Of a DNA stretch of 64,000 nucleotides, positions 1 through 64,000 are shown in pieces. Made by a program: the position numbers and the translations under genes. The DNA is from Asterias rubens (Eukaryota). Location: the NCBI RefSeq assembly GCF_902459465.1, contig NC_047067.1:8680001-8744000 (forward strand). Direction: 5' to 3'. Each line of letters begins with the position of its first letter. The stretch's first letter is position 1. The notes below the pieces were generated by a model. It was not told the origin of the DNA. It made no database searches and was given only the letters and a program-made list of their open reading frames with translations.

Positions 1-3000
1 GTTTTTACAATTTTTGAAGCCAATATCATGAATGAGTTTGGGTTCTTATGGTGACGCCACAGTTACAGGTTAAAGTCATGAAGCTGTTCTACGTGTAAGG
101 GCAATAAACTTGCTTAGTTAAATGAAGTCTTGCTAAGCAGCAATGGGTTACCAGCCAAAAGTCATGTAACATGCATGCTAGTGACTGGTTTTCTGATAAC
201 TAATGTTTAATGATGATAGAGTAAGGTAGCTTCTAGCAGGCATGATATTCTTCCTCCTATCTGAAAACTCAGTTAAAGCATTGCACATGTGTACAAGGTC
301 GGCTTTTGTACCAAACAAAAATTCACCAAATTATCATGCCTGAGAAAAAGGAGCGGTAAAACTTATGTCAATGCAACTTTTCAAGGAGCTGCCTCTGGAG
401 TTGAAGGCATGCTCTGCCAGTCATGCAGAGTTCATTTAAGGGTATTGGAACAGTGTCTGCTTTCACAAAGGAACAATTACAAAAATTGAAAATTGTCAGG
501 TGCAGAAGAGCTTGTAAAGCCTGTACTGAACAACACCAGACTAGACTCTCTGTGAACTATATTACAGAATGTTATGTAGATACAAAATATTTAAAAGAAA
601 CCTTGTGAGTTTGTTTTATTGTAGGAAACTGTATATGTGTTGAAATATATTATATTTTTGTGTACCTGTGCTCGAGTTTTTAGTTTGATATTTAAGAATA
701 GTTTACATAGGGTAGCTGTCTGAAGATTAGTGCAGTACTTTTCCCATGCGTGTAATTTACCCGTACAGATCGGTATGAGAACTGAACTCTGGGCGACGTG
801 TTTCAGAGTTTGAGTAAAGCAGGATGTGATTTTTTTTAAACCCCCAAATATTTCCAGTTCATTGTAACGTTGTAAAAAAAAAGAATTATAGACTCAGCGG
901 GCACAACAGCATGGTGCTGTTTAGTTTTGATGTATACGAGAAGGTTTATGCCCTTATGTACATCATTATCCCCTTAAAAAAAAGGGCCAGCACATCTACA
1001 TGTATTTAAAACTGGAGATTGCAAAATGGAGGTTGCCAAGTGTTTTCTGTAGGTGTTCAATGGAAAGTCACTGTAGGTTATTTCATAACTAAGAGCAGAC
1101 TGGGAAAACGGGTTATTTTCTGCAAGTCCTCAAATGAGCTTGGTGTTTTTGAGATCACCCAAATGTAATGTAAAGCACATTCATACAATTTAATTCGGTG
1201 AAATTGAAACCAAATTCTGTTGAAATTAGAAAAAAAGCTTTTTATTATCGCTATTGGAGTCTATGAAAAGGGAAGGGGGGCTTGGGGGATAGGGGGGGAC
1301 ATTACAAAGTTTATGTTATTTCAGTACATTCGTGTAATCGAGAAGAAGTACTAGGAAGTTTCAGCAGTGGCGTACCATGCCAAAATAAAAATAAGAATAT
1401 TCTGTGTAGAACTGCTGTAAATTTGAAAAACTCCACCGTTACCAGTGTGCTGGAGTTTTTTTTTTGTTTTTTTTTGACAGGGGAGCTGTTGAGATTTATA
1501 CCTATTTTGTCAACGGCTTTCTGTCATGAAATAGTTTCGGAAAGTGCTGCTGATTTTTCTTCTTTCTTATGAATTTCTTATTTTGTCAAAAAGGGGAGAA
1601 AGTGATCATATAATGTTTTTCTTCTTCTCATTAATAAAAAGTAGTTAAATTGGTTGTGTCATTTTTTTTTTGTCAAACGGCTGGACGATATTGGGAAGGG
1701 ACTTCGGTGGAAACATGCGAGGCAAACAAAAGGACCAACAAAATAAATAAAATGTTTAAATTGTATGATTTTAAAATGTGATTTTAAAATGAAAACATTT
1801 ATGGTCACACACACGCTCCTAAATTAGCAACATATCTTTTCCAGAGAAGATCAATTGTGTCAAAAATAATGAATTTCTTTGGAATTTGAAATGCTCTTTT
1901 CTGCTGGAATTAGTATACAAAATGTAGGAGAAAACAACATACAAACAATGAATTAGGCGTTGTTGTACCTTTGTTTTGGACTGGCTCAGTGGGACTGGGC
2001 AAGTTTAAAAATATGGACTCCTTTCACAAAATGAGCGTCTTCAATCAAGACAAGCTATTGTGAGGATGATGTACCCCCCTGAAATCCGATTGAATAAGCT
2101 GTGAGGTTCCCAGACCGCATAGCCTGCACAGTGGCAAGGGAACACAAAACGGAATAAATTTGCATCGTAAATGAGCTCAGCTTTGTAGACTTATAAATTT
2201 CATGGTGTTCCAACTACAGTGAAAAGACAAAGTTTTTACAGCTACCAACTAATAATAACGCTTTGTTAGTCCACGGAGATACCCGCAATGGTTAAGCAGT
2301 GGGTATACTTTTCTTCCTCCATGGTTGGGCACAGCACTTGGTTGTGTTTAATCGTGACCCGGATTTGGTCCATTGCCTTACTAGAGTCTGTGCATGCACC
2401 TTTCTTTGTTACATTTATGGTACGTTTGTCATGGATCTTTCAGTTAAAAACAACTATTAAAGAACTTACTCAGGCCTGAATGCTTGGTTTTTGAAAGGAC
2501 AAGTGCACCAAGCCATTTTTTCCCGGGTTAAGGAAGAAATTGTAAATTTTCTACTGGGGGGGGGGGGGGGGGGCATGGAGGCAATCCCCTTCGTTGCCTT
2601 CGTGAAGAATCAGGCCTGTTTTGTCACCGATCTTTCAGTTAAAAACAACTACTAAATAACTTACTACTGGGTCAGCTTTGCATTTATCGAGTTTGGCAAG
2701 CTCCATCTCTCCATACATTCCAAGGCAAATTTGATTCTGAAATGTTTTGTTAAACCGATTCATTTCTCTGTGGTTAAACTTACCAATGGTCGTCATTGTC
2801 GTCGTGTTATGAGGTAAAGACAACGTTAAAGTTTGTGGTTTGTGCAATGTTTAAAATTATCAGGCAATTGTTCTAGATGGGGGTATCAGATCACATCCTA
2901 AAAGTAAATGCTGCTGGGATCAAAATGAGTAGGCGGTTAAATGTAGATTAAGAAACTTGAGTAGATTTGTGACCTGATTATAATGAATTGCCTTCGAAGG

Positions 3001-3318
3001 GTGTATTGGCATGTAAAGGACAATACTAATATGTAGAAAGAATTCTTTAATAATAAGTGGGATGTTTTTTAAAAGTGAATGCTACTTTATTACGTTGATT
3101 ATAATGACCCCATCCTCCCCCTCCTAAACACAGCTGCCCTACTGCTTAACACCCGGTTATCCTACTGCTAAATACCCGGTTCAGACACGCACTCAAGAGT
3201 TGCATCGAACCAAATGGAAAGGAGCAACTCCTGTGACCCAAAATAAATTCGTTTCAGACAGGCGAACGCATAGTGCTAAGTATTTATGCATCTGTTTGGC
3301 GAAAGTCTGGTTACATTT

Positions 3319-3369
3319 AGCCTTCGAGAAAGACTATGCTAGGGTCGAAACGTCAGGCCATTAACTATT
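3319..3369 (+). mobile_element. Short Penelope-like terminal-repeat fragment
   Basis: GAGAAAGACTATGCTAGGGTCGAAACGTCAGGCCATTAACTATT. A reverse-complement copy lies at 28406-28456, with partial copies near 42770 and 51665. The family assignment is from motif memory. Confidence 0.4.
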
Positions 3370-6300
3370 TTTCCATTCAGTAACCATACAAGAGTTAACG
3401 CTTTCTATTCACTGATGTTTTGTCGGAGTTTGGGGCTCTTCATGGCGCAATGGCTGACCTTGTAAAGGGGGATGGCACTTTTCAAAAAAGTTGCTCAACC
3501 ATGTTCTTAGTAAGGGATTTGAGACACTGCATGGTGAGGTATCAATGTACAGTGTATACAGTGTAATTGGTTTGCAACAACACCGTGTGTGTAGCTACTT
3601 GCCAGGTAGATTTTGTTCTTTAGGGAACTGTTTTGCTTTGTGTATCTACTTGCCATGTAGATTTTGTTCTTCTGAGAAGTCTTCTTTGCATTAAGCAAGA
3701 CAGTTTATTTTAAGAACAAAATCTTCTTGGCAGGTAGATATATATACACCGGGTTATTGCAAACTAAATACACGTTTTAAATGTCATCGAAAAACATGCC
3801 TAAAATTACATCAGGTTTAGTAACAGAAGTTTTTTTTGTATGTATTATGTAGATTTCAATGTGGGGAGCCATGTTATGCAAAAAGGCATCCATGCTCTAT
3901 TATCGAAACAGAGAAGAAGAATGATTCTAAATATAATATTAAGCAACATTTCTTCTAATTACCATACTATGGCTCCCCACATTGCATATAATTTGCATAT
4001 AATTTGCATTTGGTTCGGCTCATGACAAGATCGACGTCTGCAACCAAGTCGCTCCAGAGTCTTTCGAATTCTCGCTCCTAATGTTTCAGACGTCGAACAT
4101 GTCCTTTTAATTCAGTAATTTGGTTCGGCGGGACTCTGAAGTGCCTGTCAGAACCGGGTGTAACTTAAGAATAACTTTAAGATTATTATACTACTTGTCT
4201 TTTTGGATCGTAAATTGCTCTCTTGGCTTATCAACAAACCCACGAGACTGAGCAAAAATATGAAAGATTGGTTGAACAGAACCAGTATTTAAACTCGATT
4301 TCGGGTAATCAAAGTGGTTCATGACAACAAATGATTTTTTAGAATATTTTCAAAAGTGATAGATGACATTTTTACCCAGATATTCCACTTTATGTTTAGT
4401 ACAAAAAAGGGTTAACTAAACCTGAATATTGTTTGATTTTATTTTTGTGTAATTTTTAAGTCTATAACCATTCAATGTACTGTCGATCACGAGAGAAATA
4501 CCATTATTAACTTATTAATATTGCAGATATTTATTAGTAGCCACAGTATCCCCTTACTGGTGTTTATGTGTATTGTACATATAGTTGGTGCCATGTTGAA
4601 TATTAATTACTTAAAAAAAAAAAAGACGTACTAATTATTTAATAGATGCTTTATGAAAGCAATGATTGCAGTACATTAATCCACAGCTGATGTTCACATA
4701 AGTGGTCGATGATGCGCTTGTCACTCCACTAGTTTTCGAATAGCCCTTTGTTATCATCGGATTTGAGACCAGAACGATTTGGAGAACAATTTTGTGAAAG
4801 TGGTTGAAGTATTTTCTTCTGTTTTTCCCATTTAATTAGTTTCACATGAACGGCAGTTGTGGAATCTCGATTTCTTTTGAGAGTTTAAGCCGCAGTTTTC
4901 CTTTTCATTGAATGATTTCAAAGTGTTAAGAGTGAATATCAGCTGTGTGTTGAACTGAATACTCCGTGGTTAACTCTAGGTTAAGATAACATAATACTAA
5001 TTGTGCTCAAATTTATGGCAAACCTGCTAGTTCACAACGTCAAACTATATTGGCCACTGTGGTAAGTTATATTACCTAAAGCCATATTGTTTGGTGATGT
5101 CACCTACGATCCTGTGAGTTCTAGCTATTTTTCCTATATTTGACTAACCATAATGTCTGCCAATCTAGAGTTATCCCTTTTTTCAACTGAAATAACCTCT
5201 ATGGTTCCTTCAAATTTACCCCTGGAGTATTCAAACATCTGACTGTATTTGTTGTATTCTATTAGTATTAGCGGCTGATTGTTTATTATATCGTGATAAC
5301 TTGAGTGCTATGTGTATTATAAATATAATATGAATAATAGTTACAAATATACATGTTTGTATGCATTTTAGTGATGCCATTGTTAACCAGAGATGTGTTC
5401 CAAATCACCACAGTGAATTCAAGATGGCCGCCGCCTGGCTGCCACGTGCTCATTCTTCAACTCTCAGAATGTGATATTTTAAAGGAGGTTTTAGAGATGT
5501 TGTTGTATACGTACATCAGAAGTGGAACGAAAAGCAATATTTAAATATTAGCGAAGTATGGGACACACAAACAAATACGGTACAAAGTTTTACCAAGTAA
5601 CTTCTAAATTCTCCTTTTCTGGATTAGCCATTAAAGGTATTTGAAAGGTAGCGCATGTTTACACTTTTTTTATATGGCGGTTAAAATTGTGTACTTTAAG
5701 GACCGTCAGGTGGCAGTAGCCTGACAAGGTAAAATTGTTGTTCTCTGCAGTAATGGCGTCGCTTAAAACTACGCGAACAATGAACAATTAACTGTCTGCT
5801 GCCACCTAGCGTTCAAAAGTCTTCCATCAACATCTGGGAGATTTAGGGCTTTCTTACCGTATTGGTTATTTTGTCAAAATTACAAACCAGGGTTCAATTT
5901 TCACAAGAACAACATGACATGTTGCTTATTGTTCTGTAGATGGAAGCGGCCACCAAACTTCGTGAAGGCTGTGACATTTCAGCTGAGAGAATTTTTTTCT
6001 TCTGTACTTTTATGTTAGCGGGTACGGATTAAATTGGACCACGGTGTCAATATACATGCACAGTACAAAGACAATGTAGTTAGGCCTGTGGTTTTAATTG
6101 CCGATCAGTTTGTATTTATGTTATTGCATGTTCATTCCCAGTAGATGTAAACTGTATGTATATAGCTGAAAATAAATATAAAAGATAAAGACAACCGATT
6201 CACGTCATTTACGGTAATATTTTGTTATGTAAGTATGGCTTTACAGTTGTGTCTTTCTCTCAATATGATAACCATAACGTGCAACATCAACATTTTCCGA

Positions 6301-6514
6301 GTCAGAATTCGAGTTGAAATTTTTACCACTTTCGGAGTCAGCCTTGGGGGGGGGGGGGCTCACACAATGCACGATGTAGCAAAGCTTTATTATTTATATT
6401 GAAAAGGGAAGTGAAATGTAGCTCGTTCAGCTCTATAATAAGTATTTTGGTGAACAGTGCATGGATATGCTATTTTTCTGCGAAAACTAGATTTTTCAAC
6501 AGAGGTTTTTATTT

Positions 6515-6848
6515 TATTAATTTTTTTAAATTGTTTTTATACGCATGTCGCCCAAAACAAGGCTAAAAGCCACGCTAGGTAAACGGGCTACAAGGAAGAA
6601 AACGAAGACATGCAGAGATTCAGTGGAGCTGAAGGTAGGAATTGATATTCCTCTTAAAAGATGGAAGATCATAGGATGAAGGGAAACATGCACCAGGCAA
6701 GGAGTTCCAAAGAGATGCAGTACGAGGGAAGAAGCTACTAAGGTAGCTCTTTTTTCTACATCTCGGCACAGCTACAGTATAAGGATGAGAACAAGCAGAA
6801 AGCCTGGTCTCGCTCTCTATCACTGCAGATAGCACTATACCAAAACGT
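6515..6848 (-). mobile_element. 5'-truncated non-LTR retrotransposon (CR1/L2/Jockey-group) 3' end fragment
   Basis: The minus-strand ORF encodes HPYTV..PRCR..SYLSSFFPRTASLWNSLP..CFPSSYDLPSFKRNIN, a typical LINE ORF2 C-terminus. A short 3' UTR and an A-rich tail follow. Confidence 0.8.
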
Positions 6849-6917
6849 GTGGGATTCAAACCCACGATCCTTGCAATTCTAGAGCAGTGTCTTACCAACT
6901 AGACTACCGAGGTTGCC
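6849..6917 (-). mobile_element. tRNA-derived SINE head
   Basis: Reverse complement GGTAGTCTAGTTGGTAAGACACTGCTCTAGAATTGCAAGGATCGTGGGTTTGAATCCCAC has A-box-like and B-box-like motifs. A second copy lies at about 20815-20915. Confidence 0.7.
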
Positions 6918-7257
6918 TGGTAGCTAGAGGAGCAGTTCGAATTCAATGTTTTGGCAGCGGGTACCGCAACGACCCATACACCGATGTTTGTTAGCGCCAA
7001 ACGATATTGTGCAACTTGCCCATCAGACGGACGAAGCGTGCAGTGTTCACTGGATTGTGAAGAATAACATCCAGTCACCAGGTGAGAGGAGATACTAATA
7101 CAAGAATACCTTATCCTTTCTCCACGGTTGAATGAAAGACAAGCTCAGCACCTACATGTACATACTATTCTCGTAAAGAACCCGGTATTCGTACATACAG
7201 GGGATTGTCTCCATGTAAACCTTGTGTGTGGTGTTGTCACACTGAATGGGTTTCAAA

Positions 7258-10200
7258 ATGACCGTTTCGAGATATTTTGTAGCTGTTTTGGTGGTTGTGT
7301 TCCTCGGCTTGACGTATGCTAATCCCATTGATGGAAATCGCGTCCTCAAACAGTTAGAATCTTTTAGGAAGGCTCAACAGGGACATTTCATCAAAGTTCC
7401 TTCATCTCAACAGAATGGTGAGTTTAACCCAAGTGTTGTAGACTCGAGAGGGGCCGGGTGTGGCCTGGGCCCGATTCCATAAAGCATGTACTATACGTAA
7501 GCACAAACTATGCACAGAAAGACCGTACTCATCAGTTGAAACAGGTTGACATGGTTTCAACCCGGGTCCCCCCTCATTTTTTGCATTTATAAATGCTAAC
7601 CCTGCAATTAATGACAGGGGTGGGGAATGGCAAATGCCTCCTCGTGTATCTAATAAGGGCACGTGCCATCTCCAGACTTTTCTTAGTTCCAAACTCTATG
7701 TTTACTTTGCGACTGATGCACTTTCTCCGCTGACCACTGCCTTTATACGGCCTCCATGGCTAGTTCGAGCTATGATGGTCACTTGATCGTACCCAATTCA
7801 CTATTGTTAAAGGAACTGGACACCTTTGGTAATTGTAAAAGACCAGTATTCTCACTCTGTGTTTCCTTGTATGCATAAAATAACAAACCTGTGAAAATGT
7901 TGACTCAGTATTGGTCATGCCATCGAAGTTGCAATAGAACAATATGGAAGAAAAACAAACCTGTTGCACAAATTTGTGTGCTTTTAGATGCATAATGAAA
8001 GGCTCAATTATTTTGGAGTGAGAAATTAGCTCTTTTTTTAAAAACTACGTTCAGTGGGAGCCGTTTTTCACAATGTTTTATACTCATCAACAGCTCGCCA
8101 TTGCTCGTTACCAAGTAAGTTTTTCAATGAACAGGTTCTATACAAAAACACGAATATGACCCCGTGCTTCACGAACACTGAGCTCACGTGTACGCTGTTA
8201 CGCACAAATAACAGTTTTATTGTCCAATCATTCGCCTCCTTTGACCCCAGTGACGGTGCTTTTTGACCCCAAATTGGCGAACTTTTTGACCCCAGTAAGG
8301 GCGCTTTTTAAGCGTGTGACATCACATGCAAGATGTATAGAGTGTGTTTTGGCGACCCCAACCAGAAACATTCGTCATCGGTTGAGTTGAGCGTTTTCGC
8401 GCGTTCGTTTAAGCGCGGTGACGATGCTGTTCAGACCAACCGGTAACCAACTTGGAGTGCGTTTTGGCGACCCCAACCAAAAACTGTTTCGGTTGTTGGT
8501 CGTTGGTTCTGCTGTTCAGACTGAACGATAACCGAGCTGTGAGCTCGGTTACCGTTTTGGTCGTCAAAACGCACTCCTGGTGAGTCGGTTGGGCTTTGGT
8601 TGGGGTCGCCTAAACGCACTCCTAGTATCTGGTGCATGCTGCCATCTTCAAGTCTCTCATAGGTGATAATCAACCATTGATCTTTTATATTCTTCAGTAC
8701 GATTTTGTTTTCTTTTTACAAAACAGGTGTGTTTTCTATGGTCCAAAGGAAGTCAGATGGTCTATTATCTGGGAATGAAATCACTGCCGAGACAAAGAAT
8801 ACTATGACAAAGGTCTTGCACGGCTCCCTTGTGAACAATATTATAAATAAGCTTCCCAGCGATGGGTCGTCGAATGTTCTTCACATGGGAGGCATCCCTG
8901 AAAGTAACGATGTGGAGCATCACTTTGGAATTGAAAAAGATCAGAATGAAAAGGATGATCTTGATGAATCAGGCCAAGTGATTGGATCTAAATCAGAGTC
9001 TGGTTCAGGATCTGGTTCCGGTTCTGGAAGTGGAGCCAGCATGGGATTGGACACCGACCTGGAGAGTGGATCTGGTTCCGGTACTGGAAGTGGAGACAAA
9101 ATGGGATTGGACCTCGACCTGGAGAGTGGATCTGGTTCCGGTTCTGGAAGTGGTGACAGAATGGGATTGGACATTGACATGGAGAAGGGATCTGGTTCCA
9201 GTTCTGGAAGTGGAGACAGAATGGGATTGGACCTCGACCTTGAGAGTGGATCTGGTTCCAGTTCTGGAAGTGGAGACAAAATGGGATTGGACCTCGACCT
9301 TGAGAGTGGATCTGGTTCCAGTTCTGGAAGTGGAGACAGAATGGGATTAGACATTGACATGGAAAGTGGATCTGGTTCCAGTTCCGGAAGTGGAGACAGA
9401 ATGGGATTAGACATTGACATGGAGAAGGGATCTGGAAGTGGCGACAGAATGGGATTGGACCTCGACCTGGAGAGTGGATCTGGTTCTGGCGTTGGAAGTG
9501 GCGACAGAATGGGATTGGACATTGACATGGAGAAGGGATCTGGTTCCAGTTCGCGAAGTGGTGACAGAATGGGATTGGACCTCGACCTTGAGAGTGGATC
9601 TGGTTCCAGTTCTGGAAGTGGAGACAGAATGGGATTGGACATCGACCTGGAGAAGGGATCTGGTTCCGGTTCTGGAAGTGGAGACAGAATGGGATTGGAC
9701 CTCGACCTTGACAGTGGATCTGGTTCCAGTTCTGGAAGTGGAAACAGAATGGGATTGGACCTCGACCTTGAGAGTGGATCTGGTTCCATTTCTGGAAGTG
9801 GAGACAGAATGGGATTAGACATTGACATGGAGAAGGGATCTGGAAGTGGCGACAGAATGGGATTGGACCTCGACCTTGAGAGTGGATCTGGTTCCAGTTC
9901 TGGAAGTGGAGACAGAATGGGATTAGACATTGACATGGAGAAGGGATCTGGAAGTGGCGACAGAATGGGATTGGACCTCGACCTGGAGAGTGGATCTGGT
10001 TCTGGCGTTGGAAGTGGCGACAGAATGGGATTGGACATTGACATGGAGAAGGGATCTGGTTCCGGTTCTGGAAGTGGTGACAGAATGGGATTGGACCTCG
10101 ACCTTGAGAGTGGATCTGGTTCCAGTTCTGGAAGTGGAGACAGAATGGGATTGGACATCGACCTGGAGAAGGGATCTGGTTCCGGTTCTGGAAGTGGAGA

Positions 10201-11977
10201 CAGAATGGGATTGGACCTCGACCTTGAGAGTGGATCTGGTTCCAGTTCTGGAAGTGGAAACAGAATGGGATTGTACCTCGACCTTGAGAGTGGATCTGGT
10301 TCCATTTCTGGAAGTGGAGACAGAATGGGATTATACATTGACATGGAGAAGGGATCTGGAAGTGGCGACAGAATGGGATTGGACCTCGACCTTGAGAGTG
10401 GATCTGGTTCCATTTCTGGAAGTGGAGACAGAATGGGATTAGACATTGACATGGAGAAGGGATCTGGAAGTGGCGACAGAATGGGATTGGACCTCGACCT
10501 TGAGAGTGGATCTGGTTCCAGTTCTGGAAGTGGAGACAGAATGGGATTAGACATTGACATGGAGAAGGGATCTGGAAGTGGCGACAGAATGGGATTGGAC
10601 CTCGACCTGGAGAGTGGATCTGGTTCTGGCGTTGGAAGTGGCGACAGAATGGGATTGGACATTGACATGGAGAAGGGATCTGGTTCCGGTTCTGGAAGTG
10701 GTGACAGAATGGGATTGGACCTCGACCTTGAGAGTGGATCTGGTTCCAGTTCTGGAAGTGGAGACAGAATGGGATTGGACCTCGACCTTGAGAGTGGATC
10801 TGGTTCCAGTTCTGGAAGTGGAGACAGAATGGGATTGGACATCGACCTGGAGAAGGGATCTGGTTCCGGTTCTGGAAGTGGAGACAGAATGGGATTGGAC
10901 CTCGACCTTGAGAGTGGATCTGGTTCCAGTTCTGGAAGTGGAAACAGAATGGGATTGGACCTCGACCTTGAGAGTGGATCTGGTTCCATTTCTGGAAGTG
11001 GAGACAGAATGGGATTAGACATTGACATGGAGAAGGGATCTGGAAGTGGCGACAGAATGGGATTGGACCTCGACCTTGAGAGTGGATCTGGTTCCAGTTC
11101 TGGAAGTGGAGACAGAATGGGATTAGACATTGACATGGAGAAGGGATCTGGAAGTGGCGACAGAATGGGATTGGACCTCGACCTGGAGAGTGGATCTGGT
11201 TCTGGCGTTGGAAGTGGCGACAGAATGGGATTGGACATTGACATGGAGAAGGGATCTGGTTCCGGTTCTGGAAGTGGTGACAGAATGGGATTGGACTTCG
11301 ACCTTGAGAGTGGATCTGGTTCCAGTTCTGGAAGTGGAGACAGAATGGGATTGGACCTCGACCTTGAGAGTGGATCTGGTTCCAGTTCTGGAAGTGGAAA
11401 CAGAATGGGATTGGACCTCGACCTTGAGAGTGGATCTGGTTCCAGTTCTGGAAGTGGAGACAGAATGGGATTAGACATTGACATGGAGAAGGGATCTGGA
11501 AGTGGCTACAGAATGGGATTGGACCTCGACCTTGAGAGTGGATCTGGTTCCAGTTCTGGAAGTGGAGACAGAATGGGATTGGACCTCGACCTTGAGAGTG
11601 GATCTGGTTTCGGTTCTGGAAGTGGTGACAGCATGGGATTGGACATTGACATGGAGAAGGGATCTGGTTCCGGTTCTGGAGGTGGCGACAAAATGGGATT
11701 GGACCTCGACCTTGAGAGTGGATCTGGTTCCAGTTCTGGAAGTGGAGACAGAATGGGATTGGACATTGACATGGAGATTGGATCTGGTTCCAGTTCTGGA
11801 AGTGGAGACAGAAATGGATTGGACATTGACATGGAGAAGGAATCTGGTTCCGGTTCTGGAAGTGGTGACAGAATGGGATTGGACATCGACCTTGAGAGTG
11901 GATCTGGTTCCGGTTCTGGAAGTGGCGACATAATGGAGAGTGGATCTGGCAGCGGCCGCGGAGTTGGCCAGGATTAA
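7258..11977 (+). CDS. Gene A: secreted Ser/Gly/Asp-rich tandem-repeat protein (serglycin-like/proteoglycan-core-like), join(7258..7417,8727..11977), 1136 aa
   Basis: caaaATG at 7258 opens a signal peptide MTVSRYFVAVLVVVFLGLTYA-NP. The GTGAGT donor at 7418 (phase 1) and the ttttacaaaacAG acceptor at 8725-8726 (phase 1) join it in frame to the 1090-aa ORF. The total of 3411 nt is a multiple of 3, and AATAAA follows the stop. Confidence 0.9.
7807..8125. mobile_element. Partial Kolobok-type MITE, K1-related (intron of gene A)
   Basis: Left TIR TTAAAGGAACTGGACACCTTTGG and the shared internal sequence. The right end is missing. Confidence 0.7.
8454..8625. mobile_element. Short MITE in the gene A intron
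   Basis: TIR GGAGTGCGTTT(T/A)GGCGACCCCAACC. An extra TIR copy lies at about 8340-8365. Confidence 0.65.
9041..11930 (+). repeat. Coding tandem repeat: about 50 units of 60 nt or 48 nt encoding MGLD(L/I)D(L/M)E(S/K)GSG[xxxG]SGDR
   Basis: Units counted from the translation. All length variation is in multiples of 3, so the frame is preserved. Confidence 0.97.
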
Positions 11978-12108
11978 ATGATAATACATGTAGCTTTTTT
12001 AGTGTGATTTAGGGGGTGCAATAGTATGCTGAATATTAGTTTACACGTCTTGGTTTTTATTGAGTTAGTTCTTATGCTAAAACACTCGATGATCCCATGG
12101 TTCTGAAG

Positions 12109-12114
12109 AATAAA
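12109..12114 (+). terminator. Putative polyadenylation signal of gene A
   Basis: AATAAA about 130 nt after the stop codon. Confidence 0.5.
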
Positions 12115-13112
12115 AAATGCAGGTGAAACAATTTATGGGCATTGTTAAGTATCGGCCGCGATCACCTGATCTGCCATACTACTTCTGTTTTGTAACTTCC
12201 ACTGGGTTATTCAATTCATTCAAGGACAGATCTTTTGAGGGTGGCAATTATAAATTGCAGAAATAAAAGTCCCTCGGGATCGATAATGTGCTTCATTTCA
12301 CATAGCTGCAGCGTATAGCCAGTTGTTTTTGTCAAGTTAGCGTTGATGTATCCGGCAGGATATTTTGCTGACTAAACAGGAGATGGAGATGTTTTTGCTG
12401 AGCAAAATGTGATCACTGAAAAGGGAGCAGGCACCAGTCGCATCCATTTGTGTTTTGGTTGGGCTTGTAGCCGGTTCCTTCTGCTCAGTGTGAAATTTCA
12501 TTGTTAGGCAATTTTTCTATGCCAGGATTTATTCGAGCCCTTGCATGACGTCATAAGCTCAAACAGCGTAGCAGATTCAATTTTTGGGATGGGGCATAAA
12601 AAATGACATCTTTTTACATAACCACATTACTTCGAAGTGAAACGTTTCCAGATTTTTTTTTAAAAATGCGATTGAAATATGCTGTATAGGCGTACTAAAC
12701 CACAGTTTTTATTGCCATTGAGTTTAAGAGTGATTACCAAACGTACTACCTTCCTTGAACAAGATGTGTAGCTTTTTATTAGTTTCTTGTGTGTAAAAAC
12801 ACTATATCTTGTAGAGAGTGGACAGAGAACTGTCAAATTATGTTCTTTTACTTCTGTATTTTCACAGAGAGTCATAGAACAGACTTTATTATATGAAGTG
12901 GCACTGACCAGTACCAAAAACGTGTAGCCAGTGACTCTGCAAGCTATACCAATGTTTAAAGTCACCTCTGGAAATAGAATTTTTGTTCTTTCAAACATAA
13001 GAGTATATGCTTACGAACAATAAAACAATTTTTTTAGTAATTGTTTGTCACGATTTATATGTTTAAAAAATATATAAAGTTGTTTGGGGGGCTGACTCCG
13101 CCTACCCCTTTT

Positions 13113-13337
13113 GTGACGTCAATCGAGGCAGACTTTGCCTGCAATGCGTATAGTAAGCACACGTGCAAAGTACATGTACATCCAAGTCGTGAGGTGGTAC
13201 ATTTCAAAAAGTGTTTTTCTGCATTCAGCAGCAATACACCTGGTCGGCATTGCCGGAAAAAAAACAAAAAAAACATGTACTTTGCAATTGTGTTTACTCT
13301 ACGCATTACAGGCAAAGTCTGCCTCGATTGACGTCAC
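13113..13337. repeat. Inverted repeat, about 65-bp arms (foldback/MITE remnant)
   Basis: GTGACGTCAATCGAGGCAGACTTTGCCTG... pairs with ...CAGGCAAAGTCTGCCTCGATTGACGTCAC. Confidence 0.85.
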
Positions 13338-13602
13338 GAACAGCGCCCTCTCGGGTCGGGGTCTACTCTTAAATTTGTAAATAACATAAGAACTGATTTT
13401 TTAAAACCTTACTTAACTGTTTATTCACATTCCACTCATCAAAACACATATATTAGTGACAAAAGCTTTATTTTGAAAAAATACCACTTCCAGGTGACTT
13501 TAATCAAAGTGGGCTTCTCAAAGTAGGCGATTCAAATCAAACACGCTTATTGTACTGGATGGTTTATAACTAAATAGAGAGTTAATCCTACTATAGATAC
13601 AC

Positions 13603-13774
13603 CCGATTAGTGTTCATAGGTTTTGGAGGTACGTCGGCCGGTCGACCACGTCAGAGCCAATGAACAGCTCTCCTACATACACGACGAACGTTGCACAGGT
13701 TTCCTTTATTCTGATTCATTACAGCAGGATGAATATTTATGTATCGGCCTCCAAAACCTATGAACACTAGTCGG
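13603..13774. mobile_element. Short MITE
   Basis: 27-bp TIR CCGA(T/C)TAGTGTTCATAGGTTTTGGAGG. TSD unclear. Confidence 0.7.
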
Positions 13775-13811
13775 ACATCACCAGTCACACTAGAGTAGCA
13801 CCGGGCCTGTG

Positions 13812-13968
13812 GTGGATTTCACAAAGGTAGTCCTAACTTAGGACTTGTCCTAGGCAATGCTAAGAGTCCTAAGTTAGGACCAGTAACTCATCCTAACTTA
13901 GGACTGGTCCTATCTCTTAGCATTGCCTAGGACTAGTCCTAAGTTAGGACTATCTTTGTGAAATCCAC
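13812..13968. mobile_element. Short MITE with internal AGTCCTAACTTAGGACT palindromes
   Basis: TIR GTGGATTTCACAAAG...CTTTGTGAAATCCAC. Confidence 0.75.
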
Positions 13969-13997
13969 AGATTATACAGTACATGTACATGTACATG

Positions 13998-14377
13998 TTA
14001 AAGGGACACGTTGCCTTGGATCGGACGAGTTGGTCTATAAAAAGCATTTGTAACCGTTTGTTATAAAACGCATATGGTTGGAAAGATGTTTAAAAAGTAG
14101 AATACAATGATCCACACAAATTTGCCTCGAAATTGCGTGGTTTTCCTTTTGCTTTGCGAACTAACACGGTCGGCCATTTATGTGAGTAAAAAAATTGACT
14201 CCCATTTAAATGGCCGACCGTGTTAGTCGACGAGGCAAAAAGAAAACCACGCAGTTTCGAGGCATTTTGTGTGGATCATTGTATTTTACCTTTCCAACCA
14301 TATGCATTTTATAGCAAACGGTTACAAACGATTTTCAAGTACCAACTCGACCGATCCAAGGCAACGTGTACCTTTAA
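13998..14377. mobile_element. Kolobok-type MITE, family K2
   Basis: TTAAAGGGACACGTTGCCTTGGATCGG...CCGATCCAAGGCAACGTGTACCTTTAA. Confidence 0.88.
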
Positions 14378-15824
14378 AGTTCGTCTGAAACACTTAGGAG
14401 CGACTTGACGCGCTGTAAAGTCTAAAGACCGATTTTGCAGTCGTTCAGAACGACTCTGGAACGTCTTGGTTTTTGAGCCTAACCTATTTTTTGCGAAACA
14501 AAAGTTTATTAAGTTCGAAAGTCGCCGGTATCACAACATGAATTACTGGAAAAGACAATAATTCCTCAGGACCATTCGCTTTTGCGCCCTCTACCGGCAT
14601 AATAGCGTCGCCAACCAAGACAAAAAGTAGCATCAAATACATGGTCTATTTGAAATACAGAGGTGTCGAAGTGACTTACAGCGGCTGGCTAGTCGAATCA
14701 ACTGCCATTCAGAACTAATAAGCAGAAAATGTATTTCTTAAATTTTTGCTCAGAAAAAGATAAACGGATAACAAGCCACAAACCAGAAAACTTGTCTTTT
14801 GGCTTGTCACCCTTTTTTCTGTCAGCAAATGTTTTGAGATTGTCTATTTTAATGCAATAATTGTTTATTAATCTATAACAATCCTTCGGGACTATTTGGT
14901 TGTGGGTTTGATTATCTTTAAAAAATAAATTTTATAAAATTGCGTTTTCAAAAAAAACGGACGTATTGTGCGGGTGAAGATCTACATCCTTTAAAGTAAG
15001 TTTGTACATCAAACTTTAGGCCAGATAATACAAAAAATATAAAGAGCGTCCTCCATTTTGAAAAGGAATGAGGAGGGCCCTTTTCTTTCCTTTTATTTCA
15101 AATTTATTTCAAAATGGTCGCTCGACACATTTTTAAAGACAACCGAAATTTATTTTGTTTGCCTGAGATCGTTGAAGAAATATTATCAAATTTTTCGTTA
15201 AAACCAAAACAAATTGTCATTTAAAAAATAAAATCGGCCTCTAAAAAGGAAGTTGGACACGCTATACATAAGCATATTGCCTTTTATACCTAAGACACAC
15301 TAAATATTATAGTTATGTAGGCTAGGCCTAGATGAACGTTTTTTATCGACTTTTATGTATAGACTTATTGTAGTCTCGATGGTTTTCGAACATTTTCGGT
15401 AACCCAATATTCTATTTTTTTGGTTAAATTAAATAATTAACGTTTGTTGAGGGTAATGTTCTTTAAACTTTTTTATAATGCACGTGTTTATATTTTAACA
15501 ACATTTTTTGATATTTTTGCACATCTGACTTGTTAGTTTTGGTAGACAGAAAATTAATCCCTCACCTCAAGGCTTGAAAAGTGGCTACACTTTAAAGGGT
15601 GGATACACGTTTCGTAAATACTCAAAATAAATATTAACTTAAAAACTGACTTGGTAACGAGCATGGGAGAGCTGTTGATAGCATAGAACATTGTGAGAAA
15701 CGGCTCCCTCTGAAGTAGCATATATTTTGAGAAAGAGGTAATTTCTCAATAAAAATAATAAAAGACTTCTAGTTAGGGTGTGTTATTTTATGCTTATGTT
15801 GGGATACACAAAGTGAGAAGACTG

Positions 15825-16896
15825 GGCCCAATTTCATAGAGCTGCTTAACGGTCGATTTTGTGCTTAACGGGTGCACCTAGCAAGTTTTTCATGTCATAC
15901 CCTTGCTTAAGCAAACGATGTTATTGTGCCGGCACAGCGGTGATTGTACGTGCGTTTGTATGGTAGGTGTAGCGAATAAACGAGTGTCTAAAATGCTTCA
16001 GAATCATGCTGTACAATGTATTATCTTCTTGTTTACTTTCAAGTTAGTGTGTAAACCTTTCGAGGGGCACTTTGAACCATTACAAATAATACATATCAGA
16101 CACAGAAGGTGATGAATTTTTTTTTTATCGCCACTCGAGTGCACTCCGCATTTATTTCGCCCGCCATTTTGTCAGCACCTTCTTCATTTTCGCTTAAGCA
16201 AACGTTCTAAAATGTTGCGCGCGCAGTTTGTTTACGTGCTAAAGCTAGCAACCGCTGGTGAAACAGGTTTACGCTTAAGCAATTTTTGTTGCTACGTTAA
16301 GCCAACATATTTGCTTACCGTTAAGCAGCCCTAGACCATGCACACAGTGCAAAATACACTGCCTTCTTCTGTTTTGCTTAAAGGAACACGTTGCCTTGGA
16401 TTGGTCGAGTTGGTCTTTGAAAAGCGTTTGTAACCGTTTGTTATAAAATTGATATGGTTAGAAAGATTTTGTAAAAGTAGAATACAATGATCTACACAAA
16501 TATGCCTCAAAATTGCGTGGTTTTCGTTTTACCTCGTCGACTAACACGGTCGGCCATTTATGGGAGTCAAAAAATTAACCGTGTTAATTCGCGACGTAAA
16601 ATGAAAACCGTGCAATTTTGAGTGATACTTGTGTGGGTCATTATACTCTACTTTAAAACATCTTTCCAACCATATACATTACATAACGGTTTGAAACGCT
16701 TTCTTATAGACCAACTCGTCCGATCCTAGGCAACGTGTTCCTTTAAGTAAACGATCTAAAATCTCCGCGCGCAGATTGTTTACGTGCTTAAGCTCGTGTA
16801 CGTTTAGCATTGAATCCGAATGGTTTTAAGCAATTATTTTTGCTACGTTAAGCGAACAAATTTGCTTACCGTTAAGCAGCTCTATGAAATTGGGCC
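15825..16896. mobile_element. PIF/Harbinger-type MITE (family H1)
   Basis: Perfect 29-bp TIR GGCCCAATTTCATAGAGCTGCTTAACGGT. 3-bp TSD CTG at 15822-15824 and 16897-16899. Confidence 0.9.
16378..16746. mobile_element. Kolobok-type MITE, family K2, nested in H1
   Basis: TTAA-AGGAACACGTTGCCTTGG...CCTAGGCAACGTGTTCCT-TTAA. Confidence 0.9.
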
Positions 16897-17363
16897 CTGG
16901 TCTTCGACAATTACCAAACGTGTCAATTATAGCTTTGACTGTGTGCGTCGAAATGACAATACATAGTCGTCATTATGATGCCATGTTATACCTCCATGCT
17001 GCAACAATTCGGCAAATAAATAAACAAATAAATAGACCAAGGCTTTTTCCGCGATTTTTTTTCTGATAAGACATAAGCACATACGACTTGCTGGTATTAA
17101 AAACAATAATTGTTTTTTTTTGGACGAGCCAAAATTGTAGATTAAACAACGCTTTGCCCATTCGTTTAAAATAGCTCCCCACAAAAAAAATAACATTTGT
17201 TTTTCTCCACGGTAGCAAATAATGAATTCCTGAAATTTTCCAGCAACTAAAGTTCTCGGTTTGCAGTAAACCTATTTAGGCTACCACTTGAATATTAAAA
17301 CAATAAGTCAAAAAAGAAAACATTAACTGTATAAAACACTTTAATTGTGACTTTGGGTAATAT

Positions 17364-17750
17364 TTAAAGGCAGTGGACACTATTGGTAATTACTCAAAAT
17401 AATTATTAGCATAAAACCTCACTTGGTAACGAGTAAAGGGGAGAGGTTGATAGTATAAAACATTGTGAGAAACGGCTCCCTCTGAAGTGCCATAGTTTTC
17501 GAGAAAGAAGTAATTTTACACGAATTTGATTTAAAGACCTCAGATTTAGAATTTGAGGTCTCGAAATCAACCATCTAAACGCACACAACTTCGTGTGACA
17601 TGGGTGTTTTTTTCTTTCATTATTATCTCGCAAGTTCGATGACCGATTGAGCTCAAATTTTCACAGGTTTGTTATTTTATGCATATGTTGAGACACACCA
17701 ACTGTGAAGGCTAGTCTTTGACAATTACCAATAGTGTCCACTGCCTTTAA
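17364..17750. mobile_element. Kolobok-type MITE, family K1 (full length)
   Basis: TTAA-AGGCAGTGGACACTATTGGTAATT...AATTACCAATAGTGTCCACTGCCT-TTAA. TTAA TSD with AGG/CCT ends. Confidence 0.85.
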
Positions 17751-17864
17751 ATACTAATAACTGTTTACCTAAACAAGATTTTATTTTGTTGAGATGAACG
17801 CTTTACCGGAGCTACCTGCAGCTGATGAGTATGCGATAGTAGGCCTATACTAAAGTTTCACCAG

Positions 17865-18057
17865 GGCCCAATTTCATAAAGCTGTTAAGCAGAAAATACT
17901 GCTTGCCAAACTTCTTTGATAAGCAAAAAATGTGTTGGGTATCAGTCGCAGCAACGATAACTGTATGGTAGTCTCCTGGTAAGCTTGTTTTGCTAAGCAA
18001 TGCTATTTTGTGCTTAGCAAGTTTTTGTGCTAACAACAGGCTTTATGAAATTCGGCC
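17865..18057. mobile_element. Harbinger-type MITE H1 (short copy)
   Basis: GGCCCAATTTCATAAAGC...GCTTTATGAAATTCGGCC, with left flank CAG. Confidence 0.75.
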
Positions 18058-18861
18058 CATAACAAAAAGTCAGGAATATCTAAACACAGTGTGTTGTTTA
18101 AACTTAGCAAGCCTTGTTATGTGCTTACGGTATGCACGGCATTAGCCGTTAAGCAGTTTTATGAAATTGGACCCCAAAATATCCAGGCTACCCTGGCTGC
18201 TTAACATGGGTAGAGGGAAGTTAAGTAAACAGAGGGCGCTATCTCACTTTGTGCGTTTCAATTTTCCCGACATCACTGGGGAAATGTGGGGAACAATCGG
18301 GGCGGGGGAAGGGGTTCCAAGCGCGCAGAGGAGGGAGGGCGGGGGTACTCCCCATCCTAACCCGAACTGGTTCACCACATAGCAGGTAACATTCTTGTCA
18401 GCGGTCCCACTTTTAAACATACCAACCTCCACCTATTACACAAAATGAAAGATGACATCGTTCGGTCTCGCGGGAGGAACTATTCCATTTTGGGGAACAT
18501 GAGGTTCTCATTATTTTCGGACTCTTTCAAACCTTCCAATTGGCAGTACATGGTGACGATTTTATCTCCCCAAACCACATTCCGAAGTGTTTTGGAAAAC
18601 CCCAAGAAGAAATACTGCTCAACCCACTTACTGATCACAAAGCGAAGATCTATTGTCAATTTGCCGACCTGGATCCCGGGGTCAGAGAGTCTCTTGTTAC
18701 TTATCCCAATTCCTTTTTATCAACCCATTGCGAGTCCCATTATTTTTTTTGGTTAGGGTTAGCTATAAATACCATTACCCGATCATAGTACTTCCATATA
18801 AACGTATTGAACAGACAACCTGCGGAACATTGAACGGTATTTTGCTGCACCGCCATTAAGT

Positions 18862-21800
18862 ATGGCAGGTCGGATCCGACGGTATGCGACCTCCCTCTCC
18901 AGCCTGATCTTGTGGGTGTTTTGGCTCAAATTGACGGCAGCTAGTGACGGCTCGCAGGGACATTACGAAGGGGGGTCTCTCACATGGATCGCCGATCAAA
19001 ACAATCCACGGAATGTAAGTAAAATGCTCATTGTTTTGTTCTCTCTCTCAGTGTAAATTTAACTGGTCGTGTATGGTCAAGCGCACTGGACTCAATCTCT
19101 GGTTGGTGTGGGGGGTTCGAATCCTGGACGTAGTCCTTACACACGGCCATTATTACGTCGTCCTTCGGATAGGACGTAAAGCCTTTGGTATCTCACGTTG
19201 TGTTAATGCACTTGAAAGAACCCATTACATTCTTATCGTTGTTTTCTGGTATGCTTGGGGAAGAACGTGCCAAAGCGTCTGATGTAAACCGTTACATTGT
19301 GCTATGTCGATGGGCTGCTGGTGAAATGGGTCTTACATAGCTTAGGTATGCTTGTAGCAACAATTTGAAAGCAGCGTTACATAGGAATTGCATTGTTAAT
19401 ATTTTTTGTTGAAGAACAAATTAAAAAGGTTTGAAAAATTGAGCATGCTCTTCTCTTTCTTCTACACTTTCTTATGTTGTATGATTCCTTATAATCTTTG
19501 AATTATTACTGTGTCGTATTATCTTATTGATTAAGGTTACCAAAATTCTTGATCGCTTTGCAGATCATGAATTTAGGAATGTGAAAGAAAACTTGGGTTG
19601 AACCCACCACCAACTGCAGCCATCTGGGCCTAATTTCATAAAGCTGTTAAGCAGAAAAAATACTGCTTACTTAGCAAATTTCTTTGCTAAGCATAAATTG
19701 AGTGGGACACCAGTTGTAACAATGCAAGCTTAATGTAATTTTGGCCGGTTACCTGTTTCTGTTAAGCAACACTTTCCTGTGCTTATCAAGTTTCTGTACT
19801 TACAGGTTTTATGAAATCGGGCCTGAACTGCGGGATGGTAAAGATTGACTCAATGTCAGTTTTGGTGTAGGGGCCTACCATCACAAAACACTGCTTTTAA
19901 CGAATGGTGTCTTTTAAATCAAAATATTAAAAGTAAGACTGCGTCAGCTGAACACTACTTGTTTAACACAATTTGATAACTGATGCTTCCAAAAACTCCA
20001 TGTTCTGGGTTTCTCATAACTATACAAATGTTATCTCTCCCCTTTTTTAAAGATTTAAATAATACTTTTGATTTTTTTTTAAAGAATATTGAAACTAAAC
20101 AATATTGGGAAAAAAGACGTATAGACAAAATTTTCTTTCAGTACGTTCGAGTGCATAGAAACTGTGTTTCATGTTTGACTTGACTCAGTAAAAAAAATCA
20201 AAATATTATTTCCAAAGGAAAAAACCAATTCTCCGGAAAGAGTGAATCTTTATATTTTCTCTCTTTTCCCCAATAGGTAAACATCACGTTCCAGTTGAAC
20301 TTCAGACACAGTTACTTCAACGGCTACCTACACGAGCAATGCAGCGAAACCGCGATCCGGGAGAAGGAGGTACTGAGCACGGAGGGCTCGTTCCGGGTAG
20401 ACGGTGAGAGAGTGACCTGGGCGAACTACGTCTGCACGGACTTCGACGAGGAGATTAATTGGAGCACTGGTAGCTTTACATTCACTCATCGTCTGACTCC
20501 AGAACAAACAGGAATTGATGTCAAGTATGTATTGCAGGGGTGTTTTTAACATTCTTTTCCTGATCCATCCCCCGCAGAATGATGTAAACCATCCCGGTCA
20601 TTACCTCATTGGGCCCTCAAAACATTAACGCTCTTTTCTGAAGGAAATTAATGTACATTATGTTTGCACATTCTTAATTGTTTGAAGACTTCTTTTTATG
20701 TTTGTTTGTATTTATGATAAACAAAGAATACCTTTATTTTATATTGTTTAATATGCCAAGAAATAATATGACTGAATGTAAATCGGTGCCATGACAACTA
20801 ATTTTGACTGAACCCATGTACACTGATGTGTACTGTCCAGAGTTCTGTGAAAAAGAAAATCGCAGGCATATTTCTCGGGTGGGATTCGATCCACGACCTT
20901 TGCAATTCTAGAGAAGTTGTTAGTCATAATTAATCGCCTGTTGGTCCCCTTGCTCGAGTGTTCGCTATACTTACAATGAAGTTAACAATCTTCATTTCAG
21001 TTTTGAGGAGTGTTGCTGGCTGACAGAGATCGCCAATAACGGGCAGCAAGTCTCCGAGGGTCGGGGTTGGAACCTCGCCAGCAGGGTCGACATCTCCCCT
21101 CGCCCGGACAATAATAAAGTGAACAGCCCACCGGTGTCACTGTCTCTGCCCGTATACCGGATGAAGAAGGGCTGCCCTGGTGTACTGTACATTCCTGGTA
21201 GGTCCAGTCCCCAATTTCTCAAAAAGCAGCTTAGCAAAACAAAATGGTGCTCAGCTGAATAAGGCCACCAGCCAAACTGACATGTCACATGTACAATTTG
21301 TGACTGGTATCCTGCTCATATCTGCTTAGCAGACAGTTGTTAAGCAGCTCTATGAAGTTGGGGCCAGATGTCATTCCTTCAGTCTGTCATATTTTGATAT
21401 CCGTATTTTCTTGGTGTGATTATTTTCCCCACGGCAATAACACTTATATCCACACAAACGAAACATGACACTGAAACGATCAATCATGCTCAAACAGTTT
21501 TAGCATAATTCATCATGAATGTGGCCAGTGTATCTAAGTTTTAATAACTTCGTGCAAGAAAAATGTCATATAGATTTGTTCGTTGTTTTTGCGCATATTT
21601 TGGTCCTCGTCTTAATAAGTTGTGTTGTTTATATATTATATGATGATAAATGTTCTGGTTGAGACTCTTAAAAGGCACTGGACAATGAACACGGTTGGTC
21701 GTTACTCAAAATACATGTTAGCATAACACCAACTTACTAGGTAGTAATGAGCAACGGAGAGTTGTTGGTAGTGAGAAACGACTCTCTCTGAAGTAACGTA

Positions 21801-24800
21801 TTTAAAAGAAAAAGGTTATTTGTCACTTTTGTTTGAAGGTCTGAAGTTTTTGCATATGCAATTGTGTCCGTCCGGACACATTTGCATATGCAGTTGTGTC
21901 CGCCCCGTGCAAAACCGTCCTTGCGGTAAATTAAACGCCCTGGATAGACGGAACACGCTCGCCATTTTTTTACAAGCTAAGTGCATGTCATGAATGACAT
22001 GGGAAATGTTCGGCCGTTGGGTATTCGCAGCAATCATAAAAATACGTGAATATTCATGCTGCATAGGCCTACGTAGGTTCAGTGCATGCACACTCGCTTA
22101 CGCGCGCACGTCATGTACAGTGATGTACATGTCCGCCGGACGGTTTTTGCATAGCCCCGGACACGATTGCATATGCAAAAGTGTCCGGAGCGGACAGTAT
22201 TGCATGGCGGACACAATTGTATTTGACACCGGTCGTTAAAGAATCGAGCCCAGCAAACCAACCATTGCATCATCCTCTCTTCACGGCCCCACCCCACCTT
22301 TATCCTTTTAAAACAGAACAATACAACCATTCTTTAAAAATGAAATGTTGTTGGCCATTGTTATACTTCGTCTTCAGCATCCGATCTTGACGATGACGTC
22401 ATTCGGTGTAGGTGGACGGACCGTGACAGAAGGGAATGTAATCTACATGATGGTGACGTGTGTGGCCCGTTGTTTGTGGACTCAAAGAGGAAGAAATTAG
22501 GAGCAGAACTTGAAGAGGTGTGTTGCTTGAATTTTACTTTTAACTTAAAAAACAAAATTGGCAAATCGAGGGTGCCCACTGACGGCGGATTGCCCCTTCC
22601 CTTGAGTACGGATGATATTTTGCAGTTCCAAGGCACTTGGCGATGCTGGGGGTCTGCGGCTCTCCTCCCCCGCCAAGTTTCACGTCCAATCGCAGGGTGA
22701 TCAGCCATTTTGCGTGTCGATCAGTAGAAGTTAAAGTTTACCGGGTCAGACCATTTGTCAATTCCACTTTCACTTTTTAAATTATAAAATCGACTAAAAC
22801 TGCATTTGCGGGACACTTATTCCCAGTCAGCATTTTACTTTGTTCCCCGCTACAATACTTAAAAATAGAAACACCAATGTAGTACATTCCTATTTCTAAA
22901 TATGTATGTCTGAATTTTACAGGACACCTGTAAGTTGACATTTCGAGCTAAGAACCCCGTTGGTATCTACGCTGTGTCGGTCATGCTTGAAGACTTTGCT
23001 CCCACCGACCTTACCTCGCCACTCAGCAAGATCCCTCTACAGTTTCTCTTCGAGATCTTGCCGAATAAGGGACCGTGTCGACAGCCTCGGGTACTGGGTG
23101 GCCACGGCGAGTGTGTGACGGTACCGGCCGGTCAGGAGATGCAGCATACCATCTTGGCTCAGAGTTCCTCGCCAGAATTTGAGTATGTTACACACTCCCT
23201 ATTTTATGTGAAATGCATGTATTGCGGTTGAAACCATTATGAAGAAACTACAACATAGTAAACTTGCACACACCTGACTGTAAAAATCATTCTAACACTA
23301 GAGGGTCAGTGTACTAAAACATGACCCATTCTGAGCCAGTATAACCCAAAATCTGGATCAAAATAACACAGAAATGAGTCAAGCACAGAATCCGAGTTAG
23401 TGACCAGTTTCTGGGTAAGTTTGACCCATGAGTAAAAAACAAGTTGACTTTAAAAAATCTTCAACTTACAAGATTTCAGCCGTAGATTTCACCCAACTCA
23501 TGGGTTTAATCCACGGACTGAGGACGAACATAGTTCCGAAACCGTAGACGTTAGGACGCATTGAAACCATCCAAAGTTAGGACGAGTTTATATTCGTCCG
23601 GAGTTAGGACGAGTTTATACTCGTCCTGAGTTAGGACGAGTTTATACTCGTCCCGAGTTAGGACGAGTTTATACTCGTCCTAACTCAAAATAGGATTAAT
23701 CCTATAGCGTTTCGTGAAATCGGCTTTTGGGAAGTTCAGTGTTTAATTAAAGTACGGATACGGGACCGATTGAAGAGAACTTAGTAAATATTAATCTAAA
23801 ATCTGCTCAAAACACGTTTCTGTCTTAAACTTCCCCTAAACAGCGCGAAGACAATTATGTCCTTCAAACATTTCATTTTGTATTCGAATTTGCCATATCA
23901 AAGTGTATAAAATCTGCAGCTTAAAAGATGCCAGAGAAGTTCAGTGTTTACTGAAAGCAGGGATACGGGAACGATTAAGTAGAACTTAGTAAATATTAAT
24001 ATGAAAGCATGTCTTGTATAAACAAGTTTCTGTCCGATATTTCCCCCTGAACAGTTCGAAGAAAATCATGTCCTTCAAGCCTTTCACATTTTATTTGGCT
24101 TTGCCATATCAAAGTTTATAAAATTTGCAGCTTAAAAGTTCAGTGTTTACTGAAAGCACGGATATGGGATCGACTGAATAAAAAAAAGTAAATATTAATC
24201 TGAAAGCATGTCTTATGTTAACACGTTTCTGTGCAATATTTACACACAATATAAAATGCCAGAAAATCATGTTCAATCCTTTCACTTCATATTTGACTTA
24301 GCCAAATCAAAAGAAGTATTATTGCTAAAGAACGTGCAAAGAACTATTAATGCACTGATTGTTAAGTTGACCATGGCGTGCAGATTTGAATAAATTCTTC
24401 CACATATCAATAACGATGTATGCCCCCATCAACAAGTGGGTCGTGCGTGACACCAGATTTCAAAATCAGGTTGAATTTAAGCTCAACAAAAACGTGCAGT
24501 GCACGTAAAATCCTTGACAAAATTATGTTCAGTCTGTGTTTTTTTCTCTCCATGAAACATCAAGCTAATATGACATATTAAAGATTACATGATGGTGTGT
24601 TGGTTCAAAGTAAATTAGGATAGAGATCATTGTACTTTATTTTACTATCAAGCCACTCTCCTTATTCATTTTTTGAAATGTAATCCATTTCTGACCATAC
24701 ATTAATAATTCTTCTCTTTCTCCGTAAAACGTGACCAGCTAAGATGACATATTATATTAATATACCGATTACATCATGGGGTGTTAGTCCAAAACTTGTG

Positions 24801-27800
24801 GGATACGTGACTGCACTTGTTTTTTCTCAAACCAGTTTTTCCCAGTCTCCTATTTAATTTTTTGAAATGTAATCCATTTCTGCCCATACAATAATAATTC
24901 AGGGTTTTTGTTTTTCCATAAAACGTGACCCAGCTAATTTTATGACATATTAAAAGACCGATTACATGGTGTGTTGGTTCAACATGTTTAGAATTGAAAT
25001 GACTGAACTTTTTTTCAAGCCAGTTTTTTCCCCACTTTCCTTTTTTATGTTTTGAAACGTAATCCATTTTGATCGAATGTATTAATTCGCGACCTTCGTA
25101 TTCCTATCCTAGCAGGAGTGGTGGGCGGAATACGTGCACGTGCTAAGCAGGGGGCGAAGATGACATTAGTTACGGCGTCTTCGGAAGTAGTTTGCTGCTG
25201 TGGGGTGGACTGACAGCTCTTTAGATGGGAAACTTTGGGCATCACCGGGATGCAATTTTTATTTATATTTGCCGTCCTCACAAATTTTCCTGATTTTTGT
25301 TCATAGATTCGCTTTTTTGAATCGATTTAGAAGGAAGAAAATCCCGATTGAACAGAACTACGAAAGTTGCAAGTTTTGATGTATAGCCCACCGGGATGGG
25401 GGCAGTATAATGTCTTAGCCCGCTGGGGGAAACAATAATGATACTCAAGTGTTTCTTAAAATGTTTTAAACCGTGCTTCTGATGTAAGAGCAAATGATGA
25501 AACGTGACCAGCAAATTACAAGATATAAATTTTCAAACACCAAGAACATCGTGGTGTGTTGGTTCAAAGCTTTTATATATTGGAATTACTGTACTTTTTT
25601 TTCTCAAACCAATAAAACACACTCTCCTATTAATTTGTGTTTTTTTGTGTGAAATGTAATCCATTTTTGATGGCAGTATTAATTCGCGGCTTTCATTTTC
25701 CAATCCGAGGGGTAGGAACGGTGGGCGGAATACGTGCACGTACTAAGCAGGGGGCAAAGATGACATTGTGGTTTAGCAGTATCTTTGATTACTTTATTAG
25801 TTGGGGCGTCTTGGGTCAGTAGCTTGCCGCTGGGGTTGGGTTGGCAATTCTTGCGAGGGGATACTTCGGGAATGCACAATTTTCCTTTTTTTTTTTTTTT
25901 TTAAGACTCACTTTTTCGAATCGATTTAGAAAGAAAAAAAAACCTTTAAAAAAAAGCACTAAGACAGTGGTAACTTTGATGTACTGGAACAAAAATCCTG
26001 ATATTTTTTCTTAATGACTCCCTTTTTGAATCGATTTAGAAAGGAATCAATCCCCATTCAAAAGCATTTCGACAGTGGCAACTTTGATGAACGGACAAAA
26101 TGTTGGCACCGCGATGGCGCCAATAATCTTCGCGTAAAAGTGTCAACAGTGTTGTACATCTTCATTCGAAATAATATTAATAAATGGTAGGCAATACACA
26201 ACGTGGACCGCACACCAAACCATTGCCAAATTTACTTCGAAATTTCATTTATTATTTACCATTGTCTTGGAAGTGTCCCATGCTTCATAGTCATCTAATT
26301 TCAGCCAACACGCCACGACAACTAGCGAGAATTTTGTCAAACTAGGTTGTTGAGCGAGTTATTGAGAAAAACATCGAGTAGGTCTATAGGCCTATTGTTT
26401 TTTTAAAGGTTTTTGTTGAGTCTGTGTCGAGTGACATTTTTTTCTATTCCATGGCAGGGTGCCAGACGGACTTGTTTCTGTGTTCAGGGGTAACTTTTCA
26501 CACAAGGAAAAGGAAATTCACGTACTTTTAACATGACTAATAAAATATTGAATTGAATGGAATTAAATTGATATAATTCAGGTTCCAGGAGTGCATAAGA
26601 AGTTAGCTCTTGGAGAAGCTATTCGTTATAAACGAATATGAATAACTATAAGTTATATATTTTAAGAGTAACAGAAGTTGTGATTCTTCATTTTTATATC
26701 CTTTTAAAGGCAGTGGACACTATTGGTAAATACTCAAAATAATTATTATCATAAAACCTTTCTTGATTACGAGTAATGGGGAGAGGTTGATAGTATAAAT
26801 CATTGTGAGAAACGGCTCCCTCTGAAGTAACGTAGTTTTCGAGAAAGAAGTAATTTTCCACGAATTTGATTTCAAGACCTCAGATTTAAAACTCGAGGTC
26901 TCGAAATCAAGCATCTGGAAGCACACAACTTCGTGTAACAAGGGTGTTTTTTCTTTCAGTATTATCTCACAACTTCGACGACCAATTGAGCTAAATTTTC
27001 AATTTTGTTAAATATATTTCATGCATACGTTGAGATACACTAAGTGACAAGACTGGTCTTTGCCAATTACCAACAGTGTCCAATGTCTTTAACCCAATTA
27101 GTTTGTTTGATACTTCTTACAGAATTACCAGTATTGATACAATAAAGTCTCGCGGCATCAGCGTATCTCCCGTCAAGAAGGTGGACGGTACCGACGCGGA
27201 CTATTTCATCACGCTGACGTGGACACCGGCCATTGGTCAGCTCGGACGTCACATGGTTTGTTACAGAGCTGAGGAGGAAGGGGATTTCTCGAGTGACGCA
27301 GCGTGTGTCTACATCAACGTTGTGGGTAAGTGTTAGGGCGTGGAGTATGAACTTTTCTCAATAGTGTTATCACCTGCTTCCTGATCTATCCTTTTCTGTC
27401 CAGGTGGCCCATAAAAAAGGCTACAACGGCCTCGCTCCTACGTGCCCTGTCCCTGACTACTGTCTTGGCATCATTCCAGCTCCTCCACCAATAGGGCCTT
27501 GTCAAACGAGGCAACTTTTGCAGGCAACTTGGAGGCAACCAACTGCAGTGCGTGCTTCAAGCCAACCTTGGTAGCATGTGAAATATTTTAAGATCCCCAA
27601 GAAAAACGAGAATGCCTTTCTTCTTGGAGAACTGGTTGCCTGTCTTTCGTGACATTGCCTTAACACTTACCCCTTGTCTCCTCCCTTTTTTACCCACCAT
27701 CCATCGCTCGCAGTCGCAGGGCACTGATTTGTTTTGTCCAACATTCACAAACCTATAGGACCGTATCCGAATTGGTGACTGGCTGCGGCTACAGCTATGT

Positions 27801-30800
27801 TGCTTTGGACATCATTTACCTCAGCCGTATCCGTATCTGTAGCCGTATAGCTGACGTTTCCAAAAAGATGGGTAGCACAAATCGTCTTTGCCCGCCATAT
27901 TTTATTAAAAAGTGGAAAAGTGCAAGTGTGTACGCGCTGCGAAGAACTCTCGGCCACTGATAACCTTTCACACGTGCACGTTTCATCAAAGATGGCGGTC
28001 AATGACGTCATGAGCCATCAACCAATTCGGACACGTGGGCTGAGTCAGGCACATCGTGTATGACGTAGTCCTCTATGCCACAAACATTCACTGACGTCAC
28101 AACATTTACAAATGTTGCTTTGGACATTTCGCTATATGGAAATTGTGAAAGAGTAAAGCTGTGCTGATGTCCTAACAAACATTATCTTTGATGGTTGCTG
28201 TTTACTATACTTTGTTGTTGTACCTAAATCATAGTCCCTGTATAAGTAACCAACTCACTGTTAACCAATTGAGTGTGACTGCACACGCAGCCAATATTGG
28301 GGTTAGGACGCTGTGTGTCAGTAGACTTACCAGGATGTTGAGAAAAGAGAATCAGCTATTGCAAACTGCCTATCAACTAAAGGGACCTATGGTATAAATG
28401 CAACAAATAGTTAATGGCCTGACGTTTCGATCCTAGCAGAGTCTTTCTCAAAGGCTACACAAATTATGTTCTTAGAGCATGCTCAGAACTATACAAACAA
28501 AGAAACTTACCAGATAGGTCTGGTTCCACCTAGCGTTCTAAACTCTCATATTGTTGCACCCATTGATCTCCATTAATTGAGAAGCAAATGTGAACCTAGA
28601 AGAGTAACCCAATCTGGGCCCAATTCCATGATCATGACGACACAGCCCCTTTAAAACTTAATTTCTAAACCATAGTTGTTGAGTTTCTCACAAATTCAAA
28701 ATATTAATCTTAACACAGATCCGGAGCATTTTGTGCCCTTTTTTGTAATGACGTCAGAGTCTGTACCAGCACCAGGATCAAATGTCACAGAGAGAGAAAT
28801 TGTTATCAAGTTTAACAAGCAGGTAATGTTTTTCAATTTTCAAATTCAAAAAGTTAAATAAAGAATGTAACTAATTCTCCAAAAGCCTAACACAAATATT
28901 AGGAGAACAGAACACACTTCTCACATGCTATGAACTTATGTATCAAGTTTTTCAGACGGTCCCTTATTCCATATTTACTTTGACATTATTTCCGATGGCA
29001 TAGGACCTTGAATCGACTAGTGGAATCCATTTCAATAATTTAAAGTTTTATTCAATTTCACTGTCCGGTGTTGGGCTGTATAATAATAGAGGACCTGCAT
29101 GGCTACTGTGGATTAGGAACACCCAAAACGCGGGTAAATTGATAAATTGAGAAGGTTCAAGCAATTTCCCTTTAGTTTTCAGTTAACAGGGGTCAGACGT
29201 TGTTATTTGGTTGGTTATTGTAGAGATGTATTGGTCTCCAGAGGGGTTTGGCGCGCAATGATTGAACCATCTCAGTGGGATCGTTAGGAACTCGCCCTAC
29301 ATTATCGAGGTGAAGATTTGATTTCAAAGGGGTCAGGGGTCAGGAAAAAAAATGTTTTCATGCTTTGCGGGTTTGAAGGGGAGGGAGGAGGGGGAAGACA
29401 ATGTTTCGCCTTAAAGTGCGCGTGTGGATTCTAGAAGTGAAGTCTCATTCTACTTGGTATGAATGTCTTTAAAGACAGTGGACACTATTGGTAATTGCCA
29501 AAGACTAGCCTTCACAGTTGGTGTATCTCAACATAATGCATAAAATAACTAACCTGTGAAAATTTGAGCTCAATCGGTCATCGAACTTGCGAGAAAATAA
29601 TGAAAGAAAAACACCCTTGTCACACAAAGTTGTGTGCGTTTAGATGGTTGATTTCGAGACCTCAAGTTCTAAATCTGAGGTCTCGAAATCAAACTCGTGG
29701 AAAATTACTTCTTTCTCGAAAACTATGGCACTTCAGAGGGAGCTGTTTCTCACAATTTGTATACCATCAACCTCTCCCCATTACTCGTCACCAAGACAGG
29801 TTTTATGCTAATAATTATTTTGAGTAGTTACCAATAGTGTCCACTGCCTTTAAAGGGAGGGTATATTTTTGGTAATCACTCTACCTTTTGTTTTAATAAA
29901 CTGAATGTCCACTTCTTTTTGCTGTTGATTTTCCTTAAAGAAAAGCGGCAGTGACGAGATTGTGGGAATTCAAAATGTTCATTTATTAAAGAAGTGTTAC
30001 TCTTTGATAGGACATTTTGTTATGAATGCCCCAAACTTACTCCACAAAGTCCACCGTGCCTTCTTATATTAAGTCAAACCCGATGGATGGTATCACAAAC
30101 TTATTAAAGGTGTTATGTCAGATTTTTAGGCCCCAAACATTAAAAAATAGATTTTTTTTGAGTGAATGGTATTTCAAAGAGTATCACCCGCTCTAACGAA
30201 CAAAAGTTTAACTTTTACTTTTAATGGTCAGGAACCATGACAACAATTTATAACGTTTCTTATAAAACACATAACAATTGGTCACGTGATATATTGTCGG
30301 GATCCTGACAAAAACTAATATTGAGCACTTTATTTCACTGCTACTAATAATTGGCGGACTTTTTCGAGCAATGGCTCAAATGAAAGCTTGTTACTTTCTC
30401 GACCCCAATCAAAATACCTATTGAATTTTAAATCAAAATTGTTGGCCAAAAATCTGACATAGCATCTTTAATGTCAATATTTAATTATAAATAAATTAAG
30501 AATCCGTGTTGCATTTTGCGTATAGTATAGATTATATAAATTCCTCCACGCTATTTTATATCCTAGCTTTCTGCCATTATTCGGGGCAGTGGGTTCCAGT
30601 ACAGCTTCCAAAATTCATTTTCTAATTCCTGAACATCATGCACGGTAGTTTTCTTTCGTAAATGGTGTTTGAAGCTTTGCATGGTGGTGATGGAGAATAA
30701 AAGTAACAGTTACTTTTGTTTTCTTTCGTTCGTCCGTCGTGGTACCTCCCCTGATAACATACATCAATTCGTTTTGACCAGATTTTGAGACCGAAGGAGT

Positions 30801-33800
30801 CCGGGTTTGTCACCATTGTGGACGCCGAGGGAGAGGTCATGTATACGGAGGACACCAAGAGGAGTGAAGTGGATGGGAACGATCTCAGCTTCAGCCTTCC
30901 CTTCGATCTGGTGTACGGAGCAACCTATCGGATCGAGGTAGACTCAGATGCAGTCCGGACCAGACGTCGCTGCGAGGCAAGACTCTCTCGGACCGAGTGG
31001 AGCTTCACCTGGATGGGTAAGCTCAATCGTTACGATGTAGTCCCGCTGCTAAAATAATATAGGATTCGAACAGTCTCTAGCTACAGGGCAATCACTTCCG
31101 GCTTGGTCTTTAGATAGGCACTCTACGCTTGACGTACTCTCTAAATGTAAAAGAGTGAAAAACACCACTCTTTACATTTCGAGCTGTCCTTCATATGGCT
31201 CTTCAAAAAGAGTGGTGTTTTTTCACTCTTTTAGAGGGGTTTCACTCCAGGACAGAGTGAAAAATCACTCGAAAAGATGCAAACTTCAATCTAAAAGAGT
31301 GGAAGACCACTCGAAAAAGAGTTGTCCTTCATATGGCTCTTGAAATGGTGTTTTTTCACTCTTTTACATAAAGAGAGTATGGGAGTTTCCTCCTCTGTCC
31401 ACTATCGTCTGTGATTTTGTTGGATGTTTTTATCTGTACAGACTCTCTATCCTGTAAAACAATTGTATCATTGTAAAACGTAATCTAGTAAATGACAGTA
31501 TACGCTGAATAAGCTTGTATGTGCAAGTCTATATAAAATTTAAATAATTCTGCCTTTTAAATTGCCGAAGGAGTAGGCCTACCTTAATAACCCCCAATTT
31601 TAAACAAACATTACAAAACACTACCCTTAGTAACAGAGTACGGGGAAACGAAGTTTAAATCACGTTTACGTTTCAGGACGGAAACTGCCCGCCATGATCG
31701 AGGCTCCACTACGGACGGCCCGCCCGAGGGCACCAGGGTCCAGCCCGGTAGACTGTCACGGCAACTTCATGCAAGTCTTTGTCTCCAAACGGCTCTCCGG
31801 AGTCATAGACCCGCGCACAATGTACCTCAATGATCAAAGGTGTAAAGGGATGGATTACAACGCAACGCATTACGTCATCGGGACGTCATACAATGGGTGT
31901 GAAACAGCTGTTACTAAGGTAATTTTTTATATCATAAAATGATTAAAAAAATAACATTGATATTTCTAGTACGTCATGCAAAACAGAAGAACTCTCCTAT
32001 TATACACAAAGGCAACCATACTTCGAAAGCTATGGTTTCTGAAATAAATATGTTTTGAGATGTGTTTTGAATTCTGAACAAGTTTCTGCTTTATTACAGG
32101 AAACATTTATTTATGTTGCCTGTGTTGAAGTGGGACGCTATAACATTTATTTATGTTGTCTGTGTTGAAGTGGGACGCTATTCTAAATTAGAGATTGCCT
32201 GGCATTTGAAAAGCATGTTGATCTGCCGTTGTCAACCGATTTTCAAATTGTAACCATTTTGAGATTGTTTGTTTTGTGAAAATGACAGGAAGAAAACGGG
32301 CTTGAAATTGGTCTCGTCACCTTCGAGAACACAGCTCACATCCCACCCCAACCGTACACATCCGGGAGCGAGATCACGCGAGATCACAACATCGAGATCC
32401 ACCTCGGGTGCCGTGTCCACGAAAGCTCCGTGAACTATCTGTCGTTCGACCCCAACGTCACCACTCTCGTGTTCTACGACGAAGGGTACGAAAGGTATAA
32501 CTTTTCGCTCGAAATGTTCGACGACGGCAGTTTCACCACGCCGTTAAAATCGAACACTTTCCCCATGAAGGTCCAGCTGCATGACATGATGCACTTCGAA
32601 GCCCGTGTGAAGTGCCACCCTGGGAAGGACTGCTCCCTCGTGCTCGACAGGTGCTGGGCCACGCCATCTACGAACCCATTTGACTTCACTCGTTTTCCTT
32701 TCCTTGAGGATGGGTAAGTTGGGCGGTTGTGGCAGGAGATTCTGTCAAGATTCTGCCCCCCATAGCAAACTTTACACAAAATACTTGTAACAGCGCCCTG
32801 TTTTAAATCATTCTTCTACAACCAATGTTAATTTCCCATCGGGGGGGGGGGGGGCATGATAAATCCAAATCTATCGTGTACAAAGACCGTTTTTCAGTGT
32901 GTAAGAAATGTACGACGAACTAGTTTCGTCATTTTCCTCTCGATTTGTTCACAATAATTTGAATATTGATAGAAGTACACTGCTTGCTGAACGAAGATGC
33001 GTTTTCATTATCAGTGTTCCGAAGCAAGATTCATTTATGAGCCATTTCAGCTTCTTTGATGTGTATTTGTAACAATGTTCAATTAATAGTCCGCTGTTGG
33101 TTGGTACTTGTTTTCAGGTGTCCCCGTGATGACACCGTACAGTTGCTAGTCTCACCTTCAAGCAGCCGGAAGCGATTTTCCCTCAGCTCATTTGCTTTCC
33201 TTGGAGAACACCACATTAATGGCCCGGTAAGTCAACATAAGTAACAAATGACTCTTGCCCCATTCGTCATAGTAACAAGCCCAATTTCACGAAGGAAACA
33301 ACTATACTTCTGTAAATACAATTGTTGATATAAGCGTGGAACCAAGTACGATCAAAGAAACAACCCAAACAAACCGGTTATCTGTTTCTGCTTAATACCT
33401 AGCCTCTTTATTAAAAAAAAAACGGGTCAGAATGTACCCATAATTCGAGTCCCAGTGTGCTTGCAGCCGACTGCACGAAACGCTAGTCAATTTCACCCTT
33501 TTAGGGTCAGGCTCACACGGGCAATGCTTTAAAAAAAATATGGGATTTGAATCCAACTCCGCGTCATCAATGCATAGTTTGTAAAAACATAAAACTGAGA
33601 CTGATCATGTTTTTTTTCTTATATTCATTAATCACTGATTTCCAATAAAGAAGAAAAATTACTGCACTGTAGGATGGATACAAAATATGATCGGAAGTAC
33701 AAAATAAAGACTACATTTCTTGAAGGTCACTACACCTCCACCTGGTAAAACTCGCGGGGTATATTGGTTATACATCGATATGAATTATAGTCAGAACGCG

Positions 33801-35667
33801 CTGTTATCAAAGAGACTAGACACATTAAATCACCCATGGGGAGAGACCCACATGAGAAGCACAAAAAAAGAAATTCATGTTTATAGAAAATTGATTGATT
33901 CCAGATTTTCTAGTGGAAAGGGAGGTCTTTTTGTCCCACTGTGATTTTGAGTCATTCCGCTGTAGTTGACACATAGCTCAATTTGTATCGCGTCTGGTTA
34001 CCGCAGGGGAAACCTATAATGCAAAAGGTCGCATGGGTGGATTGCCAGGTGCGTTAATTTTAGCTTTTCTATACAAAAATTTGCTGACAAAACGTAAAAT
34101 GTTGTCAAAACTTTGTTTGACCTTTATGTGTTTAGGCCAATGTACCATGTGGTCTAAAAAATTAAAGGACTCCAAGGTCACATTCATATCGGTCGATCTC
34201 AAAACAAATTCGATTGCAAAAATGGTGGTCGGTCCTGGGCCCAATTTCATAGAGTACACAAATTTGCTAAGCATGACATTTCTTCCTTGATAAAAACAGG
34301 ATTACCAACCAAATTTCCATTTGTTGCATAACTGCTAGTTATTGGTGTTCAGCTGCTGCTTACTCATCTTGAAAATCATGTGGAAATTTGGTTGGTAATC
34401 CTTTTTTTATCGAGGCAGAAATTTCATGCTAAGCAAATTTTGGTGCTTATCATCTACAAAAAACTGGGCCCTGGGCTTCGATGGGGTAGGATAGTTTTTG
34501 TAAGTAGGATTTGAAACTTTGCATTGTGAAATTACGATCTAAGTAAGGTTTGCGGTAACACCATTAAATAAAGCCTATCTCTAAATGAGTTGGGGTGGTT
34601 CTGAAAACAACCGTAGGTTTCAAACACCCTAAAAACTCATGGTTCTGATCCAGATTTTGGTGCACAGGGATCAAATTTGGGTCACGCAGACCAGATTCAT
34701 TTCTATGCATTTTTTAGTACACATCCCGAGGCTTATAGACCCAGAAATGTGTTAGGACCCATAGGATCCGGGATCCGGGTAACTTCTGATCCAGGGGTTT
34801 GTAAAGTTTGGGACATCCAAACCGGTAACCCACACTGCGTATTCCTTAAGGGGGACATTCTTCGCTCCCTCATGGTTTTCGGCGGAATCTCAAAAACGCG
34901 ACCACCTTTAGAAATGTTCACATGAAGACTTTGTTGTATACATCTACATTTATTCATCAGGATTAAACAATTACACGGTTCAGAAAACCAAAGGTATATT
35001 TTGTAAAGATGTAAAACAATTTTATTCGTTTTGATTTATGATTGCAGGTGTACGTACATTGCGAGATGAGGGTCTGTTACGCCATGGAGTTTGATGCCGC
35101 ATGCGAGACGATTTGCACCGACCCTTCGCTGGAGGAGATCTTCGGCGGGGTCAGCGAGCGGGGATCGGGTGATGAAGTGAACCATCTGTTGCAGCACCAG
35201 GCTAAACATGGCTCCTCTTCCCCCGGTAAAACGTCTCACTCTCGGGCTCATGTGACGACAAGACACGTCAGGAATGCACGGGCGTCGGAAAGTGGTGGTG
35301 AGCATCGGTAGTGTTTAGGGTCCCCTCCCCTCCTGCACAAAATAATGAAAATATGTTCAATTTTTTTTACAAATATTAAAATATTAAACAAAAAGTTTAG
35401 AAACAAAAAATTAAATTAAATAAAAAAACAAAGAAAAAAATGTTGCACATACAAAAACAAACAAAACGTTCTGATATTTACCCGAAGTGTATTATAATCT
35501 TATTTATTGATACAGCTGGCTACCATGAGTATTCACCACTAGGCTTCAATGCAGACGTTGTTGAGATTTCCATGTTGGGAGGTATCATGGCCTTACTGAT
35601 GGTTCTGATCGGCATTCATTGTGCCAGATGGAGAAGCGACTCCAAAAAGACTAACGTCGACGTCTAG
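18862..35667 (+). CDS. Gene B: ZP-domain type I membrane/secreted protein, 905 aa; join(18862..19014,20277..20524,21001..21197,22378..22517,22923..23182,27123..27325,28719..28822,30782..31016,31677..31918,32289..32713,33118..33226,35048..35297,35516..35667)
   Basis: All 12 introns are GT-AG with matching phases (0,2,1,0,2,1,0,1,0,2,0,1), and the total of 2718 nt is a multiple of 3. Motifs seen: signal peptide, HYEGGSLTW, CCW, NSPP, DLDDDVIRCRW, and YAVSVMLEDF..PLSKIPLQF. ZP-N has 4 Cys; ZP-C has LDRCWATP, GCPRDDTV, RKRFSLSSFAF and VYVHCEMRVC. RHVRNAR is a furin-type site, followed by the TM segment ISMLGGIMALLMVLIGIHC. Confidence 0.88.
19065..19403 (+). mobile_element. tRNA-derived SINE with a Nin/Deu-like central domain and an L2-like tail
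   Basis: B-box GGTTCGAATCC at 19114-19124. The core GTCCTTCGGATAGGACGTAAAGCC...GCACTTGAAAGAACCC resembles the conserved Nin/Deu SINE core (recognised from memory). AT-rich tail. Confidence 0.6.
19627..19823. mobile_element. Harbinger-type MITE H1
   Basis: CTG-GGCCTAATTTCATAAAGC...TTATGAAATCGGGC-CTG. Confidence 0.75.
20815..20915 (-). mobile_element. tRNA-derived SINE fragment (same family as 6849-6917)
   Basis: GTGGGATTCGATCCACGACCTTTGCAATTCTAGAG matches the 6849-6880 segment. Confidence 0.65.
21208..21364. mobile_element. Harbinger-type MITE H1, 10 bp downstream of the gene B exon 3 donor
   Basis: CAG flanks on both sides. Right TIR GCAGCTCTATGAAGTTGGGGC. Confidence 0.7.
21845..22228. mobile_element. 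Partial Ginger-like MITE, same family
   Basis: Shared interior and right end TTTGACA-CCGG. The left end is missing. Confidence 0.7.
23479..23725. repeat. MITE-like element with four 27-bp hairpin-forming tandem units
   Basis: The unit GAGTTAGGACGAGTTTATACTCGTCCN occurs x4 at 23575-23686, bounded by GATTTCAC/GTGAAATC. Confidence 0.75.
23731..24310. repeat. About 200-bp tandem repeat, about 3 copies
   Basis: AAGTTCAGTGTTTA...GGATACGGGA...AGTAAATATTAAT recurs at 23732, 23937 and 24137. Confidence 0.8.
24540..26080. repeat. Patchwork of local duplications in gene B intron 5
   Basis: GGTGTGTTGGTTCAA and AATGTAATCCATTT blocks recur. GTGGGCGGAATACGTGCACGT..TAAGCAGGGGGC occurs at about 25120 and about 25720. 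Confidence 0.7.
26704..27092. mobile_element. Kolobok-type MITE, family K1
   Basis: Same TIRs and internal sequence as 17364-17750, with TTAA flanks. Confidence 0.85.
29469..29853. mobile_element. Kolobok-type MITE, family K1 (opposite orientation)
   Basis: TTAAAGACAGTGGACACTATTGG...CCAATAGTGTCCACTGCCTTTAA. Confidence 0.85.
30104..30471. mobile_element. Kolobok-type MITE, family K3
   Basis: TTAAAGGTGTTATGTCAGATTTTTAGGCC...GGCCAAAAATCTGACATAGCATCTTTAA. Confidence 0.8.
31135..31379. mobile_element. TA-flanked MITE (Tc1/mariner-type)
   Basis: TA-CTCTCTAAATGTAAAAGAGTGAAAAACACCA...TGGTGTTTTTTCACTCTTTTACATAAAGAGAG-TA. Confidence 0.75.
34238..34470. mobile_element. Harbinger-type MITE H1
   Basis: CTG-GGCCCAATTTCATAGAG...CTGGGCC-CTG. 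Confidence 0.75.
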
Positions 35668-35766
35668 GGAGCGGGGATTTGCCACAAAATGGGGGAAGGC
35701 CAGTCATTATTTCACTATAGGATATAAGTTGCTTTCTCAGCCCGGTAAACAACACAGGTGGTTCAC

Positions 35767-35772
35767 AATAAA
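35767..35772 (+). terminator. Putative polyadenylation signal of gene B
   Basis: AATAAA 100 nt after the stop codon. Confidence 0.45.
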
Positions 35773-36024
35773 GCGCGACACCAAGAGTTTGTTCCGGCGT
35801 TATTTTTTTGTTATACCGCAGTTAGACTGGGCCCCGCATGGATAAAGACAGGTACCTGCCGCTAGTTCCATTGGATACAATGATGTTTGATAAACGTGCA
35901 ACCATTTTTTTTATTCTTTCGAAAACACTACACTACTGTCATGTCCGCAATAGACTTTGACTGCGTATCTCATGTGAAATTAATGAGGTCAAAGGTTAAA
36001 ACATACGCCAGTTTTTGATGCCGG

Positions 36025-36500
36025 TGTCAGATGCAATTGTGTCCCATGCAATACTGTCCGCTCCGGACACTTTTGCATGTGCAATCGTGTCCGGGGCTAT
36101 GCAAAACCGTCCGGTGGACATGTACATGACTGTAAATGTATGTGCGCGCATAAGCAAGCGTGCATGCACTGAACCTACGTACATGCAGCATGAATACTCA
36201 CGTATTTTATGATTGCAGCGAATACCCAACGGCCGAACATTTCACATGTCATTCATGACATGCACTTAGCTTGTAAAAAATAACGAACGTGTTCCGTCGA
36301 CCAAGGGCGTTTAATTTACTGCAAGGACGGTTTTGCACGGGGCGGACACAACTGCATATGCAATTGTGTCCGGGCGGACACAAGTATGCAGCAGCGTCCG
36401 GACGGACACGATTGCATATGCAAAACCGTCCGGCGGACATTTGCATATGCAATAATGCCCTCCGGATAGTATTGCATAAAGGACATAATTGCATGTGACA
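36025..36500. mobile_element. TGT...ACA MITE with 4-bp TSD (Ginger-like)
   Basis: CCGG-TGTCAGATGCAATT...AATTGCATGTGACA-CCGG, with internal CCGGACAC and TTGCATATGCAA repeats. Confidence 0.75.
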
Positions 36501-39500
36501 CCGGTCTCTGGAGTTATTCACGAACTTCGAAGTTTGTCGTCATCAGATGTTCAGGCTATACCGCAGTAAGGACTTGTAGCAGAACCATGCCAATTCCTGT
36601 CTTGGGAATAGGAGACTACGTTAACGCTTGTTTTTAAACAATCCTCCGATTGGGGGAGGTGTGCATATATTAATTTTTTGGGATCCGGACTTTGGCTTTC
36701 CCTTTTTGAAATATGTCTTCAATGGGAAACATGTGCATACCGGCATTGATAACGTAGTCTCGTCTCAAGACAGGAATTGAAAACCCCTCGGTGTGGTAAA
36801 AGAATGATGGCGTTTCCCACAACGCCCAATGCAACAACAACAAAAACAGAAACAAACAAAACAAGTAAAAATGCAGCTTCATAACTTCAAAAGTTGAAAT
36901 AACGGACGCTTAAAGAACCAGAGAAGGTGAGTTCTGACGCCCCGATTTTCCCGCATGTTTGCATTCTGAAATATGGCTGCACCACCTGGGCAAACGCATG
37001 GTGGCGCTGTAATGTCAATCACCTATTATTTTGAAGCATTTCCATTTCCAAATTATAGGAGCTGCGGCTTTTCCTAATAGCTAGCCTATGCTTCAACGTA
37101 CGTTTACTTTGTGATACAGCCATAGCCATAGGTAGCCCTAGCCGCTAACGGACAAGCCCTATAGCTACCAATGATTGTTTTTTTTTTTTTTTTTTTTTCG
37201 GGGGGGGGGGGGGGTACGTTATAGAAATAAAACGGCCTTGTGTTCTGTCTAACACCCGTATGTACTGTCTTTTCATGTATGTCTGTCATTTTTTCTGTTC
37301 GTCCATGGGCTGGGGAACAAAAGATGTTGTTATATCTCGGTTACAAATTGTGAAGTTTCATTAGTCGAGAACCAATCACGTGATGTGATACAAATGCGCA
37401 CCACGGATTTTTTTTCTTTAAAAAGTTTGTTGGCTAAAAGAGTTGTTAGTTTTCATCTCGTATAATTATGTTTATTTGTGAAGGCCATAAGTATTGATGT
37501 TTTTTTTAATTCACAAAAGTATATTTCCTTTCGTGAATGTCTACTAGTTCGCATGACGTCAGTGGTAGTAGGACTAATGGAAATACCAGAATTTTCCGAC
37601 TTTATTTTGTCAGCGTATGACATTAATTATTAAGACTCCATTCTGCTTATACTTTGTCTTAACTTTCAGTTTGTTTTTATAGTCGCATTACAATTCATGC
37701 ACAATAAAGACGTTTTTTTAATGACACAAGTCATGTATAGTTAAATAGCTTTTAAAGTGTAGATTCACACAGAACATTTGTAAAAAAAAGATTTTTAGAT
37801 TTAAGCTTTTTGCTTGTAATTAAAGAGATAACAATAGTTATGTGTATAGAAATGATTTACCATTTGCAGCTTAAAGTATAATAATGGCCTATTGTTTTAA
37901 CTATTCCCCCCAAACTAGAAGTGTTCAAATTTGACACTTCGTGAGTCTGTCCTCAACATATTTACAGAACAAATTTCAGTCTTTACAATGTTCTGCACAT
38001 CCTTCATGCGATTTGAGTTGAAGTCACACAGTAAACATAAACAAAATAAAAATATTAGTAAGTTGCGTTGTTCAACCCTCTTTTTAATCGAAACAGTTAC
38101 TCAAGTAATAAACAAGCCTATCAGCTGGTAGTTGTGAAATAGTTTGAAGGAGACAAAAAGTCGTGCAATTTAATTCAAATAATTTAGACCAGACTGTCCA
38201 AATTAATTATGTATTATGGATATCCCTTTAGTTCACACCTTCCCTTAGAGTTTATCGCTCTTCGTTGATTGAATGTTCGCTGTATTTTAATAATTAACTT
38301 GCTGTGATATATCAAAGTAAAACAAAAATAACCTGCTTATAATTGTTTGATCGATAACAGTTTATTATATTATTATATTTTAAACCAAAACTTTATGATC
38401 TACCGAATAAAGACACAATTTAAAATCACACTGTTTTAATATATATTTTTTTACACATTTTTAATTTTTTGTTGAGACGATTTTTAACCTTCACCTGTGA
38501 ACGTCATGATTGTGTTTCGTCACTCCGTTATTTTTTTGCACGAATAGCAAGTTGATGATAGACCCAACGTACTAAAGGCATCGTTTTCCTTTTGTTTTTT
38601 GTTTAACCGTTCGATTTTTTTAAATCCTATATAAAGGTAGTTGTATACAATCCAATTAACCTTTAAAAAAAGTCATTTCAAAAGGGTGGTCGCGTTTTTC
38701 ACGAATTGCCGAATTTTCGGAGCGAATATGTTACGCATTGAAGAATAATCCTTAATGGAATACACAATTTGAAAAGACCGTGGTATAACGCTTCCAAGTT
38801 TTGGTGGATAAAAATTGCTATCCTTTTTACATAATCGTAGTACTTCGAAGTGGAATGTTTCTCAAAGTGCAGTATCCACAAAGCTGATGTACTTTTTACC
38901 ACGTAAGTTTTTATTGCCATAAATAATTGTCAGAGTCACTACCAAGCGCCATTCGTGCGAAAAAATAGAGCGCTGAAACAATGACGTCACTTGTGGAGGT
39001 TGTCACACAAAACCCCTCTGTTGTGTGTACCATTGGTGGGGTACGTGAGATACTTGGGATACCAATAACGCCCGTACATTGGTCGATAACAATAATCTCA
39101 ACGCTTGAGAAAGTATAACAAGGGATGTATGATTTTTCTGTAAACGACCGGTGTATAAGGGTTGTTTAAACACCGTCGCACTAACGTTATAGCTCGGTTT
39201 ATCATTGGTATTGAAACATCGACCAATTTCACAGGCAATGTGGAGTGTTTATTGCCCGTCGTGTGAGCAGCACTGTGCACAGTTCATGATTTCAGACACA
39301 CACTAAAAAAGTCGACCCCACATCCTTGACTTTATAAGTGACATTGACTTTATCATGTCGTCACATGTCCTTTCACGTATTTTTTTTCCCTTGAAATTTT
39401 TAATTTAAAAAAAATAACGATTTAGATTTATTCGGGACACACCTGGCCGGACTGAGGGTGCGATCCCCTGGGGGTATTTCGCCTTGAACACGGTGGGCTG

Positions 39501-40014
39501 TCAAGTCCGGTTTCCCGGAATGTTCTGGGTTTGAATCTTCCTCAGGTATGGTGCAAGTCTAATTGTTTACTGGTCAGTACTACCCGTAAATAGGGATGTT
39601 TGTTTGAACAAGGGCACAGTTTTTAATTTGTATATGCAGATTACCTTCTGCTGAGTTTGCTGTTTTCACAAAGATTAGTTATCGTGCTTCCAACTTCAAC
39701 TTGAAATTTGAATTAGGACTTTAAAATATGCTTTTAAAAAGAATGCAATAATTTCGGTTTTACACGCGTTAAAAATTCACACCTAATGTGAAGAAATGGA
39801 ACAGTCCATGCAAAATAGAAAACAAAAGAAAGTTTGTCACCTTAATCGTCTGTTATAAACAGGTACCGTACAGAGTATTGAATTCACCGCATGAGTCTTG
39901 CACACAGACAAAACTTCACTGGCTTCGTGTTCTTAGCTTCTCGTTTATTTTTAAAGCTTAGAAAGTACTTTTGCTAGTTGTTTTGAATCCATTCTTTTCA
40001 AACCTTTATCCGAA

Positions 40015-43000
40015 ATGGGGATTTCTCCCCTGTTTTTGATGTGCGTTGTAGGCTTGCTGGTGTTGCACCGTGTTGGTGCATCTCATTTCAGGGGTGGGAT
40101 CATCACATGGAGATCGCTACCCGACAACCCACGATCGGTAAGAATGTTTTGGATTATTGACTGAGCAATTAATTGCTCCATGGTAATGTGATGACATTTT
40201 GTTTCATTCTCCGTTTTGACAACTTCAGTGAATTGTCACGAGAAACCGTACTATAGCTTTGGGAAACGTCTTAATTATTTGATATCTTAGTGATTTACTC
40301 TTATGGGGTGGGGTTAGTTCTAAGAGTAGGAGGTGCAAGCATGTAGAGAACTTTGAGGTGGGCCATAATCATTTATCAACTAATGAGATATTTAAGATTT
40401 GAAACTTTGCATTGTGGAAGCTTTATGCGAGGTTTCTTTTTGAGTAGTGTCGGTTCTGAAAGGAACCTGTTGTTGACAACCCAACTTTCGATCACTCGGC
40501 CCACAGCTCTGATCGTCTTCTGCAACATTCGTCTGAAGACGATCATAGCTTACTGATCAAAACGTTGAGTTGTCAACCACCAGTTATTTTCAGAACAAAC
40601 ACTGCTCAATAGGGATTTGCACATGCGGCTATACCGCAAACCTCACCTAAAAGATAGTTCATGATTTGTAAAAAACAAAAAGATTGTAATATTAATAGAG
40701 AAATTCACAACAGCTTGCTCCGATCGTAGTTTTCAGATAACCTGAATCCTACATAATCCCCAATGTTCTTTTTTGGTATGTTAAGCACGACTCATGAACA
40801 AGCTTCGTGTGAAGAATTGGCAACATATTCTACGGCTTTCATAGTGTGTTTTCTGGTTGGGTTTTGTTTCAGTGTGGTTATGTGTAAGCGGTGTTTGCAG
40901 TATGAATAACTATAAGTTATGTTTTTTAAGGGGAACTTTAGTTGGAGTTCCTCAGTTTGATAAGGCTTAGAATGAGACGTACAGTTGCAAAGAGCATAAA
41001 CATGCGTTTATTGAAACAAATATCCGTAAAAAACCTCCCCCCCCCCCTAAAAGAAAACACACTCCAAAACCTGTTGAACAGCCATAAAACTTCCTCACCT
41101 GATCATACTGTATAAGAGATTATTAGAACTAAAAAAAATATAAAAAAAAGATAATAAACGGCTTTGATTTTTTTTTAAATTATAAACCTAAACGTAAATT
41201 ATAATAAAGCCATCCACTTGATTTCCCACCGTTTTTCCCTTCAACTTTTAAGACTCATGTGTTCACCAAAAACTTCAGTGACCGTCGGAGCTGGGAAGTG
41301 CTGTAGTGTTTGGCATTGGTTGAAAGTTCAACATCAATATTTTAATATGAAAAACAACTTTAAAGTTTGTTTTATTGGGTATCGTCCAAATATTTTGAAA
41401 TTTGACAAACAAGGGCAGTAAGTTTGTACCACATCTGCCAACTTCTAAACAACAAAATATTTGTTGATTTCAAATTGTCCGATCTTAGTACGCTGCCGGT
41501 ACACAAATCACATTCAGAACAATGAGCTTCGATTTTTTGTCCTAATTTGATTTCAACGTGTGAATATTATGACACGTTGGTTCACTTTGATCAAGTTTTA
41601 GCCGCGAATTGGATGGCGGTTTGTGAAAGACACTTCCCGTAATTCAATAAAATAAATCCTTGATTTAATTTGTATTGAGAGAAAAATAAAAGGCCACTGG
41701 CACTTGACACACTTGGTATTGAAAATAATATAGTTTTCGCAGAAGAAAACAAACACTCCCTTAAAGGCATGGACACCTGTGTAGTAATTGTCAAAAACCA
41801 GTCTTCTCACTCGGTGTATCCCAGCATATGCATAAAATAACAAACCTGTAAACTTTGACTCAATTGGTTATCGAAGTTGGAAGAGGGAATAATGAAAAAA
41901 AAAACACACTTGTTGTACATGCTTTAAGATGCCTATGCTTTAGGCCTGTGGTGCTTTATTAGTTTAATGAGAAATTACCTCTTTCTCAAAAACTACGTTA
42001 CTTCAGAGGGAGCCGTTTCTCACAATGTTTTATACTATCAACAGCTCTCCGTTGCTCGTTACCCAGTAAGGTTTTATGCTAATAATTATTTTAAGAAAAA
42101 CCAATAGTGTCCACTGCTTAAAAAAAAATGAGTGCATCACAAAACTTGGCTCTAATTACCCTCTTGTATTGATTTAATACAATTTTAGGTATCAACAACA
42201 TATCCTGCACATCTTCCAGTCATAAAACTGCAATGTACTAATAAACACAAACTTTTAAACACTTAAAATAATCATTGTTTACATTATGATTACCATCATC
42301 CATTGTAAACAAATGATCACATTTGTAAACACTGCAATCAGCATAACAGTTGATAAAATCTGTTTGGATCTGTTATCCAATAGCATCCAGTTCCTTTAAC
42401 TGAAACAAAAACAATTTCACGTCTTGAAATACCAGACGGGTGTCAGGTGTCGTCAATATACCACCTGTAGAGTTTGTTCTTTTCCATCAATTGGATTTAA
42501 ACCTTCTGACATAGTTTTGTATACATTATTATTATCAAATTATTATTTGAATCCAAAACAATTCTCGGTAGAAGATAAGTCGAAGACAATAACAAGAACT
42601 TTCTAGCCTTGACAAGCAAAGTGGAAAGGAGCCTCCCGCTGGGGTGGGAGGGTACGGGTGTCTCATTGCAGCAAGGGTGCTTTGACCGCGGCCCCCGCTC
42701 CAGTTCGTCCTATTTTTGAGTGAACTCGTCTTCTTTTCTTATTTTGAAGAAATACTTCGCTACGGTCGAAACGTCAGGCCAGTAACTATTTTTTGGGAAT
42801 GGCCAAAATGCGAACGTACATTTTTATGGCCGCATGGTGAAAATTCGTATTTTCAATTATTAGCACGTTGTTGAATTGAGCCACGCGGTGTTTCTTCGAA
42901 CATGTGGTTAAATTTGTAATGGCTTTGATCTTATTTTATCTTCATTAAAAACAATAGTTGCAAAAGTTGGCCTGCGTTCGTTGGCAATAAATCAATGGTG

Positions 43001-46000
43001 AAAACTGATATTCAATTCATGAGCGACTTTATATATTTTTGAAACATATAAATCGTGACAAACAATTACTGAAAAAAATGTTTTATTGTTCGTAAGCATA
43101 TACTCTTATGTTTGAAAGAAAGAAAAAATGCTATTTCCCTGTTTTTTTTTAAACTTTACTTTATCTTATTTTATTAAAACAATGGTTGCAATGTTGGCCC
43201 GCGTTCATAGGCAATAAATCAATAGTGAAAACTCGTATCCAATTCATTCGTTGTGGAATCGAGCCACTTATTATGGTGTTTCTTCGAACATGTGGTTAAA
43301 ATTTTAAATGTTTTTATTTTTATTTTATTCTATCTTGTTTTATTAAAACAATAGTTGCAATAGCTGGCCCATATTCATACGCAATAAATCAATTAATGAA
43401 CCCGGATTTGCCAACTTCGCATATTTATGAAACCACAGCTTGCTCGAGGAAAGGGGATCGCGAACCGGGGGAAAAGGAGAAAAGAAAATTGAATTTATTT
43501 CCATGACAGAGGGAGCGCGGAAGAAAATAATAAATAACGCCAATGCGTACGTGCTGCAATTCCAGTGTATTGATCCCAAAATTAATGGGTTTAAAATCAT
43601 TATTTTATTAACAAAAACTTAATCAATATAACACCCGGCCCATCAGCTTTTGAAGCAATAATGTTCCGTTGAATCAGCATTCGGCGTAATTCAATTCATA
43701 CTGGACCGAATCATGTGTTGTACGAAAACGGAATTGAATGCATACCAAAAAAATCAACACATAATCAATAGGTGAAGTGTGTGATTTGAAAGCGTGGCAA
43801 TAAACTGAATTATTTGTGCTGAAATTGGCAGGGGAAAACCATATAATGATAGGAGTCTAAAAAATAGACGCGTATGACCATAGTAGTAAGCATGTTCATA
43901 AGTTGTTTCCACTTTTATGCGAATTGAACAACGTTGCCATTCTCGACCATTAGTTTTTGTTCAGTCAGAAATTTTCTTTGTAGAGATCGAAACTTTACAA
44001 TCAAAGATTGAAAGCAAGTTGATTTTACCCGGAATTCCAAATTCTGGTTCAAAGTGTCCATAAAACAATGAGAAACGGCAAGGACCTTTGCTGGCGCGGC
44101 GGTCTGAGGTGGCAAGGACCTTTGCTGGCGGACTGAGGTGTCAAGGATGTCAGATAATCTAGTTAGGTTTGAATATCGAATTGATAATTTTTCAACAGGT
44201 GGTTGTTTGCAATAAGCCATTTAGGGGCCTTGCTGCCTCACCGACAACAGCTGCTGTTACACAGCAAGCCCACACTTCGAGGTGTCGGCATTGACAGTCG
44301 AAACTTAACTGTCCAGTGAAAAACAAAAACAAACAAAAAGCGATGGATCAATCGGTGTCAACCTCTGATCATGATGAAAGTATTGCACAGTGTCTGTCCG
44401 GGAGTAGGGGTGTCGCATGCAATTATGTCCTCTATGCAATACTATCCGGAGGACACTATTGCATACTATCCGGAGGACATTATTGCATATGCAACAATGT
44501 CCACCGGACGGTTTTGCATATGCAATCGTAACCGCCCGGACGCTGCTACATAATGCAATTGTGTCCGCCCGGACACATTTGCATATGCAGTTGTCCGCCC
44601 CGTGCAAAACTGTCCTTGCAATCAAACGCCCTTGGTCGACGGAACACGTTCGCCATTTTTGTTTTTACAAGCCAAGTGCATGTCATGAATGACATGGGAA
44701 ATGTTCGGCCGCTGGGTATTCGCTGCGATCATAAAATACGTGAATATTCATACTGCATTATATACATAGATTAAATGCATGCACGCTCGCTTACGGGTAT
44801 GCGCGCACACGGTTTTTTGCATAGCCCCGGACACGATTGCATACGCAAAAGTGTCCGGAGCGGACAGTATTGCATGGCGGACACAATTGCACCTGACAGG
44901 GGCATGAATGTGGTCTACATTTTGGCCAAAAACGAAAGTAGGACCCTGATTTTTGGCGCCGAATCTGAATTAGCGGCTACGGCTACGACTGTTGCTAAGG
45001 GAGAACATCTTAAGCTTCATTGCACGATGACAGGAAATAATTATAGCCCGTAGCCGTTGATGTCACCGCCAACTCGGGACACGGCTGTTATTATAGACAG
45101 GAACTCTTCTGTATTCGCATGGTCATGGTTAAGCTAGTGGTGGCGCCCTTTATTGTGTATCAGTTTCAAGAAAACCAGCAGACCACGTGGGGGTCAGGTT
45201 CTCTTCGGCCGGCCGGGGAAAAAAGAACTTCTTAGGTTTCGTTCCCCACCTTTCCTTCCAGGGTAAGTACTTTCAGAGCCAGGGTTACCCTCCCCCTGCC
45301 CTGCTGTAGTGACCTTGGCAGTGTCTACCCGGCTGTCAGGCTGTCAGGCTGTGTCAGACTGTCACAGTGTCAGCTCACCGACAGTCACTCAATCTCAGTC
45401 CATTATTAGTGTACATGGAGGAAAAATCACGCTCAGTACTCTCACCACATATTCAATATTATCAAACCTGGATGAAGAAATAGACCAAGAACTCACTGTT
45501 TCAGGCCTTGCTCTATGGTTCAACGTTTCATTTTAGCGCAGGGAATTCAGGTTGTGGTGGCCGAGTCTTCACAATGCAGGTTCTAATTTTACGTAATCTA
45601 GTCCAGGTTGGTCCTCCCATGGAGGAAGAAACTCCTTTGCATAAAACGGCACTGTCGAGCACTGACTGACGTCCTACCACCAGGCTATAGTTGCCTTTCC
45701 CTCCTCCAGACGGCCGTCGGGGAGGATTAAGTTACATGCGGTATTGCAACTATACTTATTTGTGTCCTTAAGAGCAAGACACTTGACTTGAGTTTGACTT
45801 TATATGGTACTTGCTTCCTTGCATTTATGTCCCAACTTATGGATTTCATGCCTATATATGGATCCTGTGGGCCGAGTAACAAAGGTAGATGTAGAATGAT
45901 TTTATTACTCTGCCAAAAAAAAACATTAAAAAAAATGTTATGTGGGCGTAACAGGCCCCCCAAAATAGGGTAGGTAGGTAGGGATTTATTTTTTATTTTG

Positions 46001-49000
46001 TTTACGTATTTTCCATCTCAGCAACGAAAATTACATGTTGATGTTAAATTTGATGAAATTTATTTTATTTGTCTGTCTTTAATAGGTTTTAATAATTAAA
46101 TTTCTTCCTTTGAAACAAATTAAAATACCCAGGGTCGGTCGTATTTTTAGGGTAGGTCAGGTCACGCCCACATAACATTTGTTTGTATGCCTTAGTTGCA
46201 ATGGTCATACCCCTAGCCATCCTCCATTTTCCCGAGGATGTAGGGTAAGGCCATGTCCGAATTGGCGACTTCGGCTACAGCTACAGCTTCAACACTGACA
46301 GACGCGCTGATCTAGCTGTAGCTGTAGCCAAAGTCGCCAATTCGGACACGGCCTAAGATTATCACAACTACAATGCGCTATCTACATGTAAAAATCTCCT
46401 ATTTGTGCTCTCAGGTTGAGGTCACATATCGTCTGGCATGGAAGAAGGACTTCATCGAGCAGAACTTTGACGTCTGCACGGCAGAGGCGGTTGAAGACAA
46501 GACTGAGCTCTTCATCGGCAAGAGGCTGTACCTCAATGAAGATGTTGTCATTAATGATATGTCTTATATCTGCACTGATTATAACGTAGCAGGGGACTAT
46601 GCAGCTGGTGTGCAGACTTACATCATACCTGTTCCTGATGGTGTTTTTGCCTTTGATATCAGGTTGGTATAAATGACGACAACAAATACAACTTGGGCCT
46701 TTTAAGACTTTTAAGACAGTGGACACTATTGGTAATTGTCAAAGACTAGCCTTCACAGTTGGTGTATCTCAACAATATGCATAAAACAACAAACCTGTGA
46801 AAATTTGAGCTCAATCGGTCATCGAACTTGCGAGATAATAATGAAAGAAAAAAAACACTCTTGTAACACAAAGTTGTGTGCGTTTAGATGCTTGATTTCG
46901 AGACCTCAAGTTCTAAACCTGAGGTCTCGAAATCAAATTCGTGGAAAATTACTTCTTTCTCGATAACTATTGCACTTCAGAGGGAGCCGTTTCTCACAAT
47001 GTTTTATACCATGAACCTCTCCCCATTACTCGTTACCAAGTGAGGTTTTATGCTAATAATTATTTGTAGTAATTGCCAATAGTGTCCACTGCCTTTAAAA
47101 AAAAGCTGTATGTGTCTGTTTGTTTTAAATTCTAAATGTGTGATCAAGGGCCCCAATTTAGTGGGCCTACATGCCTGTTCAGGGTTTCCCTTTTGCGCCA
47201 CAATATATTTTGATGTTATTTTGTGCAATAAAGGTAACAAACTGACATAAACTATAGTATATATTAATATTTTTGTTCAACAAAGAAACATTTTACAGGG
47301 CGTGATTTGATGACCGTGGCAGGGCTCTACCAACAGAGCAACCTAGCCCTATGTTGACGGTCTCCTTGTATGATAAACTTGGATGTGACCCAAGCTATAC
47401 ATGGCAGTTATGGTGGTGTATGGCTTCTGGCTGGCAACCCAAAACAAATATATATAAAATAGAGCGGTTGCAACAAACGGCTATTTTTATAGCCCAGAAG
47501 TATTGCGCTGGCATGTTATACCTGAGGTCATTGGTTCAAATCCCTCTCCGGTAAATTTTTCTTTGGTCAACCCCAAACCATTATTCATTAGTAAACAAAA
47601 TTGTCAAGGCACACAGGCAAACAGTTACTAAAAGCTCTATTAAAATAATAGCACTAATCTGAATTCAAGAAAATGAGGGAGAAAAATACAAGAAAATATA
47701 ACATATTTTGTCTTCCTGATCACAGCATTCAAAGTTGTTGCTGGGTCGCCCTCCAGAATTATCCAGTACCCAGGAACTACCAGCTGAACGCTACTGTTGA
47801 CTTGACTCCAAGAGCCAACCGTGGGAACCAGACCAACTCTTCACCTACAGCCTCTATCGTACCCGTGCAGTTTGTGCAACAATCATGCAACCATGTCATA
47901 CGCATTCCTGGTAAACAGTTTTTTCAATCATTAACGGTTTATTCTTTTAAAACAAATTTCACATGGCAACCTCTAGTCATGTAACAGAAAAATATAGAGA
48001 GAATAGACCCTATGCATTGACCTTATCCACAAATGCACAGATTTGTATCCACTTGGCATTGGTTTGCCCAATGAACAGCCGCTTTTTAACTCTAGGTGAG
48101 GGCGCCCTACTGATATGATACCATGTGCATAATGTCTACACAACATTTAAAGAGATGATAAAATTGCACTATTACAAAATGGAAACATCAAAATCGGTAG
48201 AAGGGGAAGAGTTTTGTTTTAAATTTTTTTAACGATAGTTAGACAGTAACCAAGATAACAAATTGGTTCAGGCCATCTTAAGAAGGAAAACTTATTTATC
48301 CTGATTATAGTGAGTGATCCTGACGGTGACGTGGTGAGGTGCAGATTTGCCGACCCTTCTCGCAACGAGTGTTTCAAAGTCTGCGGTGCATTGGAAGCCT
48401 CCAACCTTGAGAGCTCCGAGGTCAGTAGATAGAGGTGGACCTTTGTAATAAAAAAAGCTGCCATGCATTAAGCCATACGCGTGTTAGATTCAAATACTGT
48501 CTGGTACAATGACTTGCTTGATCACAATTTACCCAAAGATTGGATCTGCGGAGCCTGTGCAACACAAGTGAATTTTGTAGACATGTTTTGCTCTGATTTC
48601 CGAAAGTAAAAACGGCTTATGTGAAAACTGTTTTGGGGGATGTTTTGTTTTTACAGACAGAGTGTACATTGACCTACAATGGGCCGAATCAAGTTGGATG
48701 GTACGGAGTCACCATCATGATCGAAGATTTCAATCGTAGGAGGCCCAACCGCCCTCTAAGTAGGGTAAGATTATTATTGTGGAAAATATTATATTTTCAA
48801 GGATCTTTTTGTGAAGAATGTGAAACAATTTTGAATGCATTGCATTAGTGTTTTGTTGTTGTTGAATATAATCCCTCAGTGAATTCTGTCTTTTCCATTT
48901 ATCTTGACTTCACCTCATGAAAGATTCTGAGGTCCCGAAATCAAGCATCTCAAAGCACACAACTTTGTGTGACAAGGGTGTTTTTTTCTTCCAATATTTT

Positions 49001-52000
49001 TTTTCGCAATTTCGACGACCAATTGACGTTGAGAGATACACCAAGTGAGAAGACTGGTCTGTGACATTTCCCAAAGTTGCCCAGTGTCTTTAACCATACA
49101 TGCAGTGATGTCCAGTGTCTTATACGGAATTAACAATACGCAACTCTCTCGCCTTCAACGATTACAGAATATTGCAGCAAGGATGATCACTCACACCAAG
49201 AAAACGGAACACATCACACCAGTGCTAGCCGGCTTGCACTGGCTCCCCATCCAACAAAGGGTTAAATATAAACTGTGCCTCATTATTTTCAAGATCTTGC
49301 AAGGTGATGCCCCAGCATATTTAAGTGATCTTGTGCAGATATACACCCCAGGACATCGTGGCTTACGGTCTACAAAACACAAACTCCTCAAGGAAAAAAC
49401 AACTAAACATGTATGGGGGGAGAAAAGTTTTCAAAGCGCAGCACCAAAGCTTTGGAACTCCCTCCCGGACACTGTGGAACTCTCCAAATCACTCAACACA
49501 TTCAAGAACAGTTTAAAAACTCATTTTCATAGAGAAGCTTTTCATGAAGTTTATTTTCTTATTTTGTTGTTTGCTACTTTCATTGCTTGTTGTTCCTTTG
49601 TAGAGTAGCGCCATGAGCGCCGCTTGCGGCAGATACCGGCGCTTTATTAAGTGTCCATTATTATTATTATTATTTAACCATGCGTGTAGTGATGCAATGG
49701 CTCAGCATTAAACTTAAATCCACCTGTCGTTCTTGTGCGTCTCCTAAGGTGCCTCTTCACTTCCTGATCAAAGTGACGGCAAGCGATGAAAACTGCCACC
49801 GACCTGGTTTCGTCAATCCAACCCCTGATAATGGAGAGTGTTTACCTGCGGCAGTCGATCAACCTAAGACGATTCGTCTCGCTGCAAGGAGTGAAAACTC
49901 CCAGTATGTGTAAGTTCTAATTATGCATGAACTCCAGGTTGGACTGACACACCCCTTGGTGACTCTTGTCAGTACTTGGCAAACCTGTATTGTTGATGTA
50001 TTTTCTGCTTTTTTGGATTCACACTTTTTACTGCCTGCCCCTTTTAAAATTGTGTTGTTACTTCGTCAGATGCTTCGCCACAACCGTATTATACTAAATT
50101 AGAGAAGTAATTTAGATGGTGTTTCCAAATATCTGAGAAGTATGAAGGAAAAGTCACAATTTTGAACTTTCCTTCAAATATGTCTTCATAGTTTAGACTT
50201 GTTTTCCTTACTGTTTATCGGTAATGTTAATATTTTTCTTAAAAGCACTTTCAGTGAAGGTATTTTCTTCCTAGGAAGTCATTTGTAGAGCCTTGTTTTA
50301 AGAAGTATGAAGGAAATGTCAGAAGTTGAAATATCCTCAGTAAAGACTTTATAATTTAGACTTGTTTATTTCGAATTTAAAAGCACTTTCAGAGAAGCCA
50401 TTTTCATTGTTTACCAATGTTTCATCGCATTTTTCCCCCTGCCATAAAGCATCACAGGCATATCTACTTTCGGACTTCCTCTGGGCATGGAAGTAACACC
50501 CCTGACCTCTGACCCAGCCGACCCCATGACCTTTTATGTTGACCTCCAGTGGACTCCGCCTCAGTCTCAGAGAGGACCTCATCACATCTGCTTCTCAGCG
50601 TTTGACCAAAAAGACGATCATGAGTATGTATTGAGCTTATAAATCCAGTTTTTCTACCTTAAACAAAAGTTTTTGTTTTTGATTTTTCTTCATTTAGGAG
50701 AAGAGTGCTGTGTAATAATGATATAAGTTTTTCTCATTCCACTATCAAACAAACTTGACTTCAAAAATCAGTATTGAAACAATACCAGGTTGAATTTTGA
50801 ATTTCTCCTTTTTTGTTGCAGGTTTGCTTCAGATCAAGTTTGCATAACAGTCCATGTGGGGGGTAAGTCGCTTTTAAAAATAATATATTGGAATTACCGA
50901 ACACTGAAATTAAGATGGTTTGTGACTTTTTCTTTCTCATTCCGAGAGTTACAAAGTATTTTACCCATAATATGTAAATTTAGAACCACCAGGTAAACTG
51001 AATGGGTAAACTTCCAGTAAAAACCGGGGTTGTCAAAGAAAAAATACCTAAAGATTGGACTGAAACCCGAGACCTATGTGCCGACACTTATCCAACTGAG
51101 CTATTCTGCCCTTTTTGAACTAGAAAGCTCAATTGGTTGAGTGTGGGTCTGTTAATCCGAAGACCACGGGTCCAAGTCCTTGTCAAGTCCACTTCTATTC
51201 GTTCAACCCAGCCAATATTTTCCTTTGCTAAAGCAGTTTAAGCAGTGCGTTTAAAGGAATGTTACAGAATTGGTAAGTCACAAAAATTGTGAAGAACACA
51301 GATTTACATAAAACTTACACGGTCTAATGATGATGATAGTTAAAAACATCCCTTGAAATATTTCTGTCTGAAATGTCATATTTGATGAGAAATAAATAAT
51401 CTAACTTCGCGTTTGGAGTTTATCGCTCAGTGAGCGCTTTATTTATTTTTATTTTGGTACAATGCAATGCAAAATTTGTAATCGGTTTTCACTATTTTCT
51501 CGTGACCCAGATGGCCGATCAATCTCAAACTTCCACAGGTTTGTCAGTTTATGTATATGGTGGATAACAGAAAGTGCTTACACTGCCAGCAACTTTTTTG
51601 TTAGCAAAAACCAATTCTGTAATGTTTCTTTAACAAACAAAATATATTTTTTGTAAAAAAAAGTTAATGGCCTGACATTTTGACCGTGTTTGCAGTGTTT
51701 AAAATTTTAATGAGTTACTAAATTACTGTTTTGTTTTTTGGTCAGCTCTTGCTACACACCCTGTGCCAGAGCTTTCCAGACCACATGAAGGAGAAGAAAT
51801 GGTTTCCATCTTCAATGAAGAGTGGGAGATACAGTTTGATTCCTCGGTAAGTTTCACTCTCAGAAAACTATCCTAAATAATACAGGGTTGAACCAAAGGC
51901 AAATTGTCAGTTACAGGTTGTTTAGCTTGTCTAGAGTGAGACTCCGTTTTCCTCTTTTCAGATAACACAACACGCAACAAGCGAGGGGGCTATAGTCTCA

Positions 52001-55000
52001 ATCATTAAAGTTGAAGGGAACGAGCCAGTCCACACGGTCAATCTCGCCGATGAGACTAATGTCCAATTCCCACTCGACGAACCTAATAAAGTCCTCTTTA
52101 CAACTCTGGGCTTGGTTCTTGAAGGAAGTACTGAGTATATGATTCGTGTGCACGAGGGCGCTGTTCTAAGTGCAGTGGGATGCAAGTCTGTTTCTGCCAG
52201 TCACGAGTGGCATTTCACAACTGGAAGTAAGTGTACATTTAAAGGGATTGTATGTTGAATGGAAACACACTGTTTGTTTTAATCCTATATTTAAGTTGGA
52301 GATACGAACCATATAGAACTAATCATTAATAATTTCATTTCTAATGGTGGTAGTGGTTTTGAGATATTGTCTGAAATCTGGAGCGGTTATGTTCACACAG
52401 AATAAAAAGTAACCTACAATTAGAATACACAATCTCAGATTCAAATTTTGGTTTACAAAATGTCCCTGATTGCAAGATACAAATGTTGGCACCTCTGTAT
52501 ATGAAGTAAAAACAGATTAGTAAATCATGGAGGTAGAAATAGATGAGTAAATAAAGCTCAAACAAAACCGCAGTGTCAAAACTTTTTCAAGGAAAGCTTA
52601 TACCCTGGTTCATTTTTCAAAACTTGTTCACCGCCTCTCTGCCTCATCAGGAGATTTGGTACTCGCTGCATCTCGTCTCCCTCCTCAAGAAGTCAGGAGG
52701 CATACCGTGGAGCCAGAGTGTTTTGCTGGCTACATGGCCATCTATGTGTCTAAATCTTGGTTATCATCGGTCAGCTCTCTGGTGGACCCTGCAGGGATGC
52801 ATCTCAACGAGCCGTCATGCATTGGAGAGGATTTCAACGAAACGCACTTCGTCTTGGGTGCTTCGCACGACATGTGTGGTACTGTTGTCACAGTAAGTTT
52901 ATAAATGGGATACCATGAACGTTATTGTGCTTTGGAGAGTATGTTTATGTTGTCAACCCAGATATGGCTGATTTTTGCCAATTTGATGCAACAGAATCTA
53001 AAACTCATTTTTTTGTGCCGTCCAATGTACAAGGTCTTGTTGAGACTTGGACCCAATTCTATAGCACTGTAAATTTTTGTGCTTACTGTAGCAGAAACAT
53101 ATTCTTAGGTGCAAGACTGTTTTGAAGGTAAGCCAGCTTGTGCGTTCACCATGGATTTGCATTGTGACGTTGTTAATTTCCATGCAGTAAGCATTGGAAG
53201 GTTTACATGCCTTTTTGTGTGCTGATGGTTAGCAGTGCTATGAAAAGGAAGCTCGCACAGTAAGCACAAAATTGGACGTTACGCAGCTCTATGAAATTGG
53301 GCCTAGAGTTTCTGTCATACGAAAGGCATTTGAACAGTGAAGTAAGTGACTTGTGGCATGATTACACAGGTTTGTAAGGGGAAAAGTGAAATCATACATG
53401 TAGCCCTGTGCAAATAGACCGGGAGATGAGAACACTGTGACCGCAAAAAAAACACGTTTTGATGAAGAAGAAAAAAATCAAATGTGCATCATATGAATGT
53501 TTTAAGAGGCATGTAAGCTTTAAGAGGCAGGAGAGAAACCAAAGCCTCTAAGTTAACCGTGACTTTTTATTTTTTCACAGTCGGAAACAGAAGACATTCA
53601 GGTAGTGGAAAACATTGTGTACATCCCACCACAGCCAGACAGCATCGGCTCTTCAGTCACCAGAGATAAGAACATCGAAGTCCACGTTGAGTGCCGTCTA
53701 ACAGGTTCACGGCTAGCTCATGTTCAGTTCGATCCTAACGTAACCACGATCATCTACCATGAAGTCGGTTATGGGACGTTCAACTTCCAGATGCGAATGT
53801 ACGAGGACAGCGCATTCCAGAGGAAGTTCAAACCCATTAACTTTCCCATCGACGTGGACCAAAGCCAGAGGTTGTACTTTGAAGCGAAGGTGGTGACGAA
53901 CGAAGACTTGTCAATGTTTCTGGATTCATGTCGAGCGACCCCAACGGCTAACCCCAGAGATCCAACAAAGTACATCTTCATTAATAAAGGGTAAAAAACA
54001 TTTTGCTTACATTGGTCATTTACAAAATGATACAGTATGGACTTGTTACCTCAGTTGACCTTGATTTCTGGTTCAAACCGAAAGTTTAACTTTAAAATTT
54101 GAAAAACTTGTGAGTCCTTAACCCTTTCAATACCATTGTCAAGTTTACTCGACCGCGCAGTGCAAGCGCTTCCTTACCATTGTCGAGAAAACTCGACCGT
54201 GCGTTGTGTAGTCGCTCCGTCCCAATGTCGAGAAAACTCGACAGAAAAAAAGGCTTGCCTTTGAGAGATTGTATTTATTTTGTTTGGCGCCCTCTGTTGT
54301 TAGGTTTTATATAGACTGGTTGCTTGTTTACCAAGCATTGCAATGGTATGTATTGTATAGGGGGTCGCCATTATGATTTTCTGAGAAAAGTACGTTTGAA
54401 GATTTCACGCTTCCGTTTTTTTTTGGACAAAAATCACCATCATGTCTCCTCATTGCACGAAGGTTTTGGTTTATATGTTTGCCTATAGTGACTCTATAAA
54501 AAGACTTGATGAGTTCTGAGAGAGAATCTAGTGAACATTTGGCAGCCAATCATGGTATTTCGTCGCCAGACATGCAGTCAGATGATGACAAAACCGGACT
54601 ATATAACAACGGTAGCTAAGTGGACCGAGCACGTCACCCGTTCAACGCCGTGGGCTTGGGCGTGCATGGCGGGCGGGCACCGACCGACTCGTGCTGGTCG
54701 AAGTGACCGTGGTAGCTGAACACTTTCAAAACAGATTTTTCAGCAAAATAGGTTCCGATTTTGGTACAAATGGAAATAGAAGCTTATAATAAAAACGATT
54801 ATATTTTCTGAGTAGTTTTTACAAACTTTTCTTGAGGAAAATTAGGTTGAAAATCTTGTCGTTTTTCTTGAGACAGAAATCCTGAATAAAAATAGAAGTA
54901 ATTCGTTTTAGCCAGAAATCTTGCAAACAAAATTAAGATAATAATATACAAATTTGACATCGTAGGAAAGGTTATTTCATATGCTACAAATTGCATGCAC

Positions 55001-58000
55001 AAAGTTTTTCCAAAAAATAATGTCTTCCCACAGAAATTCAAGATTGAAAACAGTACACACTGCAAATTGCGTTATATTTTTTTTAGTGTGAAAAAATACG
55101 GTACACAGCATTGTGACCTTTGTCAACAATGCGGTATCCGGTTCGGCGCTTGCAATAAACAATGTGGTATTGAAAGGGTTAAACACACATTGGATGTATT
55201 AACTATAGCAATCTATGAGTTAATGTACGAAAGAATCTCAACAAAATTAACAAAAGCTACACAAAATGGAAGTTGAAGTTTAAGATTTGAAACATGCCAT
55301 TCAGGAATTAGATTTTGATAGGGTAAAATGTCTCAACCAATTCTTTCAATCATCATTTGACTACATCACTCACGACACCTTGTTGTTATAGTTAAACTGA
55401 ATTAAACTAGATAACTAGTTTACTCTTGTATCCTCCAATCCAAATGACAAAGATCTTCTTGGATGATACATCCAATGAATCATGTAAGTTACAAATTCAT
55501 GTGAGAGATCAAAATATTGTTGTTTGTGACTTGTTGAAATGAACAATCAATGTTTTGACTCACAACATTTTTATCAAATTCAGTGAAATTTTTTGGGTGT
55601 AATTTTATGCTCTGAAGTGATGCAAAACTGATGTCTTTTTGTTGAACTTGATAAAATCACAAGGGGTCGAAAATTGGCAATAATTTGATCGAATCATAAG
55701 GGGTAAGACTTGACTTATTGTCAAAAATGGGCTCAAATTTGATAAAATCACAAGGGGTTTTACCTTGCATTTGTGTTGAAAATAGGTGAAAAATTGATAA
55801 CATCATAATTATTGTTGTTGAAAATAGGCAAAAAATATTTAAAATCATTGCACTTTTGTTGAAGTAATAACAAGGGGTAAATCTAGCATTTTTCGCTGAA
55901 AATTTTGATTACATCAAAAGGGGTATGTATGGCAGTTGCATTTTGATAAAAATACAAGGGCTAAGCCTTGCATTTTTGTTGAAAATAGGTGAAAAAAACT
56001 GATAAAATCATAAGGGGTAAGCATTGCATTTTGGTTGAAAATAGGTAAAAATTTGATAAAACCGCAAGGGGTACTGCCTTGCATTTTGGTTGAAAATAGG
56101 CGAAAAATTGATAAAATTATAAGGGGTAAGCCTTGCATTTTTGTCAAAATTAGGATTAAATTTGATAAAAATATAAGGAATAAGCCTCGCAATTTTGATG
56201 AAAATAGGCAAAAATTTGATAAAATCACAAGGGGTAAGCCTTGCATTTTGGTTGAAAATAGGCGAAAAATTTATAAAATCATGCCTTGCATTTTTGTTGA
56301 AAATAGGTGAAAAATTGATAAAATCACAAGGGGTAAGCCTTGCATTTTTGTTGAACATAAGCGAAAAATTGATAAAGTCATAAGGGGTAAGCATTGCATT
56401 TTGGTTGAAAATAGGTGAAAATTTGATAAAATCACAAGGGGTAAGCCTTGCATTTTGGTTGAAAATAGGCGAAAAATTGATAAAATTACAAGGGGTAAGC
56501 CTTGCATTTGTGTTGAAAAAGGGTACAAAATTGATAAAATCATAAGGGGTAAGCCTTGCATTTGGGTTGAAAATAGGTGAAAATTTGATAAAACCACAAG
56601 GGGTAAATAAGCCTTGCATTTTGGTTGGAAATAGGTGAAAATTTGATAAAATCACAAGGGGTAAGCCTTGCATTTTGGTTGAAAATAGGCGAAAAATTTA
56701 TAAAATCATGCCTTGCATTTTTGTTGAAAATAGGTGAAAATTGATAAAATCACAAGGGGTAAGCCTTGCATTTTTGTTGAACATAAGCGAAAAATTTATA
56801 AAATCAAAAGGGGTAAGCCTTGCATTTTGGTTGAAAAATAGGCAAAAATTTGATAAAATCACAAGGGCCTTGCATTTTTGTCGAAAACAGGCTTAAAATT
56901 GATAAAAATCATAAGGGGTAAGTCTTGCATTTGTGTTGAAAATATGCATAAAATGATCAAATCACAAGGGGTAAGCCTTGCGTTTATTGTTGAAAATATG
57001 CAAAAATTGATTGATAAAATCGTAAGGGGTAAGCCTTGCATTTTTGTTTAAAATAGGTGAAAATTTGATAAAACCACAAGGGGTAAGCATGGCATTTTTG
57101 TTTAAAATAGGTGAAAATTGATAAACCCCAAGGGTAAGCCTTGCATTTTGGTTGAAAAATAGGTGAAAATTTGATAAAATCACAAGGGGTAGCCTTGCAT
57201 TTGTGTTGAAAATAGGTAAAAAAATTGATAAAATCATAAGGGGTAAGCCTTGCATTTTGGTTTAAAATAGGTGAAAATTTGATAAAATCACAAGGGGTAA
57301 GCCTTGCATTTTTGTTGAAAATAGGAGAAATTTTGATAAAATTACAAGGGGTAAGCCTTGCATTTGTGTTGAAAAAAGGTAAAAAATTGATAAAATCATA
57401 AGGGGTAAGCATTGCATTTTTGTCAAAATTAGGAATAAATTTGATAAAAATATAAGGGACAAGCCTTGCGTTTATTGGTGAAAATATGCAAAATTTGATA
57501 AAATCACAAGGGGTTATTAGCCTTGCATTTTGGTTGAAAATAGGCGAAAAATTTATAAAATCATAAGGGGTAAGCCTTGCATCTTTGTAAAAATTAGGAT
57601 TAAGTTTGATAAAAATATAAGGGATAAGCCTTGCGTTTATTGTTGAAAATATGCAAAAATTGATAAAATCAGAAGGGGTAAGCCTTGCATTTTTGTTGAA
57701 AATAGGTGAAATATTTATAAAATTGTAAGGGGTAAGCATTGCATTTTGTCAAAATTAGGATTAAATTTGATAAAATCAAAAGGGGTAAGCATTGCATTTT
57801 GGTTGAAAATAGGTGAAAATTTGATAAAATCACAAGGGGTAAGCCTGGCATTTTGGTTGAAAATAGGCGAAAAATTGATAAAATCATTAGGGGTAAGCCT
57901 TGCATTTTTGTCAAAATTAGGATTAAATTTGAGAAAACTAGAAGGGATAAGCCCTGCATTTATGTTGAAAATAGGCACAAATTTGATAAAATCACAAGGG

Positions 58001-60906
58001 GTAAGCCTTGCATTTTGGTTTAAAATGGGCAAAAAATTGATAAAATCATCAGGGGTAAGCCTTGCATTTTTTTTTAAAGTAGGCAAAAAAATTATAAAAT
58101 CGCCAGCCTTGCATTTTTGTCGAAAATTTGACTCAAATCTGATAAAATCACAAGGGCCTTGCAGTTTTGTCAAAAATAGGCGACAATTTGATAAATCATG
58201 AGGGTTATTTCAAACATTTTTATCAAATTTAAGTCAATTTAAAAGTTGTGATTTTAGGCTCTATAATGATGCAGTATGCTTCATTGATGCCTTTTCATGT
58301 ACATGTTATGTATATAGGCTTTAGTTTCAGAAATATTATGTTGAAATTAGGCCAAAATCTGAAACAATTACTAGGGGTAATCCTTTTTTTGCTCTAAAGA
58401 GATGCAGTATGCTTCCTGATGCCTTTTTGTGCCAAGATGTAAGCTATATTTTGAGACATTTTGTTAATTTTGTTTCCACGCCGAATGAAAAGGGTAACCA
58501 ATTGAAAAAATCATAAGGGGTCACAGTCCAGCATTTTTATTAAACTTCGGCAAATTTTTAATGTGTGATTATTTATGCTCTAAGTTGATGCAGTAGGGTT
58601 TTCTGATGCCTTTTTTTAGTTGTGTGTTTCACTGACATCTTGGTTTTGTCGTTTCACTCCATAATAGATGCAAAGTGGATGACACAGTGGAGTTCCATTC
58701 CCATCCTAGTAGTCTGCGACAGAGATTCTCTATCGAGGCCTTTGCATTCCTAGGAGAGAACCTCCATGGATCGGTAAGACAGGCTTTTTGCTTACAGACA
58801 GGCACGCCAGAGTCGCACCAACTTCAGATAAGGAGCAACTCTAGGCCAACCCAAATAAATTTTTTGTTTTAGACAGGTGAACTCAACCTAACATTTACGT
58901 TAGGTTCAGCTCATGACAAGATCGACGTCTGAAACCAAGGTCCTCCAGAGTCGTACCGACCGACTACAACAGTCGATCTTTCGGCTTCTAGCTTGTCTAG
59001 TCGCTCCCAACTGTTTCAGACGTCGATCTTTTATTCAGAATTTGGTTCGGTGCAACACTGGAGCGCCTGTCTGAAACAAGGTAAAGTTCCTGTCCTGGAA
59101 ATTTAAAAAAAATCCTATTCGAGTTTTGATAAACATTTGGTTACTACACTGAAATTTCTTTACCGAACATCGCATTTTATAAGAGTGTATTTCTATGGTG
59201 TTTCCCGGATCCTATTCGGACCAGACAGTAATCAAACCATGGCATGTACTCATTTCAACACCTGGGTGGAATCTCTGATACAAACTCTCACATAAAAATA
59301 TTTGTAAACCTGGTTTGAGAGAAGGAAATTATGGCAAGTGTGTTGCTCATGATAACCTGTTGTGTATTTGATGTTCACTGTGACATAGTGACGTGTCATG
59401 CTGCAGACTCTGAATCCATGTTACAAACTCTCACATCAATTCTATGTAAACCTGGGTGGACAGTGGAGAGAAGCAAATTATGGCAAGTGTTGCTCACGAT
59501 AAACCCTGTGTGTATTTCATGTTGAAGGTGTTTGTTCACTGTGACTGTGCCGACTCTGACTTTGTTACAAACTCTCACATAAAATTATTTGTAATCCTGG
59601 GTGGAGAGAAGCAGTTTATGGCAAGTGTGCTGCTCATGATATCCCATCGTGTGTTTTATGTTGAAGGTGTTGGTACACTGTGACATAGCGACGTGTCACG
59701 GGACAAACTGATTACAAACTCTCACATGAAATTATTTGTAAACCTGGCAGAAAAAAACAAATTATTGCAAGCTGTGTTGTATTTTATGTTGTAGGTATTT
59801 ATTCACTGTGACATAGCGACGTGTCACGCGGTCGACCTTCAATCTCCATGCGCAAGGGGCTGTCAAGACTCGTCTGTCATTTCAAGGAGGGATGTATCCC
59901 AGTCTGGTTCATCTTCCAAGGCCTACCCAAACACAGACGGACCCATACGGATCAGGACCGGGGATAAAGGTTGGTGTTCATTTTGATCTAAATATGATGT
60001 ACATTAATAAAAAAAAAGGAACACAGTGGATAACTGGACCCAATTTCATAGCGCTGCTTTAACAAAAAGCACATTTGTTTTACTGTTGCAGAAAATGTTG
60101 CTGAGGTGTAAAACGTATTTCACAAGTTAGTAAGAAAATTAGGCGGCCATTTTGCACATTCACCATGGATTTGTATTGTTGTTATCATTCACTTTCCTGC
60201 AGTAAGCACCGGTAGGTTAGCATGCCTTTCGTGTGCTTACGGTAAGCAGCGCCTTGATTCAGAAATCGTACAGTAAGTACAAAATTGGCCGCTAAGCAGC
60301 TCTAAGAAATTGGGCCCTGTACAGGAAACCTAAACCAATTGCTTTACACTATTTCAAAGCAAAATATTTTCAAAACAATGTCTTTTGCTAAAAAACAGGC
60401 ACTCTAAGCTTATTAATCCACATTCAATAATGTCAGAGCACAAAACGTTCTCACAAACTAGTGAGCTTATTAAATTTAAAGTATACAAAACAACAAAATT
60501 TGATTGGCAAAATGACTGATTTTTTCCCCCCGGATGTCCTTTCAATCAATTTGGTACTTTTGTAAAAAGTGCCACGTGAGAACATTTATTTGGGGAGATG
60601 GGGGTCCATATCCCCATAACACCCCTTCGCAGAGCCAAAGCTTTGGTCATTACACCCTTGTCAGTAACTTGTTATCTTTTCTTTAATTCAGTGCCTTGGA
60701 ACCCAATCTCAGCCTCTAGAGACTACTTCAACTTCTCCTATGTGGAGTTACCGATGCTGACGGCCACCGTCATTCTACTGTTTGTCATCTTGATCGTCTT
60801 AGTACGAGCTCTCAAAGCGATGAGGCGGCACAAGAAAGACTCGCCCTCCTACCCTCATCGCGTGGATCGACTCAAGCTACCGTCTATCAGGATACCTGAT
60901 GAGTAA
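40015..60906 (+). CDS. Gene C: ZP-domain type I membrane/secreted protein, paralogue of gene B, 887 aa; join(40015..40137,46415..46662,47726..47910,48311..48420,48657..48764,49749..49909,50450..50623,50822..50862,51746..51846,51962..52226,52651..52892,53581..53990,58668..58773,59795..59969,60692..60906)
   Basis: All 14 introns are GT-AG with matching phases, and the total of 2664 nt is a multiple of 3. Motifs seen: signal peptide MGISPLFLMCVVGLLVLHRVGA then SHFRGGIITW, CCW, NSSP, VSDPDGDVVRCRF, IEDF..PLSRVPLHF, and an Ig-like end HEWHFTTG. The ZP region has LDSCRATP, GCKVDDTV, RQRFSIEAFAF and VFIHCDIATC. These are followed by SRRD, the EHP-like GPIRI, and the TM segment MLTATVILLFVILIVLV. The donor of exon 6 could alternatively be at 49904 (same phase). 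Confidence 0.87.
41761..42122. mobile_element. Kolobok-type MITE, K1-related
   Basis: TTAAAGGCATGGACAC...AATAGTGTCCACTGCTTAA with the shared internal CAGAGGGAGCCGTTTCTCACAATG. Confidence 0.8.
44411..44898. mobile_element. Ginger-like MITE, same family
   Basis: GGGG-TGTCGCATGCAATT...AATTGCACCTGACA-GGGG. Its interior is the reverse complement of the 36025-36500 copy. Confidence 0.75.
46249..46353. mobile_element. 105-bp Tourist/Harbinger-type MITE (H2)
   Basis: About 40-bp TIR GGCC(A/G)TGTCCGAATTGGCGACTT(C/T)GGCTACAGCTACAGCT with TAA TSD on both sides. Related degenerate copies lie near 27756-27850 and 44945-45095. Confidence 0.85.
46711..47098. mobile_element. Kolobok-type MITE, family K1
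   Basis: TTAAGACAGTGGACACTATTGG...CCAATAGTGTCCACTGCCTTTAA. Confidence 0.85.
48915..49094. mobile_element. Partial Kolobok-type MITE, K1
   Basis: Internal K1 sequence ending CCCAGTGTCTTTAA. Confidence 0.7.
49099..49672 (+). mobile_element. 5'-truncated L2-type LINE (RT C-terminal fragment) in intron 5 of gene C
   Basis: The ORF has LQRLQNIAARMIT..EHITPVLAGLHWLPIQQRVKYK..AAPKLWNSLP..FKNSLKTHF. There is a GCGCTTTATTAA motif plus an (ATT)n tail. A 9-bp target-site duplication TTTAACCAT lies at 49090-49098 and 49673-49681. Confidence 0.9.
51052..51183. mobile_element. Two divergently oriented tRNA-derived (SINE-head/pseudo-tRNA) sequences
   Basis: Minus strand: TAGCTCAGTTGG...GGGTTTCAGTCC. Plus strand: AAGCTCAATTGG...CTGTTAATCCG...GGTCCAAGTCC, with an Asn-like GTT loop. 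Both are degenerate. Confidence 0.5.
51251..51633. mobile_element. Kolobok-type MITE, family K4
   Basis: TTAAAGGAATGTTACAGAATTGG...CCAATTCTGTAATGTTTCTTTAA. Confidence 0.8.
53050..53303. mobile_element. Harbinger-type MITE H1
   Basis: GACCCAATTCTATAGC...GCAGCTCTATGAAATTGGGCC. Confidence 0.7.
54118..55182. mobile_element. Non-autonomous piggyBac-like element (about 1.06 kb)
   Basis: TTAA-CCCTTTCAATACCA...TGGTATTGAAAGGG-TTAA: 14-bp perfect TIR, CCC/GGG ends and TTAA TSD. No transposase ORF. Confidence 0.8.
55650..58205. repeat. About 54-bp AT-rich tandem satellite (roughly 45 copies) in gene C intron 12
   Basis: Consensus GATAAAATCACAAGGGGTAAGCCTTGCATTTTGGTTGAAAATAGGTGAAAATTT. The copy number is estimated from span divided by unit length. 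Confidence 0.95.
59270..59835 (+). repeat. About 145-bp tandem repeat x4 spanning the intron 13 acceptor and the start of gene C exon 14
   Basis: The anchor TACAAACTCTCACAT recurs at about 59279, 59421, 59565 and 59712. Each unit ends in a CACTGTGAC exon-start copy. Confidence 0.85.
60037..60316. mobile_element. Harbinger-type MITE H1
   Basis: CTG-GACCCAATTTCATAGCGCTGC...GCAGCTCTAAGAAATTGGGCC-CTG. Confidence 0.8.
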
Positions 60907-61120
60907 CTATCTATGGCATGTGATCTCTGCGTCAGTGCGCTTTAGCTTTACGTTTTTCTCTTTAAAAGGGAACTTTTTATTGAGCACAATGGCTGGACCA
61001 CACTATGCTGCATGCTTTGATTGTTCAGTCAATCTAATGTGTGGCAACTGATGAACACTTTTATTAGTTTGAATTAGTTGCTTTATTTATGAATGTTTTA
61101 TGTTTTGACCGCTCTAAGGT

Positions 61121-61491
61121 TTAACGGCAGTGGACACTATTGGTAATTACTCAAAATAATTATTAGCATAAAACCTTACTTGGTAATGAGTAATGGAGAG
61201 CTGTTGATAGTAAAAAACATTGTGAGAAACGGCTCCCTCTGAAGTGATGTAGTTTTCGAGAAAGAAGTAATTTTCCACGAATTTGATTTCGAGACCTCAG
61301 GTTTAGAATTTGAGGTCTCGAAATCAAGCATCTGAAAGCACACAACTTTGTGTGACAAGGGTGTTTTTCTTTCATTATTAACTCGCCAATTGAGCTCAAA
61401 TTTTAACAGGTTTGTTTTTTTGTGCATATGTTGAGATACACCAAGTGAGAAGACTGGTCCTTGACAGTTACCAATAGTGTCCAGTGTCTAA
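61121..61491. mobile_element. Kolobok-type MITE, family K1
   Basis: TTAACGGCAGTGGACACTATTGG...CCAATAGTGTCCAGTGTCTAA. Confidence 0.8.
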
Positions 61492-62374
61492 GCCATATTA
61501 GTAAAATGGTGTCAAAATTTGCTGGAAATTTAAACACTTGTAACAATTTAAACGACACATAAAACAGGGTGTCCATATTTACAACAGGTTGTGCAAAAGA
61601 CACCCAGACTCCCCTCTGCCTAGTACTAAGGACCCCTTGCATTGACGTCACATGCAGCTACTGCCTGCCAATGGTCTGCTGTTTTGAGAGTTAAAATGCA
61701 GGTAAAGGTTTGGCGAGTGTGTAATCCTTCTCGTTGGTCTAATATTATGAACACTAAACTTAAACACACTGGGGAAACTGACTCCAATTACAGTACAACC
61801 AAGACTTACATCTCGCATGAGTTTTGGATGAAGACCTATGTTCATTTGTCTTTGAAAGACAGAATCTATGACAACTTTTATAATTATAATTGATAAATCA
61901 TTTGCTATATATTGTGTAATTTTTTGTCTTGCCAAGGGGAATTTTACCTGAAGATATCTGATACATGTAGAGAGATCGAAATGAATTGTAGAAAGAGAAA
62001 TAAATAAATGTTATCCAGAGACAGCCATAATTCAGCATGCTTTATGTAGTATTATTTACAGACATACAAAATGACAAAATGAGAATCAAATACAATGCAT
62101 AGTCGGAACATAATTCACACACACACACACACAAACTTTACAACGCCCATAGTGGCTAGATAATCAACAAATTCCTATCTTTAAAGACAAGGATTTTATA
62201 CACTGTGTCAAAAAATTTCATATTTACATGACACCGACAAAGATTTTATTTTAAATTACAAATAGGTGATTTCATAGACATGAAAAGGTGTCCGTTTACT
62301 GATGACCATTTTCTTTGAAATACAGATATATATATATTAGCACACTATATATACAGTGTAATTCTACAGACAAT

Positions 62375-62624
62375 GGGTGCGTTCGATTAGCTTCCCCGTG
62401 TCGACCCCGCGATATTCATTCAGGTGAGCCCCTGACCGGAGCTAATCGAACGATCACACTCACCCTCTCATGGTGACTTCATGCACATCGGGCAAGCCCC
62501 AAGATCCCCGCTCCACAAGGCACTGGGGGCTGACATGGGTGAGCCACTGGAATGACCTCAAAGCTATTTCGAACGTACCGGGGGCAGACTGGGGTCGACC
62601 TGGGGAAGCTAATCGAACGCACCC
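62375..62624. mobile_element. 250-bp Harbinger-type MITE (H3)
   Basis: TIR GGGTGCGTTCGATTAGCTTCCCC with 3-bp TSD AAT on both sides. Confidence 0.85.
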
Positions 62625-63016
62625 AATCTTCCCAACCCAACACCAGCCTATAGCTGAAACTACATGCAATTCAACAACCCCTGCCAGAAAATAACTTCAA
62701 ACACCTTGCTTTGTGGTTTAACTAATATCACAAGAGTAAACCGAATATGTTTTCAGCAAGTAGTCATAAAAAATGAGAGCACTAGAATGCATGTACGCTT
62801 TCAAGAACTAGGTTATTTTCTTCTTACTGGGATGTAATACAACAAACTACCCAACGTCTAAATCTAAGCATACGAGAGCTTCCAAAATAAAAATTTTATG
62901 AAATTAGTCAACTATCAATGTAAAAAGGCTGCTGGAATTAGTTAAATGACCGTTTTCTTAACAGAAACTTTCAATGCTAACGGACATCAATGTTTGGTCT
63001 TTGGCCCCTTTTCTTT

Positions 63017-63358
63017 TTAAGGGAAGGTACACCTTTGGTTGTTGTCAAAGACCAGTCTTCTCACTTGGTGTATCCCAACATTTAAAAAGCATAAAATAAC
63101 AAACCTGTGAAAATTTGAGCTTAATTGGTCATCGTAGTTGCGAGAAAATGATGACAGAAAAAAAACACCCTTGTTGGACGAATTTGTGTGCTTTCAGATA
63201 GGAATAAAAGACTTCTAGCTAGAAGTATTTTATTGTTTTAGTGAGAAATTACCTCTTATTCAAAATCTATGCTACTATCAACAGCTCTCCAATGCTCGCT
63301 ATAAAGTCAGTTTTTAAGTTTGTTTTGAGTAATTACCAAACGTGTACCTACCCTTTAA
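63017..63358. mobile_element. Kolobok-type MITE, K1-related subfamily
   Basis: TTAAGGGAAGGTACACCTTTGG...CCAAACGTGTACCTACCCTTTAA. Confidence 0.8.
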
Positions 63359-63487
63359 GACAAGTAACAAAACTAGCATAAGAGTAGTTCTCTATTGGTT
63401 TCCTCTATGATTGTCTGTTTAGCTAGATTCATTCTGTATAATAACAAAGAGTTTAAATCTTCCTTTCACAAATACCAGGGTATTTCA

Positions 63488-63877
63488 TTAAAGGAACACG
63501 TTGCCTTGGATCGGACGAGGTTGGTCTTTGAAAAGCGTTTGTAACCGTTTGTTATAAAATGCATATGGGTAGAAAGATAATTTAAAAGTAGAATACAATG
63601 ATCCACACAAATTTGCCTCGAAATTGCGTTGTTTTCCTTTCACTTTGCGAACTAACACGGTCGGCCATTTATGGGAGTAAAAAAATTGACTCCCATAAAT
63701 GGCCAACCGTGTTTGTCGACGAGGTAAAAGGAAACCCACGTAATTTCGAGTGATACTTGTGTGGATCATTATATTTTACTTTAAAAATATCTTTCTAATT
63801 ATATGCATTTTATAACAAACGGTTACAAACGCTTTTCAAAGACCAACTTGTCCGATCCAAGGCACATGTTCCTTTAA
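63488..63877. mobile_element. Kolobok-type MITE, family K2
   Basis: Same TIRs and interior as 13998-14377, with TTAA flanks. Confidence 0.88.
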
Positions 63878-64000
63878 AGTTCATGTACAACATTGGTAGT
63901 TAAAGACCAGTATCCGCACTTTTTGTGACGCAACATATACATGAAATATCAAACCTGTGAAAGTTTAGGCTCAATAATCCATCCCAGTCAAAAGAAAATA

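What the first reader, a model, noticed from the sequence alone, without database searches (positions are those of the whole stretch)
7258..11977. Secreted, Cys-free, 1136-aa protein made of about 50 acidic Ser-Gly cassettes: candidate extreme proteoglycan core or phosphoserine polymer
Seen: a signal peptide, a short unique pro-region with two RK dibasic sites, then about 50 units of MGLDxDxE(S/K)GSGxxxGSGDR. Each unit has about 4 acidic residues next to 2-4 Ser-Gly dipeptides, and the mature chain has no Cys. Established: Ser-Gly repeats flanked by acidic/hydrophobic residues are the xylosyltransferase signal for glycosaminoglycan attachment (serglycin, syndecans), and acidic Ser tracts are also secretory-kinase (Fam20C-type) substrates. 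Inference: well over 100 potential modification sites would make a bottle-brush polyanion for jelly, mucus, adhesive or mineral matrix. I do not recognise it as a described family.
Basis: partly seen in the sequence, partly recalled or inferred. Interest (0 to 1): 0.8.

Follow-up and report, generated by a model that had tools for sequence, protein, structure and literature searches.

The report
Secreted acidic Ser-Gly repeat protein
A sea-star gene, confirmed here as spliced and transcribed, encodes a secreted, disordered, very acidic protein of about 50 near-identical 16-20-residue cassettes packed with Ser-Gly sugar-attachment-type sites; it is probably the core of a lineage-specific proteoglycan, but no modification, tissue or relative could be shown.

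Summary
The two exons 7258-7417 and 8727-11977 (+) join in frame to give 1136 aa. There is a classic signal peptide, about 140 unique residues, and then 50 MGLDxDxE-(S/K)GSG...GSGDR cassettes. The protein has no Cys, 190 Ser-Gly and 130 Gly-Ser-Gly, net charge -131 and pI 4.05. The GT..AG junction 7417/8727 appears in contigs of three sequencing runs from two organism labels. A fourth run covers the intron and looks like DNA.

AlphaFold2 predicts disorder, and Pfam finds no domain. Searches of three very large protein collections, the ESM Atlas and metagenome contigs gave no credible relative.

The glycosaminoglycan-core reading fits published xylosyltransferase rules: Ser followed by Gly, acidic surroundings, an unstructured chain. 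GSG motifs in engineered secreted linkers are known to be xylosylated. The Fam20C phosphoserine reading is weakened, because the S-x-E motif is completely absent (about 13 expected by composition).

Blocks of 0.5-1.2 kb within the array are 98-100% identical, so the array expanded recently and its copy number may be variable or uncertain in the assembly. Tissue of expression, actual modification and orthologues in other species remain unknown.

Verdict: a real orphan gene and a plausible but untested proteoglycan core, analogous to serglycin or the aggrecan CS1 domain. Moderate interest.

The parts
7133..7257 (+). 5' untranslated region (approximate transcript start)
   Evidence: The spliced RNA contig of run X4 (record 24) starts at 7133. 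There are short upstream ATGs at 7156 and 7213 and an alternative in-frame ATG at 7246.
7258..7417 (+). Exon 1 coding part: signal peptide and start of the unique N-terminal region (53 codons plus 1 nt)
   Evidence: ATG in an AAAATGA context, GTGAGT donor at 7418. Covered by RNA contigs of X1, X2 and X4.
7258..7320 (+). Predicted signal peptide MTVSRYFVAVLVVVFLGLTYA (21 aa), cleavage after TYA
   Evidence: Read from the sequence: a basic n-region (R5), a 12-residue hydrophobic core, and small residues at -3/-1. No predictor was run.
7418..8726 (+). Intron 1 (1309 nt, GT..AG, phase 1), full of high-copy interspersed repeats
   Evidence: The joint 'skips 1309, GT..AG' is seen in X1 and X4, and the same junction in X2 record 9. 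Word depth of 1e4-1e6 over 7759-8172 and 8380-8655 in all runs marks dispersed repeats.
8727..11977 (+). Exon 2: the rest of the coding sequence, including the TAA stop at 11975-11977
   Evidence: The only + frame open throughout; the other + frames break every 114-170 codons.
8727..9007 (+). Unique region: second RK site, one weakly predicted helix, an acidic stretch, then an SG run
   Evidence: Translation. AlphaFold2 helix at exon-2 residues 20-40 with pLDDT 50-61 only. No homologue found.
9008..11944 (+). Array of about 50 cassettes MGLD(L/I)D(L/M)E(S/K)GSG...GSGDR. Type A (LDLE-S, 20 aa) and type B (IDME-K, 16 or 20 aa) alternate. Higher-order blocks of 516/576/624/1200 nt are 98-100% identical.
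   Evidence: TRF, unit list, lag-identity profile, codon usage.
11978..12530 (+). 3' untranslated region (at least this far)
   Evidence: Runs X4 and X8, of which X4 carries the spliced form, hold 100% of the sampled words of 11930-12530; X5 and X7 hold 93%. AATAAA at 12109, 12262 and 13019.

Best explanation
This is a real, transcribed, two-exon, lineage-restricted sea-star gene. Its product enters the secretory pathway through a cleavable signal peptide. The mature chain is a soluble, intrinsically disordered polyanion of about 109 kDa before modification.

The most likely working, which is inferred and not shown, is this. In the Golgi, peptide O-xylosyltransferase xylosylates a subset of the 190 Ser-Gly serines. 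The best candidates are the one or two G-S-G sites per cassette that lie just after the D-x-D-x-E patch. Some of the linkers are then extended into chondroitin/dermatan or heparan sulfate chains.

The conserved amphipathic acidic motif MGLDxDxE would supply the acidic patch that the enzyme's positively charged cleft prefers. It would also space the chain clusters 16-20 residues apart, as in the 19-residue repeats of the aggrecan CS1 domain.

The result would be a bottle-brush proteoglycan that binds water and cations in an extracellular matrix, mucus, adhesive or secretory granule.

The array grew by recent unequal crossing-over of multi-cassette blocks, so copy number is probably polymorphic.
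For: Shown:
- In-frame two-exon ORF of 1136 aa.
- Splice junction in contigs of three runs under two organism labels, and absent from a DNA-like run.
- 3'UTR held by the same runs.
- Signal peptide read from the sequence, with no second hydrophobic segment or GPI-like tail.
- Disorder: mean pLDDT 41.7.
- 190 SG against 62 expected; 130 GSG; 113 SG serines with an acidic residue within -5..-1; net charge -131.
- Ser and Gly are encoded by mixed codons (AGT, TCT, TCC; GGA, GGT, GGC), so the SG runs are not a simple microsatellite.

From the literature:
- XT1 needs Ser with Gly/Ala at +1, prefers acidic neighbours and extended, unstructured substrates. All but one known GAG site has Gly at +1 (PMC5992326).
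- Basic residues lower XT1 activity and acidic residues raise it (PMC13038410).
- GSG in engineered secreted linkers is commonly xylosylated, up to about 30% in HEK cells (PMC5240648).
- An insect xylosyltransferase accepts model vertebrate HS/CS peptides (PMC3173866 abstract).
- Echinoderms have chondroitin synthase and EXT genes and carry sulfated chondroitin on collagen fibrils, yet lack aggrecan, versican and decorin (PMC10381214).
- Asterias rubens adhesive cells and footprints stain for sulfated proteoglycan or polysaccharide (PMC6262867). The 2022 footprint-protein catalogue never mentions a proteoglycan (PMC9382459).
Against: - There is no direct evidence of any modification, no proteomic evidence of the protein, and no tissue information.
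- Every cassette ends in Arg/Lys, and type B cassettes carry Lys right before the first SG. Basic residues depress XT1 activity.
- Only 83 of 190 SG serines have an acidic residue upstream and no K/R within +/-3.
- XT specificity was measured on the human enzyme, not a sea-star one.
- Differences within the array show no clear excess of synonymous change: 924 synonymous against 2199 non-synonymous codon differences, and third-position diversity only slightly higher. Three of the five differences between runs in the unique part are non-synonymous. Selection on the exact sequence is therefore not demonstrated.
- No orthologue outside near-identical organisms was found, so conservation cannot support function.
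Confidence: 0.5

Rival explanations
1. An acidic, cation- or mineral-binding matrix protein that works without GAG chains. The alternating hydrophobic/acidic L-D-L-D-L-E strands, joined by flexible Ser-Gly loops, would bind Ca2+ or calcite surfaces in the stereom skeleton, or act as a high-capacity Ca2+ buffer. Ser phosphorylation could occur by a non-S-x-E route.
For: - 47 D-x-D-x-E motifs, net charge -131, pI 4.05.
- Asp punctuated by Ser-Gly recalls the mollusc shell protein Aspein, and echinoderms have acidic repeat phosphoproteins such as phosphodontin. Both comparisons rest on my own knowledge and were not tested here.
- Sea stars have a calcite skeleton.
Against: - Asp is only 13.5% of residues, far below Asp-rich shell proteins.
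- There is no S-x-E site at all, and no D-x-D-x-D-G calcium loop.
- AlphaFold2 sees no beta structure or beta-roll.
- An unshielded chain with 130 GSG motifs passing through the Golgi would be expected to be xylosylated anyway.
Confidence: 0.2
2. A polyprotein precursor cut at the single Arg/Lys ending each cassette. It would release about 50 copies of 15-19-residue acidic peptides, by analogy with echinoderm egg-peptide precursors whose copies are separated by single Lys residues.
For: - 48 unit junctions have R or K immediately before the next MGL.
- There is a signal peptide and a short pro-region with two RK sites.
- The speract precursor offers a precedent; this is my own knowledge and was not checked here.
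Against: - There are no dibasic sites between cassettes; only two exist, both in the N-terminal region.
- Only 9 of 48 junctions have the extra basic residue at P4/P6/P8 that is usual for monobasic processing.
- There is no Gly-basic amidation signal.
- The would-be peptides are low-complexity, vary in length and resemble no known bioactive peptide.
Confidence: 0.05
3. A young orphan gene whose repeat array is a largely neutral, recently expanded coding minisatellite. The protein is made and secreted, but the cassette number and sequence have no specific function.
For: - Blocks of 516-1200 nt are 98-100% identical.
- There is no synonymous excess within the array.
- The unique region changes mostly non-synonymously between runs.
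- No homologue was found anywhere.
Against: - Contig depth is high in several independent runs: 496 in X4 and 120 in X2.
- The frame is intact through 3.2 kb, although the two other + frames are broken.
- All length variants are multiples of 3. This is weak evidence, since the 48-nt variant was copied with its block.
- The stop codon lies right at the end of the array.
Confidence: 0.15

Closest known systems
Serglycin (secretory-granule proteoglycan core)
   Same: Overall plan: a signal peptide, a short unique N-terminal part, then a Ser-Gly repeat region as the main body. It is soluble, with no folded domains. The SG repeats sit in an acidic context.
   Different: There is no sequence relationship: no Pfam family hit at E<=1. 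Serglycin has one uninterrupted (SG)n run of about 8-24 pairs in a core of about 150 aa (my own knowledge). Here, 50 cassettes each combine an amphipathic acidic motif with 2-4 SG, in 1136 aa.
Aggrecan CS1 chondroitin-sulfate attachment domain (lecticans)
   Same: Tandem units of about 19-20 residues, each with about two Ser-Gly sites. The array is encoded in one large exon and has variable copy number. It produces a bottle-brush.
   Different: No G1/G2/G3 globular domains (Link, C-type lectin) are present. Echinoderms are reported to lack aggrecan, versican, brevican and neurocan genes (PMC10381214). The unit sequence is unrelated.
Caenorhabditis elegans chondroitin proteoglycans CPG-1 to CPG-9
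   Same: A precedent for invertebrate proteoglycan cores that are lineage-specific and unrelated to vertebrate cores, found only by biochemistry (PMC2063922, listed).
   Different: No sequence similarity was detected. Those cores were proven to carry chondroitin; this one is only predicted.
Acidic repeat biomineral proteins (Aspein, phosphodontin, phosphophoryn)
   Same: Secreted, disordered, acidic and Ser-rich tandem repeats.
   Different: Those are dominated by Asp or by S-x-E/phosphoserine motifs (my own knowledge). Here Asp is 13.5% and S-x-E is absent.
Engineered (G4S)n linkers in secreted fusion proteins
   Same: The G-S-G motif in a flexible chain passing through the secretory pathway is documented to receive O-xylose and xylose-based glycans (PMC5240648; PMC12567180 abstract).
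   Different: These are artificial, mostly xylose-only and at low occupancy. They lack the acidic patches thought to favour full GAG priming.

Membership tests
Proteoglycan core protein (functional class: xylosyltransferase-primed GAG carrier) | Enters the secretory pathway | tested here: met
   N-terminal signal peptide read from the sequence, with no other hydrophobic segment. No dedicated predictor was available.
Proteoglycan core protein (functional class: xylosyltransferase-primed GAG carrier) | Acceptor Ser followed by Gly (or Ala), in an acidic, unstructured context | tested here: met
   190 S-G and 130 G-S-G. 113 SG serines have D/E within -5..-1, and 83 of those also lack K/R within +/-3. 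Disorder by AlphaFold2. Rules taken from PMC5992326.
Proteoglycan core protein (functional class: xylosyltransferase-primed GAG carrier) | Covalently attached glycosaminoglycan chain on the native protein | not testable with these tools
   Needs lyase digestion or glycoproteomics of sea-star material.
Serglycin family (Pfam Serglycin) | Sequence homology to serglycin | tested here: not met
   Pfam scan of exon 1, the unique part and the whole of exon 2 at E<=1 gave no family, except a sub-threshold ApeC match (13.3 bits against a cut-off of 26.5).
Lecticans (aggrecan/versican) | Link-module G1 domain and C-type lectin G3 domain flanking the GAG region | tested here: not met
   No Pfam domains and no Cys at all.
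Fam20C-type secretory phosphoproteins | S-x-E (or S-x-pS primed by S-x-E) target motifs | tested here: not met
   0 S-x-E, against 13.3 expected and a minimum of 5 in 2000 shuffles. Only 45 S-x-D/E sites, 44 of them S-G-D.
Repeated-peptide (neuropeptide or egg-peptide) precursors | Copies flanked by dibasic sites or rule-conforming monobasic processing sites | tested here: not met
   No dibasic site between cassettes. 9 of 48 junctions satisfy the P4/P6/P8 basic rule.
Mucins (PTS-domain O-GalNAc glycoproteins) | Pro/Thr/Ser-rich tandem repeats | tested here: not met
   Pro 4 and Thr 8 of 1136 residues.
RTX / beta-roll calcium-binding repeats | GGxGxDxUx nonapeptides folding into a beta-roll | tested here: not met
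   No Pfam hit. AlphaFold2 gives no strands and pLDDT of about 40 over the cassettes. This was a single-sequence model, so it is a weak test.

The most novel reading that the evidence does not exclude
This orphan may be the missing core protein of one of the sulfated proteoglycans that histochemistry and electron microscopy have long seen in echinoderms, but that no gene accounts for. One candidate is the Alcian-Blue-positive scaffold of the sea-star tube-foot adhesive footprint. The other is the chondroitin-sulfate proteoglycan that bridges collagen fibrils in mutable connective tissue. If so, it would be a convergent, domain-free counterpart of aggrecan or decorin. It might pair electrostatically with the strongly cationic secreted repeat proteins noted elsewhere in this genome.
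Probability: 0.12. Interest if true: 0.7.

Novelty: new variant of a known kind. Interest (0 to 1): 0.45.

Why it matters
A published review (PMC10381214) reports that echinoderms lack the classical matrix proteoglycan cores (aggrecan, versican, decorin) yet possess the GAG-synthesis enzymes and GAG-decorated collagen fibrils. Sea-star adhesive footprints also contain sulfated proteoglycan-like material whose carrier is unknown. A highly expressed secreted protein that is essentially a string of about 50 xylosylation-type cassettes gives a concrete, easily tested candidate for such a carrier. It would also be an example of a proteoglycan core invented afresh within one lineage. If it is not glycanated, it is still a clean natural model of a long, Cys-free, acidic Gly-Ser polymer passing through the secretory pathway. 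That bears on how cells handle GSG linkers.

Tried and rejected
**Homology searches**
- The unique 100 residues against 5.8 billion clusters: no hit.
- Cassette region, residues 95-500: none of the 8000 candidates scored.
- A 300-aa N-terminal piece, to catch short or partial models: only P0002-P0005. These are 348-452-aa 'TGSGxG' repeat proteins from ENA/Logan assemblies with 24-38% identity. I judged them compositional matches.
- phmmer of the 94-aa unique part against 1.84 billion representatives: only P0001, a Thr/Ser-rich mucin-like repeat protein from an unidentified animal assembly. Its E-value of 2e-9 comes from summing nine repeats of about 25 bits each, with pairwise BLASTP E of 4e-4 to 1e-2. 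I rejected it as homology.
- ESM Atlas: best score 0.75, below the level reached by shuffled proteins.
- Two metagenome-contig scans, one with the unique part and one with cassettes: nothing confirmed.
- Exact-product look-up of the exon-2 ORF: not on record.

The gene's own product never appeared in any of these protein searches. The collections therefore seem not to hold a model of this gene, and absence of orthologues carries little weight.

**Other checks**
- No paralogue in the window by tblastn.
- Literature: cassette peptides occur in no full text. No supplements are held for the sea-star footprint proteome.
- Starfish egg-jelly ARIS was considered as an identity. It carries O-linked sulfated fucose-rich glycans, and nothing links it to this protein.
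- The minus-strand 847-aa ORF and the other + frames were rejected as coding. The GT..AG splice fixes the + strand, and only the SG frame joins exon 1 and stays open.
- Tissue of expression could not be obtained because run metadata are coded.
Full report
**1. What is in the sequence**

The + strand carries an ATG at 7258 in an AAAATGA context. It opens a 160-nt coding exon that ends at 7417 and is followed by a consensus donor, GTGAGT. A polypyrimidine-rich acceptor...ttttacaaaacAG, places the start of exon 2 at 8727. G7417 plus GT8727-8728 form a Gly codon, and the frame then stays open to TAA at 11975-11977.

An in-frame ATG at 7246 would add MGFK. Two short upstream ATGs lie in the 5'UTR.

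The product begins MTVSRYFVAVLVVVFLGLTYA|NPIDG. This has a basic n-region, a 12-residue hydrophobic core and small residues at -3 and -1, which I read as a cleavable signal peptide. No predictor was available. There is no later hydrophobic segment and no GPI-like tail, so the protein should be soluble and secreted.

**2. The repeats**

- Tandem Repeats Finder reports one array at 9008-11944, with period 60, 50.7 copies and score 3590.
- Split at [M/N]GL, there are 50 cassette starts. Forty units have 20 residues and nine have 16.
- Two types roughly alternate. Type A is MGLDLDLESGSGS(S/G/I)(S/V)GSG(D/N)R. Type B is MGLDIDMEKGSGS(GSGS)GDR.
- A lag-identity profile shows blocks of 516, 576, 624 and 1200 nt that are 98-100% identical. 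The array therefore grew recently by duplication of 9-20-cassette blocks. Its copy number is likely polymorphic, and the assembled number is not certain.
- Ser is encoded by AGT/TCT/TCC and Gly by GGA/GGT/GGC in fixed positions of the unit. The Ser-Gly runs are thus not a hexanucleotide microsatellite.

**3. Composition and motifs**

- Residue counts: G 280, S 252, D 153, L 120, M 72, E 60, R 51. There is no Cys or Trp, and only 4 Pro and 8 Thr. There is no N-x-S/T sequon.
- The mature chain is 1115 aa and 109 kDa, with net charge -131 and pI 4.05.
- SG dipeptides number 190, against a shuffle mean of 62 and maximum of 84. G-S-G occurs 130 times.
- 113 SG serines have D/E within -5..-1. 122 have no K/R within +/-3. 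83 satisfy both conditions.
- S-x-E occurs 0 times, against 13.3 expected; no shuffle fell below 5. D-x-D-x-E occurs 47 times and D-x-D-x-D-G 0 times.
- The only dibasic sites are RK at residues 37-38 and 61-62.

**4. Is it a gene?**

Contigs of four public runs were laid on 7000-9060.

- Runs X1 and X4 (organism label A) and X2 (label B) cover the exons and not the intron.
- All three carry the exact junction. The joint table lists 'skips 1309, GT..AG' for X1 and X4. X4 record 24 is 657 nt at depth 496 and runs 7133-7416 joined to 8726-9060. X2 record 9 is 463 nt at depth 120 and joins 7265-7419 directly to 8729-9036.
- Run X3 covers the exons and the unique parts of the intron at an even depth of about 11-46, so it behaves as DNA.
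- The orientation of GT..AG fixes transcription to the + strand. That disposes of the 847-aa ORF on the minus strand.
- The other two + frames are interrupted every 114-170 codons.
- Runs X4 and X8 hold every sampled word of 11930-12530, and X5 and X7 hold 93%. X4 shows the spliced form; the others' word shares over 7200-9010 fit a transcript. The 3'UTR is therefore at least about 550 nt. AATAAA lies at 12109, 12262 and 13019.

Translation itself has not been shown.

**5. Evolutionary signal**

Within the array, codon differences between 20-residue units are 924 synonymous against 2199 non-synonymous. Diversity is only slightly higher at third positions, at 2.38 against 1.84 and 1.10. Much of this reflects the A/B type difference, and concerted evolution blurs the rest, so no purifying selection can be claimed.

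Five differences were seen between runs in the unique parts. Two are synonymous (N27, one Glu) and three are not (R28S, T->I, N->I). The unique region looks weakly constrained.

**6. Relatives**

- Pfam gives nothing, apart from a sub-threshold ApeC match.
- Three word-indexed searches of 5.8 billion clusters were run.
- One exhaustive phmmer run covered 1.84 billion representatives.
- The ESM Atlas was searched.
- Two metagenome scans were run.

These gave only compositional matches. P0002-P0005 are TGSGxG repeat proteins. P0001 is a mucin-like protein whose nine repeats each align at about 25 bits.

The gene's own product was not returned either, and the exon-2 ORF is not on record. These collections apparently hold no model of this gene, so 'no orthologue' is weak evidence. 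There is no paralogue in the window, and the flanks for about 7 kb on each side hold no obvious gene.

Earlier notes of this scan name the genome as the starfish Asterias rubens. I did not verify this independently.

**7. Structure**

A single-sequence AlphaFold2 model of the first 413 residues of exon 2 has mean pLDDT 41.7 and pTM 0.18. It shows one low-confidence helix at residues 20-40 of the unique part and no secondary structure in the cassettes. This fits an intrinsically disordered chain. It gives no support for a beta-roll or solenoid, though a single-sequence model is a weak test.

**8. Mechanism**

Published work on human xylosyltransferase 1 establishes several points.

- The enzyme requires Ser with Gly or Ala at +1. 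[quoted passage not shown]
- All but one known GAG site has Gly at +1 (PMC5992326).
- Basic residues lower activity and acidic residues raise it (PMC13038410).
- G-S-G motifs in artificial Gly-Ser linkers of secreted proteins are commonly O-xylosylated, by about 30% in HEK cells. In the same study, the phosphorylation of one linker was attributed to a fortuitous S-x-E site (PMC5240648).
- An insect xylosyltransferase accepts vertebrate model peptides (PMC3173866 abstract), so the specificity is probably old.

Each cassette here offers D-x-D-x-E immediately upstream of S-G-S-G, in a disordered chain that must traverse the Golgi. I therefore consider xylosylation of at least some sites likely, and elongation to GAG at some of them plausible.

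The Arg/Lys at each cassette end, and the Lys before the first SG of type B units, should reduce usage of the neighbouring sites. Sterics would limit occupancy well below 190.

**9. Rivals**

I weigh three rivals.

- An unglycanated Ca2+- or mineral-binding acidic matrix protein (0.2).
- A monobasic-cleaved polypeptide precursor (0.05). Only 9 of 48 junctions fit the usual monobasic rule, and there are no dibasic sites between units.
- A largely neutral, recently expanded orphan (0.15).

**10. Comparison with the known**

In plan, the protein resembles serglycin (signal peptide, short N-terminal part, Ser-Gly body). In unit size, site density and likely copy-number variation, it resembles the aggrecan CS1 domain. 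It is a member of neither family: there is no homology, no Link or lectin domains, and no Cys.

[quoted passage not shown] They nevertheless have chondroitin synthase and EXT genes and show sulfated chondroitin along collagen fibrils of mutable connective tissue (PMC10381214).

A. rubens adhesive cells and footprints stain as sulfated proteoglycan or polysaccharide (PMC6262867). The 2022 catalogue of footprint proteins does not mention a proteoglycan (PMC9382459). Unassigned proteoglycan cores therefore exist in sea-star biology. This gene is a candidate for one, but nothing here ties it to a tissue.

**11. Verdict**

The GAG-core reading is compatible and favoured, and the phosphoserine reading is disfavoured.
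- In kind, it is a new, lineage-specific variant of the Ser-Gly proteoglycan-core design, unproven biochemically.
- Interest is moderate. Secreted low-complexity orphans are common in this genome, and other notes of the scan list several. This one is unusually clean and well expressed, and it makes a concrete hypothesis testable with a lyase digest and a blot.

Noticed in passing
window 7759-8172 and 8380-8655 (inside intron 1): These stretches have summed contig word depths of 1e4 to 2.6e6 in all four runs, RNA and DNA alike, with many partial joints. They look like very high-copy interspersed elements (SINE/MITE-like). A 22-nt unit is repeated about three times at 8240-8309.
   Followed up: no
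window 55942-58195: A second large tandem array with a 54-nt period, 42 copies and 79% matches. It is AT-rich (GC 0.31) with strong GC skew (+0.39). Long open frames on the minus strand read ...ARLTPCDFIKFSPIFNQN.... It lies near the 'decoy exon' finding at 59270-59835 and could be a satellite or a coding repeat.
   Followed up: no
window 6620-6898 (-) and 49045-49608 (+): ORFs resembling the C-terminal tail of a retrotransposon-type protein, sharing the ...LWNSLP... motif. They are probably dispersed non-LTR element fragments. One sits about 240 nt upstream of this gene's transcript start.
   Followed up: no
window 7156, 7213, 7246: The 5'UTR holds two short upstream ATGs; the one at 7213 is followed at once by TAA. 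An alternative in-frame start at 7246 has a weak context and would add MGFK to the signal peptide.
   Followed up: partly
P0001 / locus L001:2001-4694: An 897-aa mucin-like protein from an unidentified animal assembly (ENA ERZ25072740), next to a nidogen G2F-domain gene. Its roughly 76-residue repeat contains ...ETTLVGTATLHGSSANDILNYSSTD.... This aligns at 35-45% identity with residues 12-40 of the unique region here, the same stretch that AlphaFold2 models as a weak helix. I judged it chance amplified by nine repeats, but did not exclude a shared short module.
   Followed up: partly
runs X1-X26: Near-identical sequence is held under at least four organism labels (A-D) and in one marine metagenome. 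Label B differs by about 1% in the exons, so the gene exists in at least one very close relative or a divergent population.
   Followed up: partly

Follow-up and report, generated by a model that had tools for sequence, protein, structure and literature searches.

A predicted Sib-type head joined to a ZP module in two tandem genes of the starfish Asterias rubens

Two tandem genes of Asterias rubens, gene B and gene C, were found to encode proteins in which a predicted head resembling the N-terminal region of the Dictyostelium Sib proteins is followed by a ZP module. The window analysed was a stretch of 64,000 nucleotides (RefSeq assembly GCF_902459465.1, contig NC_047067.1, positions 8,680,001 to 8,744,000). 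Both predicted proteins showed the order signal peptide, SIBA-E_N, two Ig-like domains, Big_5, ZP-N, ZP-C, basic site and transmembrane (TM) helix. By analogy with known ZP proteins, B and C are probably cleaved and polymerise into ZP filaments that would display adhesive Sib-type heads. The literature searched contained no paper on such a fusion of Sib head and ZP module and no characterised family of this architecture, as the preliminary description of this DNA had supposed when it knew of no functional account of the combination. The advance is the recognition of this combination and not a new fold; the genes are present in RefSeq and both domain families in Pfam.

Gene B is expressed and spliced. 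It consisted of 13 GT-AG exons on the + strand from the start ATG to the stop codon at 18862-35667, and the spliced product of 905 aa was residue-for-residue identical to P0116 (Asterias rubens LOC117291797), named "uncharacterized protein" in RefSeq. Transcript contigs of 2.9-3.5 kb from four runs contained the joints 19014|20277, 20524|21001 and 21197|22378, and the same contigs fitted the joint 22517|22923 and the exon-5 donor at 23182, so that the first four introns were supported. The RNA-supported splicing and the RefSeq-identical product bear out the initial view that a gene so rich in introns is not contamination. Exon 1 (18862..19014), supported by an RNA joint and P0116, carried the start codon, the signal peptide and the first SIBA-E_N strand (HYEGGSLTW). 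The rest of SIBA-E_N (CTD..W, CCW), the NSPP linker and the start of the second Ig-like domain were located in exons 2-3 (20277-20524, 21001-21197; Pfam and RNA joints), while exons 4-5 (22378-22517, 22923-23182; RNA contigs) encoded DLDDDVIRCRW, the second Ig-like domain (EDF..PLS.IPLQF) and the beginning of the third. The third Ig-like domain (LTWTP..Q.G.H..C) was assigned to exon 6 (27123..27325) by identity to P0116 and by a predicted model that was all-beta with pLDDT >90 there, and the Big_5-type Ig-like domain to exons 7-8 (28719-28822, 30782-31016) by Pfam and the exon map. ZP-N, the interdomain linker and ZP-C were assigned to exons 9-11 (31677-31918, 32289-32713, 33118-33226) by Pfam and collinearity with uromodulin. 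Finally, a feature scan placed the end of ZP-C, the overlapping basic sites RHVR/RNAR, a hydrophobic strand, the TM helix, a 13-residue tail and the stop codon in exons 12-13 (35048-35297, 35516-35667), all of gene B being on the + strand. A possible alternative in-frame acceptor of exon 7 was observed at 28758. This acceptor and another at 35543, both in frame and further downstream, were set aside in favour of 28719 and 35516, which give the RefSeq product.

The Pfam scan of P0116 detected SIBA-E_N (PF24907) at residues 38-151 with 30.9 bits, or 32 bits when only the head was scanned (cut-off 28.1), ZP-N at residues 540-636 with 34.9 bits (cut-off 24.7) and ZP-C at residues 662-789 with 96.9 bits (cut-off 24.6). 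Big_5 (PF13205) was detected at residues 414-511, which correspond to exons 7-8; its score was 23.2 bits over the whole protein, below the curated cut-off of 23.6, and rose above it to 24.8 bits only when the head was scanned by itself. Other family members gave 55.9 bits (the paralog P0117) and 25.3 bits (P0003) for the same profile. SIBA-E_N was found at E 0.01 in just seven of the 59 aligned heads, and the Pfam profiles Ig_SIBA-E_2nd and Ig_SIBA-E_3rd showed weak matches, in one of the 59 heads each. The motifs HFRGGxxxW, CTDxS..DW, CCW, NSSP, DPDxDxVRCRW, EDF..PLS.IPLQFL and WTP were each found in 37-59 homologs; judged from these alignments they are family-wide and chance is excluded. The preliminary description had reported such motifs in the same order in B and C, and all were recovered in the alignment of B with C.

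The gene C model was composed of 15 exons on the + strand at 40015-60906 with an open frame of 887 aa and GT-AG introns throughout. Exons 1-10 (40015-40137, 46415-46662, 47726-47910, 48311-48420, 48657-48764, 49749-49909, 50450-50623, 50822-50862, 51746-51846, 51962-52226) were predicted to encode the signal peptide and the four-domain head, and exons 11-15 (52651-52892, 53581-53990, 58668-58773, 59795-59969, 60692-60906) ZP-N, ZP-C, an RR pair, the TM helix and a tail of ~29 residues. Exon 12 of gene C was also present in probable RNA runs that carry gene B. The C protein was ~31% identical to B in an end-to-end alignment, with shared intron phases and two extra introns in C, and it matched head-bearing proteins such as P0018 (E 3e-63, BLASTP). 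Single-exon Pfam scans of C detected ZP-N and ZP-C, so that a ZP module downstream of the head, as first proposed, was found in both proteins. The Big_5 domain had been expected on exons 7-8 of B and exons 9-10 of C; the expectation held for B, and for C there was a weak match of 18.2 bits, below the cut-off, on exon 10 alone. In a tree of the first ~400-420 residues (SIBA-E_N and the two Ig-like domains), B and its Patiria ortholog fell inside a strongly supported asteroid-only clade, with C outside this clade on a long branch, which indicates that the split between B and C is older than that asteroid group. As part of the explanation that we favour, B and C are likely to be anciently diverged tandem paralogs of one animal family.

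By the sequence features examined, B and C are ZP-module proteins. Residues 538-796 of B were collinear with residues 333-583 of human uromodulin (E ~1e-18, phmmer against solved structures), and the next solved relatives were ZP2, GP2, ZP3 and, weakly, TGFBR3. The ZP-N cysteines were at residues 540, 569, 588 and 635 in B and 529, 562, 581 and 624 in C; the whole ZP module had ten cysteines in C, and B had those ten and two more. After ZP-C, B showed the overlapping RHVR/RNAR at residues 844-850, a hydrophobic stretch from residue 868, the TM helix at 875-893 and the 13-residue tail. C had RR only, at residue 789, with no RxxR between ZP-C and the TM helix (838-858), which was followed by the tail of ~29 residues. 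The basic site first noted ahead of the TM helix in both proteins is represented by the candidate RHVR/RNAR in B and by no more than a pair of arginines in C.

Uromodulin is made as a membrane precursor, which is cut near the membrane and polymerises through its ZP module with the non-ZP region projecting from the filament (PMC4755741, PMC7737619, PMC7486124). On this model, B and C would be type-I membrane glycoprotein precursors with a rigid all-beta head of four domains, in which Big_5 would serve as a spacer before the uromodulin-type ZP module. A protease would cut at the basic site and free a blocking hydrophobic strand, as is known from uromodulin and other ZP proteins, whereupon the ZP modules would join head-to-tail and build up filaments outside the cell. 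From these the Sib-type heads would project as many adhesive arms, for which matrix, cells or microbes are candidate ligands. The head was read as an adhesive or ligand-binding arm because SibA as a whole protein mediates substrate adhesion in Dictyostelium (PMC9453864) and because the head would project in a uromodulin-like scheme; the adhesive role is thus assumed from whole SibA and not from its head region.

The main rival, to which we give a distinctly smaller chance, is that B and C are non-polymerising surface receptors or co-receptors whose ZP modules, like those of endoglin and betaglycan, act in dimerisation or bind a ligand. Endoglin and betaglycan form no filaments, and together with the lack of an RxxR site in C they count against filament formation. 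The TM helix and cytoplasmic tail kept in both B and C would also suit a receptor, as would the TGFBR3 ZP-C chains among the PDB sequence matches (E 5e-5). However, the filament formers uromodulin, ZP2 and GP2 gave much stronger matches (E 1e-18 to 3e-11) that extend from ZP-N through ZP-C, the two overlapping RxxR sites followed by a hydrophobic strand in B have the typical layout of a polymerising precursor, and the tails are short with no recognisable signalling motif. Cleaved and polymerising filaments were therefore preferred over receptors.

The fold of the head was predicted with an AlphaFold model of B residues 29-530, built with a 59-row alignment. The model was all-beta with a pLDDT of 92.9 and a pTM of 0.86, the latter predicting that the head domains are packed in a fixed arrangement. 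A Foldseek search against the Swiss-Prot models gave Dictyostelium SibA-E, at residues ~20-392, as the five top matches (E 4e-19 to 6e-15, rmsd ~4 A), and the best alignment placed model residues 4-374 on SibA 20-392 (E 3.9e-19, rmsd 4.4 A). The matches below SibA-E were generic Ig chains with rmsd >25 A. According to these models, the first three head domains correspond in order to the N-terminal ~370 residues of SibA-E. The likeness to Sib that had been suggested at the outset was hence recovered twice, by the SIBA-E_N profile (30.9-32 bits) and by the five best structural matches in Swiss-Prot. The nearest shapes in the ESM Atlas were, in order, an echinoderm ZP cluster (62 members), rotifer and mollusc clusters, and Bacteroidota type-IX sorted proteins; an ESM Atlas search with a single exon gave noise (score 0.82). 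In comparisons of predicted model with predicted model, the Bacteroidota type-IX-secreted proteins showed a TM score of 0.50-0.53 to the whole B head and 0.66-0.70 to its first 234 residues, which comprise two domains (rmsd 3.3-4.0 A, ~200 of the 234 residues). Neither the whole head nor its first 234 residues gave a specific PDB match (lowest E 0.12 in Foldseek; Z <=6.1 in VIA-align), and the PDB matches to the B head were generic Ig, FN3 and cadherin chains only.

These generic PDB matches would fit a further alternative, namely that the head is an ordinary string of Ig/FN3-like sandwiches whose likeness to Sib and Bacteroidota proteins is convergent or trivial. In addition, a motif of the DPDGDxVxCRW type is present in an unrelated Ig-like domain of bacteria. 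We judge this alternative improbable, as the SIBA-E_N profile scored above its curated cut-off, SibA-E matched nine orders of magnitude better than the generic chains and over ~370 residues of three domains in fixed orientation, and the Bacteroidota models aligned with the first two domains at a TM score of 0.66-0.70.

The occurrence of the head in other organisms was searched with gene B exon 5, which encodes the middle head module, and 111 proteins were matched among 1.84 billion representatives. All identifiable matches were animal proteins. Those named were from the starfish Patiria, Acanthaster and Asterias, the crinoids Anneissia and Antedon, the brittle star Amphiura and the bivalves Mercenaria and Sinanodonta. 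A lamprey protein with head and ZP module was matched by a Patiria head query, and more lamprey proteins were reached through that one. In the long exon-5 matches the module lay mostly near residue 210-250, which places the head at the N-terminus of those proteins. The regions after the head consisted of ZP, twelve EGF and ZP, three SRCR and ZP, TSP1, Sushi arrays or CARDB/RHS. A further variant had a weak EGF match after the head in a protein of ~530 aa; one such protein was auto-named 'integrin beta-like protein C', in keeping with the earlier remark that invertebrate relatives would bear integrin-beta-like automatic names. Head and ZP module were found together in starfish, crinoids and lamprey; a crinoid and a clam have additional EGF or SRCR domains inserted. 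The B head was also matched by two cluster entries of AlphaFold DB that bear the name 'ZP domain-containing protein' and that, from their accession prefixes, we take to be from a coral and a teleost. Word-indexed searches returned 4-7 proteins for each of three queries (Patiria head, lamprey head, 59-row head profile) and were too insensitive for mapping the distribution. Some candidates were rejected: P0130 is a bacterial-type Big_5 protein in which the Big_5 part alone matched (E 5e-4), the metagenome matches P0011, P0051 and P0093 were spurious (WD40 or low-complexity), and P0010 and P0122, also from metagenomes, were not accepted as bacterial, their contigs being animal-like with reverse transcriptase, ig, fn3 and TSP1. 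Overall, the sequence matches describe the head as an old N-terminal cassette that is widespread in animals and joined to varied stalks, EGF with a TM helix being one of them. The preliminary description had called the architecture unusual and chimeric; the combination of head and ZP module is real, and 'chimeric' overstates its oddness because the head occurs widely at the N-terminus of animal proteins.

The Pfam family Big_5 is for the most part bacterial, and a likeness of the head to Bacteroidetes surface proteins had been proposed from the motifs. This proposal held for the predicted head fold, which is shared with T9SS proteins; by sequence, no close bacterial relative was found. The B head query found no relative in 185,579 prokaryotic species genomes, the NCBIfam scan gave no match, and CHU_C and Por_Secre_tail sorting domains were missing from the Pfam scans, the C-terminus of P0116 being ZP and TM. 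A DPDGDxVRCRW motif in two MAG proteins was rejected as a sign of head homology; there it belonged to an unrelated Ig-like domain at the C-terminus, preceded by a different N-terminal region, and is thus a general sandwich feature. The bacterial link therefore consists of a predicted fold and the Big_5 profile only. A recent origin of the head from bacteria, or its fusion to an animal ZP gene through contamination of the assembly, might be argued from these two features, but was excluded as extremely improbable because the head is spread over 8 to 10 GT-AG exons with gene B splicing seen in RNA and because orthologs and paralogs are spread among echinoderm classes, bivalves and lamprey, with no identifiable bacterial match to exon 5 in the 1.84-billion-protein library and nothing among the prokaryotic genomes or in NCBIfam. 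Taken together, the original interpretation of the two genes was supported.

ZP proteins form egg coats, the tectorial membrane, insect and worm cuticles and the antibacterial uromodulin net. The function of a ZP filament is set by the part that it displays, which here would be a Sib-type head, a module treated as amoeba-specific in the literature: reviews describe Sib as specific to Amoebozoa or as 'Dictyostelium only' (PMC9453864, PMC2651865). The present findings widen the range of the Sib head well past Amoebozoa. Tentatively, the Sib-type head may be a pre-metazoan adhesion cassette common to Amoebozoa and animals, with a Bacteroidota counterpart, which was grafted repeatedly onto ZP modules to give an unrecognised class of adhesive filaments from echinoderms to lamprey. 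If so, such filaments could trap microbes as uromodulin does or build surface coats, and if the presumed coral and teleost identities hold, the class would span cnidarians to fish. In addition, B and C offer a tractable animal system for the question of what the head binds, and a case for studying the spread of an adhesion cassette shared with Bacteroidota across the domains of life.

Among the closest known systems, the invertebrate proteins auto-named 'integrin beta-like protein A/C' (for example P0018 from Antedon and P0128 from Amphiura) share the B/C-type head (~30% identical over ~480 residues, profile E ~1e-165). They differ from B and C in their length of ~530 aa and the lack of a ZP module, with a weak EGF match in P0018, and are likewise uncharacterised. 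The Bacteroidota T9SS surface proteins (CHU_C / Por_Secre_tail) resemble B and C in the predicted head fold and often contain Big_5- and PKD-type Ig domains, whereas they have C-terminal sorting domains, no ZP module and no significant sequence similarity that could be found. Dictyostelium SibA-E share with the B/C head SIBA-E_N and two Ig-like domains with matching order and packing, and are also type-I membrane proteins in which the head stands at the very N-terminus. In contrast to SibA-E, B and C have a ZP module in place of the VWA domain, the bacterial-like repeats and the NPxY tail; no VWA or repeat family was detected in P0116 by Pfam (E up to 0.1), and the talin-binding NPxY motif was absent from both cytoplasmic tails. 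B and C are for this reason not members of the Sib family and have the Sib head alone in common with it. Uromodulin, with GP2, is the nearest system for the ZP module. It was the best solved match to B from ZP-N to the end of ZP-C, conserved cysteines included, and in its precursor ZP-C is followed by a basic site and a membrane anchor; B and C likewise have an anchor there, with the candidate site RHVR/RNAR in B and only RR in C. Uromodulin bears EGF and D8C arms and a GPI anchor, whereas B and C have the four-domain Sib-type/Big_5 head and a TM helix; in both systems the non-ZP regions would form arms on the filament, which for B and C is presumed by analogy.

The three long starfish paralogs P0117, P0118 and P0119 ranged from 1387 to 1509 aa, and BLAST alignment in 5-6 segments showed that each has the head, then additional head-matching stretches and finally the ZP module. 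The strongest Big_5 score (55.9 bits) was also found among these paralogs.

Gene B has two pairs of in-frame alternative acceptors, at 28719/28758 (39 bases apart) and 35516/35543 (27 bases apart). The reading frame stayed open with either member of both pairs, and the upstream acceptor was chosen in each pair in the RefSeq product. Transcripts may be spliced alternatively at these sites, with a gain of 13 and 9 residues, respectively. Upstream of gene B, a GC-rich block with a strong GC skew was present at 7258-11977, adjoining two secreted matrix-type genes.

For gene C, the extra intron between exons 5 and 6 contained an open frame of 191 residues at 49033-49605 that resembles the C-terminal portion of a retrotransposon protein; gene B had no counterpart of this intron. 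The large intron between exons 12 and 13 contained a long AT-rich tandem array (56000-58200) with a strong GC skew of 0.39, which in translation reads as repeated GVSLAFWLKIGEKLIKSQ-like units. In addition, the start of exon 14 was partially copied at 59319-59800 as VF.HCD... segments, and these partial copies were located directly upstream of the true exon 14 at 59795.

Interspersed repeats in both orientations were found in the introns and flanks, at 17393-17668, 19555-19856, 20763-20913, 21216-21517, 21669-22272, 26826-27008, 29549-29824, 46793-47000 and 61220-61411. The word depth in RNA-type runs reached thousands for several of these repeats, which indicated that they are elements abundant or transcribed elsewhere in the genome.

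Finally, a motif of the head was also found in two bacterial MAG proteins (Planctomycetaceae and Coriobacteriaceae) encoded at L005 3863-5266 and L006 4750-6411. The two proteins had an unrelated N-terminal region in common. In their C-terminal Ig-like domain, both carried the short motif SDPDGDAV(S/R)CRW, which is also present in the second head domain, the Ig-like domain that follows SIBA-E_N.
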